Assembly (NCBI GenBank): GCA_024704765.1
Contig: JAKMXF010000066.1
Location: forward strand, 314,499-378,498
Direction of reading: 5' to 3'
Source: Oopsacas minuta
Lineage: Eukaryota > Animalia > Porifera
DNA length: 64,000 nucleotides
Shown: piece by piece, positions 1 through 64,000 of the stretch
How the letters are laid out: each line of letters opens with the position of its first letter
Position numbering within the stretch: position 1 is the first letter of the stretch
Program-made: the position numbers and the translations under genes
The notes under the pieces: model-generated
What the model was told of the DNA's origin: nothing
The model's input: the letters and a program-made list of their open reading frames with translations, nothing else
Database searches by the model: none

Positions 1-809
1 ACCTTGTTTCGTTTAGTTTTGACGTCACGTGGTGATTTAAACAAGCCTTCACCAAAAGTTGAATGGAAAACAAGGTATTGTGTAAATACCTGTACTCTAT
101 GGTTATACCTGTCACAAATATAAATATTATTTGTTTGGGAAAATGTTGTTATGCCTAGAGGAGAATTGAACTGTCCTTCTCCATTTCCTTTACGACCAAC
201 ATTATCAATGAATTTCCCTTCTAAGTTATATGCAGTAAAATAATGTCCTTCATTTTGTGTGACATATACTCTATCTTGTCCAATGCAAATACCTCTAGGC
301 AAATTCATTTGATTGCTGAACATGAACAGGTATATGAGACTACGCGTGAATACTTGTACTCTGTCGTTATCCCTATCTACTACATATATATTACCAGTCT
401 TTCGATGCACAGCTAAGCATCGGGGTGAGTTAAATTCACCAGAACGCTTTGAGGTAGAATTCTTGCAGCTGTAAACAATTGGAACCTGTTTAGACTTATA
501 ATCAGGAATAATAGGTTTTGCCTGTGATACATGAGACGGTTTCGGCAGACAAACTTTAATAGAACCTAAATTTGTTATTTTACTTTCAAATAATGGATCA
601 AATGCAAATTCGATTGACTGCTCAATTTCTTTGTTAGATTTATCAATAAAATAATTCTTGTATACAGATTCTATTTCTTCGAGACGGGAGAGAAGCATGT
701 TCTCCCTCTCTATGAGAGCTTTGTGTGAACATTGGAAGCTGTATTGGATACGTTTTCGTGTTTGTTCTACTTCATTTGTGAAAGTTGTTTTCAACTCAAT
801 ACTAGCCAT
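1..809 (-). CDS. NHL-repeat protein with N-terminal TRIM-like coiled coil (no RING/B-box seen); 5' part of gene, C-terminus runs off window
   Basis: Reverse-strand translation from ATG at 809-807 reads MASIELKTTFTNEVEQTRKRIQYSF... with no stop down to position 1. It contains repeated NHL motifs (GEFNSPRCLAVHRKTGNIYVVDRDNDRVQVF; GQFNSPLGIT; NHRVQVFT). Frame checked by hand to the window edge (...GEGLFKSPRDVKTKRNK). Confidence 0.7.
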   Translation of the reverse strand, partial: MASIELKTTFTNEVEQTRKRIQYSFQCSHKALIERENMLLSRLEEIESVYKNYFIDKSNKEIEQSIEFAFDPLFESKITNLGSIKVCLPKPSHVSQAKPIIPDYKSKQVPIVYSCKNSTSKRSGEFNSPRCLAVHRKTGNIYVVDRDNDRVQVFTRSLIYLFMFSNQMNLPRGICIGQDRVYVTQNEGHYFTAYNLEGKFIDNVGRKGNGEGQFNSPLGITTFSQTNNIYICDRYNHRVQVFTQYLVFHSTFGEGLFKSPRDVKTKRNK

Positions 810-1360
810 TGCGTAATATTAATTCGGTGTAATTATAAATTAGTTGAAAACCAATTTAGTGAACTCAATAGATTCCAAAGATCAGTTAGAAATAATTCCT
901 GATAATAATGAATACGCCCTTGAGGGAAATAAGATCCAACTCTAAAGAAGGACAATATATTAGGCTAACTACCAGAATACTACATATAAAGGAAATTACA
1001 GCCACTGTCTGTATAACTACGTATACTAGTAAAAATGAATTCATTCATCTAGGCTGTATTTTCGTCCGGTCTATGACATTGCATCAAACCACCTTGACTT
1101 AAACACATATACGTACAAATCTTTTATTGTAACAATTGATTAATAAGAGGGCAATTCCGAGTTTAAATCGTTAATTCTTGCAAAAATTGTAAGCAAATGA
1201 TTAATGGGAACATAATTAGGTCCCTGGTAGACCCATTTTCCCCAATTTATATACTAAGTAGGATGTTTTAGGCACGTCGCAGATAGTAGGTATACACAAC
1301 GTTGTGTGTCACCTTAGTAAGATAAACTTTAATGTCATATTTATACATAGAATAGAAATA

Positions 1361-1810
1361 ATGGGAGCAAGTCAAAGCGCAGGGACTAGTTCCACACCAA
1401 CTTCAGGAAGCTCAAATTTGGAAACATCGCAATATACACGTGGAGACATACTCTACAGATATTTAGGTGGCATTGCTGGATTGACATTTTTGTATCATTA
1501 TGGTGTGTATCTAGGTAAAAATGAAGTAATTCATTTTACACAGGGTAATAATAATGAAGGTTTGGTAGAGAGGGTCAGTCTCGAAGTATTTGCTAATGGG
1601 AAAGAGGTACGGGTTGAAACAGATTTTGGCCCATATAATGGCAGGAGATGTTCAGGCAGTGCAACTGCGGAAAAAGCCTCAAATATTTTCTATGAAGATG
1701 ACCCAGATTGGATAATATATGATAGGAATAACAGAAATTGCGAACATTTTACATCATATTGCGCAACTGGTGTAAAATACTCTAAACAAGCAAGAACGAC
1801 GACAAATTAA
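1361..1810 (+). CDS. LRAT/H-rev107-like (NlpC/P60 superfamily) acyltransferase/phospholipase, N-myristoylation motif MGASQS
   Basis: The track ORF at 1304 starts on GTG; the first ATG is at 1361 (MGASQSAG, with G2 and S6). The conserved His context is LYHYGVYLG and the conserved Cys motif is NCEHF. Confidence 0.6.
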   Translation: MGASQSAGTSSTPTSGSSNLETSQYTRGDILYRYLGGIAGLTFLYHYGVYLGKNEVIHFTQGNNNEGLVERVSLEVFANGKEVRVETDFGPYNGRRCSGSATAEKASNIFYEDDPDWIIYDRNNRNCEHFTSYCATGVKYSKQARTTTN

Positions 1811-3699
1811 ACTATTTTATTGTAGAACAATGATTAGATACTAAGTATTTCTTAAAAAGTTAATTTTTCCTCTTATATCTTGTGTATATGAAACTACTAA
1901 ACCAATTATTAAATATAATTATATACATTGAGTTCTAGAGGGCTCAATCAACAAGCTACTAATTAAATAGCCAATAAGCGACTTCATGGAAATTATATTT
2001 TGGGTTCTACCATCCTTCATGATATACGAAACGTTTTCCAGAATTTCTTACACTTGGACTCCTAAATCAAAATTTTGGGCTCAAATACCCCAAAACTCCC
2101 AATATTTACCCAGTCAAGATATTGAAAGATTATCTCGATCTATTTTTGAATTAACGATGAAAGGTATGAAAAACATGACTCCAGGAGCCAGGGCGAAATC
2201 CCAGATTGTACTTATATGGTTATTGTCATATTAACAGCTCTACTGGTCGTACATCAACCTTTGCCGTTATGGACTTATGACATACCTATATTGATAGGTG
2301 ACTCACAAATTCATTCAAATACAAATAGAATCTATTATTAGAAAACAAATTGAATGTCTTAATGTACAACAAATATTATTAGCACAGAAGAAACTAACAA
2401 GAAACATGTACGAAAGTTAAATGTAGGACTAATACAGATAATTAGACAGCAAAACTGTCATTAAAACTAATAATACACGCATAAATAAGTGTGTGTGTTT
2501 ATATAAATCAAGTTTTTATTGTGGAAGTATATTTACACTCTCTGAGGGGTGAGCTTGTGTTGAGTGGATTCAAGTGGGGTGAGGTGGGTGAGTTCTGTCA
2601 CCAATTCAAAATACATAACAAACACATTCATGATGATAGCAAGTCTTCTATCTTTTGGATAATTCTTTACGGATTTCTGTAGAATGTAACACAAATAATT
2701 TAGTTGTAAATATCAGTAAAAGTAATATTTATGACATTTAGTATGTACAAAAAGTTTTTTCGTTTTAGTTATCCTCTGTTCAGGCGGTTCCCACGAATTT
2801 TCACCAATGGACTCTATACTAACTTTAACACATTTTGTGGACACTCCCATAGACGTAGCAATAATTTTCGCATACATGCATATATAAACTTCAAACTTAT
2901 ATAGGCCATTAAAAATTCAGGGCAACTTGTGAGTAATTTGTGAGAATAATATTATACAATGAAAAACGCGTAATTATGGTGTAGATGTGGCAGGCCATAT
3001 TAGTGACAGTTCATCTACTATTACTTACCTGTTAGAATATCCTGTTTAGTTCTCTCTAATTCTATCTTGATATCTCTCATTATTTCCTAAGTATAAATAG
3101 TATAAATTGAATTATAATTATTAAAATCTAGGAAATATATTACAAACCGATTTCATTGTTTGTAGATCTTTCGCTGTAATTGTAACTTCAGTCTTAGTTG
3201 GAGTTCTAAGGTAAGAAAGTTTGTAAACAATATTAAAACAATAACAACAGTATCACTTACTGTTTATTCTTGAATAAGGAATCCTGCTTTGTTACTTCTT
3301 TCTTTTCATTTGCTATAAAGATAAATTACATAAAAGAATTAAATTAGGAAAGTGCCCAATGCAAATACCTTGTGTAAGTATAAAGTACGTACTTAGAAAA
3401 CAAATATGCTAAAATGTATTACGTATGTCAAAAAGTCTAATCTGATTGGTTTAACTTTAAACAGAAAAAGGTATGAAAATATTCACATAGAAAATTATAT
3501 ACCCGAGGTGTATATCTAAAAAATGTACCCACTTGCCAATTTTAAGTAAATCGGACCACTAGATTTCTCAGGAACACGCGAACGGACGGACTTCGCATAT
3601 CATCCATGCCAAAATAGCATCTCCCTATAGGAGCTGTGCGAATATACAGATTAAGCTAGTATACTATATAATCTACTAAATAACTCACAAGTAAATGAT

Positions 3700-6600
3700 T
3701 GGTTAGCTTTTGCTGGTGCAGGATTAGGAGAAATATTTCTATTGCTGGTGGGGTATGGAGAAGTAGGAGTTGGAGTACGATTTACATCCTAAGAAAGCAT
3801 ATAAGTATATATTAGGTGGTATAATAGTCATTATCTAGGCGGGAGTATGGTCTCATATATACACATAAATACCAATTACGGCTAATGGCCATTGTACACA
3901 GTTTTGCCTGCTGTTGTGTATAATTTCCGATTATAGAATATTCATGAATTTTAAACAAACGAGTGCTACCGAGAAAATAAAGAGACACGTAACTAAATAC
4001 AATGGATGCGAAATATAATCATTCTTTGAATTCAAAATTGTATAAATTTGATTTGAATACTAATCTAACCTCTTTAGTAGCTCCAGAACGATTTTTCCTA
4101 GAAGATTTATAAAATACATTATTGCATATATTCTGTAATAATTCAGATTATATATCAACGTACATAGATTCAAATCTCTTCTGTATTTCATCCATGAGGT
4201 TATTATTCTGTCCTCCCTTTTGTGAACCAGTCTAAATACAAATAATAATAATACATTAATAGAATTATTATAATATAAGTAAGATAACAAACTGATAGAA
4301 ATTCAGTATAGTCAACTCCTGTTATTTAGAAATCTTAACTGACAAATATGGTCCCAAAATTTCATCGGTCAGATCGAACTCTGCCTTATAGTTTATTTAT
4401 CGCGGTATCTTGTGCTTCAATATAACTGGTGTTGAGTGTATATGCTCGGATAATTAGTATGAATATAGATGGTTTCCTGTTCTAAAGAAGAACGTAGATA
4501 AAACTTACTCTAGATTTAGTTTGAGAAATTGTTGCTGAGCTCTGTGTTACAACCTTTTGTTTATGACCACCTGCTCCTCCTTTATGGAAACTAGCTACAA
4601 TGATTATAATTTGTAATACACGTGAATCTAGCTATTAAATAGTAAATACACACAATAAATTGTTGTTGTTGAAAACAAAAGATTGATCGTAAACAGGATT
4701 AAATGAAGCTCATAGCTGTAGTGACAATTGGTGAAACTACTAAGTACATACAAAGACACAATGAAGCCAACAAGACAGTATAACTTATTTGGGTTCTCTC
4801 AAAAGATAAAATGTTATCCTACCGCGGGAGATCGATACTTATTTGGCATCAGTCTCTATAATATATAAAGTACGTATATCTGTACACGGTATGAGATTAC
4901 AGTATTGGATTTTTCGACGAAATTCAAAGTAATTCCATATATGGTATATACGTAGTTACTAGTTACCTGGCATATCTGGAGGAGGAGATGGAATGTTGTA
5001 CGCTGGAGAGGGAGATCTTGGAGGTTCGATTATCTAAGGTTAATAAAATATACGTAAAACTTAAGTTATATTCTTTCATAGCAATTGCGATTGTTATCAA
5101 CTCGGTTAATACGTATAAATCTTATCCGAGTTCTATTGTATATGATAAGCAAATATTATGACGTCACCTCTAAATTATCCTGTATCTGCTCTTCATACTG
5201 AGATGCAGATTGTTTAGAAAGTGGAGGAGGAGGAGGATATATAGGCAATTCCGATTTAATAGGATTTTGGTACTTTAACTGAACACCAAAAGTATTCCCT
5301 ACACTCGTAACAGGTTCTATATCCTCATGTGTTTCTTTCTTAACAAAACCTTTAGGAGGAGGACTAGACTTGAATTTACTCTCCATATCATCTTGTACTT
5401 TCTTCTCCATTGCTCTCATATCATCTAATTCTCTCTGTTTCTCAGCTACTGCTTCTTCTAACCGTCTCTCTTGTTCAGCTAGACGTAATTTCTCGTCTTC
5501 ATCTTCCTTCTTACGTTGTAGATTTAATTTCCTCTGTAACTCTTCTTGATCTCTCCTCTCTTGTTCCAACCGTGCTTTCTCTTCTTTCCTAGCAACGGAA
5601 ACATACAAATGGAATTTCAATACAGTAAACTCATACACGACAGTTTAAACTATATATCCTATTTGGCACATGTTACACGCGATCTCGATAATTCGAACGT
5701 CATGGGAATATTTGTGTACAAATAATTAAGATTACAGTCATTGTACTGTAAAATGCTCTTTGTATTACAAATACCAGTGATTGTTGAATTCGCATGTCTA
5801 CTATGTCCACGTAGTTCGTATTACCGAAGTGATTTTCATTGTATGAGCTTTTGAGGGAGAATGAAATTTTCATGTCCTGAGTTTAGTATGAAGTAACCAG
5901 AAACTATTCGTATTAATGTGGATGTTATTTTATTTATATATTTACGTATTGATATACTTACTCTTTTCTAATCTTCTCCTCAGCTATCCTCCTCCTATCA
6001 GCCTCCTCATCAGCCTCTCTCATTCTAGTTAGTCTATCCTGCTCTCTCTGTTCATCTAATAACTTTTGTCTTTCTTTCTCCAGCTGTTGTCTGTCCTGCT
6101 GGTGTGTATCTCCGTTAACAGATGATGAAATAGAATTTTGAGAGAGTCCTATAATATAATATAATATAAGATGGATCAGCAATTCAGTAAAGATAAATAA
6201 TACAAATTTTGACAGATCATAAATTATAGATTGACAATAAAGAACAAACTTTGAAATCAGATATTTAGTAATGTATTTACTATTAGCCATTTATATTATA
6301 AAATAAGTACATACGTTTATTACTCCCATCAAGAGCTTCTTGTACTGTATCTCCAAAAGAAATGGCATCATTTAGATTAGCAAAGTTAAGACCGTAAACT
6401 TGCCTAGTGTCTCTCCACTGATGAAATGTATCTGTAGCTCTGTTGTAACGCATGCCTTTAAAAAGCGCACAGTTTATTACAACCTGTTAGAATAGATTTA
6501 ATTATACCAAAGTATTGTGAATAGACAAAGGAGTTTCTGGGAAATTAAATTGTTAATTATCAGAAATTTCACTATAAATTGTCAGAACGCAAGATATAGA

Positions 6601-7180
6601 TAATTCTACCAATAAACAATCCTAGTGTTTATAGTGTAACTTCCATTTATGGGGTGGCAGGGAGACCGAAAATGTTACTCAGTTTCACGTTTCTGCCAAA
6701 TTCCCCGTTTGTGGAGGTTATGGTTACACTGTAACTGAAACTCACTTCTTTGTCTGCTATCTTCCTAGCTACAATCCTATGTGTATTGTTTTGCTGATGT
6801 ACAAATAATTGTACTTTAGAAATTGAAGGCTCTCCAGAGCCAGAAGGTGTCCATTTCTTTATTCCTTCATCATACGTCATCACCTGGGCTCTGACATCGA
6901 TCAGTGAAATCTCACTACAGGAATAAACGTAGAATAACGTAATAGTGACACATAGAAAATCTAATAAAATTCATATTAATTGAAAGACTAATTACAAGTA
7001 GCACGTATACAGTAATTATATTATCTGCTCAAGAATCCATAACTAATTATCTCCCTCACAAATCAAAATACAACAGAGCTCGGATAAGACGTAGTGAATC
7101 ATAAGAAACAAAAAATAGTCCGTCTTAACTGAGTTCTAGTGTATATGTTAAATTTTAACTCACCTATCTAAATTACTCAT
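3700..7180 (-). CDS. ena: Ena/VASP (Enabled/Mena-like) actin regulator, multi-exon; EVH1 domain split over two exons, LERER-like Glu/Arg repeat region, Pro-rich segment; 3' exons tentative
   Basis: Exons on the minus strand with consistent phases: 7180-7164 (ATGAGTAATTTAGATAG then GTGAGT), 6914-6746, 6483-6315, 6148-5962, 5588-5168, 5033-4967, 4594-4509, and about 3790-3700. The spliced EVH1 reads MSNLDSEISLIDVRAQVMTYDEGIKKWTPSGSGEPSISKVQLFVHQQNNTHRIVARKIADKE | VVINCALFKGMRYNRATDTFHQWRDTRQVYGLNF. This matches Drosophila Ena (VMVYDD..KKWVPSGS..SKVQIYHHQQNNTFRVVGRK...VVINC...FHQWRD) almost residue for residue. The charged repeat EEKARLEQERRDQEELQRK... resembles the Mena LERER repeats. The 3' end is not resolved. 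Confidence 0.65.
4307..4440. mobile_element. MITE family A copy (TIR ACAGTCAACTCC..GGAGTTGACTGT, internal YATATCGAACACGGATATA), in Ena/VASP intron
   Basis: Shares terminal and internal motifs with the copies at 12058, 27111, 34141, 45603 and 46174. Confidence 0.6.
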
Positions 7181-7806
7181 AATTATTTATTTTATTTATC
7201 AAATAATGTATTTATAGAAATAAAGTATTTATAAATACTGTATATGATAGCATTTGCTAACTCTCAGAAAATATCATACAGAAATAATCATATACAATAT
7301 ATTCAATATAACTTAAATGCTAACGAAGAAAATGCTACGTTAATGCTGTAATACACCACGATAGGATAAATTGCTATAATATAAAATCTGGCTGAAATTC
7401 AAGGATGTTATGTAATAAATACAAACACGTAAAACGTATCATACATATAGAAATTGAGATATAATTTCCTGTCGATGGTCTACATAGACTATTCAGGAAT
7501 GAATGCATCATTAACTTGGCAATGAATTCAATTATTTTGGCAACTGAACTGAAAAATGAATTATTTTGGCAATGGTTAAAGTTATACATCCTATATATTG
7601 GTATCATTTCAACATTTCTCTTTGTAGAGTGTGGATTCATATACTCAGACACATCAGGTACTTCACTACATCCACATATCCGTCCTCAGGCGTTACGTCT
7701 TCTCAGCTATAATCCAGCTATAATTGAATTTTCAGTTCGGTTGCCAAAATAATTGAATTCAGTTGGCTAGATAATATTACCTTCGATTACAAACTAGTCA
7801 ATAATA

Positions 7807-7933
7807 CAGTAAACTTCCGTTATAACGAAGTGATTCTTTCGGCCTATAACTTGAAAATAATTGCTTTACTGCGCCTATAATGAAATGAAACCGGGATCCT
7901 GAGCTCTTCGTTATAACGAGAGTTTACTGCATG
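7807..7933. mobile_element. Short hairpin element (MITE-like): arms tacagtaaacttccgttataacgaag / cttcgttataacgagagtttactgcatg
   Basis: About 27-bp near-perfect inverted repeat arms around an 80-bp spacer; intergenic. Confidence 0.45.
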
Positions 7934-8169
7934 TGTTGGATGCAGTAATAAAATAGTGAGGCCAATAAGTATGCCAACAATTACATATGTATATATGGGA
8001 TCACGGCATTGCCATAAGAGAAAGTAAATAAGCTTGAATTACTTAGACAGGTAGAATAATATTTGTATGAGCGAATCGATTTATTTATGATGTGAAGTTT
8101 AAACATTCAAAAACACAAACAAGTGATAAATAAGTATTACCAACTCTTACCTCATTTTCTTGTTTCTGT

Positions 8170-8192
8170 AAAACGGTGTGTGTGTGTGTGTT
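8170..8192. repeat. (GT)n microsatellite
   Basis: gtgtgtgtgtgtgtgtgt run. Confidence 0.8.
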
Positions 8193-9329
8193 TATAAAAT
8201 TTAAAAACAAATCTCAAATTAGCTAATAAAATAATCAATGAGTTGAAAATAAGAAAATAATAAATTAGAAATATAAAATACGTATATTATTGAATCAAGT
8301 GTATTTAGATGGGGAAATTAGGAAGTAAGCAATTCCTTGAATGAAATCTACTACGGCAATCAGTCATTAGGCCTTGTATTGACTAGAAGTAAAGTTTGCG
8401 AGGTGGCATAGTTATTAATTTGGAGGAAATATTTGTGACAGTAAATTAAGGCCCAAATAAGTATGGGAATGAGAGAGTTCACGGAAATGAACACAAGCAT
8501 ACATACAAATATCAATTGTAATAGAATATTAAGGAAATTATGATGGGGGTAGAATATGGTATCTTCTATTGTATTACTGAAATATACGATGGACATAATA
8601 AATGCAAAATATGGAGGTATTAAGAACTTTTCATTCAACACTCCTTTTATCGCTTCAAAAAACCAGAACTACAACTAGCATGTAGAAAATATCTTGGCAA
8701 CACCCAAGAACATTGCTGACGCTAATCTAAGGGAAATTTCTAAACAAAACTTATAATTGTGTCACAAAATGCAATAATCTTAGATGCATACTCCAAAGCC
8801 TGAGCATGCACATTCGACTTTGACTTGTGAGCATATTTGCATATACACTCGACTTTGTGCTGTGAGCATGCACACTTGACTTCTTTTATATGAATTATTA
8901 TACGATTAGTAAAGATGGGAATGAAGATGTGGACAAGGTTTTAGTGAAAACTATAGTATTTATCTGACATTTATCATCTGTGGGTGAACAACCAGAGTTG
9001 CCGTGGGAATGGGAAATGATTTTCTTACGATGAGGATGGGTTCGGTTTTCCCAAGTGGGGAAAAAGGAATTCCACGCGATACCGATATGGAAATTCTCAT
9101 GTGAGATACCAATGGGAATTCGAAATCAATGCCATCAAAGTTATTGAAACTATGGATTTTACAAAAAACTATAGTCTAATGAGTCCAGCATTTGAAGACA
9201 GGGTGTATGTATATGTATTTCTTGATATATCAACTGAACTAACTTTGAATTTATAGATAGAGATAATTCAAATTTGTTTACTCTTTGTCAGCACTGGTAT
9301 TATATACAATGAAACCTGCTTAATGCACA

Positions 9330-9432
9330 ATTATCCTTATGCACAAGTATCCTTATGCACAATTATCCTTATGCACAAGTATCCTTATGCACAATTATCC
9401 ATATGCACAATTATCCATATGCACAATTATCT
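9330..9432. repeat. Minisatellite, 12-bp unit atgcacaaKtatccWt, about 8.5 tandem copies
   Basis: atgcacaattatccttatgcacaagtatccttatgcacaattatcctt... seen directly. Confidence 0.85.
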
Positions 9433-11137
9433 TAACGACCACCTCTGTATAAAGATCACCTGCACCTTGCGGCCACCATTTTTGGTCCCTTACTGGCGCT
9501 AAACCTATCTATAACAGCCACTTTATATAATGGTTGCCTCATATAAGGTCTACCTGTTACAACTCCCCTGTGTGGCCACCATAAACTAATCCGACTATAG
9601 TATCTTAAATATCGGTCACTTGTCTTAAAGCCCAACTTCTCTATATCACCTCCATTCAAATAAATTACCACCAAACTAGTGTATAATTTGTCAAACTCTC
9701 TTTTGCGGCCACCTTTTGGAATAGCTTATTCCGCTTTCTAGTATTGCATAAATCATGTTACACGCAAAACAATAATTGATAAATTTTAGAATAAATTCCA
9801 TACACACGTAATCAGAAATTTGACTTCCTCTTATTAGATAACAATATTTCTGAAATGTTTTCTTAGTAGAATCAGTAAAAACATTTGTAGAGATTGGTAC
9901 AGAGTGGAGTATAAATTATCTTGATTAGAAGTTTCTAAAAAATTGAATTGTTTACAGTTCCAGGTAGATAGAAAGCTTAGTAATCATTTCAAATTCAGAG
10001 AATAGTGGCATTCATGCTAAAACTGAAATTAATTAATCTGCATGTTCAGTGCTGCTAGCCTAGTGCTTTCGAAATATTCTTTAATCACAAAATTTCTTTT
10101 ACCCAAGAGTATAAAATAGAATTTTAGAGCGTGCAATAGTATCTTGTAATAACAATTTTTACTTGAACCATGGACTTTGTAATTCTAAATAATTGAACTC
10201 TCATAAATAACAAAGTGCTCGGGATGGGAGGGGCCCCTGTTTCATTTCTTTATTACCGAGATTTCGTTGTCAGCTGAGTAAAACCAATTAATTTCTAACT
10301 ATAGGGAGTCAAAAACAAATTCGTTATATTACTGTGGGGTTTCGTTATCCGACTTGTTTATTACTGGAGTTAACTGTAATTCATAATGCAACTTCATTAC
10401 CTTATCCAACAATATAACGTAGGTTTTAGAGAATATTTATGTTTGAATTAGCAGTTTTTATTATTCTGTATGGCCACGAAGGATTATGATTTCTATTCAG
10501 AAGAAAACAAGGATAAATGGAGCCGCATACTCTCACAACCTCTAAAAAAGGTATACATATTTCTACGTATATTATTTCTAATGGCATTCTATAATTTTGA
10601 TTTTCCTATTCTGTCTTGTTTACTAATGTTATATATTTTGCGATAATTGTGAACTATTTTACCCAAAATTGAGTAACTATGTTCACTAATTAGATGTTTA
10701 TGTAATTATTAAATATTTATCGCAAGGGTTTCATTCAATTGTCTGCTACTACTACATGTGTAGGAGCGCATAGTATCTATAGTTTCAACTCTAGAAAACA
10801 TTTGGGATTAGTTTACGAGAGTGTTGGTATAATTATAATATTTCCAGGAATTTCCTTCTAAACATTTTTGGGAAATAATCCAATTTTATACATACTTTTC
10901 GGCCTTCTTTCCCAAAATGCTCCAGGGCTCTTATTCAGAGAAATACGGTATGCATATAACGGCATACATATAGCTCCAGTGTTGCCAGATTATGTACCAA
11001 CCAGGTTCATGCCATGTTCTTACCATATCATAAAGTCTTTTAAAGCGGAAATCTATGAACTTTGTTCGTGATCTGCCAACACTGTAATACTCTACACATA
11101 TTTTCATATTCTTATCTTGACAACCATTATATCACAG

Positions 11138-14100
11138 ATAACCTACCAAGTCCATCCTACTCTTATAACAGAAGACAATGCGTTGTTTTATCTTGAACGT
11201 CTCTTATATAAACTTCTCCTCAGACTAGTAATATCCTTACCAAAGACTATACTAGATGTCAGTCATATCGTATCGAACAGTTTCCCTTATCCATTAGCAG
11301 AATGGGCGTTACAGGAAGCTGAAGCTATTATAAACTCCTCGAGGATTATGGCTAAACGAATGCCTATCAGTATACCGATTGATAAAATTGGTCCTCAGAT
11401 TGCTAAGGTAAGTGGTATGTAGAGGCGATTATATAGGCGGGGGCTGTTGTTATAGATTATTTTCATTTTTGTATTCCATGAATCTCTTTCTCTGAATCTC
11501 TATACGTATCTTGTTTTGTTTATCATTGGTGTCGAGTCGACCTCCACAAACGGGACCTGTAGAAACGCGGAACTTCTGGAAATCTTATTCCCAAAGAAAT
11601 GAACTTGCACAAACGGGGAAGCATTTTTCGGCTTCCCTCTCACTCCGTTTGGGGAGGTTCACTGCAATTCTTTATTCAATACATTTGTCTTTATATAGGA
11701 ATTCTACTGTGTGAGTAAGATTGATAGTAAAGTTGTCATCTACCTCCTGACTGTCATAGACTATATGGCAGCTGACATACTCAAAGTATGTACTGTAACA
11801 AATACTTGATTTCTTCCCACTTTACATGTTTTTTGTAGTATATTTTACTTCATTAATCTCTCATTTAGTTAGCGGGAAACTTCGTAAAGAACTCAGGAAG
11901 AAGTCGTATCTTTGAAAGTGACATACGAGTATCTATGAATGCAGACCAGGTAATCTTTTATAGCATTTTAATTAAAGGATTGAGTTGGTTAACTCGCAAT
12001 TTCTCGTTTTTTTTTTACTACAGTGGGACTTAATACAGTGCTCTCGTGGACTTTTATTTGCAGTCAACTCCCGTTAAATCGAACACGGATATAACCAAAT
12101 ACTCGCTTACGTTCGAAGTCTGACATTGTGCGAATATGGTCCCAAATCATCAAAGTAACGTACATTGCATCGTACATCGAGTTGATTATCGCTGTCCCTG
12201 AGCTTCGATATAGCGGGAATTAACTCACTTGAAAACTTATTTACTTGCAGGCACTAATGAGTCTATTCAGCAAGGATATGGATCCTAAGACAATCACTAA
12301 TAGTTTATCAAGCTTCACAGACTCACTGCCTGTTAGTAACGGAGATGCAAACTTCACTGATGCTATGAAAGAAATGGTATCTTTAGAAGGACAGTATATC
12401 CGTATTCTACAGAGAATACAAAAGATTTTAGCTGTACCATTTCAAACAAAAGAGCCACGAGTGTTTCCTACTGATGTGAGTTATAATTACAAATTATTTC
12501 TCATACTAATATGCTATATTTAGTAATTATTCTAAAGTTCTCTGACAGAACTGGTCTAAAATTTCCAATCAATACCTGGGTATATGGAGCCGTTCAAACG
12601 TTACGTAACGCTACAAGGGGAGGCGGTAGTATGTGAAGTGTGACAGCCCGATTCATTTTGTCTTACAAAATGGTGAAACTCGTGACACATTGGGGGTATC
12701 AAAATTTAGGGCATTTTGCCTTACGTAACGTTTGAATGGCTCTCTGATTGCAGTTGAACACTCTTGCGAGTAGCAATTGTGTTCTTACCACCACTATATG
12801 TAAATTACTCAGGAATATTTTTGAACAGTTTAAGCAGCTGGTTATTATATTATAATCAACATCCACAGTAACGACTAGTTAATATATTTTACTTAAAGTA
12901 TCCGAAGCCATTCCAAATATCCACTGGTATGAGAAAATTTCGCGATTGGTCACTTATACGGATAAATAAATCCAATATATACTGTATTAGTAATTTAATA
13001 CTAGTTATATTGTACAGATAGTAGAGGATATATTCGGGAATTTGGAAGGCGTTATAGACCTGTCTCTCTCTATCCATGGTTCTTTACAAGACGCACTTGA
13101 GGTAGCCAGAGCTGAAGAAGATCAAGATAACAATGTAGCAGCTGCTGGTACTGTCTTCAATGAACATTCCTCTGCTTTTGATTTTGAAGAATACAATGAT
13201 TATGCTAGGAATTATGAGACAATGGTTCATACATTAGATGCTCAGTTTAAACAGCCATGGGTACACAACTATTTCAAGGTTGTTATTCAATATCTTTTAT
13301 AGACTTGTTTTGTGTGTTGGAATAAGTTATTATATCTTCGTTTTGGCATTGTTTTATACGATAATTTTCTTACGTTTACTGTCATTATTCCGGTAATTAT
13401 TCGCATTGGACAATACAGCATCTTATAAATATACGTACTGTATTTTCCGATCTCCAAATATAAAGAAGAGATAAATGATATATCAGTTCCGGTCTTCCGG
13501 TAGAACCGGTAAATTTTACTTCCACTGTGCCTGTATATACTAGTGTCTATACACAAACCATTTATTGGCGGTGAAATCCGGGATTCCCAAAATATATTTA
13601 TTTTAACATGCAAATTTATTTTAGGATTATTTCAAACACCAATTCAACTGTACAGAAGGAGAAGTTTGTATATTTATTAGCACAGTTAAATACCTCCTGC
13701 CTAAACTATTGCTAGAGCCTGTTAAACATATGGCGTACTATATACTAGAGATGTTACCCACTATGTTAAAGATTTGTCCGTCAGAGTCAGAACGTCAAGA
13801 GTTCAAAGATGCCTTGGATGGAATGAGTAAATTCCAGAGTATAACTGAAGCACTGATAAGAAGTGATAAGTTATCTGTTGATGCTCTCAATATAGACTCT
13901 TATATCCTGAATAGAAGGTCTAGGACTAAGTCTGCATTCCAGGAAATTAAAGAAATACAGGTTACTGATTATAACTTAATTTATGCGTTTGTTTAATGGC
14001 AAGAGCATTTTTCTTAGTTGAAACAACTGTTCAAACGTTCTGTAATGTTTCTAGGAGAGGGGCTTGGGTGTACTACTCAATGCTCAGTCATTGAGTCATT

Positions 14101-17100
14101 TGAGTATGTTCTAGGCCATGAATTTTATAACTAATTTTCAATTTACAGTTGGAAAACTTAATTTGGAGTAAAAACTATTCAGCAAATTCCTAGTCCCTTA
14201 CGAACGAACCTTGACAATCCGAGAATTTGACAAAAACTGGTAAACGGGGTAGCATTTTGGCTTCCACGGCATACGTTTGTGGAGGTTACACTAAATAAAA
14301 ACACATTTTACTGTCCATTTATTCTCTAATTATTTGTAGGATAGGATAGAAGGAGATACAAAAGACCTAATGCGTTGCTCCCAGCTTATAAAGATAGGAG
14401 ACCTATCGTTACATCAGGGAGGTTATAAGAAAGGAAATAAGTGTCAGGAGAGAAGAGTATTTTTGTTTGATTGTCTATTGTTATGCTGTAAACTCAGTTC
14501 TAATAAGAAAGATGTTTATGAATATAAGCTCAGGGAAAAGTACGAGTTGAAGAAGATATGTTTAGTAGACACACTGGACACTGAAGGTTAGCGGGAAAAC
14601 TAATAGTATAATTTGATAGAATACTGCTTTAAACATATTATTTAGTCATTTCGTTGGACGTAATAAAACATTGCGTATAGCATTTACTTCTCTTTCAATC
14701 GTGAATCTCATTATTATTTGTTAGATGCTTCTAATGGATTTGAGATACTAGACAGTAAGAACTATAAGATGTATTTCCAGACGTCATCTCAGGAAATAAA
14801 GCAAGAATGGTTAGCTGCTATTTGCTATGCTGTTACTCATGAGTCTTTTGAGAGTAAATTAGAGGATCTATTGAAGAAGGAGAGGAATTCTATTCAGTTC
14901 GAGTTACCTAGTCCTGATATATACAAGTATGTTGATTGTTATATTTTGTATTAATAGATAGAGGCTTGCTTGTGTAATTATTGATTTGTTAATAAAGTGG
15001 TGTGCGCCTATTAGCAACCCATGGACATAGAGTGTACTTTTGTATGGTAAGTAATTCGCATAATAGCACATTCGAGTATTATCAAGGAAAATTCACGATT
15101 TGCTAAAAGGCTAACTCCACTGTAGTGGGATTTTCAAGATCTCGTAAGTTCAGATGTTCATACTTGCCAACCATATTGGAGACATTTCCGAGACATACTG
15201 TAGTATGTATGGGTCATGGAGTAATAATTATTGGCGAGACTTTGTATATAGTATCACTCCAAAACGTAGGGACTCCGATTTTTGTCACGTTTCATCGAGC
15301 ATGACCGAAAATACCGGGACATCAGCTAAATCGAGGCTATTGGTAAAAATATAGATGTTTTATTGGCAAATTGTAACTCACTTCACTGTATTTATACTAA
15401 CACGTTTATTACCAGATTCTCGGCTCCTGACTCAGACGAAAATATAGTATTTGAAGAGGCAGGAGAGAATCTACTTAACATTAGGAATCCTCCTATAAGA
15501 GCTGCTACATTCTATAAACTAGTGGAGAGATTAACATATCATAAATTTGCTGATCCCGCTCTTGTTAAAACATTCCTGACTACTTACAGATCATTCGCTA
15601 CTCCTACAGACTTGATGGAATCATTAATAGAGAGATATAATATACCAGTACTGGAGGAGGAAGAGAATAGTGACGTCATATGGAGTCATGAAGCTATCAC
15701 TCAGAGCGAGAAGGTAGGTATTATTATGTTCATAGGGTTTGTATTTATTTTCGTTTATACATCCAATCACTGCTGGATATATTTTAAATCTTGTTAATTT
15801 CGAAAGGGGAAATGCCAATTGAACATGCTGGTTCACCTGGAATTTGATACACGAGAATTGGCTTTATAATAATCAAAAATACAATTAGTTCGATAATATA
15901 ATTTAATTTTTATAATTATTAGCTTCGTCGCTACAAGAAAGAGTACTTAAACCCAATCAAGCTAAGAGTCCTGAATGTAATACGTCACTGGATAGAACAT
16001 CACCCTTATGATTTTGAGAGAGATCCATCTCTTAAAGAACAGCTCAGTCAGTTTTTAGCTACTACTGGGGAGGATAAGAAGATGCAAAAATGGGTAGAAA
16101 CCATCAGGTATTACAGCTATTTATTTGTGTTTGTTTGTATGTTTGTTTGTTTTATTATGCCAAATACGCACTATCAAGTATATATTTCCTTATTATAAAT
16201 TTATAACGTGATATACATTAACGTATCTAAAGTATAGATAATTATGAGCTTCGATATAACTGGATTTGACTGTATGTATTTATATTTCTTTATATTTAGA
16301 CGTATTCTGAATAACGAGACATTAATCTCATGTAATTTCAACAACTACCCTCCTCCCATTGAGCACATCGGGGAGGGACCACCTGACCTCCCTCAAGGTG
16401 TCCCTCCAGGCTGTAACTTATTCTCCTACCATCCTGTCGAGATAGCTAGACAAATGACTCTAATACAATCTGAATACTTCAGGGCAGTTAAGGTTAACGA
16501 GCTGATAGGGGGAGCATTCACTAAGGGTAATAAAGAAGAGAAAGCTCCTAATATGGTACGACTCACTAACCATTTCAATAACATGGCTTATTTCTTTCAG
16601 AAGAGTATTGTACAGATGTCTAACTTAGAGGAGAGAGTAGCTCTTGTTAATAGGATCATTGATATCATGCAGGTGAGGTATATGGAAATTTGTAGATTAT
16701 ACATCGAGTTAGCTAATATGGATTAAGTAAAAACGATCATACAAGCTATTTTAAAACATTTGGAAGTCACTAGAAACCTCGGAGCGAATAAGCAATGATG
16801 AATATTTGCCTCATAAAAATAGCGATTACGATAGGAAATGACGAAAGATTCAATGCTATGTACACCCCTGATTATTCTAATACTTACACTGTTTGCTCAG
16901 GCTTTTAAGCGATAAAAGGTAGACAAATCCTGTTGTAAATTATTTGATCTGAATTTACACAAATTTAAACACAGCGAGTAATATTCTATAGTCATTCTTA
17001 ATGCGTTTGAAACAGCGATTCTGTTGCATTTATGGTTATACTTCCAATTTCGTCTTCTTATTGTGAAAATAATAGCACTTGAGCTGTCTTCCGTTAAAAG

Positions 17101-19231
17101 AACTACATATTAACATAATACGTAATTATCATAAGTGTTTACCTTCTAGGCTTGCGTAGAGTTGAACAATTTCTGTGGCATGATGATAATAATGACAGCA
17201 TTAAATACTTCTTCTATCAACAAACTAGAACATACTTGGAATAAAGTTTCTAATAGTAGAATGGCTCTAGTGGAAGCTCAGAGAGATACATCTAAAGATC
17301 ACTCCTATAAACTTCTTAAGAGCAAGCTGTTCACTATTGAGCCACCCTGTGTACCTCATATAGGTAGGTTAAAGTATTATCTCGTAAGTGCAAAAGCAGG
17401 AATTGAGATTTTACTTATCCGGTATTCGTTTTAACTGAAGTGATCTAATTGAAGAGATTGGAATTTCTCTTATTTTATCCAGATTTCGTGGAGTTGATAT
17501 CCGGTATCTCAAACCTTCAGGAGATCAAAATATATTTGAAATAGCGTAGGATTACTGTCATTCGAGATAGTGGCATTAGGAAATTTTCCATAAATTTAGA
17601 CTTCGACAGGAAGTTTTCTAGGAAATAACCTGAGAATTCCTAGCCTTACATCACTAACTCGAGATAACAGATCTCAAAAAGTATTACTTTTGCACCATTA
17701 TCTAGGTATGTTCTTAACTCGCATTATACACGTTGAATGCGGAATGAAAGATACTCTCTCTGAATTCCCTAACATGATAAATTTCACGAAACGCAGGAGA
17801 TTCTGTGATATCGTAGGAGAGATACAACAGTATCAGAATCAGAGATTTAACCTAATTCAGGAGAAAACTATACAAGATTATCTTCTAGCACAGACTCCCT
17901 TATTAAAAGGATCAGATGCAGATGAAGTGGAAACTTTAATTCATCAACTCTCTCTTGATATTGAACCTAGAGAGCAACCACCTCCTAAGATAGTAAGTAT
18001 ATGGGAATATTTATGTTTATTAATACCCAAAATTTACACACATGTATATGCTAATGTTGCTTATTCCGTCGATCTATTTTACGTTGTTTTATTTCATGTG
18101 TTTTGGATATATACAAGGTTTCTCAACATATGACTATTTGGTCAATCTTGGACACGCTGTTGCCAGTTGCCACGGAGATATTTATGTCATTTTTTGGTCC
18201 AATAAAGTTGGAATGGCATTTCACCAAACAAATAAGTATTTCTGGATATAGTCATGATACAAAATTAGATAACGTGTGTCCATAGCCCATGAGAGTTTGA
18301 TAAACTCTGATCTACACCCAGTCCCTTGCACATTAATCTTAGCTTACAGTGCTAATCAGTCTCCACACACGTTTAGGCCAGACAATACCCACAACTTAAC
18401 CTCCATTCACAAGGCTATCGTGCTCGAGGGCGTGCTGAAAAAAAGAAGGCAGGAGGAATACACAACTCCGAATCAGCATTCGCTCTAGATTCCCAATGTG
18501 ATCCCACAAACATTGCCATTTCGAAAAGTCGTACTCTTCAAGTAATGCCCACTCAATCAGATGCAAGCAGAGATAAAGTTAATGGAAATATACTAGACAT
18601 TACCGGAGGAGAGACTGATGAAATTCCTCCTAAAATACCGCCCAGAATATCCAGAACGTATGTTTCTTGTACGATTTATTCGCTAATACCAAGTTGTCTA
18701 ATAGCAAAATCTGATTATTAGCAACTATTTCAAGGATATTTTTGTATGATAAATAGTAATACAGTGAAACCTCCACTAACAAATTTCTGGAAAGAGAGTG
18801 AAAAATTTACAGAGCGAATCCCATATAAATGAACCTCCGAAAAAGGGGAAACAGGTTAGCATTTTTCCGCCTCTCTAGTACATCGTATGTGGAGGTTACA
18901 CTTTAACAAATTCCGGTATTACCAAGGTAAATTCATGTAAAATATGATTTGATAATAACCAACTCCACTGTCATTTAAATTTATATAATATATTTTCTTT
19001 AGTAAAGATACACCACCCCCTATACCACTCAGCTATAATACAAACACATTTCCTCGTCCATCCCCTCAATCATGTAATGTAGCACCTCTCCCACCCCGAC
19101 TGGAAATCCAGTCTAGACAAAGTCTCCAGAATTCTCTAGCCCCTCCCCTCCCTCCCAGGAAAGCATCCAATGAACTAGATGTCCCACCCCCACGACCAAG
19201 CAAGCCCACTTACTTACACTCACAAGTTTAA
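11138..19231 (+). CDS. Sos: Son of sevenless (SOS) Ras guanine-nucleotide exchange factor: histone-fold domain, DH, PH, REM, CDC25 domains and C-terminal PxxP tail; first coding exon(s) upstream of 11138 unresolved
   Basis: Phase-consistent exons: 11138-11407, 11699-11776, 11869-11949, 12251-12475, 13018-13278, 13625-13960, 14340-14586, 14725-14926, 15416-15713, 15923-16107, 16300-16672, 17150-17363, 17706-17992, 18377-18657 (the least certain) and 19003-19231 (stop TAA). The spliced protein aligns collinearly with human SOS1. Matching blocks include [30 protein letters not shown] (SOS1 SVYIVAVLEYISADILK), [22 protein letters not shown] (SOS1 [22 protein letters not shown]), [101 protein letters not shown] and [20 protein letters not shown]. 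The tail carries PPLPPR and PPPRP motifs. Confidence 0.85.
11531..11664. mobile_element. MITE family B copy (TIR CAGTGAAACCTCCAC..GTGGAGGTTCACTG), in SOS intron
   Basis: cgacctccacaaacggg ... ggggaggttcactg; related to the copies at 14190-14292, 18771-18902, 31058-31110 and 48335-48390. Confidence 0.5.
12058..12228. mobile_element. MITE family A copy in SOS intron
   Basis: gcagtcaactcccgttaaatcgaacacggatataacc ... cgatatagcgggaattaactcac. Confidence 0.6.
14190..14292. mobile_element. MITE family B copy in SOS intron
   Basis: ...ggtaaacggggtagcattttggcttccacggcatacgtttgtggaggttacact. Confidence 0.5.
18771..18902. mobile_element. MITE family B copy (best-preserved TIRs) in last SOS intron
   Basis: acagtgaaacctccactaac ... 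gtatgtggaggttacact. Confidence 0.6.
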
Positions 19232-20060
19232 CAAACACGAATATGTGGACGTTTAAAAGCCACGAGCTTAAATGTACATTTGCTTATTGCTATCTTAATG
19301 CAAATTTGAAGTCAGTCGATGAACTCTTGGACATCTTCTTTCTCTCATCTCTCGTCTATTTTTATAATTTTATTATCTTGCTATCGCGTTGCTTGTTGTT
19401 GTGATTTGACATTGGGCTGTTGGTGTGTTTTGGGTTGTATTATTTGGTGCACGTAGTCTTGTTGTGTATATTTGATACGGGATTAATTAAATGTAGAAAC
19501 ACTCATTTCCATATATATACTTAATACTTATATAAGGCCCTTGTCACTGTTAATGATTGTTTCAGCACCATATGCTGTCTATCTAAGCATGTGGGCGGGC
19601 GGCATTTCAGTATCATTTTTTATGACGTCACTATAATACAAAGTGGCCAAATACATGGAAAAATTTAAATGACTCTACTTGGAAATTTGAAAATTATTTA
19701 GCGTATGTTAATCGATTTCTGTGAAGAGAAATTAAATACAAGAATTCACCGGTTGGTTAGTAAATATATTGTGTAGTTGAATTTCACTGAGAAAATGGTG
19801 AAATAATGGCAATATTCATGCGACAGGTAAACTTGATGTGGAGTAGAACTGAAACAAGTTTCCAACTAACAGTTAACTTAACTAACTGAACAAGTGATTA
19901 CTTACTTTATGAGGCTAATAACTAAAAAGCAAATTTGTTAGTATTTCTAACAATTAGTTCTGTGTAATCCAAATATCGAATTTCATTAAACTTTAGGCTT
20001 TCTATTGAAAAGCTAATAAATAAACTATGATAATAACGTCTAAATATATGATCAAATAAA

Positions 20061-23000
20061 ATGGCGAACAAAAAAATTAATGCTATTGCGTCGCTGCAGA
20101 ATGGAAGTTTGGATAAAGAACTTTGTCGATTAGACGCCAACCAAGCTAGTAAAATTCTCAACCAAAACTCACCGAATCATTTCGGTAGAACGGTACTACA
20201 TTTGGCATGTGAACACGGCCAATACGAAGCAGTTAAATGTTGTCTAGAATTCGGAGCAAGGCCGAATAATACATCTACCTCAGCTGATCTACGAAAAAGT
20301 CCTTTACATGTGTTAATACAAAAACTACCTCCAAATACTGTCGAAATAACCAAGTTGCTTCTGGCTTATCGAGCTGATCCTAAAATAGTAGATTCATCAA
20401 AGAATACTCCGCTTGACTATGCTCATCAAAAGAATCATAAACAACTCATTCAATTGCTTTCAAAGGCTACATCTATTTATCAGTCAGCCTCTGGTATAGC
20501 TACTAGAGAAGCGCCGGTAATTCACAAAGAAATAGAAAATAAAGTTGAAGGATCGAACGAGAAAATTATGGAATTGTTATCAAAATGTTATTTAAAGACT
20601 CTCTCAACTTTCGATTACAATAACTGGTCGCTGATTAATCGTGCTATCGTAAATTCTAACTTCAAATTAGCTGAATCCCTTGTCGAACATACTCTTGAAA
20701 TCCCATCCACTAAAAACCCATCAAATTTCTCTCCACTCCATCTACTAACAATTTTCAAGTGCACAACTCTATTTAAAAATATAATAACAAAGTTTCCTAG
20801 GCTACTTCTGAGTAGAGATAATGACAAGAATACTCCATTACATTTGGCTTGTCGTAACGGCGTTTTTGAGTTAGTTTGCCTCATGCTGCCTGACAACAGA
20901 CCACTACAGTACGTAGATGTAAATGCCACAAACATGCGAGGCACGACTCCATTACACTACGCAGCGAGAGAGGGACATATATGTATAACAGAGTATCTAT
21001 TGCAGTGTACGAAAACTAATTGTATTGACAGTACAAAACAAACATTCTTATTGAAGGCTATTCTGTCAGAACGAATAGACCTGATTCACACGTTACTATC
21101 AAATCATTCACATGTAGTCGGTCAGCTCATTAATTACCAGGACAATGAGGGTAGGACCTTTCTACAACATATAGTCTCTAAAGGTCTTCACAACATAGTC
21201 AGGCAAATTCTCAAGCTAAACCCATCAGTAACTACTGTTGGTTTACTGACACTACAAGGTTATAAGAAATACAAATCGACGTACGCAGAATTTGAATTCT
21301 CATTAGATGAAGAGATAGATGGTATCGATGAGTCTTTGCCGCCAATCATGCCAAACGACTCAGTACAAATTTCTCAATTAAGACGCACTCCTAGTAATCC
21401 TTTGAAAAGTAGCAATAATTTGAATTCACTGGACACTAGTATTGATTTCTACCCTAGTTCGCAGAGAAACAGTTTTAACACGAGCACTAGTGGTAGTTAC
21501 CCAAAATGCGGAAGTAGTTTGGAATCAAAAAATTCTGATAATGTGTCTGCTAATGTTAACGTGGGTAAACAATCCTATCCAACTGATATACCTCAAGAAC
21601 ATTCCCGTAACGTGTCTAAATTCCAAAAGTCTTCTAATTTCATCCTCAACAAATCTACTAATGTAACGGTGCTTATAGAATCACTGTTGTTGGATGATTT
21701 AAGTAGCTTCCAACTAATAATCGATTATATCCTTGAAAAGAATATTCCTATATCAGCATTGCCAGATTTCCAAAGTGCGGTGTGTTTAGCAATTCGTATA
21801 AAGAAATGGAGAGCAGTTGAAATTCTTCTAAAACTAACTTACAATGAGAAAATAGAGTATGAAGTAATTTGGAACAGGCTATACCTCACAAACGAAGCTC
21901 TGAACGAAGTAATCCAAGATATTACATCATTCAAATTTCTCACTAGTACAGACATGGTATTTCAAAACCTGATGGTATTAGATATACACAATAATGAATT
22001 GACTGAGATTCCGAGTTTCATAGTTCAAATGAAAGAGCTTAGAAGACTATCTCTTGTTAATAACAAAATAGAAAATATTTCTCACGAAATATTTTCAATG
22101 AAAGAATTGAGAGAACTTAACTTATCAGGAAATTCGGTAAAATTTATACATCATCTAGCGAATGAACCTCTAATCAGTTTATTAAAATCAAAACTTGATA
22201 AATTAGAATTAGAAAACTGCGGACTTGAACAATTCCCACCAGTTATAGAAGAACTCTACAAGCTACATGATTTGAATTTATCGCAAAATAATATTAATTC
22301 AATTCCGTGTTACATTTGGAAACATAAAGGAATACGAAGACTGAATTTATCCCGTAACAAACTGACCCACCTTACTACTAAGTTGCTACGACCTAATGCT
22401 ATAGTACGGAGTAGCAATAATATAGTAGGAGAAGTAAGGATGAGAGCACCGAGAAGATTCTCTACATATTACGATAAGAGGGGAAGTAGAGAGAGATTTC
22501 AAACACTCCCAATCACCTCAGATTCTATACCAGTTAGAAGTGTGCAGAGAGCTTCATTTGAACACAGTATCATACCTGGACTACAGTTTAATGTACAGCT
22601 AAATAATGACCTATCTGAGCTGAATTTATCTTACAATGAATTTGCTTATTTCCCAACAGACATGAGTGGACTTACTCCCACACTTAAGAAACTTAATATG
22701 TCTTACAACAAGATACAAACTATCTACTTAAGTCTGATTCCTTACACGCTGATCGAGTTGAATCTGGATGGGAATTTGATTGATACATTTTCTTGCGACG
22801 ATCCATACTCTAGATCAAAAGGCATTGCTGAGGGAACATCTACATTATGTAGTGAAGAACATGACGCACTTAACTGGTTAAAGAATCTATCCATTAATGA
22901 CAATAAACTGAAGGAATTCCCACTGTTAGTGCACTACAGCGAAAATGAAGGTTGTAGCAATATCATCAGGCAACATAATATGGAAAAAAGGTTAAGATTC

Positions 23001-26000
23001 CCAGTTCTAGAAGTTTTGAGTATTGTAAATAACGTAATAACATTGTTGACACCTGAAATTCAATACCAGGCTTCTATACAAGAAATATATCTAGACGGAA
23101 ATGCAGAATTAGCCAAATTACCATACGAAATTGGATATCTAAAATGCTTCAATAGACTACAAATTATTTCAGTTGAGAATTGTCCAAAAATTGGCAACAT
23201 TCCACCACACATCTACAATCATGGAAATATCAATACACCACTGTTAATGCCTTATTTCAGAGCACAACTGAAAGGGAGTGTCCAGAATAACTTAGTCAAG
23301 TTGATGGTTATTGGTTCTTTCAACCAAGGAAAAACTAGTTTATTGAGGAGATTGAAAGGATTGGGTTTGACAGAGCGTAACCCAACCAAAGGAGTGGAGA
23401 TAGATTCTTGGAAATGCGATTTCGGGAGGGCGAAATCAATAACATTTGTGACATGGGATTTTGCAGGTCAAGAAGAGTATTATGCTACGCATCAATGCTT
23501 CCTTAGCACAGGTGCCCTGTATATACTTTGTTTCTCATTGGAAACATTCACTGAAGATGCAAAGAGCATGCAAACAATGACAGAATGGCTGCAGTCCATT
23601 GAACTACGTGCTCCCCGTTCACCTGTGATAATCGTAGGCACACATTTGGATAAAGTGAGTGAAAATGTTGCCCTAGTCATTAAGGAAACTTTACAAGAGA
23701 AATTCGTAACTGAAGGAGCAAGCAGAATAGAACAACTCCCTCATGTAATTGATGTTATGCTAGTGTGTTGTATTCCTGAAAAAAGTTTTTTCTCCAAATT
23801 GAACAAGAAAATGGATCAATTGAAAGATAGAATATTAGATGTAGTAGGACATCTCTCTATGCACTACAATCGTATACGACAGACTATATCTTATTTATAC
23901 AAACGTGATGCAGATTCTAAATCACCGACTCTACTTTTGAATCAACAAACTCCAAAAGATTATGAAAATCTTCGTGAAAAATTGTTCAAGGTGAGTTCTA
24001 CACTTCTTGTAGAGGCAAAACCGCCAATACTTAAAGATTCAGAATTGAAAAGTCACGCTGAACACATAATAGATAATCCTGACGATCTATTCGATGCAGT
24101 CGAGCATCTACACATGCAAGGAAGTATCTTACACTTCAATACTCCCCTATTAAAAGATGTTTACTTCTTAGATCCAAATTGGCTATGCAAACAAATGGCT
24201 AGAGTTATAGGTGCTCACACAGACACTAACAATTCCAATGGACTCGTTTCGTTAGTTGATTTGGAAAGTAGTTTAAAAGATATTTCACAATTCTGGAATA
24301 AGTTTGTGAGATTGTTAGAGCAATTCCAGATTATGTTAAGGTTCTCAGAGGAAGAAGTACTCATTCCCTCACAATTACCAGTCGAACCGATTAATCTTGT
24401 TGGTTTATACAAGATTTTCACTGAAAACTTATACCCTGATCATAAAGACAAATATTTCGTACGTATCTGGCCGCTGGTAAATGTACCACATGGGTTCTGG
24501 CCCAGGCTTTTATGTCGTGTAGCTCAAGATCCAGTGATAATGTCATTAGTCAGCAAGAAATCTCATGCCACAATATCTATTATGGGCTCGCTGAAGGAAA
24601 GAAAGGAAGAAATAAAACGAAAACGAATTATCTCTGATGCGAATTTACCAACATTTGATTCAGATATAAACTGGAATTTTTGGAGAAGTGGCGTTCAGCT
24701 TGTTGATAAGCATGGAGAAATTCAGTTTGAAATTATAGAACTGTCACAAGATAATCCTGAAATAGTGGAAGAGGATAATACACCAGATTGTTATATAGAT
24801 CAGCATAGATTTTATATAGAGAAGAAATTTAGAGTTCTTTCAGTTGTTCATGTACAAAACGATGAACTCGCTACTGATTGTCAAATTTTCGTACGAATAA
24901 CACAACACATAAATTCCTTATTCGAAGCTTGGTTTCCAGGTATCCTTACTGACTATCAAGTCCCTAGTTACTATCCTTGCCCTCGTTGCTTCTATCAAGA
25001 CACAAAACAATCTGTACCGCATATACAAGATCAAGGATACAGCGGGACGTTCATTAAATTCGGGCAAACAATTTGGAGTACTTTCACAGAAGAACACTGC
25101 TTCAGGAGATCTGGAGAGAATTCCCCTGTAAAATGTCATTGGCATGGAAATATAGACATAAGCAGAATAGCTCCTGATGTCAAGCTATTGGATGTAGGAC
25201 CAGATCGTGTATTAGATATGAACACAATCCGTCTAGGCTCACAATTGGGGGCTGGCACTTATGGAGTTGTGTACAAGGGTGAAATATGGGATCACTATGA
25301 TAATGACTCGATACCTTGTGCTATAAAGCTATTCGTAGGCAACACTTTCGGGAGAAGTTATGACCATATCCTTGAGCATATGTCAGAAGAAGATCAATGG
25401 AATTCATATATAGAATTAAGGAAAGAGCTCTCACCCATGGTTAACCTAACACATCCTAATCTATCTCTACTCTTGGGTGTAACAATGTCACCTCTGCAGA
25501 TTGTAATGGGGCTAGCACGAAAAGGTTCCTTACTTACAATGATTAACAAATACAGTGAGAAGAAAGCTATTTTCCATCCAAAGATAGCAGCTAGCTCTAT
25601 TTTACAGATAGCTTCCGGACTGAACTATCTGCATTCTAACAATCTAGTACATCTTGACTTGAAAGCAGCTAATATATTAGTCTGGGATTTTCCAGAGCCA
25701 GATGAACAAACAGCTGACTCAAAAGTACTTCTGAAACTTGCAGACTACGGCACAGTGTTACACTGCGATACATTGGGGGTACGTATGTCGAATTTGGTAG
25801 GAACTCCTGGTTATATTGCCCCAGAAGTTGTGCTGTTCTCTGGGAAGCAGAGCTTCACATCTAAGGCAGATGTTTTCTCATTCGCAATGGTGTTGTATGA
25901 GATTTTAAGCTACAGACCTCCTTTTGTTAATTTCGATAGCGAGCATGATCAGAAATGGGCGCCAGCACAAGGACGTAGACCCCTTTTACGCGCGGAAGAA

Positions 26001-27701
26001 AAATACAGTCCTTGTTTGTTCCAAGACCTCATGACTGCTTGTTGGACAGCTGATCCTGACGACCGTCCTACCATGGAGGAATGTGAAAATATAGCCAGTA
26101 ATCCTCTATTTAGCGAAATTCGTAGTATAATGTCCTTTGAGAAAATGGTTAGATTCGCTTCCCATGCTGTTATCACCAACACCCTGAGTGAGACACGAAT
26201 TCCTGGGGATTCTATGGATTTACAGCCGTTAGGCATGGAAGGAGGACTCACCGATTCCATGAAGAGGTATGGTAGTATGTCAATGGAGCCGAGAAAGCCA
26301 AGAATCAAATCTGACATAATTGACTTTGGAAACTTACTCACAGGGGAGAATACACAGATTTGGCTAGGTGCATTTAATGATCCGTATAGGAATAAAGTTG
26401 CAATAGTACAGTATCTGCATGGGCAATTAGGAAGTCGTGTATGGTTTGTAGATGTTTTACCATCAGGGGGAGATGCCTACATAACAGTGCTTACTTCAGT
26501 TAACAAGCAAGTATGGCTAGGTACTAATGAGGGAAAGATAATTGTGATTGATGGAACTTGCTTTAAGAAACTACCAGTTGAATATTCTAATTTAAATACA
26601 AATGAAATACACGCAATTAAGCACGTTGAAATAATGAAGAAAGTGTTTATATCATTTCGCAGTAATGACGTTGCAATTCTAGAAGATAAATTGGAAGTGG
26701 AACTATCAGGAAACTACAAATTTATTATAACAGTTTTCATTACAACAGATAATCCTATATTCACATTCCACCCTGTACAGAGGCATACTAACAGCTGGGA
26801 AGTATGGGGAACTAAGGATGGGTGTACCATAGAAGTTTTCCCGCAGTTACCCAATGGTAAACTCGGTCAGAACTTTAGCAAGTCATTATCAGTAGATCCT
26901 ACTGTTAAGTATCAGCGATTTCATTGCATCGCTTCCTGTTTTCAGGAGGATATACCCGAACAGAAAATAGATGGATATGCAGTAGTATGGATATCTGAAT
27001 GGCAGAGAGCTACAGCTTATGTAATGGGGGTTTTGAGTAGGTCATTGAGAGCTGGTGTGCCAATACCTAAGGATTTGAATAATCCTGATGCGATTAAAGA
27101 GGTAAGATAATACAGTCCAACAGAACTCCTGTTATATCGAATACGGATACATTATAGAAATACCCGCTTATATCCAAGTCTGAAATTGCACAATTATAGT
27201 ATCGAAGTAACATAAATTACACCGGTTAATCAAAACCTGCTTATTTCGAAGTAATTATCGCGGTCACTTGAGCTTGAGTTTTGATTTGTTAATATATTCG
27301 TACTAATTAGTGTGGAACAAATTGTTGCTTATATAGAATGAGCAAAGCCAAATGAATCTCTTTCGAATATGTACAATGTTATCCATGGTTTATTGTTGTG
27401 TATCTGTGTTTAGATTTCTTCTATGTATAATAAAGGCAGGACAATCTACTTGGGAGTGAGTGATGGACACGTGTATAAATTTGATATGGTATCAAGACAA
27501 TTGCTAAATTCCTATGCAATTCATCAAACTAAAGTCAGGAAAATAATTCCATTACCTGCACTAGCGAATGGTAGTGTTTGTGCTGAGAAATGCTGTGAAG
27601 ATCAGCAAATAGTTATAACAGTAGGTAACGGGTTCTATCAACACATTCCTTCTGTAAAGAAAAGCAGAGATTTGTGTCTTGTTGCATTCAGTTTGTCTTA
27701 A
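20061..27701 (+). CDS. Lrrk: LRRK-type ROCO kinase: ANK repeats, LRR, Roc GTPase, COR, Ser/Thr kinase (catalytic loop HLD, DYG), C-terminal WD40-like; join(20061..27101,27414..27701)
   Basis: The first exon is a 7041-bp continuous ORF from a true ATG at 20061. Roc motifs are VIGSFNQGKTSLL (P-loop), WDFAGQEEY (switch II) and GTHLDK. Kinase motifs are VHLDLKAANILV, KLADYGT and GTPGYIAPEV. A GTAAGA donor sits immediately after ...AIKE (exon ends 27101), and a ctgtgtttag acceptor at 27412-13 restores the frame into ISSMYNKGRTIYLGVSDGHVYKFD... up to the stop at 27699-27701. The 312-bp intron contains a MITE. Confidence 0.85.
27111..27280. mobile_element. MITE family A copy inside the single LRRK intron
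   Basis: acagtccaacagaactcctgttatatcgaatacggata ... cgcggtcacttgagcttgagtt. Confidence 0.55.
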
Positions 27702-30700
27702 TTATTTCATATAGTTGTACACATTATTATTATTATTAATTAGGATAATGCTTGGAGGACAATTAATTATTTCAAATAGTACTTGAAAGTAATTTAGATC
27801 CATTGATTGCAGCTGGAGATCGATTTATATTTATATCAGTAGAAATTAGAAATTAGCATACGTACTTCCAGGTGTTATGTTTAGAGGCAAAAATACATTA
27901 ATTAAGTTAATAAACAATTGGTAGGGCTGTAAGGTTATTCAGAGCACACTGGTAGAGCTCCAATCATTACGCCTAAATAAGTAAATTACACATACGGTTG
28001 TAGGGAAAGATCTACAGTTATCACGTTAAAAGTGTATTATTATCAAAATCAACGCGTAGAGGAACGTCTGGTGCTCCTAGATTCCTTTAAAAGATCCTTC
28101 TACTCAATTAATTATATTTACATTTACTATACAAGAATTTACTTAAAGAAATATATTTCCGATACATTATTGAGTTATCATAAATATTATCACCATTTGA
28201 ATCTGTATTAATTGAATTAGAATAAAGCTAATATATTATTAGAATAATATATTTAAAGATATGCCATCATATTCCTGTCTCTTTATCTCATCGTAATGCA
28301 TGTGATCATCCTAGCATTAAGATTAGCTAATGTACGCTAGTAGCAAAATACACATAAGGTATTGGGTGGGGGGAAGTCTAAGTGATGTGTAAGGAATCTT
28401 ATTATGTATTGTATTTATCGTATCTTATCTACACTGAGTTTATATAATATTAACAGAATCGTAATTCTAGCTATCATAATTAGATCTACTGAGAAATTTA
28501 GTGCTGTGACTTTTTCAAAATGAGCCTTGTACAAATATCTCTATGTGACCAGATTGAGAGTACAAAGGAAACATATCCTTTGTTTGTACGTATATAGGCG
28601 GTCCTTGATTAGCTAAAATATTTCATTTTATCTAATATTACTAGGATAATTCCACTCAATTTGGTTTCGAAATAGCTGAATGTATCCAAATCGGTGATAC
28701 ATAATTTGAGTGTAAAACTACAGGAAATTCACAATAATTACTGAATAATATTATAAGCAATTGTGAAAGTAGAAAATAATAATCCAGATGTCTTTATGCA
28801 AATAATTATCCCTTATAAGGAATTGAAATTTTACGTCCAACTAACATAAATATGCTGATAAAATCATGTTACGTCAAACTACTGTACACAGTGACGTAAT
28901 TTCATAAGATTCTGATAATTAGAATAATTCAGTACAAGAACTGTATCCCTGTATCCTACGTCAATACCCAATAGAACTTCTGGCAGATCTAATACGTCAT
29001 AGTATAATATCTATGGAGTAACTTTTGCCTACTGAACAATGAGGATTTACCTAAAGCAGTAGACAATATTTTTCTGAATACTATATCTTTGTCGTGTTGA
29101 CTAGACATCTTGTAAGTGAAATAATGACATAATTTTAGAGTCAGTAATTATTAAATTTCGTGTAACAGTCATGTTTGTGTAACTGTGAAGATTATGCAAG
29201 GTTTATTAATAATGACCTTATCTCCCTTGCTGTGTTAGATACATGATTCATCGGGTTAATGGTGAACAAAGGTTGCCTAGTCATTTGATAATGAATACTA
29301 TATTATAATGAAGGACTCGTATCTTTGATGTAGTTATGGTTTGTATTTTCAGCTTTACATATACCTTGTGATACTATATCAGCTGATTAGATAATTAATC
29401 TTAAATTTCAAACAAATTGTAGTAATTAAAACATTATTAACCAACTTAAGTATAGTTTAAACAGGGTTGTTACTTGTAGCCTTTTTCTAACCAAATTTTC
29501 AGGATATGAGAAAATTTGTATTTCCGTTCGATTTCCATTAGATTATTCACTATTTTATCTATTTTCCCAACATATTTATGGAACAAATGAAAGATAAACC
29601 AGTTTCTGCTGTATATTATATAATTCGTCTACATGATACTAAAGTGCCAAATATTTCATACAAAATGGAGAGATTCAGGGAAATATTCAAGCGGCAAAAA
29701 AATCTATATTTCCTATTCGTTAGCTGTAGAAATATTGTAAATTATATTAAATGAAAATCAATTACGTCAATTAGCTATGAAAATAGATCGTTTCTTACAT
29801 ATTATGGTTAGCTATTAATGTATTCGTAGTAAACCACTTAATATCCACAATCACGTTTTGTAAACTCTTAATAATTTGTTTATTATTATAAATTTATTGA
29901 ATAAAAGTAATTTCTTCTCAGAAATTCACATTGGTTCTCAGTATAAACTTAACACAATTATATAAATAAACCAATTTACAATAGATTGCATTGATAATTA
30001 TATGACAATTGTATTATCAAAATCAATTTGTGGCGCAAGATGCTTTAATTAAACAGATGCAAGTGAGATTCAAATTTTCAACATTACACAATTATACTTG
30101 AAAATTTCCAATTTAAATAATTAAGTCACTCAATGGTGCATACTGTCCCAGGTGGGCACAAATTTGAAACTGGCATCTGATACAGGTGGTCTTAAATTTT
30201 AAGATGATCACAGAATTTACCTGAATTATTCTCTGAGATCAGATTAGGTTTCACTGTAATTCATAAATATACAATAATTCATTTAGTAGAGGAAACTAAT
30301 ACCAGCAGGATAGAAGAATCAATCAATACATTATCTTTAATGCTGATAGAAATCTAACAACTTATAGAGTAAATACGCATACATTTCTAATGATGAAAGA
30401 AATTGTGTCGACTCAACTATCTGAACGGCTAATCGGGTCACTAAATCAAGATGTGATGATCTGGCCACCCACTTATTGTGTGTAATATTAATGCGTCTTG
30501 CAAGGAATGGCATAAAAAATTGTAGCGAATTTTTGAAAAAATATCGAAAAATATCGGGAATATTGGAGAATTAGCCGATATATGCACTCTGTATTAATTC
30601 TCTAAATAATCATTTGATGCTATATTTAATATGATGAATATGCTTAGATATAAAATTTTACCAAAATGAACTAACAGCAGAGATATCCGTGTAAATATAA

Positions 30701-31715
30701 TTATTTCTATATAAAGTAATGCAAACTACAAGCTGTTGTGTAATATAATTTAGTGAACGCGTTGCAAAAATATTGTATCTTATAGGTGTACTGTTTGATG
30801 AATTTAGACCAAGGCCAGTGGTTCGAATCCAAAGTGTAATTCTCCCCAGAAATTGACCTCTCTGCTAGTTGCTATTTAAATCATCATATCACTGCGAATA
30901 ATTATTATGCTTGATGTTTCAAAATAGGAGCCATGTATTTTGATTGGATTTACCTGAGAGATTGACAATGTAACTCAAACGTAGAACATAGCAAATAAGA
31001 TTCGGTTGTAATATTTTAATCTAGTCTTATAAAATTCCCAAAATTGTTAAAAAATGTAATACAGTGGAACCTCGTAATACGAACCAAACGGACGGTTTGT
31101 TCGCTCTACCTAGTGTTAACTGCGTACATACTTTAGTGTACGGTATCAATTAACTCTATGGGCGAATTTCCAGAGCATATATAGAGCAATTACGTGTCGG
31201 AAAGGGTTCTAATAGCAAGTCATAGCACTCAACTTCCAATCTGAATATAATTAAATGAAAACTGTAAAGGATAGCGTGAATTAACACAAATTAACCTTAC
31301 TAATATACTTCCATAAGACAGTTTCTTATTGTAAGAAACCTATCAATTTTAATGTTAAATATTTATGAGATATATTCGTAGTAGTTAATAACGTATAATT
31401 GTCACGGTGCACAAAGCTAACTTGAGCGTGGATAAAGTAATCAAAAGTAACTATCTTGAGATTCATGATTGAAACTCTCAATAAATAATCACACGTGTAT
31501 TTATAGACACATCGGTACAAGTAACGAGATCCTAGGTAAACATCCAATTTGCAATGCAATGCAGCAAATTGCCTGTGAAGAGTATAAATAGTAATAATGC
31601 TCTGAAGCAAGTCAGACTACAACTACTATTTATGCAAAATTTTGTTTCCATCTCCTTCGTAAATTAAATTAATTCTCACACAATACAACATTCATTCCCA
31701 CAAAAAACCTTGAAT

Positions 31716-33983
31716 ATGTATCAAATTCCACAAAGAAAACCCCTTACCCCAGATTTACATGGTAGTAACAAAAACTTTTTCACAAACAGAAATTATTCAA
31801 ATCCTGAAACGACAAAACCCAAAATTCGAACAAGTTTTACAATGAAACTTAAAGCTATTCTCAAACCACAGTCTGCATCTTCTCGTGTGCCTAAAGCTAC
31901 TCGTACACCCTCTGGGAAGAAAGTAACTTGGAATTTGGATGAGGAACAAGTACAACCAGGAGAGTCAAATGTTGCAGAAGTAGAAGCATGGCCTTCTCCA
32001 GATACCAAGGAAGATGCAGTTGAACCGGTTTCTAAGGAACATGGTAGTTATGTAATGTTACCAGGTATAAGTAGTGATGAAGACACCACCCCAACTCACG
32101 TATCTCATCACAGACAAGATAATATTTACGAACCGATTATCCCTATCCACACCAGAACCTTGAATCCATTGAGAGCAGCTACATACCTTCCTAAAGTTTC
32201 ACACAGACAAAGTTCTTCACTTCCAAGCGCAGAAACTCCAAATGAAAATCAGGTTTTAGATCATAAAAGATTTTCAAGTTTGGATTATTTAGAAGAAGAA
32301 AAGTTGAGTTACGAAAATCATCAAGAAGCGCCATGGTACAAAAAAGCTAATGTTGATTGGACCAAGAATAGATTGAAACCTGGTAGTGTTACAAAGCCAG
32401 TACGATTTGACCTCAACTCTTGGTCAGAGAAGGAAAGAAATCATTCAATTTTAGATGATCTTTCACAGTTTCTTGATGAAAACACGGATTCGGCTGCATC
32501 GAACAAGCGAATATCATTTCCTCCTGATGACCAAATATCTACAATTGAAAGTGATGTTTCTAGTGTTAATACATTTTTTGAGAATGAAGATCGAATTGTA
32601 AATACAGAATTGCTACCGTTTTTGTACGAAACTCCTCTGCAATACCAGCCCTATACATCTACACTATCAAGCGCCTACAACACAATACTACCTCCATTGC
32701 AACATCAACCTCCACGCAAATATCAAGAAAACTATATTATACTTCCAATGCAGAGTTATACAATAAGTACAGTTTGTGAGGTTACGTTTTCTAGTCAAAT
32801 AACTTTACTGCTCTCTGACTCACTAACAGAAATTACCTTTGAAACTAACGAAACTCCGTCCACACCAACCATAACGAAAAAAGAATCCCCCACAATTTAT
32901 GAATTATCAGATAGACAGTGTCCTCCTTTATATATTAACACCTCAACTTCCTTACCGCACCTAAACTGTGTTACCAAATCAAATCCTCGTATGAGCTATA
33001 GGCAAATGAGTCAAGAAGGCAAAAACACTACGCTTCCACGAGCGAATCGATCTCATCGATCTCGTTATGAACACTTTACAAATGAAGAATCTATTTGGAC
33101 CAAACATAATTCGGTTCAACCAGTAGAAATGTGTGTCACTCCATCCAGTGGATCTGACCCTTACCTAGCATGCGATAAATCCACTGGACAAATGATTTCT
33201 CCCAATCTCAAACGGGTGCCATTCAGACGCGGGCATTTAGAGAAAAATCATCCACCAATGAAATCAACATCATTCTCACATCTGTACACAAGCTGCAACC
33301 ACCCACCATCGAGACCAGTAGGGTCCCTAAAATGCAGCTATTCAGCAAGTTGTGTTAGAGATGAACACCAGCAGAATCCAAGTTCTTACGTATGCTACAC
33401 GGCTCATGACGCTACTCCAGCATATATAGCACAAGAATCACAGAGACCATATATGAATATAGACATAGAACAAATGAATCGTTACTGTATGCTAGGAGGG
33501 GATGAGGATTTGAACATTGGTTATAGAGCTCCACCGCGATATTTCACACCTCATGCAATAGGAGTTTGCTCGGAATGCAAAGAATACATCTACCCAGCTC
33601 CTTGTCAACCCGTTAGAATAAATAAAAGAATATTCCATCCTGATTGTTTCAAGTGCACAGATTGCTATTCACTTCTACATGTATTGTCTTATCAAGAAGT
33701 TCAAGGCAAATTCTACTGTCTACGTGATTTCAAGAGACATATTGATTGTTATGTTTGTAAACAACCGCTTGCTGCTTATAGAGGAAGAGAAAGCCCTGTT
33801 AATATATATGACAAGTTCTTTCACCCACAATGCTATCGCTGTACTTCATGCAGTACACAAAATCAGAAATTATCATTTGACGGAAGATGGCTACTTTGTA
33901 TTCACTGTACACAAGCCAGACGTCAACAAACTATAAAGCCAACTCAATTAAAACCAAGGGTCACACTCGTCACTCTTCTTTAA
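31716..33983 (+). CDS. LIM-domain protein, intronless, long Ser/Thr/Pro-rich N-terminal region and two C-terminal LIM zinc fingers
   Basis: 757-codon ORF with the first ATG at 31716 (the track start at 31710 is TTG). C-terminal LIM domains: CSECKEYIYPAPCQPVRINKRIFHPDCFKCTDC...C and CYVCKQPLAAY...HPQCYRCTSC...CIHC. Confidence 0.6.
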   Translation: MYQIPQRKPLTPDLHGSNKNFFTNRNYSNPETTKPKIRTSFTMKLKAILKPQSASSRVPKATRTPSGKKVTWNLDEEQVQPGESNVAEVEAWPSPDTKEDAVEPVSKEHGSYVMLPGISSDEDTTPTHVSHHRQDNIYEPIIPIHTRTLNPLRAATYLPKVSHRQSSSLPSAETPNENQVLDHKRFSSLDYLEEEKLSYENHQEAPWYKKANVDWTKNRLKPGSVTKPVRFDLNSWSEKERNHSILDDLSQFLDENTDSAASNKRISFPPDDQISTIESDVSSVNTFFENEDRIVNTELLPFLYETPLQYQPYTSTLSSAYNTILPPLQHQPPRKYQENYIILPMQSYTISTVCEVTFSSQITLLLSDSLTEITFETNETPSTPTITKKESPTIYELSDRQCPPLYINTSTSLPHLNCVTKSNPRMSYRQMSQEGKNTTLPRANRSHRSRYEHFTNEESIWTKHNSVQPVEMCVTPSSGSDPYLACDKSTGQMISPNLKRVPFRRGHLEKNHPPMKSTSFSHLYTSCNHPPSRPVGSLKCSYSASCVRDEHQQNPSSYVCYTAHDATPAYIAQESQRPYMNIDIEQMNRYCMLGGDEDLNIGYRAPPRYFTPHAIGVCSECKEYIYPAPCQPVRINKRIFHPDCFKCTDCYSLLHVLSYQEVQGKFYCLRDFKRHIDCYVCKQPLAAYRGRESPVNIYDKFFHPQCYRCTSCSTQNQKLSFDGRWLLCIHCTQARRQQTIKPTQLKPRVTLVTLL

Positions 33984-34140
33984 TGTATTTCTCGAATGCT
34001 TCAACATTACAACACTCATCTCTCAATTTCTAAGCTATAAATTTTAATTTTTATAAAAGTATGGAATTTATTATACTTTATTATTCTATTATTAGAATGG
34101 AACTAAATCGCTTTTGAATTGCAAATACCGATGAAAAAAT

Positions 34141-34249
34141 ATGTTACGGTTTGGGGCCATATTGTATAATTCGGGACACTCGATATAAATAGATATTTCG
34201 AATTTTGAATTTATATATCTGAGTTGGATATAACGGGATTTGACTGTAG
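34141..34249. mobile_element. MITE family A partial copy (3' half), intergenic
   Basis: ...gagttggatataacgggatttgactgtagc. Confidence 0.4.
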
Positions 34250-36337
34250 CAGGTATATTATGCCAGCAAGATTATAATTTATGCAAAGCTAAGCCTTGTA
34301 ATAATACTTTTAGACAGACTTAAATTGCGTTTGAGATAGAACAGACAGTCTAATTATTACTATAATATCTCTTGGAAAATCCTACATAAAATAGCAATAA
34401 TGATTCTACGCAGCAACAGACAATAAGTATATCAGAAATTATGTTTAATTCCATTTAATAGCAATTGGGTGATATCTATCCAGTAATAATCATAATGCAT
34501 TACTCAAACAAGACAATCTGGTGTTAATAATAGCCAATAATTGTGTGTTTGTGTGGAAGTTAGAAAATGTACCTGAAATCCCGGGTTTAATTAGCACCGG
34601 GGGCAAAAGCTGTACTCGCAATTTGTGGTAAATTTAGTGATCAACATTTCATTGTTAAAAGATGTTTACGGAAATTATCAAAGAAAGTTGAAAATAAAAG
34701 CAATCACTATTCAAAACGTATACACAAATTTTCCATTATTCGTATAAGATAATTATTAATAATAAAACGAATAATAATCAACCAAACTGTGTTGCAATAT
34801 ATTGTTATATTCTGTGTAAACAAATTAAGTATTAGCAACTCAATGAATTAACCAGAAGATAAGAATTGAAAGATTATATTATGTACAGAAAAGGTTATAC
34901 AAAAGTACACTTCCTTTTTGTTAAGATTTCCATAAATAATTATCTCAAATTGTAAATGTATATCTGTTAGGAGGGTTTGTGGCTTATGGCAATATTGGTA
35001 CATACACTTCTTTGGGTTTATCGTTATAAATCATTGCGGGACATATATACTAAGATATTAATGTATTTCGTATGTCTGCAACACTCTGCATAGATGAAAG
35101 TTGAATTAAAAATTCATTTGAACGCAGTACTATCTCCTGCAAATTAACTTATACCCACTCGTAACGAATAAGATAAATCATAAATGTATTAATCAACGGT
35201 TAGTGCAGTCAACTTGGTGAATTAGTGTTCAACACTACAGCTGAATAAAGTGCATAATAGAAGGATTAATTATTTGACTTACACCGAAAATATACATATG
35301 CGATATCGCGGATTTCTGCATGTCTACAGAATAATTGAAAGCAAACTATGTGACGGCACAACGATTTGAAAAAGAGCTTTCAATGCTAACTTGGAGATCC
35401 AGGTGTAAATAACAAAAGGCTGTTATGAATATTATTAATAAATGTTTGCATGGATATAGAGAAATTTGGGATTGAATATAGCATGCTTAAGAACCAAAAT
35501 TGATAAAATCTGACAATTTTTGTACTAAAGAAATTAATGAATAATTAGCCGAAAAATACCAAAAATGAATTGAAAGACAGTAAAACAACCAAATAGAGGG
35601 GAAAAGAAATACAGTAGAGTCCGCTTAAGCAATCATAATCTATACTATACTAAAATTTCGTCAGTCGATGACAATATATTTGAATTATTACTTCATATAA
35701 ATGTGTAAAGCCAATTAAATAAGTAATACAGCATAAACATATGATAATAACAGGCAACCTTAGATTATTATTATCTCAGAAATAAATCTTCACTCATAAA
35801 TTAACAAAATATGACGTATGACAAGAAAGTAATATATATTATCAGGCCTCTGATTAGAAGTAAAGTCATGAATTAGAATCACAAGAAAAGACAATTTCTA
35901 ATGCGCGATTACTTACTCAAATCAAACAATGAATTTCGTATACTTCTGCCAAATCATTGGATGTATTGCTCAAGAGATATCGTTTGAATAAGTTTCAAAT
36001 CAACTCCACCTTTTACAGGAGATATGAAACCTTATACGTACCCAAATATTGTGATAACTTATACTTATAATTGCTAAAATATGCTATGAGATATCTCTAA
36101 CATTCACAAAGCATGGCAAAATCTAAGTTCAATGAAAATATTACGTGAAAAGTTTTCCTATCCGATTCTATTAAATTGCAGATAGTTCAAGCACATGTCT
36201 CTATTGATTCAATGATAATACTGGATAGTATCCCACCCTCTGGTAAGGCGATATCTGAAAGTATAGTGTATTTCATAGTAGGTTTATCCTATTGGAATAA
36301 AACTGATCCTCTAGTGCTGGTCTCATATATTGTATCC

Positions 36338-38420
36338 ATGAATATGCTACTACAGCTACTAGCAGTACTCGTGTCATTGAGTGTTACATCACCTGCATTT
36401 ATACCGGAGCTATACCAAGGTATTGGGCCGGTATTGTTCCCTGATACGTTGAGTTCGCAGTGTAGTGGGGTAGATAATGTGATTCCGCCATTCACTGGTA
36501 AGCCTACATTCGTGAAAAAGGTCGATAACGGTGCTCTATTCAAGATACAGACAAACACTTCAAATCTCCACATAATGCATGTATTTGGTACTCCCTATCA
36601 AATGGGTTATGCACATGGCAAGCTACTAACCGAGGAAATGAAGACTATATTGGATCAATTTGATAAGCATCTGGTCCAGGAGGGAGAGGCAATTCTACCC
36701 AAAATTAGATCAAATTGGTTGAAGAAAGCTGAAGATTTCTTAGTGAATCAAACCATCGATGAGCTTCTCGACTTAACCTATGACACAACATCCGTCTTCT
36801 TCAATAAAACAGCTCCGTATTGGGAGCAGGAATTACAGGGCATATCAGATGCTAGCGGGATCAGTATAGTTATGCTAAGACGTATGCACATGATACCAGA
36901 GCTATTCAAAGCTAAATGCTCTATGGTAGGAGGATGGGGTGAGGCTGTGAAAGAGAAAGATGAGTTGTATCAGCTGAGAGCTCTAGACTGGGATACAGAC
37001 GGGGGATTACAGAGATATCCTATAGTGATTGTATATCATCCAAATAAGGACAACGGACATGACTTCAGTACACTGACATGGCCAGGACTCATAGGTGCAA
37101 TTACAGGGATGTCATCTGCTGGTGAGTTATATAATAATTTAGCTTAACTTAACTAATATTAAGAGATGTTGCATACCTTTTCGGAGTAAGGAGTTTAGAT
37201 AAATTTTGGATTTTCCGAAGGCCTCATTACTTCTTAATGACAAACGCAAACAGTAAATCTAGTTTGGTAAACACTTATATCAAAGATACTGATATCAATG
37301 TACGAAGTTTACAATGACGCTCTCTACATGATAAATGCAATTAGAAGGACTCAGTAGTAGAGACTGGTTAGGTTATCACTTGTATGTTGTAACTCCCAGA
37401 AGTAGTGACTAATGTAAATATGAAAGAAGTTGAGAGATAACAATAATTACCAATTAAATAATTAAAGTACAAAAGATGGATTAGAATAATTATACTCTGA
37501 AACAGAGAGTGCTATTATCACACAAGTTGAATATATGTAGTTAATTCCAGTAAATTCTAAGAATGTTATCTTCAATTTGAGACATAGATTTTTGTAGCTC
37601 AAGTAAGTAACATTTAGATGAACTACAGAAATTAGTTTAAGAACCGAGTAAGCGCCACTCAAATAAACGCAAGGGGCTCTGTATGAGAGAGAATGTTCAA
37701 GGAAATACGGAAAATTTAGATTCGCTCAAATAAACTTGAAATCGAATTGAGGATTTCAAATTACATTTTAACCGTCTCAAAGAATTTTAATAATTATGGT
37801 TAGTGGAATTAATGCAAATATTCCCTCTCATAGGCTTGGCTATCTCAGAAATAGGAGCTGACATACCATTCGGAGAAGAATCAAGAATAGGATACCCATT
37901 CTTCTTCCTATTACGAGACATCCTCCAGTTTGATAACAAACGGGAAGATGCGCTAAAAAGAATGAAGAATTCTTACAGAACTTGCTCAATTTGGGTGGGA
38001 GTGGGAGACAGGAATGAATTAGCATTTAACATAACACAATACTCGTACTCAACATGTAATGTATTAGATGACGTCACTGTTGCTAAAGTAGACCCAAAAC
38101 GCATGATACGTGAAGGTTGCGCTGGCGATTGTATCACCAATTATTTCGCAGAAAATGTAGCTTATTGGGGAATACACTTAGGATGCTGGCAGGAAGAAAT
38201 CGCGAAAAATAAAAAAGACATTAATGTGGAAAGTATAATAAAAATGGTAGGCAGAGTCAAAACAGGGAACTTACATATAGCAGTATATGACCATAAACAA
38301 TTCAAGATGTATGTGGCTAATGCAAAACCTGATTCAGCTGAATTGGTTGGAAGTAATAATGCATATGACCAGCAGTTTATACAGCTAGATATGCCGACTC
38401 TATTCAAATACCGTATATAA
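36338..38420 (+). CDS. Secreted peptidase-C45 family Ntn-hydrolase (acyl-CoA:6-aminopenicillanic-acid acyltransferase / Drosophila Tan-like); join(36338..37121,37834..38420)
   Basis: Signal peptide MNMLLQLLAVLVSLSVTS from the ATG at 36338 (the track ORF starts upstream on TTG). Collinear with Penicillium IAT: GTPYQMGYAHG (IAT GTPFEIGYEHG), IVMLRRMHM..FKAKCSMVGGWGEAV (IAT IVMLNTRTE..AARDGCTTAYCQ), ALDWDT (IAT QNWDF) and GMSSAG...LAISEIGAD (IAT GFNSAGVAVNYNAL). Donor GTGAGT at 37122, acceptor ctctcatag at 37832-33, phase 1 on both sides. Stop at 38418-20. Confidence 0.75.
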
Positions 38421-40151
38421 TTTAGTATTTTATGGGGGATTTTATCGTATTTATTCATGTATTCAAATATTATTAGTGGTTACATGTGTTTGCTTACAGA
38501 AATACATATATTAATTTTGTAGATTAGTAGGAGTGTGTATTATAATGTATATGATGATAATGTATCCACCTGGCTCAATTAAACAGCTTACACGATCGTT
38601 GTTCATCGCTTTTAATAGATGGATAAATATACAATAACTGCCTCAGCAGATATAACTCTCATTATAATGGAATAGAAGCAATTACTCACAATATATAGGG
38701 GGTAAAGAATCACTACGTTATAACCAGTTTCTTTAATCCTACTCGGCTATAACGGGTGTTTACTGTACGTATGTGAGTATTGTTGTGGATAATTAGTATA
38801 ATGTCTGTATTGCGGAAGGAATTAGAATAGATAAATCTTTATACAAATTTCCATATACTATTATAATGTGAATTATGTGGAATCATAATATTCCTTAATT
38901 AGGACAAACACTTAATTAATTGGCAAATAGAATAATAGAATGAATCAACTATTTTAATATCAAAGATTCAGATGTTTGGAAAGAAATAACTGGGAAGAGT
39001 GTAGCAAGCATTATACTACATTAATAAAAGTAATCTTATTATACAAGGAAATATTCTGAAAAAAACTTGAGTCCTGCCATCCCATGGGCATAAGCCCCAT
39101 AAGAACCCAACATATGTACCTCGTTTGTCACTACAATTCTTCCATAAATAACCACAATTCGAAATAAAATTCTAAAAACCAAACTAATCTCAATTGCATC
39201 AGGTGAGTTGGGTAATTAGCATAAGGATATAATCCTCAAACATTATATTATGCTTACTTTACGTATTAACTAGAACATCTGCTGCTGTGACCAAATTACA
39301 CGAATATATGCCACATTGGAAAATGGATTCAAGCTATGATAATTACAGCAGGCCATACATTGCAGAAAGTATTATACAATAGAACCTCTGAGATCTGTGC
39401 AGTCTCGTCCATAAGGAAATTAGCTAAATTTAAAATATATTTCGAACTTTTGGAAAATTGTGCACGGATCTGGAGGTCTGACTATAATTATGATATAAGT
39501 TAGTATAAAATACTGTCTTAATCATAATAATGCAAGATTAGCTAGTAACATGAGCATGAATATTTTTGGTGCCAAGATAGTTTAAAGGTATGTTGCCTAA
39601 CCAGGAGTACAATGATATGCCAATTTTGTACTAGTAAATACGTAATTCAGTATTACAAATGGTGCTAAGATAAACATTTGTGAAGTGGATAAACTGCACA
39701 GACACTGATGCTATAGCATGATTTTTATCATCTAAAATGGAAACATAAATTCATAGGAAGTTGCGAAACCTGCTGACATGAACACAATAGGTTAGTTAAC
39801 ATACAACTGTGAAAATATATATTTTGAATATAAAATTCATAAACCCAGGCTAACCAAATAGATGGGACAAAATCAATCAAATACGATTTGTAATACAAAG
39901 ATAATTCCCTTAAAATTCCTCAATTATTTCTAATAAATATATGTATAATTATCTCATTATTACCCAATACCAATATAATAACCAATAGACTGAACAATAT
40001 AGTAATAACGTAATAGGAGAATGATATACCCACAATATTTGAATAAGCAATTCTAGAAATGAGCAAATACGATAGAAATAAGTAAGCTATAAAAGTAAAC
40101 AATTCTATACGAGTCTCTAGGACGGTGACTACGCTATGAACTAATATGAGA

Positions 40152-43100
40152 CTAGTAAGGTTTGACACGTCGGGGACCTCCACCACGTGGCTGGCCTCTG
40201 TCGCCACCACCTACAAGGATAAATTACAAATATTAGAATACAGTGGATGACAGTTATAAGAACACCAGATATAAGAACATGTCGAATGAATATAAGCACC
40301 ATCCTCTGTGGATAACGGTTCTCATATATCCAGTATATTTCATGCGGGATATAAGATATATTGCTACTCCCAGGGCGTTCTTATATCCGGAACCTACTGC
40401 AGTAACAACTCCTGTTCCTGTCAATAACATTATAATATTGAATGAAGAAGGACAAAATTAACTAGCAAATACTTTCTATTTTGTCTATAATTGTAAAGAT
40501 TGTTATATGTACAAAAGTATATTCTACCTAACTTTATAAAGTAGAATTAACATTAATGTGGTCTATGGAACCGCTATATTGAGTCGTATTAATGGTTGAT
40601 ATGTATACATCCAATAGTAAATAAATAAGAATACAAGACACCCGAAGTGTTCGCGAGCTGCGGGGCGGAAGTAAGGGATTCTAGCTTGTAACAAACAATT
40701 ATCTGACAAAGCAAAGGAGTTATTAAATACCGCCATTAATACAGCATTAAGTAGAACGGATATAGATGCAAACAAAACAAAGGAACACATCACTCCAACA
40801 TAACAATCACAAAGCCATCAAGAATGTGCAAAGAACAGAATACTGTTCATATAATTCTAATACGCATTACATTGTGTGTATAGCATGACATGATGAATAG
40901 TGATTATACAATGCAATATGTCATAGTTACTGACATGAGACTATGAAACGCACTTCGAAGTGTCGTCTGTTATCATCACATCATTTATTGTATATTAAGT
41001 AAACAACTTGAGATACCTCATAAACTGAGAAAGTAACACTGGTCTGTTGTTATTGTCAATCTACCTCATAATTAGATATTCACGTAATTAGTTTGCATAT
41101 AAACTTCCGCTTAGATGCAATAAATATTTAGAATACATAAACAATGATACGACAATGATCTCAGTTAATTGTGCTCTCTAAGCATAGGGTGTCTCAAAAT
41201 AAGTGGATGGATAAATAGGTACCCTCAGTCGTAAATATCAGGATGAAGCACAAGGCATGTGGAATTGTATAACTGCAATCGATGAGCGATTTCTTGAAAA
41301 TCACATTGTAAACATCATCGTATTATTCGTATATAATTATTATAAATAAAGTCGGTGATTCCAATAAATAATTCCCATAGCGTTGGTAAAATAAACACAG
41401 TATACTACTTTCTTACCAAAAAATGATTTACCATTCATTATACAAAATATATTTAGTACTTTGTAATTTTCTTGGGAACATCCTATCCGAGTTCTACTGT
41501 ATGTTATATTTAAGGAGCATGATTGTAAACACTATTTTTTAGTTTTTGTGAGGATTCACAAAAAACGGTAGGATAATGCTGTAGACTCCACTTAATAGGG
41601 TCACATCGGACCAGGTTCTATTGACCCGATTAAGCGGATTAAAACCAGAATACTTTAACACTATTTTTATGGTTCTGTTTCTGGCAAGTGACCCGATAAA
41701 CTCTTGTTCTATTAAGCGTAGTCTATTGAATACTGATTACTGGATCAGCCCACAAATTGGAATAAATATTATAGGATGAGTAAAAAAATTCTCACCTCTA
41801 GGGTAATATCCTCTACCACCCCCTCCTCGTTGCATACCACCTCTACCTCTACTGTAACCACCTCCACCGCGGAACTTAGGAGATCTCGGAGGACCATCTC
41901 CACCTCTACTGAAGTCTGGACCATCCATTCCTCTGGGGATACCATACTCGGTAGGGGGTCCAAAATCTTGTCCGTCACCGCCTACAATGAAATTTCAGAT
42001 AAATTGAATTTGAAAGAATGCATAGAAAATTGCTATATTGAGTCTATCATCATTTGGTTTAGTATTCGCATTTTGCAGCGAATACTATACCATAATGATG
42101 ATGATAGATTGAGATAGTACAAATATCAGTATAACTAGCGTATGCTTTATCAGCAATTAATTAGACTGACTAGAGAAGCAATTAGAACTAGCTAATAGCA
42201 CAAATCCACATATTCATGTAACATAAACACAATAGAGGTTACAAGCCTGTTTAGATATTAGGAAATGAGTATGTTTTAATGGAGCGGAACAACCACACAT
42301 GTGGATACATGATACTTGCGAATAACTTACTTTTCGGGGTATGACATCTGTTACATTCAGTACGTCTAGCAAAATTAGAATTTTGACAATTGGGGCAAAT
42401 CCAGTCACCTTCTCCAGGTCCGCCACCCCCGCCACCTCTACCACCGTCTCTACCACCCCTAAAGCAAATGAGAAATGCTGAAAATACTAGGACAGCATTA
42501 CTACCACAATAATGAAGATGTATTTAATATTCTGCTGAAGTTCCTTACTTACCTGTAGTCATTAACTATAATTGTACTTTTGATTAAAACAAAAAATAAG
42601 CATGCAATGATACAGGAACCAAAAATATGATAAATCTAATTTTGTTATGAAGTAAGATATTTCAAAAGTAGTCATGTAAGTACATACGAATATGAGACGA
42701 AGCAAATTCAAAACGATGCTGGAATGAAGCAAAATTTTGTTCATTAAACTATTACGTAGTAATATATGTCTAACGATCTTACTCAGATATTGAGTTAGTG
42801 AGGATACGGGAAATACAACACCAAATCGGAACAAAGAAGTTTTAATCAAAACTAATTAAAATGCTATTATTATTAACTAGCACAATTTCTGTGAATTATG
42901 GAACACAACTGGTTTTTAGAATGAAGATACAATAGCGTAGAGTCACCGTATCCGTGTCTCACTTCATATCCAAAACGCAAACAGCTATCTTTCCCAGAAT
43001 AAGCACACATACTTAGCAGAATTCAAATGTATATGATATAATTTTAATGAGTTATGATTGTATTACGTACAGCTGATACAGTTCTTTAATTCAGAGTTGA

Positions 43101-46100
43101 TATTCCCCGAATTTAACATTTTATACACTAGCTACAATATAGAAATATGGAATAAATTTCTCATCTTTCCAACAAGAAAGTAAATGGAATAAAATATATA
43201 ACGAGATGTTACCAGTGACCACAGGATGCATGAGTTCTATCCATAGATGAAGTGAGGGATTCCTCTGATTCAGATAAGATATGTATCAGAATAGATATAA
43301 TTATGGTATAGGTGATAATAGCCTCTGGCTATGGGTAACACCATATTAATAATATCCTTATCCATTTCTTCGAATCATTAAGACAATTTGGAAAATGAGC
43401 TTACGGTATTTGAGAAATGTTTTCTGTACGTATGTAGTAGTGATTTATATAATATTTGTGACGAATATTATCCTGTTTCGTACAATTTTACACACTCATA
43501 GACTGAGTTATAGCTTTTAGTGGCTATTAATAGCATACAGTTATGGCTGTTGCATAAATGTAAGATATCATTACAATGAACTCAGTGTAATTATCTAGTG
43601 TAATCCTTACGACCTGACGGGGTGTATAACAATTCTAAGTAGAGAGGCAGGTCTTAGGCTGTAATGATGAATAGTGCAACATATGATTAGTATAAATAGA
43701 GAATATTGAAATACCATGAGGTAACTGATAAGATAATCGAATGGAGATAGCATAGATTCATATGGGAGTGTTTCTTATAATATCCATCTGCATTTAGGTT
43801 AAACAGATTACACTACTATGTGATAACACATAATATATTGTAGAATAGTGATAGAGCCAAACTGTCTATAACGGGATACAATTGGATTGCTAATAAGGGT
43901 GTTGGTAACATAGGGCCGATTCATGATACAATTGTTATATTTACTAGTTGAGTTGTATCGGCAATTGAGTGACACAAAATTCCGACCCTTAACTCAAATT
44001 ATATCAAATATGTTACTGCCCAGAAATACCTGGATAAAACCCATATTCTCGGGAATATGATACGTTTCTTGGTCTTTCATCAACAAAAAGTATTACTGAA
44101 CTTTGTTTGTGGTGAAAGAATTATCGATTTGAAAATTCATCTAATAATGCTCTTACAAAACTATTATACTAATGAGCTATGAGTGGATGATTAGGTTAAT
44201 AAAATTAATTAGAATAATTCAGTCTATCTTAAAGATGAATTTACAGAAGTATAGTAAATTCAATGATGACATTTTGAACTTTTATCAGCACTAAGGGTGA
44301 TTTGATTATAATAGTTCTGTTAGCGAAAGAATATCCAGTATATCTCAATGATAATTACTTGTTAATTATGTAAATGTACTACACGTCATTTAATTAGCAG
44401 GAATAGAATGATGTACTATGCTGTAATGAACAAGTAACCATGGATAATAAGAGCATAGTATTCCAAGATTTCGAACGTATATTGATACAGTTAGAGATCG
44501 CTAGAGGCGAGCCAAGGTATTAAAATCTTATAATTACGACTGAAAAATATCCATACATTTGTAATAATCATAACCATTATAATATGTTATAAACATTCAG
44601 GGTAAACCTACAGAAAACGGGTTATGAAAACAACTTCAAAGCCAATGAAAACACACATATATGTCTACACATGTTAGTGAGAGCATTAATAGAAGTAATT
44701 ATTTAACATAACGTTTTGGTGGAGTATACACCACTAACTTTTCATCAAAGTTAATTAAATAGAAATATAATTAATGCATGGATTTGACATCAAATTAATA
44801 CACCAGTTAGAAAACAGATCAGTTAATATATGTATTAACATATTGAAGTGATAACTTGATTAGAATTAATAGAGTAATTACATATAAAGTAGTGCATTAA
44901 GCTAGGTGGATAAGTATATGCAACGTGGACAAATGTGTTACTTACAACTTCAATTGTTTCGGCATATTAACTATGATAATAAACTGTAAAATTGGCAAGG
45001 CAGGGACGTAACTAGTATTGAGGCAGAGGATGGAATTACCTCCTCGCCTTTTCACCCTTTGCATAATGTTTCTATTGTAATAGCTATTTTAATGAGGTAA
45101 ATAGTCATCATAGCCGTCTAGCTCTGAGATATCTAATTACGTCATAGTAACGTATTCTTAATCTACAAGTATACTAGTAGTATAATAATTATATCTCACC
45201 TTCCTCCTGGACCGCCTCTATGGAACCCTCCTCTACCAAAAAAATGGTCTCCACCACGTCCTCCTCTATCATCTCTCCTTCCTCTATCAGACATACGATT
45301 AGGCTGTTTATGATACAAACCAACTCTAATTGGGACATTCTTCAATTCTTTCCCATTGAACCAGTTAATAGCACTACTAGCAGTGAAAGGATCATCATAT
45401 GTGATTAGTGCTTTCTCCCCTGAATCATGAATACGGATTAGTTCATTACCACGTCTATCTTTCTTGATTACTCCGATAACTTTGAACATTTCAGCTAAAT
45501 CTTCTATTACAGTGTCTTTTGGAAGATCGAATATTTCAATAGTATCATTAGCAGGGTTTGCGTCTAAACAATGGATTATACAGCATCAATAGAAAAGGTA
45601 TGTACAGTCAGCTCCCCTTATATCGAAGCTCAAGGGATCGCGAAAATTACTTCGATACAAGCAGAGTTCGATATAACCGAATAACCGATGGAAATTATGT
45701 TACTTTGACTGTTTAAGACCAAATTAATACAATTTCTGACTTCGATATTAGCAGATACTGCGATATATCCATGTATTATATAACCTAAGATTACTGTCAG
45801 TAAGATAGACTATATATTACCTTGTCCAGGGTCATTGAAACGAGATCTGGACCTGTCATCTTCACCTCCCATATCTCGATCTCTACCACCGCCACCTCCT
45901 CGATTGAATCTAGCAAACAAATATCAAACAAATAAATATTCATAGTTACGTATATTGATTATTGCTATACCTTGCAGGAGGTCTGTCCATACCCATTCTT
46001 TGATTATGATCATAATGATCATCCTGACCGTATCTAGGTGGTCCTCTGTTGTCACCTGTAGAGGATGTATTATCCATGGTACAAATAAAATAATGTAACA

Positions 46101-49100
46101 CTACTTATCACATGCACAGAGGATCTCATGGTTTTAATCTAATGGGTCAGTGATAAATAATTTCCATAGACATACAGTCAACTCCCCCAATATCGAACAC
46201 GGATATAGCGAAGTCTGACATTGTACAAATATGGTCCCAAACTGTCAATATAGCAAAATAACAAATTCATCGGGTTATATCGAACTTCGCTTATATCAAA
46301 GTAATTATTGCAGTCCCTTGCGAGCTTCAATATAACAGGAGTTGACTGTAATCCTTCACAACTAAACTACGAATATTACAGATATATCAAACACGTCAGC
46401 AAATACGTACACATAATCTGAGGACAATCGTTAATACTATATATAATAATTCAAACACTGATGTTACAGTAACAAATATCGCAGTTATCGACAGTAAATC
46501 GAAATATAAAGGAAAATATAAACTCAATTTAGGTATAGTGGTATACTAGGCTTATACAGATGTAACATAATACTCAGAATGAGAGGTTAAATACACAAAA
46601 AAATTACAGAAGAATTAAATCAGTCAGTGAAGCATGCAAACAATTCTACTCACTATATTTGTATCTCTGCTGGTACAAAGGGGATATAGCGACGACACTC
46701 CCCCTCTAGGACAAGGGTATTTCATTCCAAAGCATAACTTGCTAGGGGAGCAACTATTAGGCGGGCAAACTCTACTCGACATGACAGCTGATTGTTGGAA
46801 TTGTGTCAGAGACGAAGGTACATATCAGAAAACGGATGTGTACACAAATACGGAGAGATTTTACAGGTCTCTCACCTCGACTACTTCCCTCTCTCCCAAG
46901 CTAGAAACCGACTTCACGCTAGGAGCTACGCTAGACATAACCTCAAACGGGATTAGCGGGGGTGTGAGAAATCTCACTGGAGTATCTTTGAACGATTATA
47001 CAACTTCTTTAATTTGTTTTCTAAAAAGTGTGTGTTTGAGCAAAAACAAATTAAACATTGATTTCCAGAAGGATTTTGAAGCATTGAATCCTAGCATTAA
47101 GGAGCCTTGGTTGGAGTCTAATTGGGTAGATTACGAAACATTCTATAACAAATACGGATCTCACTTTATAACAGAAGTAGCATATGGAGCAAGATTTTAT
47201 GAGCACGCATTTTCAGACGCAAGAATGAGCTATACTTCGCGAAATTTGACAGTTAGAGCATGCGCTGCATTAGCCGGGCCAGCTGGGATTGGTATTCTGG
47301 AGATAGAAGCCTGTGAGGGCATAAATAAACAGGAAATAGACTCAGTGTCTTCTCTTGCTATCTACACACTTCTAGTTATAAGAGGGGGTACAGCTAAAAC
47401 CAGGGCTGAGCTTTATAAGAACAGAACTGTTGCAGGAATAGCAAAGTTTATGAGTGAAGCAAATGCAACCGAAATGCCAATAAAGTACAATTTCATGCCA
47501 ATTTGGTCGCTCCTACAGTTGAGGTATCTAGACACAGAACACTACTCAAAGGCTAGGAACCTTGCTGCGTATTATCTGGGATTTGGTAATTATGGATGTG
47601 AATACCAGCCTGTAATTAATACAAGCAAGTTCAAGGTGGAATATTACCAAAGGTTCGAATACGCTCCGACATCCACTGATAGCATTCCAACATTCCAATG
47701 CGTAATAGCGCCTCAGGGCTGTCACGCTGATACCGACTGTCACAAGCATGACATTATACGCTGCTCATGTCACGGAGATTCCTGTATCAGACATTTCCCT
47801 AACACTCTGGATACTAGTGTTATCAAGAAAGTAGCTCGACCTAACTATGACATAAAATGGGGAGCATACGGTTGTGGACAACACCTCCTAAAGTGTAGTT
47901 GTGACAATATGGACTGGGGATATTCTACAGTATGGCAGCAGGATAAAGACACTGATTATCCTACCATTAAGTCATAAGGGAAACAACTATATATGATTTA
48001 TGCATGATTTCTGGTAAAAGACATTTCATGGAGTAATTTGCCTGTAGTTTGTAGGTACGTATATTGTACACGTAGTTATAAATTATTCAAAATCATAAGA
48101 CACGAGATATTGATGATGGACTATTCTTACCTCTAGGGGGAGGTCCTCGGTAGGATGAACCTTGTCCTTGATAGTTTCCTACAATGAATTCACGTATTAA
48201 TACGGTATAAGCACGTGTACGTATTTCAATTAAGAAACATATCTACACAATTCTACAGTCAACGTAATTTAGTATAGGTCAATTTGTTAGGTAGATAGAC
48301 TGTTTGTGGAATTACGTGCAATTGTTGTGATAGTATATCGTGGAACCTCTGAATAACGAACAATTTGTGGGTTGTAAATATAAATTATCGAAGTGTTCGA
48401 TTCAAGATGCCAAATCGTATATATTTGCGACAAATCAGATTATTCCAATCGTGTAATAATTGAAAAATCTCACAAATATAAAATAAATTTTCATCAACAA
48501 ACATGAATGGAGCGCGGCGAGAAACTAAGAAATTAATAATATTAGACTAGACCATTATAAACATAGAGAATTACGCTTATCAATAGTAAGTCTATCGTCT
48601 ATGCGGTTGGAACGCCATAAAATTTATCAAAAAGTATGAAACTGTAACCGCAAGATTGTTCAAATACCAAACGACAATTATCTATTTTTAATACAAATGA
48701 AATACAACACAGATATGGTAGTGTAATATTACTATATACCTCTAGATCCATAATGATCCATTCCACCACCGCCCATACCAGTAGAATAGTCCTCTCTAGG
48801 ATAGTTAGGTGCACCGTAGTGTTGCTGGTCCTGATAAAAATAATTAAACATGAATATATAAGAGATATACTAACCAACCATTCCTCTAGGTGGAGGAGGC
48901 CCATCATAGGAGGAGGTACCGCCCATACCCATAGATGGTTGTCTCCCTTGTCCCTCGTATGAGTCTGTAGGAGGAGTAGGGTCTCCATAGCTGGGAGGAG
49001 GCTGAGGGGGTCCGTACTGTTGTCCGGGGGCGGAGCCGTAAGAAGGTCCTCCCCTGTACTCAGGTTGCCCTGTACCACCACTTGCTCCACTGTAGCTAGT

Positions 49101-52100
49101 ATTCGCGTACATGCTAGCAGTATTCCCGCTCTGATAGCTTGGCTAGAGAGATATATCAGTCAGTATATACGAAAATATGATCAGCAAATATCATAGAATA
49201 GTGATGTAGCTAGATTGATTAGTTAATACCTGTTGGGAGTATGAAGCATATTGTGAAGTGGAGTATGATGGAGTAGAAGTAGGCGCGTAAGATCCTGCAG
49301 CGCCTGTCAAACAATAGAAACATATTTAGGTGCCCAGTAAAGTACATTAATCATATAATATCTAAGTCAGCGGTTCCCAACTGAGTCAACAGGATCCCAA
49401 AATTTGTATTGCAGTCTATGGGAGAGGGTTCACTACCTGTTAAAATTGGTATAGGGAGTCATTGGTGAAAAAGATTGGGAACCGCTATCTAAGTAATTAA
49501 ATTTTAGAATAAGATATCTTTGGGAAATGGGTCGAATTCCGATAGATATGCTCTAAGAGTGCTTCCAATGGCCTGGTTCAGATCGGCATTCTTATCCAAC
49601 GCAGCAATAAAGCAACGAACGATAAAAGAGTACATACGCATTAAATTCATATAAACAGTGTATTTGCTTGAGCCAGTATATTGATGAAAGAGGCAACCAC
49701 ACATATAAAATAGAATTGATAGTAATGATCGAATATGGTTATTTGTCCTGTGATTTTGTACTTAGATATTATCACAGATTCAGATAAAGGACTTCGTAGA
49801 AGCAAAAGAGACAATTAGAATGGATAATGATTCAATTGGATGGACAATAGTAAGAAACTCTTTGACAGAACTCCAATACATTGTTATAATACCATTACGA
49901 GAATGCTAATTACAGAAATAAATAATTTAAGAAAGAATTTGAAGCAGCAGGTTTGCCATTACAGATGTTAGTCTCTCTAATTATTTGTTAGATAATCTGC
50001 CACAGTTACTGAGCGATTCGCTAACACTACTGTTCATTACAAAGTAGAGTTTGATAGTAGACCTCAGGAAATTACTAACACACCGATTGAAAATGTTAAT
50101 ACACATAGGATATAGCAAAATGAACGGAAAAATTACTTTGAAAAATATGAGTTACTGCAGGGAGTATATTGTGTAATCTAAGAAACAATATGAATACTGC
50201 GAGTATCAGGCAAATCTAATTTCGTTCTTCTTTAGATGTTTAATTTGGTAACTTTAGAGGAAATTATCTAAACTGGTATGGTGATTGCCGATTGTTGTCA
50301 TTTAAGTATTTTCCATTACTTTGTTATATTAGTGACACATTAGATCGTTATCTAAATACAAAGATATGCAAATCTATCAATTTGCAGTAGAATCACCATT
50401 AGATTGATAGTTTAACCTTAAAAAAGGCCTTATACGGTTAAAAAGAATGTTGTATATTACATATACATAGCAAGAATCTATAAAAATAAAAGATAAGATA
50501 ATTCTATGAGAAGTTAACGCAACATTTAGCCAATTAGATAATAATACAACGCAGGGAGATTTTGAGAACTGTATTCAAGAATGAATGGAGAGAAGAGCTA
50601 TAACTCAGGGATATGCACAAGAAGCAACATAAAGTTGATATCTCCAGATTTAGTTAGTCAAACTATTTGTATAAGTAAATCGTCAAATAAATTTACTCGA
50701 GTTAAACTGGAAGAATAAAATGGAGCGGTTCATAAACAAGTTCGTATTAAAAGTTAGCGTGAAGAAATATTATCAGAGACTACCAAGTGAAGATACACCT
50801 AACGAATTGAAGAAAGAGCAAATTCAGGAAATGAATACAGAGAATATTCCAACACAAACCGAATCGAAATTAACTCCACCCTCAAGCACAAAGCTGTTTA
50901 CCCTAATAAAGCGAGGTAAAATAGAGAGAGAAGCGAACAGAGGGAAATACACACAATTAGAAGCAAACTGTAATCTCAGTAAAGAAGAGATGGAAGAAAT
51001 TTACAATAACAATTTCACAGATTAACTCGTGTTGTAAGATATGTATAAATACGCATTAACATTTCACTACTTTGGATGAATTTATAATGGTAATAAATTG
51101 AAGTAAATAATATTATTGACTTGGAATTATGAATTCTCTGAATGTATCATTTGAAATATCATAGGATACAATGTTGTAATATATTGGGCAATTTACCATG
51201 AGATACATAACTATACCGTTGATATTAATAGTACCCAATGAGCACTTATTGTCGAACTACCTAAAACACACTGGAGAGCGAAAACATTTGCTAAAAATTG
51301 ATAATTATGTACCTACGTAAGTACATAAGTTTAACATAACCGTGAGGGACTCAAGGATACTATTCCGATTCACCATTCGGCAGCGTTATACGTTAGGCAT
51401 AGGTCGCTAACAACACAATTCAAGCTGTTAGGTTAAAGTTTAACATATTACGTATCATTAATTACATTACTGATCTACAGTCTTGGGCCATCTGCTATAT
51501 TGACTTAAGGCTTGTGAAATATAATATATTCTCGCGTGATGTTGGGAATAATAGGATTAATTACAAGAATGATTTGCATATAAGTAAACGATTCCTAGAT
51601 GGAATTACTATTGTCCATAGAATTGACGTTAAAATGCCTCAACTTAAACCTAAAAGTAAAAAATCGAAAAAAAAGTCCAAAAAGACACGAAATGGGAAAA
51701 ATAAAAATTGGTACAAGAAGCTAGAAGGGCCTAGCCAGTTCTACAGTGAGAAGGTATTTAATACAAACAGCTCGAGCGAATCTGATTCTGACTTTGAAAT
51801 AGACTGGGGAGAAGAGCGAAATGAAGTTTCATATGAACTAACTCTAAAGTCCCCTACAGATGACTCTGTAATAGTATGCAGTGTACCAGCAAAACCAACT
51901 GGGAAGAAATACATGAAAGAATTAATACATTGTAAAAACTGTGGTGGTTGTAGCTTAGAGCTTGGATGGGAAATACAAACAGAGGAAGGGAAGTTCTATG
52001 TAATTGATTATCACTTGATATTTACTATGGAAGAGTTGCTAGCGATAATTCTCACTGAGAGAATACAGAAATATGCCAGGACTCGTAATGTGAAGAAAAA

Positions 52101-55100
52101 GGCGTCAAAAAGTAATTAAATACTCCTAGAGTATAAATAACGTGTAGAACACTGGTTATGTTTGTATTTGTAGATACATATCCATATAGTTAGTATTTGG
52201 ATATTGTAGAATTGTGTTACATTTTTGAAATAAAATATTTCAATTTGATCTATTAAACTAGACTACTAGTCGAATTGTTTTGACTAAAAATGGTCCTCTA
52301 TATGCGAATTAGATGTTATAAACCATGGATGGTAGATTTCGTGGTTTTAAGTTATATAGAAATTCCTCCCTAATCTCGCATCAAAAATCCTTGACAACAT
52401 CCAAGCATGTATAGTAACTAATCCGGGAAAATACCCAAACCAAAAACAGAGGAGTGCCTTATACAATAGAACAACATTCAAGCAGATATACGAAATCCAC
52501 CATCCATGGTTAATAACCATGTAGAGGAGGAAACAATTTTTGTCATATTATATAACAAATAATAAAATCATATGTATTGTACCATGGATATAACTGATAT
52601 CTGAATACTACATTTATTACTGACTAGAGAAAATATTCAAAAGTTACCAAGCGCAATCCATGAGAACTCATAAAACCTAAAATATATTAACTGTGGATAA
52701 GTGTGTAAACCAATTTCTTAATTCAACTTTAAATGAACGTCAAAAGATGCGAAAATATGATTAATCCTATGATAATTATAAATATTTGTAAATGTAGTGC
52801 TGGAAAAGATACATATGGACAAGTTGTAAATTCCTGGTTTTCTGCTACTGTAAGTGACAAAGTGAATAATAAATAATTTCAAAAAGTTTTCCATCAATTT
52901 TATAGAAAATGTCAATCACAATTACTCCAAACATAAGAACATGGGGAAGACAATGTATAGATGAACCGGCAATTACAAAGGACACGAACTCATAATTATA
53001 TATTACCATAGAAATATACGATGGCATAATTAATCCCATTTCTCGTTATAATATCTATAATTAGATGATATATTACTTAATCTGATATAAATAGAGATGC
53101 TAAGTATACATACAATACGATACACGTGTTGCTCTGCTTTATGGAAATGGAAACTAATATGATTAAAGGTAACTTGGCAGATTAACGTGAGTATTAATAG
53201 AATAACACCTTACTAGATTAAACATATATGAAGCGGCACAATATCTGAAGAGATGGCTGTGTGCACCGTGCACGAGTATATATATATAAGAAAAGAATGG
53301 AGATTGACATAAAGGCAAAAGTCAGAGATGGGAATAATGAACAGTAAGTTCAGTCGAATATCACCTGAAACAGTGGAGAAAGGAGATATCGTAGTAAACA
53401 AGGTTAAATATCCTCGTCAATACGCAGTGTATATCGGAGAAGGGAAAGTTATTGAGTATATACACAAAGGCAATAGTGTGGGAGAGATTATAACAAATAA
53501 CTTGAAGAGTTTCCACAAGAACGGAGTATTAAGAATTCGTGGAATTAGAATATTTAGACTTGAATACCCAGAGAGAGTAGACAGAGCTTACAATCTATTA
53601 ATCAATCCAACTCAGGAATGGAACATGTATAATCATAGGTTTATGAACAGTGAAACATTTGTACGATATTGTACTACAGGGATGTTGAATGATAGAACAA
53701 TACCTATGAGGAGGAGAATAGTTTGGAGTATAGCAGATAAGATTAATAATAGTATTAATGGGAGAGCGAGGAAAAGAATGGAGATTTGATTGTTTGACAA
53801 TAATTATGTATTCTGTAATGTAAAAAAATAATTTAATATGTAAATAAGTATACATGTGGGCAATTCTATTTTACTGATATAGGAACGTTCTTTCGTGTAT
53901 AAATTTGTTTTCATAGGAATGGGGACAACAACAATGCGTAAATACCAAGGGTCTAGTTTTAACAGGATTAGTTTTATGGAAATACTAAAGTCAAATACTT
54001 GACAATTGTCAAGTTATAGAGCATTATAGTATCTTTATTAGCCCTGCTGGTAAGTTGTAATTGAGTAGACAACTCTGATACCAAGGATGTTGTAAATCTA
54101 TCAATCGTAATGAAATCAAGACGGAATGTTTCTATTAACTATCCCTGGTCTATCTGTTACAACTTAAGCGATAAGAACACACACATATGGCACAAGGTGA
54201 GCGGTCCTACCGTCCTGGATCTCAAATATATTATATTATATTATACTATTCGGAATAGGGCAGTATTAAAAAGTCACTTACATATCGTTTCAAAACGACA
54301 AATAAAATATCTCAATACGTGGGTATTATATCCAAAGCTACCTGATTCCAATAACATTATGTTTTGTTGACCTAACCTGCTTGTGACCAAACGTGGTATT
54401 AACCAAATACGACATAGAATAATCAATGGAAAGAGACAGTGCATACTCAAATCTACTCACCGAGAAGAAGAAGGAGGAGGTACAAAGATTTTCAGATAAA
54501 TAAATCTGATATATACGTAACAATATTCCAAATTTAATAAAACAGGTCAATTGATACAATAGCTTACTTGGGTTGGCCCCATGTTCATAAGACTGAGCTC
54601 CTCCTGTCGTGTAAGGTCTGGATGCAGTATTACTCCCGTAGTAAGGGGAACTAACAGCTGTAGTAGTGGTTATGGTTGTGTCTCCATACGAGTAGCTGCT
54701 ATAGCTACCAGTCCCTGGTCGCTAAATTACAATACAAGTACACTGTTGTATAAACTGTATATACTACCTGAATATTTGAACATTGTCACATAAATGGATT
54801 ACGATCGTTCTGTATAATGAAGATATCAAAAATGACTTGATTTACTCCAGAAACAATGGAATTTGTAAATGCCTAACCAAAAGATGCGCTAATGACGTCA
54901 GATTACCACACATATATGCTACATACATACGAGTTACGTTGACAATACATAACATAGAATGAAGCAATATGTAAGATACCTGTGTAGCATATGAATCAGT
55001 GGTAGGCTGATATTGAGGAACTGAAGTAGGAGCAGTGGTAGAACGAGCAGTAGACTGAGTGTAGTTATAGTACTGATAAGGATCAGAAGTGTAGCTAGAG

Positions 55101-55971
55101 ATAGAATAGGATAATTGATAAACAAATTGGTAAAGACGTTTGATAATCTCACTTGTAAGTTGAATATGTAGCAGCTTGAGTAGGGTCAGTAGCTGGAGCT
55201 ACACTAGTAGAGGCAGCAGACACAGCAGCAACACCGCTAGCACTGGTAGAGTAACTACTGTATGGATTCTGATACTGAGGATAGCTATAGGATAGGATAA
55301 ATAAGTTTCAATTGACCTACAACATGCAAGTAAGAAGTAATAATCAGGTATATACCTAGAATAAGCAGCAGCAGTGCTCCCTGTAGACACAGAGGGAGTA
55401 GTTGTGGCTGTAGACTGACCAGTGAGAGAGTAGTTAACTCCGTACAGAGCCTGTGCTGCAGCCGCAGTAGAACTATCGTATAGAGCTAATGGAATAAATG
55501 TTGAAGTAAAGTGAGAGTATTTTATCATATGGCATGGAAATTTTAGAGACCATATATAACTACAGCATAATCTCCATAAACAGGGAAAATGCTATCTAGG
55601 GTCCTCGTTGCTGCCAAATTCCCCCTTCGCGGAGGTACATGTTCATTTGTATGGGCTAGGAGTTCGCTCTATTTATTTTTTCCACTCAGTTTCCAGAAAT
55701 TCCGTTTCCACAGGCCCCCGTAAGTGGAAGAATCACTAAAACTCAAAAACTTTGATATAAGAAATGTATGTCAAAATATAATTTTCATAAACGATAAATT
55801 ACTGCATCAAATCGACATGTATTTACCTGTTGGCGCAGGGGTAGCAGTACTGACAGCTAAAGAGGTAGAAGTACCCGTGGCGTCATAAGCAACACTAGCA
55901 ACACCTGGTATAGCGTAGGGGAGAGGTGGAGGCATCAGGTAGGGATAATACGAAGGATAGCTGTTTGTCAT
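40152..55971 (-). CDS. FET-family RNA-binding protein (FUS/EWS/TAF15 homolog; cabeza-like): SYGQ-rich low-complexity N-terminus, RGG, RRM, RGG, RanBP2 zinc finger, RGG, C-terminal PY-NLS; 15 exons, about 687 aa
   Basis: Minus-strand exons: 55971-55827 (ATG), 55485-55356, 55284-55153, 55094-54980, 54721-54568, 49303-49230, 49142-48879, 48820-48730, 48178-48131, 46055-45971, 45909-45821, 45563-45200 (RRM), 42458-42331 (ZnF), 41981-41796 and 40210-40152 (stop). Every junction has a GT donor and AG acceptor, and the codon phases chain without a break. Total coding length is 2064 nt. The N-terminus reads [19 protein letters not shown]... and is SY/G/Q/T-rich. The RRM reads [75 protein letters not shown]. 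The zinc finger reads [26 protein letters not shown]. The C-terminus reads ...[30 protein letters not shown]. Confidence 0.8.
42331..42458 (-). CDS. FET gene exon 13: RGG plus RanBP2-type zinc finger
   Basis: [42 protein letters not shown]; acceptor catttgctttag, donor A|GTAAGT. Confidence 0.8.
45200..45563 (-). CDS. FET gene exon 12: RRM plus RGG
   Basis: See the FET gene entry; acceptor ccattgtttag, donor GGAAG|GTGAGA. Confidence 0.8.
45603..45711. mobile_element. MITE family A copy in FET intron
   Basis: acagtcagctccccttatatcgaagc ... gttactttgactgt. Confidence 0.5.
46174..46350. mobile_element. MITE family A copy with perfect TIRs (acagtcaactccc / gggagttgactgt-like), in FET intron
   Basis: acagtcaactcccccaatatcgaacacggatatagcg ... 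cttcaatataacaggagttgactgta. Confidence 0.65.
46634..47977 (+). CDS. Secreted MACPF-domain (perforin-like) protein with Cys/His-rich C-terminal module; intronless; nested on the opposite strand in a FET intron
   Basis: True ATG at 46634 and signal peptide [24 protein letters not shown] signature [13 protein letters not shown] (consensus [YW]-G-[ST]-H-[FY]-x6-G-G). C-terminal [50 protein letters not shown]. Sits between FET exons 48178-48131 and 46055-45971. Confidence 0.7.
   Translation: MQTILLTIFVSLLVQRGYSDDTPPLGQGYFIPKHNLLGEQLLGGQTLLDMTADCWNCVRDEGTYQKTDVYTNTERFYRSLTSTTSLSPKLETDFTLGATLDITSNGISGGVRNLTGVSLNDYTTSLICFLKSVCLSKNKLNIDFQKDFEALNPSIKEPWLESNWVDYETFYNKYGSHFITEVAYGARFYEHAFSDARMSYTSRNLTVRACAALAGPAGIGILEIEACEGINKQEIDSVSSLAIYTLLVIRGGTAKTRAELYKNRTVAGIAKFMSEANATEMPIKYNFMPIWSLLQLRYLDTEHYSKARNLAAYYLGFGNYGCEYQPVINTSKFKVEYYQRFEYAPTSTDSIPTFQCVIAPQGCHADTDCHKHDIIRCSCHGDSCIRHFPNTLDTSVIKKVARPNYDIKWGAYGCGQHLLKCSCDNMDWGYSTVWQQDKDTDYPTIKS
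50720..51025 (+). CDS. Hypothetical small Lys/Glu-rich protein (101 aa), true ATG; inside large FET intron
   Basis: ORF with an ATG start; no recognisable domain. Confidence 0.25.
   Translation: MERFINKFVLKVSVKKYYQRLPSEDTPNELKKEQIQEMNTENIPTQTESKLTPPSSTKLFTLIKRGKIEREANRGKYTQLEANCNLSKEEMEEIYNNNFTD
51634..52119 (+). CDS. Hypothetical basic protein (first ATG at 51634; the track ORF from 51514 starts on GTG) with [11 protein letters not shown] tract and CKNCGGC motif; inside FET intron
   Basis: ORF only; no recognisable domain. Confidence 0.25.
   Translation: MPQLKPKSKKSKKKSKKTRNGKNKNWYKKLEGPSQFYSEKVFNTNSSSESDSDFEIDWGEERNEVSYELTLKSPTDDSVIVCSVPAKPTGKKYMKELIHCKNCGGCSLELGWEIQTEEGKFYVIDYHLIFTMEELLAIILTERIQKYARTRNVKKKASKSN
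53281..53292 (+). promoter_or_regulatory. TATA-like element (tatatatataag) about 40 bp upstream of the LRAT-like gene ATG
   Basis: Sequence motif only. Confidence 0.3.
53328..53789 (+). CDS. LRAT/H-rev107-like paralog, N-myristoylation motif MGIMNS, predicted catalytically dead (conserved His and Cys both replaced); nested in FET intron
   Basis: ATG at 53328. Aligns with the 1361-1810 protein: [19 protein letters not shown] versus GDILYRYLGG..LYHYGVYLG (His to Gln), and [12 protein letters not shown] versus NCEHFTSYCATG (Cys to Ser, His to Thr). Confidence 0.55.
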   Translation: MGIMNSKFSRISPETVEKGDIVVNKVKYPRQYAVYIGEGKVIEYIHKGNSVGEIITNNLKSFHKNGVLRIRGIRIFRLEYPERVDRAYNLLINPTQEWNMYNHRFMNSETFVRYCTTGMLNDRTIPMRRRIVWSIADKINNSINGRARKRMEI

Positions 55972-56296
55972 CTCTCAATGATGAAATTATATAAGTCACA
56001 ATATGCTAATTATAGAATTAAAATATAGTCAACTACATACGGATTATAATAGCTGAGGTTGCATAACAATACCAATGTTTTCAGTGTAGTCTATTGGCTC
56101 ATAACAACCATGATTAGTGTCAACCTGAGGAGAAAACTACACAATTCACGGAGTATGTAAATTTGTAAATAAATTATATTCTATATATAGTATACAAAGG
56201 TGATAATTATGTATTCAAATATTAAATCGTGAGTAGAATAATTTTACCCATAACTCTTATGGGTAAACCATTTGGTTTACTTACAAGTGTAATGGG

Positions 56297-58574
56297 TAAA
56301 ATTATCGCACAGTGCGGAGAAGATTACTTGGATAAAGACGAATAATCTCAATCCAGTGAATTCACAATTCTTATAAGAGCCAGTCACACAGTCAGGACTC
56401 TATGAATATACAGTAGTGCTTTGAATTGATATTGTTACCTTATAGCTTAGTATCATAGTCAGTCTACCCGGGCACTGATTAGTACAAACTAGACAAATTG
56501 CTACAAATTTTGCATACATACATTTGGAGCCTAGATTGCCTTAGAGTAGCCAATTCAATACCTACGTCTCCTTCGATACGATTGCTCAAGTTGAACTGAT
56601 CAATTCTTATTATACAACTAACTGGTGTAAATCCAAACGAGTGATTTAATTCTGTTAGTTTATTAAATGACTGATTATTGAATGTCAGCTTCTGATATGA
56701 AAAGGAGTGACATGTGATCTGTTCAGTGTTATTTCAATGAAATCGAAGCCATTTTCAAATTGTTTCTACTGGGGTACTAACTAGTACTCATTGGACGAAT
56801 TGCTACATTTTGCATCCTGCGATAATATGGTTGCCAAACAGCTCAATTCCTTTTATCCAACTTCAACAACTAATCTGTATGGACATGACTTTAGTGAGTT
56901 TAGATTCCTTGAATTTTATAGTTTATACGTAATTTATTTGAATGTTTTAATCCCAAATTGGATAATTAACTTTAATAATCACACATCTGAATTATCAAAT
57001 AGCCATTAGAATGGCATCAAACATACCATCCAATGAGATAGAACAGTTCGATGATATCTCTAAACAAATCCAAGAGAAATTCGACCTTCTCATCCGTCGA
57101 TTGATCGTAAGGAGAGATGGTCTCTTAGACAGACTATTACAACTCAAGGAGGATTATATCAACAAAGAAACAACTCGAATTTCATCCATAAAAGATCTAG
57201 AAAGAATACGAAAAGAAATAGAAGAAATGAGGAGTAGAGTAAATACCAATAATCAGATCCATGAACAAGCTGCTCAGTTATACGATAAGGGTCTTGAGGA
57301 TCTCAGAGTACCAACAAATCTACAAATCCCTGTATTCCATTATCCATCATTACAACAAATCAAATCACTAATTGATCAATTCGGGGAGATAGAGTTGGAG
57401 GTACCAAACCAGACTGAAAAGGAACCTAAGGTAACACCTCAAGCAAATCTGTGCTGGAAGAAGTCATTTCCATCATTAGTGGGGGGAAACAGCTGGAAGA
57501 TGGGGAATTCCCTTTCCGACTACGATACCCAGATGGAGAGCTGCATAAATGATGTTCCCAGGTGAATATAAATATGATGTATAATAATCCCTAATTGAAT
57601 TTTATTTTAGTGGTAACATAGAAATATTCATCAAAACTCTGACTGGTAAGATAATCACTCTTTATGTTAAGCCTACTGACACTATTGAAGTATTACGTGC
57701 TAACATCCGAGACAAGGAAGGGATCCCTTCCAACCAGCGGCTCATATTTGCTGGGGAACAGCTAAAAGATGAGAGAACCCTATCCGACTACAATATCAAG
57801 AACGGGAGTACACTCCATTTGCATGTAGTATTCCGGCTTAAGAATGGCATACAAATATTCATCAATACTCTGACTGGTAAGACAATAACTCTTTATGTTA
57901 AGCCTAGTGACACCATTGAAAACGTATGTTATCAAATTCAGGACAGGGAAGGGATCCCTCCCGACCAGCAACGCCTCATATTTAGAGGGAAACAGCTGGA
58001 AGATTGGAGAACACTATCCGACTACAATATCAATAACGGGAGTACACTCCATTTAGTACTCCGGCCTAAGAATGCCATGGAAATATTCATCAAAACTCTG
58101 ACTGGTAGGACTATCACCCTTGATGTTGGGCTTAGTGACACCATTGAAAACGTGCGTTATAAGATTCAGGACAAGGAAGGGATCCCTCCCGACCAGCAAC
58201 GCCTCATATTTGAAGGGAAACAGCTGGAAGATTGGAGAACACTATCCGACTACAATATCAATAACGGGAGTACACTCCATTTAGTACTCCGGCCTAAGAA
58301 TGCCATGGAAATATTCATCAAAACTCTGACTGGTAGGACTATCACCCTTGATGTTGGGCTTAGTGACACCATTGAAAACGTGCGTTATAAGATTCAGGAC
58401 AAGGAAGGGATCCCTCCCGACCAGCAACGCCTCATATTTGAAGGGAAACAGCTGGAAGATTGGAGAACACTATCCTACTACAATATCAATAACGGGAGTA
58501 CACTCCATTTAGAACTCCGGCTTAAGAATGGAGAAATAATTAGAAGATGGATGAACACTATTCTACCTAAATAG
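56297..58574. repeat. Segmental tandem duplication, copy 1 (upstream region plus fusion gene A)
   Basis: 56297-56660 is near-identical to 59150-59510, and 56905-58574 is homologous to 59910-61344. Confidence 0.75.
57011..58574 (+). CDS. Fusion gene A: TRIM-like coiled-coil N-terminal exon plus four tandem ubiquitin-like domains lacking the C-terminal Gly-Gly; join(57011..57561,57611..58574)
   Basis: Exon 1 runs from the ATG at 57011 to ...CINDVP, then CAG|GTGAAT donor (GT at 57562-63). The 49-bp intron ends ttttag (57609-10). Exon 2 restores the frame (AG+T=Ser) into [26 protein letters not shown]... The four 76-80-aa repeats are 70-80% identical to ubiquitin ([76 protein letters not shown] versus [76 protein letters not shown]). 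Their ends are RPKNA, RLKNG and FRLKNG, not LRGG. Confidence 0.75.
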
Positions 58575-58606
58575 GTAATACGAAGGATAGCTGTTAGTCA
58601 TCCCCC
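58575..58606 (-). pseudogene. Remnant copy of FET exon 1 start (ATGACTAACAGCTATCCTTCGTATTACC) abutting the stop codon of fusion gene A, marking the tandem-duplication junction
   Basis: 58575-58720 is about 85% identical to 55940-56090 (the FET 5' end and first-intron donor region), then diverges. Confidence 0.6.
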
Positions 58607-58971
58607 AACACAGATTAGTGTAATTATGCCACAATATGCTAATTATAGGAATGTAATATAGTCGTATACATAGAGATTATAATAGCTGAGGTTTCATAAT
58701 AATACATTGTTTCAGGGGCGGATACGCACAGGTTTAAGAGAATCACGGTGATAAATGAGTAAATGTGTTGGATACCCGTTGGGTGTGTTTCTCCCCTTTG
58801 CTATTCTATTGGACATCAAGTGCCACTATTTGACACCAACCAAATTTGTCTGACCAATAGGCTACTAATATATGTGATTATGACATCTCAGGGCACCGCC
58901 CTCCTCTGTATGTAACTCTGATTGATTATATATCAGCCATAATTGTCATTGGGGTCACAGCTAAAGTAACT

Positions 58972-59095
58972 AACCATTAGAATGGCATCAAAAATGGGAT
59001 AGAACAGTTCGATGATATCTCCTAACAAATCGACGAGAAATTCGACCTTCTCATCTGCCGATTGATCTTAAGGATACATGCTCTCTTAAGCCCGC
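58972..59095 (+). pseudogene. Degenerate fragment of the coiled-coil exon (ATGGCATCAAA..GATAGAACAGTTCGATGATATCTC..) with an internal deletion
   Basis: Aligns to 57004-57125 with a roughly 13-bp deletion and substitutions; no intact ORF. Confidence 0.6.
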
Positions 59096-59687
59096 CATAC
59101 ATACATTTTTCTATCGAGATGTTGATTGGTGCTGCTATAATTATACACACTGTGCGAAGAAGATTACTTGGATAAAGACGAATAATCTCAATTCAGTGAA
59201 TTCACAATTCTTATAAGAGCCAGTCACACAGTCAGGACTTCATGAATATAAAGTAGTGCTTTGGATTGATATTGTTACCTTATAGCTTAGTATCATAGTC
59301 AGTCTACCCGGGCACTGATTAGTACAAACTAGACAAATTGCTACAAATTTTGCATACATACATTTGGAGCCTAGATTGCCTTAGAGTAGCCAATTCAATA
59401 CCTACGTCTCCTTCGATACGATTGCTCAAGTTGAACTGATCAATTCTTATTATACAACTAACTGGTGTAAATCCAAACGAGTGATTTAATTCTGTTAGTT
59501 TATTAATTATAAGAATGTTGTTACAACAAATTTGGATAAAGTAACAAATAATAATATGTATTATACGTAGTTTGTTATTAACTTACAAGAAATCTGATAG
59601 GTCTATAGATCATCTATCGTCTATAACTATGTCTATCATGGGTCACAACTAAAGTAACTAACTAACAGACGAGGGCAATCTCTTTTT

Positions 59688-59856
59688 GGTACTCCAGGTA
59701 CTGACACCATTGAGATATTGAAGCAATATATCCATGATAAAGAAGGGATACCCCCAGACTACCAGTTAATTTCTTTTGCCAGTAAGCAGTTGGAGGATTT
59801 GGCTACCCTCTCCAAATACAAAATCCAGTATAGGAGCACTCTGAACATAGTTTATT
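59688..59856 (+). pseudogene. Degenerate ubiquitin-like fragment ([52 protein letters not shown])
   Basis: Recognisable Ub core (KEGIPPD..KQLED..L..Y.I...STL) but diverged and terminated; lies between the two fusion-gene copies. Confidence 0.55.
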
Positions 59857-60014
59857 AATAATATTTAGGAAACATGACTTCATATCCCTTGGATTATAAA
59901 ACCCTCGTTCTAACTATATTTATAGTTTATACATAAATTATTTGAATGTTTTAATCCCAAATTGGATAATTAACTTTAATAATCACACATCTGAATTATC
60001 AAATAGCCATTAGA

Positions 60015-61344
60015 ATGGCATCAAACATACCATCCAATGAGATAGAACAGTTCGATGATATCTCTAAACAAATCCAAGAGAAATTCGACCTTCTCATCCG
60101 TCGATTGATCGTAAGGAGAGATGGTCTCTTAGACAGACTATTACAACTCAAGGAGGATTATATCAACAAAGAAACAACTCGAATTTCATCCATAAAAGAT
60201 CTAGAAAGAGCACGAAAAGAAATAGAGGAATTGAGGAGTAGAGTAAATACCAATAATCAGATCCATGAACAAGCTGCTCAGTTATACGATAAGGGTCTTG
60301 AGGATCTCAGAGCACCAACAAATCTACAAATCCCTGCATTCCATTATCCATCATTACAACAAATCAAATCACTAATTGATCAATTCGGGGAGATAGAGTT
60401 GGAGGTGCCTAAGATAACACCTCAAGATAAGAGTAAATCTGTGCTGGATAAAGTCATATCCATCAATAGTGATAGGAAACAGCTGGAAGATGAGAGTACT
60501 CTACCTGTCTACGATACCCAGATGAAGAACTGCCTACATGTTGTTCCGAGGTGAATATACATATGATGTATAATAAAATTTGTCTATGGAGTATACATTT
60601 TTATAACTAATTATATTGTATTTCAGGGATAACATAAAAATATTCATCAAAACTCTGACTAGGACTATCACCCTTGATGTTGGGCTTAGTGACACCATTG
60701 AAAACGTGCGTTATAAGATTCAGGACAAGGAAGGGATCCCTCCCGACCAGCAACGCCTCATATTTGAAGGGAAACAGCTGGAAGATTGGAGAACACTATC
60801 CGACTACAATATCAAGACCGAGAGTACACTCCATTTAGTACTCCGGCACCGGGGTACCATGCGAATATTCATCAAACCTATAACTGGTAAGACTATCACT
60901 CTTGAGGTTGAGCCTAGTGACACCATTGCAAACGTGTGTGCTAAGATTCAGGACAAGGAAGGGATCCCTCCCGACCAGCAACGCCTCATATTTAGAGGGA
61001 AACAGCTGGAAGATTGGAGAACACTATCCGACTACAATATCAATAACGGGAGTACACTCCATTTAGTACTCCGGCCTAAGAATGCCATGCAAATATTCAT
61101 CAAACCTATAACTGGTAAGACTATCACTCTTGAGGTTGAGCCTAGTGACACCATTGCAAACGTGTGTGCTAAGATTCAGGTCAGGGAAGGGATCCCTCCC
61201 TACCAGCAACGCCTCATATTAGCAGGGAAACAGCTGGAAGATTGGAGAACACTATCCTGCTACAATATCAAGAAAGATTTTACACTCCATTTAATGGTCC
61301 GCCCTCGCTCAGAGCTAGAATTTGAAGAGAGCAATATGAATTAA
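60015..61344 (+). CDS. Fusion gene B (tandem paralog of A): coiled-coil exon plus three ubiquitin-like domains without Gly-Gly; join(60015..60550,60627..61344)
   Basis: ATG at 60015. The first 130 aa are almost identical to gene A. Donor CCGAG|GTGAAT (GT at 60551-52), acceptor tttcag at 60625-26, and AG+G=Arg restores the frame into [77 protein letters not shown] / [49 protein letters not shown]... Stop at 61342-44. The 95 bp upstream of both ATGs are identical. Confidence 0.7.
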
Positions 61345-62182
61345 ATATTGAAAATATATTTACTAATAAAACTGCTTTTTTGAAGTTATATTTGCTGTGA
61401 TTATAATTCTTTAATTTGTATGGAATTTTAATTATCGAATATTCTAGGGTTAAATAAGTAAGACCAGTTTGGATTGAGGTGTATCGAAATAGGCAGCTGC
61501 ACTATTTATACCTTGGAATCGCAGAATATTACGAGATCACTTGGCAAAAGTCGAGATATTTTGTTCCGTTCCCGGAGGCTTTTTCCCGCTGTAGGCCACT
61601 ACTAACAAGTTTTACTTGTAGTGTATACGAACCTACATACTAAATAGTAGCATAGCTGCATAATTTTCCATCAGTATTACTTAATTGACCTGTTTTCTTG
61701 AAATGTTAACTTTATGAATCCTTATTGGAGGCTTCAATATTGTCTATTGAATCCAGGTTCCATCAATATGTGCAACAGAACTTATCAAAATTGAGATTAT
61801 TTTCCCCCAATATATTGTCTCATATTCTTATCTGGTTAATGTTATTATGTAAATTGCAACAACGACTTTTTCATTGTTACAGTCTATTGGACTGATAACC
61901 TCAGCTGCATAACATTACGTCTATATGTCTGTCTACCTTACAAAAATTGCCTAATTTAATGAGTAACGCGGGTGTATTAGCCGTCCATTTTCTTGGAGTT
62001 ATAATAACAGACTTGTGAATCATATAGCCTCTAGTAGTACAATCAGAGTCTGTACTAAAAATATATATCTCACTGGTAATTTGAGAGTAATCATTATATG
62101 TTATGAATTCCTATAAATAAAGCTTCTATAGTAGGCTAAGCATCAATTCAAAAGAACAATCTAATATCTATTATCCAACGCA

Positions 62183-64000
62183 ATGTCAATGGAAAAGCCG
62201 CGATTCAAAGTAAGAGCTCAACTACCCGACGAGGAATCACCACACACATTCACGATTATGCCATCTGTCGCATTCCCAATGCTACACACCCACTTGAAGG
62301 AAATTTCTGGGCTAAGTCAGATTATTGTGACGTACCAAGATGAAGAAGGTGACGATGTAACTCTGACTAATGAAGAGGAGTTCACAGAGGCTAAGAGGAT
62401 GCTTGACCTCGGGAACATCTTATCACTACGACTTACAGTCACTGCAGGACCAAATGCTACCCCCTATAAGAAGGAAGAGCCTGTTATAACCACAACCTCC
62501 AGGCCACAGCCTACTCCACGATCTGCCGGGAAGACGAAGAAAACCGGATACTATCCCGAGCTGGCGGAGGAGCTGGGAGAGATGCTTCATGTATCTACAC
62601 CAAAGGAATCTGTACCTGTGAACAGAAATACACAAACTACTCCTGACCTCACTAATGTAAGTTTAGTTGATTGGGGCCTTTTCTCATCTGGGTTCTTTAA
62701 TTATCGGAAATTTTGTCATCGAAAAAACATACATTGTAGAAAAGAAATAGACTTTTGGATGTAATTCCTTCTGATTATTTCGTATATATGATTTTTCTCG
62801 TGTAAAGAATTGGCAAAAAACTACTGTAATTCTCATTTATTTATTTTATACATTTTGAAATTCTTTAGAATAAATCTGAATGGACTGACTCTTTTCTCTC
62901 TACTGCTTCTAAAGAAATAACAAATGTTCTAGACTCTCTACTCAAATCAGTAACAGCCGAGCCATCTTCTCTCATGAAGACCAGCTCCAGTAGCATGTGT
63001 CATACGGGCATCCTCTGTAAGCTATGCAACAAAACTATAATCGGGAATCGTTACAAATGTGGGAATTGTGCCGAGTTCGATCTCTGTGAACTATGTCTAC
63101 TGAATCCAGATGCTCACGACCCCACCCACATACTAATGCTTATACGTCTGCCCTGTCCAGGAGCTGGATACATTGACGATGAACCTGTACCAATGCTACG
63201 AGAGAACATATACCAGCCTAACGACAACAATGAGGAAAAGTTATTCAAACAATTCTACGCTGATAAACAGGCTAATAAGAAAGCAAAAAAGGCTTTGAAG
63301 TTAGAAAGGAAAATAAAGAAGATGATACTGCCCCAACATGTAGAGGCTAAGGTAATTTAATATACTATCATAACATTTATTCGAGCTGTCCATACCTACT
63401 CTATATGATCTCAAAATTTGTATTATAGTCTATGGAAAGGGGTCTACTGGTGAACGGTTATGAACTGTTGTTTTATTTATACGTAGAAAACTATACGATA
63501 GTTATTAATATTCATTTATCAAGATTTTATTGTGCAAATTCTACAATGCATATGACGTAATACATTACACGCTTATGACCAATTCGGGAAAAATCCTTAT
63601 ATGATTTATGGCTGCTAGTTGTCTGTATATGCTTAATAAAGAACCTTCTAATAATAATATTTCCATATACGTAGGTTGGAGCCTTACAGTCTGACATCGA
63701 ACTCAGGCGCAAAGAAATTAAAGAATTACGAGGAAAAATACGATCTACTAAGAAGGGCGTGGGTGTATTCTCTGAGGATATAGCATTACAAGAACCTTCT
63801 CAGGATTTCAGTGTTAGAATTCTAAGAGATACAAGCGAGTGTGCAGTCGTTCTTCCTATGAGTAGAGGTAGCTGTAAATGGCTTGTAGAAAACAACGGAG
63901 ATTCATTTTGGACTTCTGTTCGCTTCCATTGTGTGTCAGGAAATTTGTTAACAGATGAGAGACAGATTAGCTTGCCGTTCTGCTCACAGGGTGATCAGAT
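62183..64000 (+). CDS. NBR1/p62(SQSTM1)-like selective-autophagy receptor: PB1 domain, ZZ zinc finger, FW(NBR1-box)-like region; 5' part of gene, continues past window end; join(62183..62656,62869..63351,63675..>64000)
   Basis: ATG at 62183. PB1-like IIVTYQDEEGDDVTLTNEEEFTEAKRM. Donor AAT|GTAAGT at 62657, acceptor ttctttag at 62867-68. ZZ finger CHTGILCKLCNKTIIGNRYKCGNCAEFDLCELC..DAHDPTH. Donor AAG|GTAATT at 63352, acceptor cgtag at 63673-74. Exon 3 (..SCKWLVENNGDSFWTSVRFHCVSGNLL..) carries the W-spaced pattern of the NBR1 FW domain. All junctions are phase 0. Confidence 0.7.

Follow-up and report, generated by a model that had tools for sequence, protein, structure and literature searches.

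Tandem genes of the sponge Oopsacas minuta join a coiled-coil module to arrays of ubiquitin-like units without Gly-Gly ends

Rad23, ubiquilin/Dsk2 and parkin carry an integral, non-conjugatable ubiquitin-like domain onto whose surface ubiquitin receptors dock. ISG15 and FAT10, on the other hand, retain a C-terminal Gly-Gly and are conjugated. In OASL, two ubiquitin-like domains can replace K63-linked polyubiquitin on RIG-I (PMC4446440). An engineered head-to-tail Ub6 array without Gly-Gly is resistant to deubiquitinases in flies, and the toxicity of a lysine-less Ub6 depends on Ile44 and on NF-kB signalling; the Gly-Gly-less array is itself ubiquitinated in vivo and is reported to be degraded by the proteasome (PMC7348737). 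Here, we compare these systems with two genes found in a 64,000-nucleotide stretch of the genome of the glass sponge O. minuta (contig JAKMXF010000066.1, positions 314,499 to 378,498; the window). Coordinates are those of the window and are collected in Table 1.

The spliced translations of gene 1 and gene 2 exactly match the public O. minuta proteins KAI6659068.1 (LOD99_14744) and KAI6659069.1 (LOD99_14745), in agreement with the 49-bp and 76-bp introns and the fused products of the original prediction. The O. minuta annotation was made with BRAKER/Augustus alongside RNA-seq read mapping (PMC10280926) and lists both only as "hypothetical proteins". The genes themselves are therefore not new. 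The fusion of a coiled coil to a ubiquitin-like array is real. A search with the ubiquitin model PF00240 matched four stretches in gene 1 (E = 3.5e-110) and three in gene 2 (E = 3.2e-83), as had been anticipated. Together, the gene models and Pfam matches bear out a tandem duplicate pair in which a helical N-terminal module precedes four or three ubiquitin-derived domains. The architecture was also not recognised as a described family, and keyword searches of the literature found no published description of a coiled coil with a ubiquitin-like array. The O. minuta genome paper makes no mention of ubiquitin, NHL or TRIM, and database searches found no orthologue with the same array in another species.

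Table 1. Positions of the two genes, their parts and the associated duplicated or decayed elements in the window.
Feature	Position	Strand	Description
Relic resembling gene 1 3' flank	55946-56080		80% identity to 58576-58712 (blastn); repeat family D8
370-nt non-coding element, copy A	56297-56666		97% identical to 59136-59506
Gene 1	exons 57011-57561, 57611-58574	+	504 aa, 4 ubiquitin-like units
Gene 1 coiled-coil module	57011-57379	+	residues 1-123; homologous to N-termini of ~80 cluster representatives
Gene 1 linker	57380-57561	+	to end of exon 1; relic of decayed ubiquitin unit
Gene 1 intron	57562-57610	+	49 nt, GT..AG
Gene 1 unit 1	57618-57848	+	77 aa, end RLKNG, 68% identity to ubiquitin
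Gene 1 unit 2	57849-58076	+	76 aa, end RPKNA
Gene 1 unit 3	58077-58304	+	76 aa, end RPKNA
Gene 1 unit 4	58305-58574	+	end RLKNG, then 13-residue tail and stop codon
Gene 1 3' flank	58576-58712		also start of second duplicated unit (blastn)
Dead coiled-coil exon fragment	58968-59088	+	82% identical to 56997-57127
370-nt non-coding element, copy B	59136-59506		partner of copy A
Truncated ubiquitin-like relic	59697-59858	+	53 aa, 63% identical to ubiquitin, NIVY then stop
Gene 2	exons 60015-60550, 60627-61344	+	417 aa, 3 ubiquitin-like units
Gene 2 coiled-coil module	60015-60383	+	residues 1-123; homology and AlphaFold2 model
Gene 2 linker	60384-60550	+	3' part (60423-60550) a degenerate ubiquitin unit
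Gene 2 intron	60551-60626	+	76 nt, GT..AG; same position as gene 1 intron
Gene 2 unit 1	60634-60858	+	75 aa, in-frame loss of Gly10 codon, end RHRGT
Gene 2 unit 2	60859-61086	+	76 aa, end RPKNA
Gene 2 unit 3	61087-61344	+	most diverged unit, end RPRSE, tail LEFEESNMN, stop codon

The units lie head to tail in a 76-residue register, and Tandem Repeats Finder detected a 228-nt period (4.0 copies in gene 1 and 2.9 in gene 2, with 90% matches). They share 52-61 of 76 residues with ubiquitin (68-80%); the earlier figure of 70-80% fits most units, with gene 1 unit 1 slightly under it. In a full-length AlphaFold2 model of gene 2, the units are predicted beta-grasp domains with pLDDT values of 81-95 (88-95 for unit 1). 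Two units, gene 2 unit 3 and gene 1 unit 1, are heavily changed, with some of the changes on the binding face (V70M, L71V; a two-residue insertion). Pairwise nucleotide identity among the units spans 72-98%, with 98% reached only by gene 1 units 3 and 4, so that the repeats are not near-identical at the nucleotide level as claimed. The likening to polyubiquitin arrays in this respect was misleading, since the differences between units are mostly nonsynonymous, with an overall dN/dS of about 1 and not about 0. By contrast, the claimed loss of LRLRGG from every repeat held for all seven units of the two spliced genes, none of which ends in Gly-Gly, and with Gly75-Gly76 kept in none of them canonical processing and conjugation are impossible, as predicted. 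Because Gly-Gly is lost, established ubiquitin biochemistry would allow neither deubiquitinase cleavage to monomers nor activation by E1 nor conjugation; these are therefore ubiquitin-domain proteins and not a source of ubiquitin.

The coiled-coil module, of about 125 residues and three helices, belongs to a sponge-restricted family, with 80 HMMER matches among 1.84 billion representatives. Proteins related through the module have NHL, C2 or ubiquitin-like domains. For the gene 2 module, an AlphaFold2 model built from 38 sequences (pLDDT 93.3) places helices at residues 9-76, 81-97 and 114-123. Coiled-coil helices are predicted, as the original prediction had it; for the TRIM likeness, neither sequence nor Foldseek comparison gave a significant match to TRIM-NHL proteins. 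Of 131 coiled-coil codons, 6 differ between genes 1 and 2, and 4 of these differences are nonsynonymous; the genes are very recent copies, and their coexistence says little about selection. A linker of about 55 residues with a decayed ubiquitin unit inside it follows the module. Ubiquitin aligns to residues 137-179 of gene 2 (phmmer), a stretch that corresponds to the relic in the gene 1 linker, and residues 125-178 of gene 2 are predicted to be disordered (pLDDT <50). In the nucleotide alignment, a 7-nt deletion and then a 1-nt insertion put about 19 codons of the gene 1 linker out of frame relative to gene 2.

Other traces of duplication surround the genes. The 370-nt element, which contains no ORF of at least 40 aa and no Rfam or tRNA match, was duplicated together with them, and the relic upstream of it marks the upstream edge of a duplicated unit of approximately 2.6-3 kb. 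Between the genes, the coiled-coil exon fragment has in-frame stop codons (e.g. ATG GCA TCA AAA ATG GGA TAG) and, judging by its similarity to exon 1, is what is left of a decayed middle gene copy, an example of local decay to set against the intact units. The older truncated ubiquitin-like relic is probably the last unit of that copy. A FET-like gene is present on the minus strand, with an RRM (45549-45304) and a RanBP2-type zinc finger (42406-42332); an ORF starting at 55971 is a candidate for its first exon. The NBR1/p62-like neighbour stands as a gene with PB1 and ZZ domains, and adjacency is the only link to the locus that the data show.

A second genome (L001) contains two coiled-coil and ubiquitin-like fusion genes, also without Gly-Gly. 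Within the coiled-coil family they fall on an unrelated branch, and they adjoin their closest coiled-coil-NHL paralogue; this trio was monophyletic in 95 of 100 bootstraps. By contrast, all of the fusions together were monophyletic in 0 of 100. By this phylogeny, the fusion arose independently in the second genome.

We compared substitutions among the units at core and non-core codons. Overall dN/dS was about 1 (0.97), with pairwise values from 0.56 to 2.85. Minimal changes across the seven units numbered 6 synonymous and 2 nonsynonymous at core codons (omega about 0.12, p = 0.005) versus 10 and 52 at non-core codons (omega about 1.4, an excess above 1 that is not significant, p = 0.44); the contrast gives p = 0.0013, with counts that are not fully independent because the units are paralogous and partly recombining. 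Relative to ubiquitin, 3 of 17 core positions are changed, all conservatively, versus 38 of the other 59 (Fisher p = 8e-4). Of 70 cells each, 7 are changed in the Ile44 face and 55 at junction and tail positions, where the core, face and junction sets follow the known ubiquitin structure and the junction set was defined post hoc. The four indels that fall inside units all keep the reading frame, whereas the linker tolerates frameshifting ones. The units have no stop codon after at least 70 substitutions, for which the neutral expectation is about 7-8%. These data indicate that core codons are under purifying selection that preserves the fold, a pattern hidden in the average dN/dS by the split between core and non-core codons. 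The receptor-binding Ile44 face is largely kept, the joint between units (the tail and the Met1/Lys63 surface) has been remodelled, and the remaining surface is evolving freely or diversifying. By these sequence measures, the fusion looks selected.

We therefore tentatively favor the idea, with a probability of roughly 45%, that both genes encode functional, rapidly evolving ubiquitin-domain proteins, which would display a deubiquitinase-resistant array resembling a linear chain. The coiled coil may oligomerise, possibly with paralogues bearing NHL or C2 domains, and the oligomer would present a permanent array for ubiquitin receptors to read, be they those of the proteasome, those of autophagy or other ubiquitin-binding domains. 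Such an array could either signal recruitment constitutively or, as a built-in tag, mark the cargo of the complex for degradation. The rapid turnover of copies and surfaces would fit a conflict-driven role, e.g. in innate defence. The constitutive polyubiquitin-chain mimic of the original prediction is a reasonable mechanism that would fit the kept Ile44 face and the constrained core.

It is possible, but on balance unlikely, that these are young chimeric genes that are turning into pseudogenes. In a duplication-prone region, a coiled-coil exon would have captured a downstream segment derived from polyubiquitin, with the copies drifting without function and the ORFs surviving only through recency. 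The overall dN/dS, the frameshifted stretch in the gene 1 linker, the decayed copy and truncated relic between the genes, the strongly altered last unit of gene 2, and an annotation as hypothetical proteins with no orthologue found are all consistent with this. However, purifying selection on core but not on non-core codons, in-frame indels without stop codons inside the units, the kept Ile44 face, the predicted folding of all three gene 2 units, and the independent origin of a similar fusion elsewhere argue against it.

The lysines suggest a doubtful second alternative, in which the array is a built-in degron and not a signalling mimic. Lys48 is kept in six of the seven units, whereas Lys63 is lost in six and Lys27 in all seven. 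An uncleavable fusion extended on its remaining lysines by the ubiquitin-fusion-degradation route, much as the engineered Ub6 is ubiquitinated and reportedly degraded, could cause rapid turnover of the protein and its coiled-coil partners and so set the levels of NHL and C2 paralogues. The coiled-coil module is common to many paralogues, but hetero-oligomerisation through it is only hypothetical, and retention of Lys48 may just reflect conservation of the binding face. Quick change at non-core sites, units that differ from one another within one protein, tandem gene birth and death, and an expanded, domain-shuffling, lineage-restricted family would also suit a decoy, with diversifying surfaces that soak up microbial or viral ubiquitin-directed enzymes or effectors, or host deubiquitinases, without being consumed. 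This is improbable given that omega does not significantly exceed 1 and that the Gly-Gly tail, the main grip of deubiquitinases on ubiquitin, is gone. An ordinary polyubiquitin precursor, mis-read or mis-annotated, would explain why the array's best database matches are polyubiquitins and the 228-nt period, but is refuted by the spliced-on 180-residue non-ubiquitin N-terminus, the missing Gly-Gly ends, the 20-32% of residues that differ from ubiquitin and the mostly nonsynonymous differences between units.

The sponge proteins resemble several known systems in part. They share with Rad23, ubiquilin/Dsk2 and parkin an integral, non-conjugatable ubiquitin-like domain, but those proteins have a single, far more diverged domain and the sponge proteins three or four near-ubiquitin units in polyubiquitin register. 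ISG15 and FAT10 likewise have at least two ubiquitin-like domains in one chain, whereas the sponge proteins have no Gly-Gly and carry C-terminal tails. Unlike TRIM-NHL proteins (Brat, LIN-41/TRIM71, TRIM2/3/32), they lack a RING and a B-box and have ubiquitin-like units in place of the NHL domain. The exact, spacerless head-to-tail period of ubiquitin-derived units is that of polyubiquitin precursors (UBB/UBC, yeast UBI4), which differ in having Gly-Gly ends, in lacking the divergence from ubiquitin and the mostly nonsynonymous differences between units, and in having neither the coiled-coil module and linker nor the intron at the unit boundary. OASL also mounts tandem non-conjugatable ubiquitin-like domains on another domain and is a proposed or shown stand-in for a ubiquitin chain, although it has two such domains on an OAS-like fold instead of three or four on a coiled coil; its function is shown whereas that of the sponge proteins is proposed, and the likeness is one of architecture. 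Ub6-Stop is, like the sponge arrays, a genetically encoded series of head-to-tail ubiquitin units that lacks Gly-Gly both within the array and at its end (PMC7348737), whereas the sponge genes are natural and their products have diverged surfaces, have lost some lysines (Lys63, Lys27), and are anchored to a coiled coil.

The gene pair is genuine. Gene 1 and gene 2 lie in the same orientation on the + strand. When the N-terminal 152 residues were used as query in an exhaustive HMMER search, a protein of 417 residues proved identical across the query. By exact look-up this is KAI6659069.1 ("hypothetical protein LOD99_14745") from Oopsacas minuta, a hexactinellid (glass) sponge, and the gene 1 model, 504 residues long, matches KAI6659068.1 (LOD99_14744) exactly. 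Because of these identities, both spliced models agree with the public annotation, and the original prediction was correct down to both intron lengths. The public annotation was made with BRAKER/Augustus, alongside RNA-seq read mapping (PMC10280926), and the O. minuta genome paper makes no mention of ubiquitin, NHL or TRIM. Exact-protein look-ups of ORFs in the window gave no record for any of them. A literature search found no described family of this architecture, as had been supposed. The genes are publicly annotated yet uncharacterised, lineage-restricted and young, with a function that is only predicted. The features discussed here are collected in the table.

Coordinates of the gene pair, its surroundings and related loci (positions are those of the window unless another contig is named)
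Feature	Location	Strand	Remarks
Gene 1	57011-57561 + 57611-58574	+	49-nt GT..AG intron; 504 residues
Gene 2	60015-60550 + 60627-61344	+	76-nt GT..AG intron; 417 residues
Duplicated segment	55946-56080 vs 58576-58712		
Duplicated segment	56297-56666 vs 59136-59506		97% identity; 370-nt non-coding element
Duplicated segment	56915-58295 vs 59919-61305		
Dead copy, exon-1 (coiled-coil) fragment	58968-59088		In-frame stops
Dead copy, ubiquitin-like relic	59697-59858		Older, truncated, more diverged; 63% identical to ubiquitin; ends NIVY, then stop
NBR1/p62-like gene	PB1 ORF 62183-62764; ZZ zinc-finger ORF 62974-63360	+	Just downstream of gene 2; may extend past window end
FET-like exons	RanBP2-type zinc finger 42406-42332; RRM 45549-45304; Ser/Tyr/Gly/Gln/Pro-rich ORF 48870-49112	-	Within 42332-49112
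MACPF-domain ORF	46634-47977	+	Intronless; hydrophobic N-terminus; between FET-like exons, opposite strand
LRRK/ROCO-type ORF	20061-27110	+	Uninterrupted 2349 residues: ankyrin repeats, LRRs, Roc, COR-A, kinase domain
LRAT/H-rev107-like ORF, first	1304-1810	+	NCEHF motif
LRAT/H-rev107-like ORF, second	53328-53789	+	NSETF (Cys-to-Ser); 21.1 bits, below Pfam cut-off of 24.3
KAI6650871.1, KAI6650872.1 (P0129, P0123)	One 424-kb O. minuta contig, outside window		Coiled-coil module + C2 domains; consecutive accessions
L001 trio	ENA ERZ25072740, contig ctg126364 (696 kb, holds P0160), 6409-10571		Three adjacent intronless genes: coiled coil + ubiquitin-like, 207 aa; coiled coil + ubiquitin-like, 272 aa; coiled coil + NHL, 390 aa
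L002	ENA ERZ25072730, contig ctg72564		Tandem NHL-repeat ORFs (some apparently fragmented); 413-residue coiled-coil-NHL gene; FAM200/ZBED5-type transposase-derived ORF

A profile search with Pfam PF00240 matched every predicted ubiquitin-like unit well over the gathering score, with four stretches in gene 1 (E = 3.5e-110) and three in gene 2 (E = 3.2e-83), and the secondary structure predicted for the units is that of a beta-grasp, at pLDDT 81-95. Both arrays have a 228-nt period (Tandem Repeats Finder), and the units follow one another head-to-tail without spacers at 76 residues each, except for the first units of gene 1 (77) and gene 2 (75). Across the seven units, 52-61 of 76 residues are the same as in ubiquitin (68-80% identity). 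Successive units end in RLKNG, RPKNA, RPKNA and RLKNG plus a 13-residue tail in gene 1, and in RHRGT, RPKNA and RPRSE plus a tail in gene 2. The loss of the C-terminal LRLRGG from every repeat is therefore borne out: none of the seven units ends in Gly-Gly, the Arg-Gly-Gly needed for monomer release by deubiquitinases is absent, and neither protein C-terminus has an exposed or exposable Gly-Gly for E1 activation. Without Gly75-Gly76 an array can neither be released by deubiquitinases nor be activated by E1. The description of the repeats as near-identical was overstated, since nucleotide identity among units is 72-98% and the differences are mostly amino-acid changing. A search with the array for closer relatives, using a tool that missed the query's own entries, gave only canonical polyubiquitins at no more than 79% identity.

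Pairwise dN/dS among units ranged from 0.56 to 2.85; when minimal changes were counted without a tree, 54 were nonsynonymous as against 16 synonymous (ratio 0.97). This is unlike the invariant sequence of ubiquitin genes and, taken alone, looks neutral, as would suit the main rival reading, in which the two genes are short-lived chimeras that drift towards loss. However, the average masks a sharp split. At 17 positions that we assigned to the buried core of ubiquitin (structure 1UBQ), 6 changes are synonymous and 2 nonsynonymous (ratio ~0.12, p = 0.005 vs neutrality), whereas non-core positions have 10 and 52 (ratio ~1.4, the excess over 1 not being significant). The two sets of counts differ at p = 0.0013, although the units are paralogous with a mosaic similarity suggesting recombination, so that substitutions are not fully independent. 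Relative to ubiquitin, one or more units depart at just 3 of the 17 core positions, each time conservatively (M1I, V5I, V26L), as against 38 of 59 non-core positions (p = 8e-4). All four indels within units are in frame, and there are no stop codons despite at least 70 substitutions, an outcome with a neutral chance of ~7-8%. The core constraint, the in-frame indels and the lack of stop codons, set against the decay of a dead copy next to them, lead us to conclude that selection has kept the ubiquitin fold in the arrays while most of the surface has been free to change or pushed to change. We consider the drifting-chimera reading somewhat unlikely.

The dead copy is a third, decayed gene copy between the two intact genes and so is a local control, an example of true pseudogene decay. 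The pair itself lies within a tandem duplication of ~2.6-3 kb that is recent, because only 6 of 131 codons differ between the coiled-coil exons (4 nonsynonymously). The first half of unit 2 in gene 2 is like unit 3 of the same gene and its second half is like unit 2 of gene 1, a mosaic that points to unequal crossing-over or gene conversion. One copy of the 370-nt element (59136-59506) sits between the two dead-copy fragments, and there is no further copy within the window. The element has no ORF, and Rfam and tRNA scans of the whole window found no match there or elsewhere; a promoter, a UTR and a mobile element are candidates for what it is.

Change is unevenly spread over the surface of the units. 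On the receptor-binding face (L8, R42, I44, G47, K48, Q49, H68, V70, L71, R72) 7 of 70 cells are changed; I44, H68, R42, G47, Q49 and R72 are invariant, position 8 is Leu or Ile, and Val70 is retained in five of the seven units. Other surface has 53 of 273 cells changed. Positions 2, 16, 18, 62-64 and 73-76, in the tail and around Met1, have 55 of 70 cells changed, a set chosen after the data were seen that describes the pattern and does not test it. Lys63 is lost in six units and Lys27 in all seven, with Lys48 retained in six. In a head-to-tail chain the tail of each unit is joined to Met1 of the next, and Met1 adjoins Lys63; therefore, it is the joint between units that has been remodelled. 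The picture that these substitutions suggest is of a chain that would still show the face read by ubiquitin receptors, with joints that would no longer suit a deubiquitinase, E1 or E2.

The stalk, or N-terminal module, was modelled by AlphaFold2 from a 38-sequence alignment as a 68-residue helix (9-76), a helix at 81-97, a loop and a short helix at 114-123, with a mean pLDDT of 93. A full-length model of gene 2 has four regions: this helical module, a stretch of predicted disorder (125-178, pLDDT below 50), three beta-grasp domains (181-251, 257-327 and 333-403; ten-residue-block means of pLDDT 77-95) and a short terminal helix. Inside the disordered stretch is a decayed ubiquitin unit that phmmer still aligns to ubiquitin. 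The linker of gene 1 has an additional 18-21-nt insertion relative to gene 2, as well as a deletion of 7 nt which, up to an insertion of 1 nt further on, shifts ~19 codons into another frame. This shows that the linker tolerates frameshifts, whereas the units do not.

The stalk had been called a TRIM-like coiled coil. A helical N-terminal module is there, but membership of the TRIM family fails on two defining features. Pfam matched neither a RING nor a B-box in the sponge proteins, which begin MASNIPSNE and run straight into the helical module without a Cys/His cluster, the first helix starting at residue 7-9. All relatives of the module begin with the same Met-Ala-Ser/Thr, so there is no RING or B-box upstream. 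Over the first ~150 residues Pfam gave nothing above threshold, only sub-threshold matches typical of helical sequence. A profile search of PDB sequences reached TRIM45 at E = 0.12 and Foldseek gave no significant match, so that the resemblance of the stalk to the coiled coils of TRIM proteins is weak. The family architecture can fairly be called "TRIM-NHL-like without RING and B-box".

A phmmer search with the module recovered 80 cluster representatives at E <= 1e-3 and 27 at E <= 1e-10, and those whose origin was checked all came from O. minuta or ENA/Logan assemblies. Homology covers the N-terminal ~135 residues, at 22-42% identity across ~130 residues of the family alignment and as much as 47% in the stretches that HMMER matched. 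The gene pair shares the motifs F-D-x-V-x3-I-x2-T-F-x2-L-I...R-R-D-x-L-L and P-T-x-L-P-x-P-x-F...F-G-E-V. An idea that the end of the module is derived from ubiquitin was rejected, as this 18-residue stretch is conserved within the family domain. Most full-length relatives have 385-413 residues, with the module followed by NHL repeats. Two from O. minuta carry C2 domains, and their annotations, "Toll-interacting protein B-like" and "ToLlIp-like", probably reflect the C2 domain only; one ends in a Cys/His-rich tail that Pfam assigns to no family; and two (P0160, P0182) have a single ubiquitin-like domain, likewise without Gly-Gly. These relatives were found by exhaustive HMMER search. A word-index search with exon 1 gave no match, a weak negative since it also missed KAI6659068.1 and KAI6659069.1, which are in the collection. 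A profile search with the 38-sequence alignment contributed no further architectures, only 16 short ORFs from ENA.

The same kind of fusion recurs at L001, an ENA locus of three adjacent module genes near which an IBR-domain ORF (13852-14505, minus strand) and ankyrin-repeat ORFs were also seen. When the coiled-coil module was used to build a neighbour-joining tree, the L001 trio grouped together in 95 of 100 bootstraps, in a major branch apart from the O. minuta pair, whose closest relatives carry NHL or C2. A clade uniting all members with ubiquitin-like domains appeared in 0 of 100 bootstraps, and a shared origin of the two fusions was rejected on this tree. The ubiquitin-like units are uninformative on this point because those of the pair and of L001 are each closest to ubiquitin. 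Thus, the stalk gained a non-conjugatable ubiquitin-like head at least twice. This argues for a useful rather than an accidental combination, and it shows the family to be given to head-swapping. A second ENA locus, L002, suggests that the family grows in clusters near mobile-element remnants.

Related behaviour is known from other proteins. The two ubiquitin-like domains of OASL can replace K63-linked polyubiquitin on RIG-I (PMC4446440). USP2 does not take apart an engineered head-to-tail Ub6 without Gly-Gly, which in flies becomes ubiquitinated itself, and a version devoid of lysines activates NF-kB, an effect dependent on Ile44 (PMC7348737). We put a probability of roughly 0.45 on a reading in which the stalk would form oligomers, NHL or C2 paralogues perhaps among them, and would present ubiquitin receptors with a permanent array like a linear ubiquitin chain, as a signal for recruitment or a built-in degradation tag. 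That the array serves purely as a degron is quite unlikely, and that it is a decoy is very unlikely; the data do not separate these two variants.

A wider form of the recruitment reading is speculative and, as a whole, quite unlikely. Here glass sponges would have an adaptor system in which one oligomerising stalk can be fitted with a ubiquitin-like array, an NHL propeller, a Tollip-type C2 or a Cys/His-rich tail as swappable heads. Those with the array would mimic linear polyubiquitin in a genetically encoded form that deubiquitinases cannot attack; they would co-assemble with target-binding paralogues and pass cargo to receptors (proteasome, NBR1/p62-type autophagy) without E1-E2-E3, a ligase-independent "pre-ubiquitination" invented more than once in the family.

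An NBR1/p62-like gene had been noted beside the pair. This adjacency is real, with PB1 and ZZ ORFs directly downstream, and is no evidence of a functional link. The FET-like exons were located by tblastn with human FUS domains; a further Ser/Tyr-rich ORF begins at 55971 on the minus strand. The MACPF-domain ORF may be nested in an intron of the FET-like gene, and the second LRAT/H-rev107-like ORF, judging by its motif, may be catalytically inactive.

What is uncommon in the pair is the set of features it brings together: three or four near-ubiquitin domains at exact linear-chain spacing, with all cleavage and conjugation sites erased, under fold-level purifying selection, with the Ile44 face largely kept and a second independent fusion elsewhere. 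The array is also tied to a putative oligomerising module common to NHL and C2 proteins. If functional, these genes would be a natural counterpart of the uncleavable linear chains engineered in the laboratory, and an early-branching animal would have built the recruitment of ubiquitin receptors straight into a gene. Even as short-lived chimeras and nothing more, they would give a clean snapshot of domain shuffling and of gene birth and death.

Proteins with an integral non-conjugatable ubiquitin-like domain are well known, and the pair is a variant within this class, not a novel type of system. The reading as an ordinary polyubiquitin gene is excluded: the spacer-less 76-residue register is common to both, but the sponge units have no Arg-Gly-Gly ends and differ from one another mostly by nonsynonymous changes. 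Unlike modifiers of the ISG15, FAT10, NEDD8 and SUMO type, the sponge proteins have no C-terminal Gly (Gly-Gly) for E1 activation, and unlike the TRIM/RBCC family they have no RING finger or B-box ahead of the coiled coil. With polyubiquitin mimics of OASL-like function the sequences share tandem non-conjugatable units and a retained Ile44 face, and the sponge proteins would be predicted to take the place of a chain on its receptor.

Follow-up and report, generated by a model that had tools for sequence, protein, structure and literature searches.

A probable ubiquitin remnant at the junction between a coiled-coil head and ubiquitin-like repeats in two tandem glass sponge genes

Two tandem genes with ubiquitin-like repeats

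The window analysed here, a 64,000-nt stretch of the genome of the glass sponge Oopsacas minuta, has a base composition of ~35% G+C and is eukaryotic, with short introns. Two tandem genes, A and then B, occupy its 3′ end (Table 1), in a region flanked by LRRK-like and NBR1-like genes. Gene A is KAI6659068.1 (LOD99_14744; 504 aa) and gene B is KAI6659069.1 (LOD99_14745; 417 aa); both spliced models agree exactly with the NCBI proteins, and that of gene B with P0001 as well. The two proteins share one layout, in which a ~130-residue helical head is followed by a ~50-residue tail and then by four (A) or three (B) ubiquitin-like units. The splice donor is AG/GTGAAT in each gene, at phase 2, and splicing preserves the frame; reading on into the unspliced intron would meet a stop at 57563 (A) or 60552 (B). 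Annotation of the two proteins goes no further than hypothetical or 'ubiquitin-like domain-containing', we found no published description of either gene in the literature, and ubiquitin, NHL and tandem genes go unmentioned in the Oopsacas genome paper.

Table 1 Features of the tandem genes A and B at the 3′ end of the window (positions are those of the window).
Feature	Position	Strand	Evidence
Gene A exon 1	57011..57561	+	Translation and splice model equal the NCBI protein
Helical (coiled-coil) head of gene A, residues 1-131	57011..57403	+	phmmer matches to CC-NHL and CC-C2 proteins, best E 6e-29
Linker inherited from the coiled-coil family; the gene A stretch, followed by (PQA), corresponds to D/EVPDYSLKKEPVVT(AGK) of the family	57404..57445	+	Gene A exon 1 aligns with P0002 and P0006 as far as aa 142-145
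Junction zone, no assignable origin, holds the gene A 7-nt deletion	57446..57471	+	No significant ubiquitin or first-NHL-repeat match
Ubiquitin remnant in gene A, matching residues ~43-72 of ubiquitin, core 57484-57528	57472..57561	+	Nucleotide, profile and BLOSUM62 matches
Gene A intron, 49 nt, GT..AG	57562..57610	+	In-frame splice gives the annotated protein
Gene A exon 2: four ubiquitin-like units in tandem (57618-58532; junctions LRPKNA or LRLKNG), short tail, stop codon	57611..58574	+	tblastn with ubiquitin, E 1e-29 to 1e-36
Decayed copy of the exon 1 5′ end, between genes A and B	58968..59088	+	82% identity to 56997-57127; tblastn 75% over 32 aa
Separate ubiquitin-like fragment, 5′-truncated, divergent (ubiquitin residues ~20-70), upstream of gene B	59700..59859	+	tblastn E 3.5e-16; PF00240 E 6e-12
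Gene B exon 1	60015..60550	+	P0001 equals the spliced model
Ubiquitin remnant in gene B, ubiquitin frame throughout	60462..60550	+	tblastn to ubiquitin 48-72, 52% identity; profile; phmmer
Gene B intron, 76 nt	60551..60626	+	Matches the gene A intron in position and phase
Gene B exon 2: three ubiquitin-like units, C-terminal tail	60627..61344	+	tblastn with ubiquitin; Pfam on P0001

The units of exon 2 are 76-residue ubiquitin units joined head to tail, four in A and three in B, as in polyubiquitin genes of the UBB/UBC type. They are 67–82% identical to ubiquitin by tblastn (77–80% in the comparison with UBB/UBC-type genes) and keep L8, I44, K48, H68 and V70, and the gene B protein matches PF00240 with an E value of 3e-83. 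Unlike the units of UBB/UBC, those of A and B lack Gly-Gly ends, so release or conjugation is not expected: they terminate in LRPKNA, LRLKNG, LRHRGT or VRPRSE rather than in the release site LRLRGG, all Gly-Gly processing sites are lost from the repeats, and the chain should consequently stay uncleaved. Six of the seven units also carry G53W. Omega between units is 0.7–1.8, rather than the near-identity under strong purifying selection of a polyubiquitin precursor, and omega in A and B is ~1 where UBB/UBC show extreme conservation; further differences from UBB/UBC are the N-terminal coiled-coil module and the intron inside the coding region. The repeats derive from ubiquitin but do not qualify functionally as precursors of polyubiquitin; an uncleavable mimic of a ubiquitin chain and a decaying gene are both conceivable. 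No stand-alone array with the G53W / LRPKNA signature was found in a search that may miss Oopsacas paralogues, the nearest matches being ordinary polyubiquitins at ≤79% identity.

The head belongs to a coiled-coil family with several C-terminal partners

A word-index homology search with exon 1 returned no relatives, and an exhaustive HMMER search was required, which gave 83 matches, the best outside the species at E 6e-29, with alignments that begin at residue 2–9. Genes A and B thus carry a homologous helical N-terminal module of ~135 residues that starts at the initiator Met, the coiled coil itself beginning at residue ~7 in both. The relatives include sponge CC-NHL and CC-C2 proteins (Oopsacas KAI6650872.1 and KAI6650871.1, 'Tollip-like'; ENA P0002, P0011 and P0024), whose N-terminal ~135–145 residues are homologous to those of A and B (E to 6e-29, 45% identity), the linker motif VP.....KEP..T included. 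Pfam places NHL propellers at the C-terminal end of family members P0002, P0011, P0024 and P0068 and C2 domains in the Oopsacas 'Tollip-like' P0003 and P0008, and Zn-rich tails also occur. In A and B the partner is instead the ubiquitin-like array; in P0001 neither an NHL propeller nor a C2 domain follows the linker, and Pfam shows ubiquitin-family domains alone. The RING and B-box zinc fingers that characterize TRIM-NHL proteins gave no Pfam match in genes A and B or in P0002, P0011 and P0024. We found neither a Pfam model nor a published description of the coiled-coil family.

Homology of gene A to this family reaches residue 142–145 and takes in the conserved linker motif; relative to gene A, the linker of gene B has a 21-nt deletion. 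A single-sequence AF2 model of gene B placed helices at residues 7–53, 60–99 and 114–124 with low confidence (mean pLDDT 45.9, poor), and the tail is its lowest-pLDDT block (24–31).

Exon 1 of both genes ends in a fragment of ubiquitin

An earlier sequence-only reading of this DNA held that the end of the coiled-coil exon, from 57420 to 57561, is itself a decayed ubiquitin fragment and a visible trace of how the fusion gene formed. The peptide strings that it quoted for the tails of A and B are all present where it placed them, and the alignment that it had proposed as a check bears it out. In Smith–Waterman alignment against the repeat unit 58081–58308, segment 57440–57540 of gene A scores 52 and segment 60440–60530 of gene B scores 44, values that none of 1,000 dinucleotide shuffles reached for either gene (16.5 ± 2.5 and 15.7 ± 2.3, with maxima of 29 and 27; z = 12–14). 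The aligned core spans 42–45 nt (GGAAACAGCTGGAAGAT...CTAC[G/A]ATA), includes an exact run of 17 nt and is 81–84% identical, and its protein core reads GKQLED..LSDYxI.

Protein comparisons agree with the nucleotide result. A profile made from the seven repeats of A and B gives 15.9 bits for the frame-repaired A tail and 14.8 bits for the B tail (shuffle maximum 7.5; 0/2,000); the A tail as translated scores 1.3 bits, a value reached by 41 of 2,000 shuffles. BLOSUM62 local alignment of the tails to canonical ubiquitin was likewise unmatched in 2,000 shuffles. The most independent test of ubiquitin likeness came from phmmer: gene B exon 1, searched against 1.84 billion proteins, recovered the polyubiquitins P0069 and P0076 (whole-library E values of 1.5e-4 and 2.9e-4) solely through residues 133/153–178. 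In gene B the ubiquitin register holds to the exon end, with L67, H68, V70 and R72 in place and 13–14 of 29 nt matching, against 7.3 ± 2.4 over all registers. The tail of exon 1, above shuffles in score and collinear with ubiquitin, is thus ubiquitin-derived, and it sits directly upstream of the intact repeats and collinear with them.

That the resemblance arose by chance is next to impossible on this evidence: no nucleotide shuffle in 1,000 and no protein shuffle in 2,000 reached the observed scores, the match is collinear with the adjacent array, and the whole-library phmmer search arrived at polyubiquitins via the tail. The one observation in favour of chance is that the Pfam ubiquitin model stays below threshold; PF00240 gives the frame-repaired A tail 18.2 bits (E 0.0021) against a gathering threshold of 25.4 bits, and does not match the B tail or the A tail as read.

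The tail is nonetheless best read as a fragment of ubiquitin and not a domain, because the match is limited to residues ~43–72 and the Pfam score falls below the cut-off. A complete beta-grasp unit would comprise ~72–76 residues (strands 1–2, the helix and strands 3–5), and just ~43–72 can be aligned; upstream of residue ~43, similarity to ubiquitin is at chance level in nucleotide and protein tests, and the space between the coiled-coil family linker and the exon end is at most ~45 residues. What is left, the closing ~30 codons of exon 1 in A and in B, should be unable to form the beta-grasp fold, being 30 residues without strands 1–2 and the helix. Extension of the match upstream into residues 19–42 (P.D...V..K, or QDK at approximately the right spacing) was also tried and rejected: B is at chance, and an extension anchored in A, reached by 19 of 3,000 shuffles, rests on LEVP and KEP..T, which the coiled-coil family linker explains better.

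Another source of the tail would be the coiled-coil parent itself, the segment being a leftover first NHL repeat of a CC-NHL gene that resembles ubiquitin over a few residues. The nearest coiled-coil relatives are indeed CC-NHL proteins, and a MAFFT alignment set the tails over the first NHL blade (G.A.D....IY.AD..N.RIQV). However, a profile of the family linker plus the first NHL repeat scores the tails at −1.1 to 1.1 bits, values that 99–627 of 1,000 shuffles reach, when the ubiquitin-repeat profile run in parallel gives 14.7–16.8 bits (0/1,000). An NHL origin of the tail is thus highly improbable; for the 26-nt junction zone alone (57446–57471) it is possible.

The assignments on either side bring the putative fusion junction down to ~35 nt (57446–57478), because the family part ends near 57445 and recognizable ubiquitin begins near 57472–57479. 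The earlier reading was sound in treating the tail as a trace of the fusion, and drew its extent too wide: positions 57472–57561 (residues 43–72) stand as ubiquitin, and 57404–57445 belong to the linker of the coiled-coil family.

At its 3′ side the remnant is bounded by the intron, which in gene A falls precisely at the boundary with the first intact ubiquitin-like unit. An origin of the intron from repeat sequence was rejected, as it showed no similarity to the repeats. Its presence at this boundary counts against the model given below, relatives from the coiled-coil family in other assemblies being intronless.

The remnant predates the present repeats and the A/B duplication

The tails keep canonical ubiquitin residues that are rare or missing in the intact repeats, namely G53 (A), Q62 (A and B) and E64 (A); G53 and Q62 occur in none of these seven units, and E64 survives in repeat B1 alone. 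The remnant is therefore an old relic and not a recent copy of an extant repeat, and it branched off before G53W and Q62N/K arose in the repeats. The sequence-only reading was right to see a decayed ubiquitin fragment here, but the fragment is older than the present repeats. The tails of A and B also have the derived states N60D, I61T, K63M and T66C in common, and with D60, T61, M63 and C66 shared, decay must have started before the A/B duplication.

These residues also bear on a different account, in which the linker was never a ubiquitin unit and a tract of ~45–60 nt was copied into it from a downstream repeat by gene conversion or template switch. Identity along the remnant is uneven, the 42–45-nt core standing at 81–84% and the remainder near chance, which would fit a small conversion patch or selection on KQLED..L.DY as well; a patch would account for the 17-nt exact run within flanks at chance, and conversion seems to be active locally, as the 98–100% tract at 56915–57400 suggests. 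Yet with G53 and Q62 absent from all seven intact repeats, a tail that has G53 and E64 in A and Q62 in both genes finds no extant donor, and the states D60, T61, M63 and C66 common to A and B place the piece before the duplication. The register of gene B, moreover, holds to LH.V.R at the exon end, and conversion requires pre-existing homology. We regard such a patch as very unlikely.

Since the duplication, the two remnants have gone separate ways. In gene A a 7-nt deletion near 57446 is followed by a compensating 1-nt insertion near 57503–57517, leaving 21 remnant codons out of the ubiquitin frame (NSWKMGN among them) and the rest in frame from LSDY onward. The peptide that had been read as ubiquitin-derived in gene A is therefore so by its nucleotide sequence, but 21 of its codons are translated in another frame. 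Three indels separate the A and B tails, which are 80–87% identical with an omega of 0.8–1.3. The remnant has evidently been free to change frame and length, and in gene A, with 21 codons out of frame, it would act as a spacer indifferent to its sequence. That one repeat had degraded into a linker, as first proposed, agrees with these signs of decay (the frameshift in A, the three indels, an omega of ~0.8–1.3 and the lowest-confidence AF2 block) and overstates what remains, as just residues ~43–72 of a repeat are detectable. A breakpoint or a deletion inside the unit would explain its missing front at least as well as decay.

Divergence between A and B is distributed unevenly along exon 1. The 5′ flank and coiled coil (56915–57400) are 98–100% identical, identity drops sharply at 57400, and dS rises from 0.025 in the coiled coil to 0.12–0.28 in the tail. 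We infer from this pattern that 56915–57400 is a recent gene-conversion tract that ends where the head ends.

Much of this would also be expected if A and B were young, non-functional duplicates on their way to extinction, and the linker just one more decaying stretch without a role. Omega is 0.66–1.8 in the coiled coil, tail and repeats and near 1 across both whole genes, gene A contains a frameshifted stretch, the wreckage of a further copy lies between the two genes, and there are no close relatives outside the species. Against this, neither frame is interrupted by a stop, over 504 codons in A and 417 in B with the splice in frame; the two copies retain donor, acceptor and phase, and the omega values rest on small substitution counts. 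The −7 shift in gene A is, furthermore, compensated by +1 after 21 stop-free codons, which suggests selection to keep the repeats translated. On balance we think it unlikely that the genes are simply dying.

A model for the origin and role of the remnant

Taken together, we put at about three in four the probability that exon 1 of A and of B closes with part of a former ubiquitin unit (~L43 to R72), left by an exonic fusion and now serving as a spacer. A break within an exon would have fused the 5′ part of a coiled-coil-family gene to a ubiquitin unit at a point within that unit; the 5′ part brought the start codon, a helical module of ~130 aa and ~14 initial residues of the family linker, and the partner array would then still have been near canonical ubiquitin. 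The remnant decayed before the A/B duplication, as the shared derived states show, and would have missed changes that later spread through the intact repeats (G53W, Q62N/K and E64G). Independent drift followed, visible in the 21-nt deletion of gene B and the −7/+1 indel pair of gene A, and, judging from the identity pattern, recent gene conversion may have re-homogenized just the 5′ flank and coiled coil. The remnant would now serve as a flexible spacer between an oligomerizing helical module and three to four ubiquitin-like domains.

Both the direction and the mechanism of the fusion are deduced here from sequence comparison. The sequence-only reading had the coiled coil inserted into, or recombined with, a pre-existing array; the tail does mark a fusion junction, but the coiled coil is the fixed N-terminal module of a family with several partners and has its own start codon and linker start. 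Two directions are equally likely, the coiled coil having moved into the array or the 5′ part of its gene having come to lie on the 3′ part of an array.

The locus would be a clean example of domain shuffling caught mid-process in an early-branching animal, in which two paralogues display successive stages of decay, a compensated frameshift included. Two of its elements are apparently undescribed: a coiled-coil module of sponges that occurs with different C-terminal partners (NHL, C2 and ubiquitin-like), and a pair of ubiquitin-array proteins without processing sites. Vestigial domain fragments are to be expected at fusion junctions and nothing established is overturned; the role proposed for the remnant is a predicted one.

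Relation to known systems and to a second set of fusion genes

In fusion proteins, domain atrophy can leave a fragment too short to fold, which persists at the domain boundary as a linker. The present case differs in that the parent domain stands in tandem beside the relic, and in that two paralogues show ongoing decay, out-of-frame reading included. Domain atrophy and partial-domain relics are reportedly the subject of work by Prakash and Bateman in 2015. Uncleaved head-to-tail ubiquitin-like domains are familiar from ISG15, FAT10 and the C-terminus of OASL, each with two diverged domains, the C-terminus of ISG15 and FAT10 being conjugatable. A and B instead place three to four near-ubiquitin units behind a coiled-coil head and lack a Gly-Gly end, and the likeness is at the level of the ubiquitin fold.

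Genes of like architecture come from another eukaryote. On an ENA ERZ25072740 contig, two intronless coiled-coil plus ubiquitin-like genes (P0039 and P0044) adjoin a CC-NHL gene; they are built as A and B are, with one or two units and a coiled coil that is 26–28% identical. P0044 offers a parallel to the remnant of A and B, in that its linker has a weak match to ubiquitin residues 22–49 ahead of the intact ubiquitin domain (4 of 2,000 shuffles). In a neighbour-joining tree of the heads, P0039 and P0044 are sister to the adjacent CC-NHL gene (100% bootstrap) and A and B belong to the second of the two main clades; both head clades are present together in one assembly. Because the P0039 and P0044 heads group with their CC-NHL neighbour and not with A and B, a separate fusion is probable; the tree suggests that the coiled coil was fused to ubiquitin twice independently, a pattern that local gene conversion could mimic.

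A broader proposal, which we consider distinctly doubtful, is that a sponge-specific coiled-coil module captured ubiquitin repeats at least twice independently (in Oopsacas and in the organism of ERZ25072740) and thereby yielded oligomeric, non-cleavable 'linear polyubiquitin mimics' that bind ubiquitin-binding proteins. If this were true, such mimics might take part in autophagy or innate signalling, for instance as scaffolds or decoys, and the partial-ubiquitin relics in the linkers would record a kind of fusion that recurs under selection and not a one-off accident.

Divergent ubiquitin-like units in two neighbouring genes

Genes A (KAI6659068.1) and B (KAI6659069.1), both encoding a coiled-coil module followed by ubiquitin-like units, together carry seven such units, six of which share a G53W substitution (canonical ubiquitin numbering). 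Q62 is substituted in all seven and K63 in six, being kept only by the third unit of gene B, and none has a Gly-Gly end left; K48 and the L8/I44/H68/V70 patch are mostly retained. Judged from these residues, the array is a distinctive ubiquitin variant, predicted to be unprocessable.

P0039, a coiled-coil and ubiquitin-like gene on contig L001 of ENA assembly ERZ25072740, terminates at an in-frame TGA stop (9030-9032), with an intact second ubiquitin-like unit directly 3' of it and in frame (L001 region 9018-9257). This stop could be a recent nonsense mutation, a site of stop-codon read-through or an assembly error.

Positions of features in the window
Feature	Position	Strand	Details
LRAT/NlpC-P60-like ORFs (two)	1304-1810; 53328-53789	+	
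LRRK/ROCO-like ORF	20061-27110	+	single, uninterrupted; 2349 codons
Ubiquitin-like units of genes A and B (n=7)	57618-58532; 60634-61311		
Decayed exon 1 copy	58968-59088		between genes A and B; first ~40 codons
Divergent ubiquitin-like ORF piece	59700-59859		between genes A and B; 5'-truncated; ubiquitin residues ~20-70
NBR1/p62-like gene	62183-64000	+	directly downstream of gene B

Duplication and sequence exchange

Non-coding flanking blocks were copied along with the genes (55946-56080 matches 58576-58712 at 80% identity, and 56297-56666 matches 59136-59506 at 97%), which marks out a tandemly duplicated unit roughly 3 kb long. An imperfect palindrome of 68 nt lies at 56238-56305. Across the 5' flank and coiled-coil coding region, gene A (56915-57400) and gene B (59919-60404) are 98-100% identical, with a dS of 0.025, and everywhere 3' of this region their identity is 80-92%. 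Because identity drops sharply where the coiled-coil module ends, the 5' segment looks like a recent gene-conversion tract.

The exon 1 copy and the separate ubiquitin-like piece may together represent the remains of an older, third gene copy. The motif GGGTCACARCTAAAGTAACTAAC occurs ahead of each, at 58950 and 59640, respectively, and the ubiquitin-like piece retains Q62.

Other genes in the window

By eye, the NBR1/p62-like product looks like an autophagy receptor of that type: its N-terminus may be PB1-like, and 62974-63360 seems to encode a ZZ-type zinc finger. This family binds ubiquitin, and the candidate member adjoins the ubiquitin-like array genes, a proximity that may be coincidental. 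The longest table entry, also judged by eye, resembles an ankyrin/LRR/Roc-COR/kinase protein; an exact look-up returned no record. Two further ORFs appear, on inspection, to encode LRAT/NlpC-P60-type domains, and the first contains an NCEHF motif.
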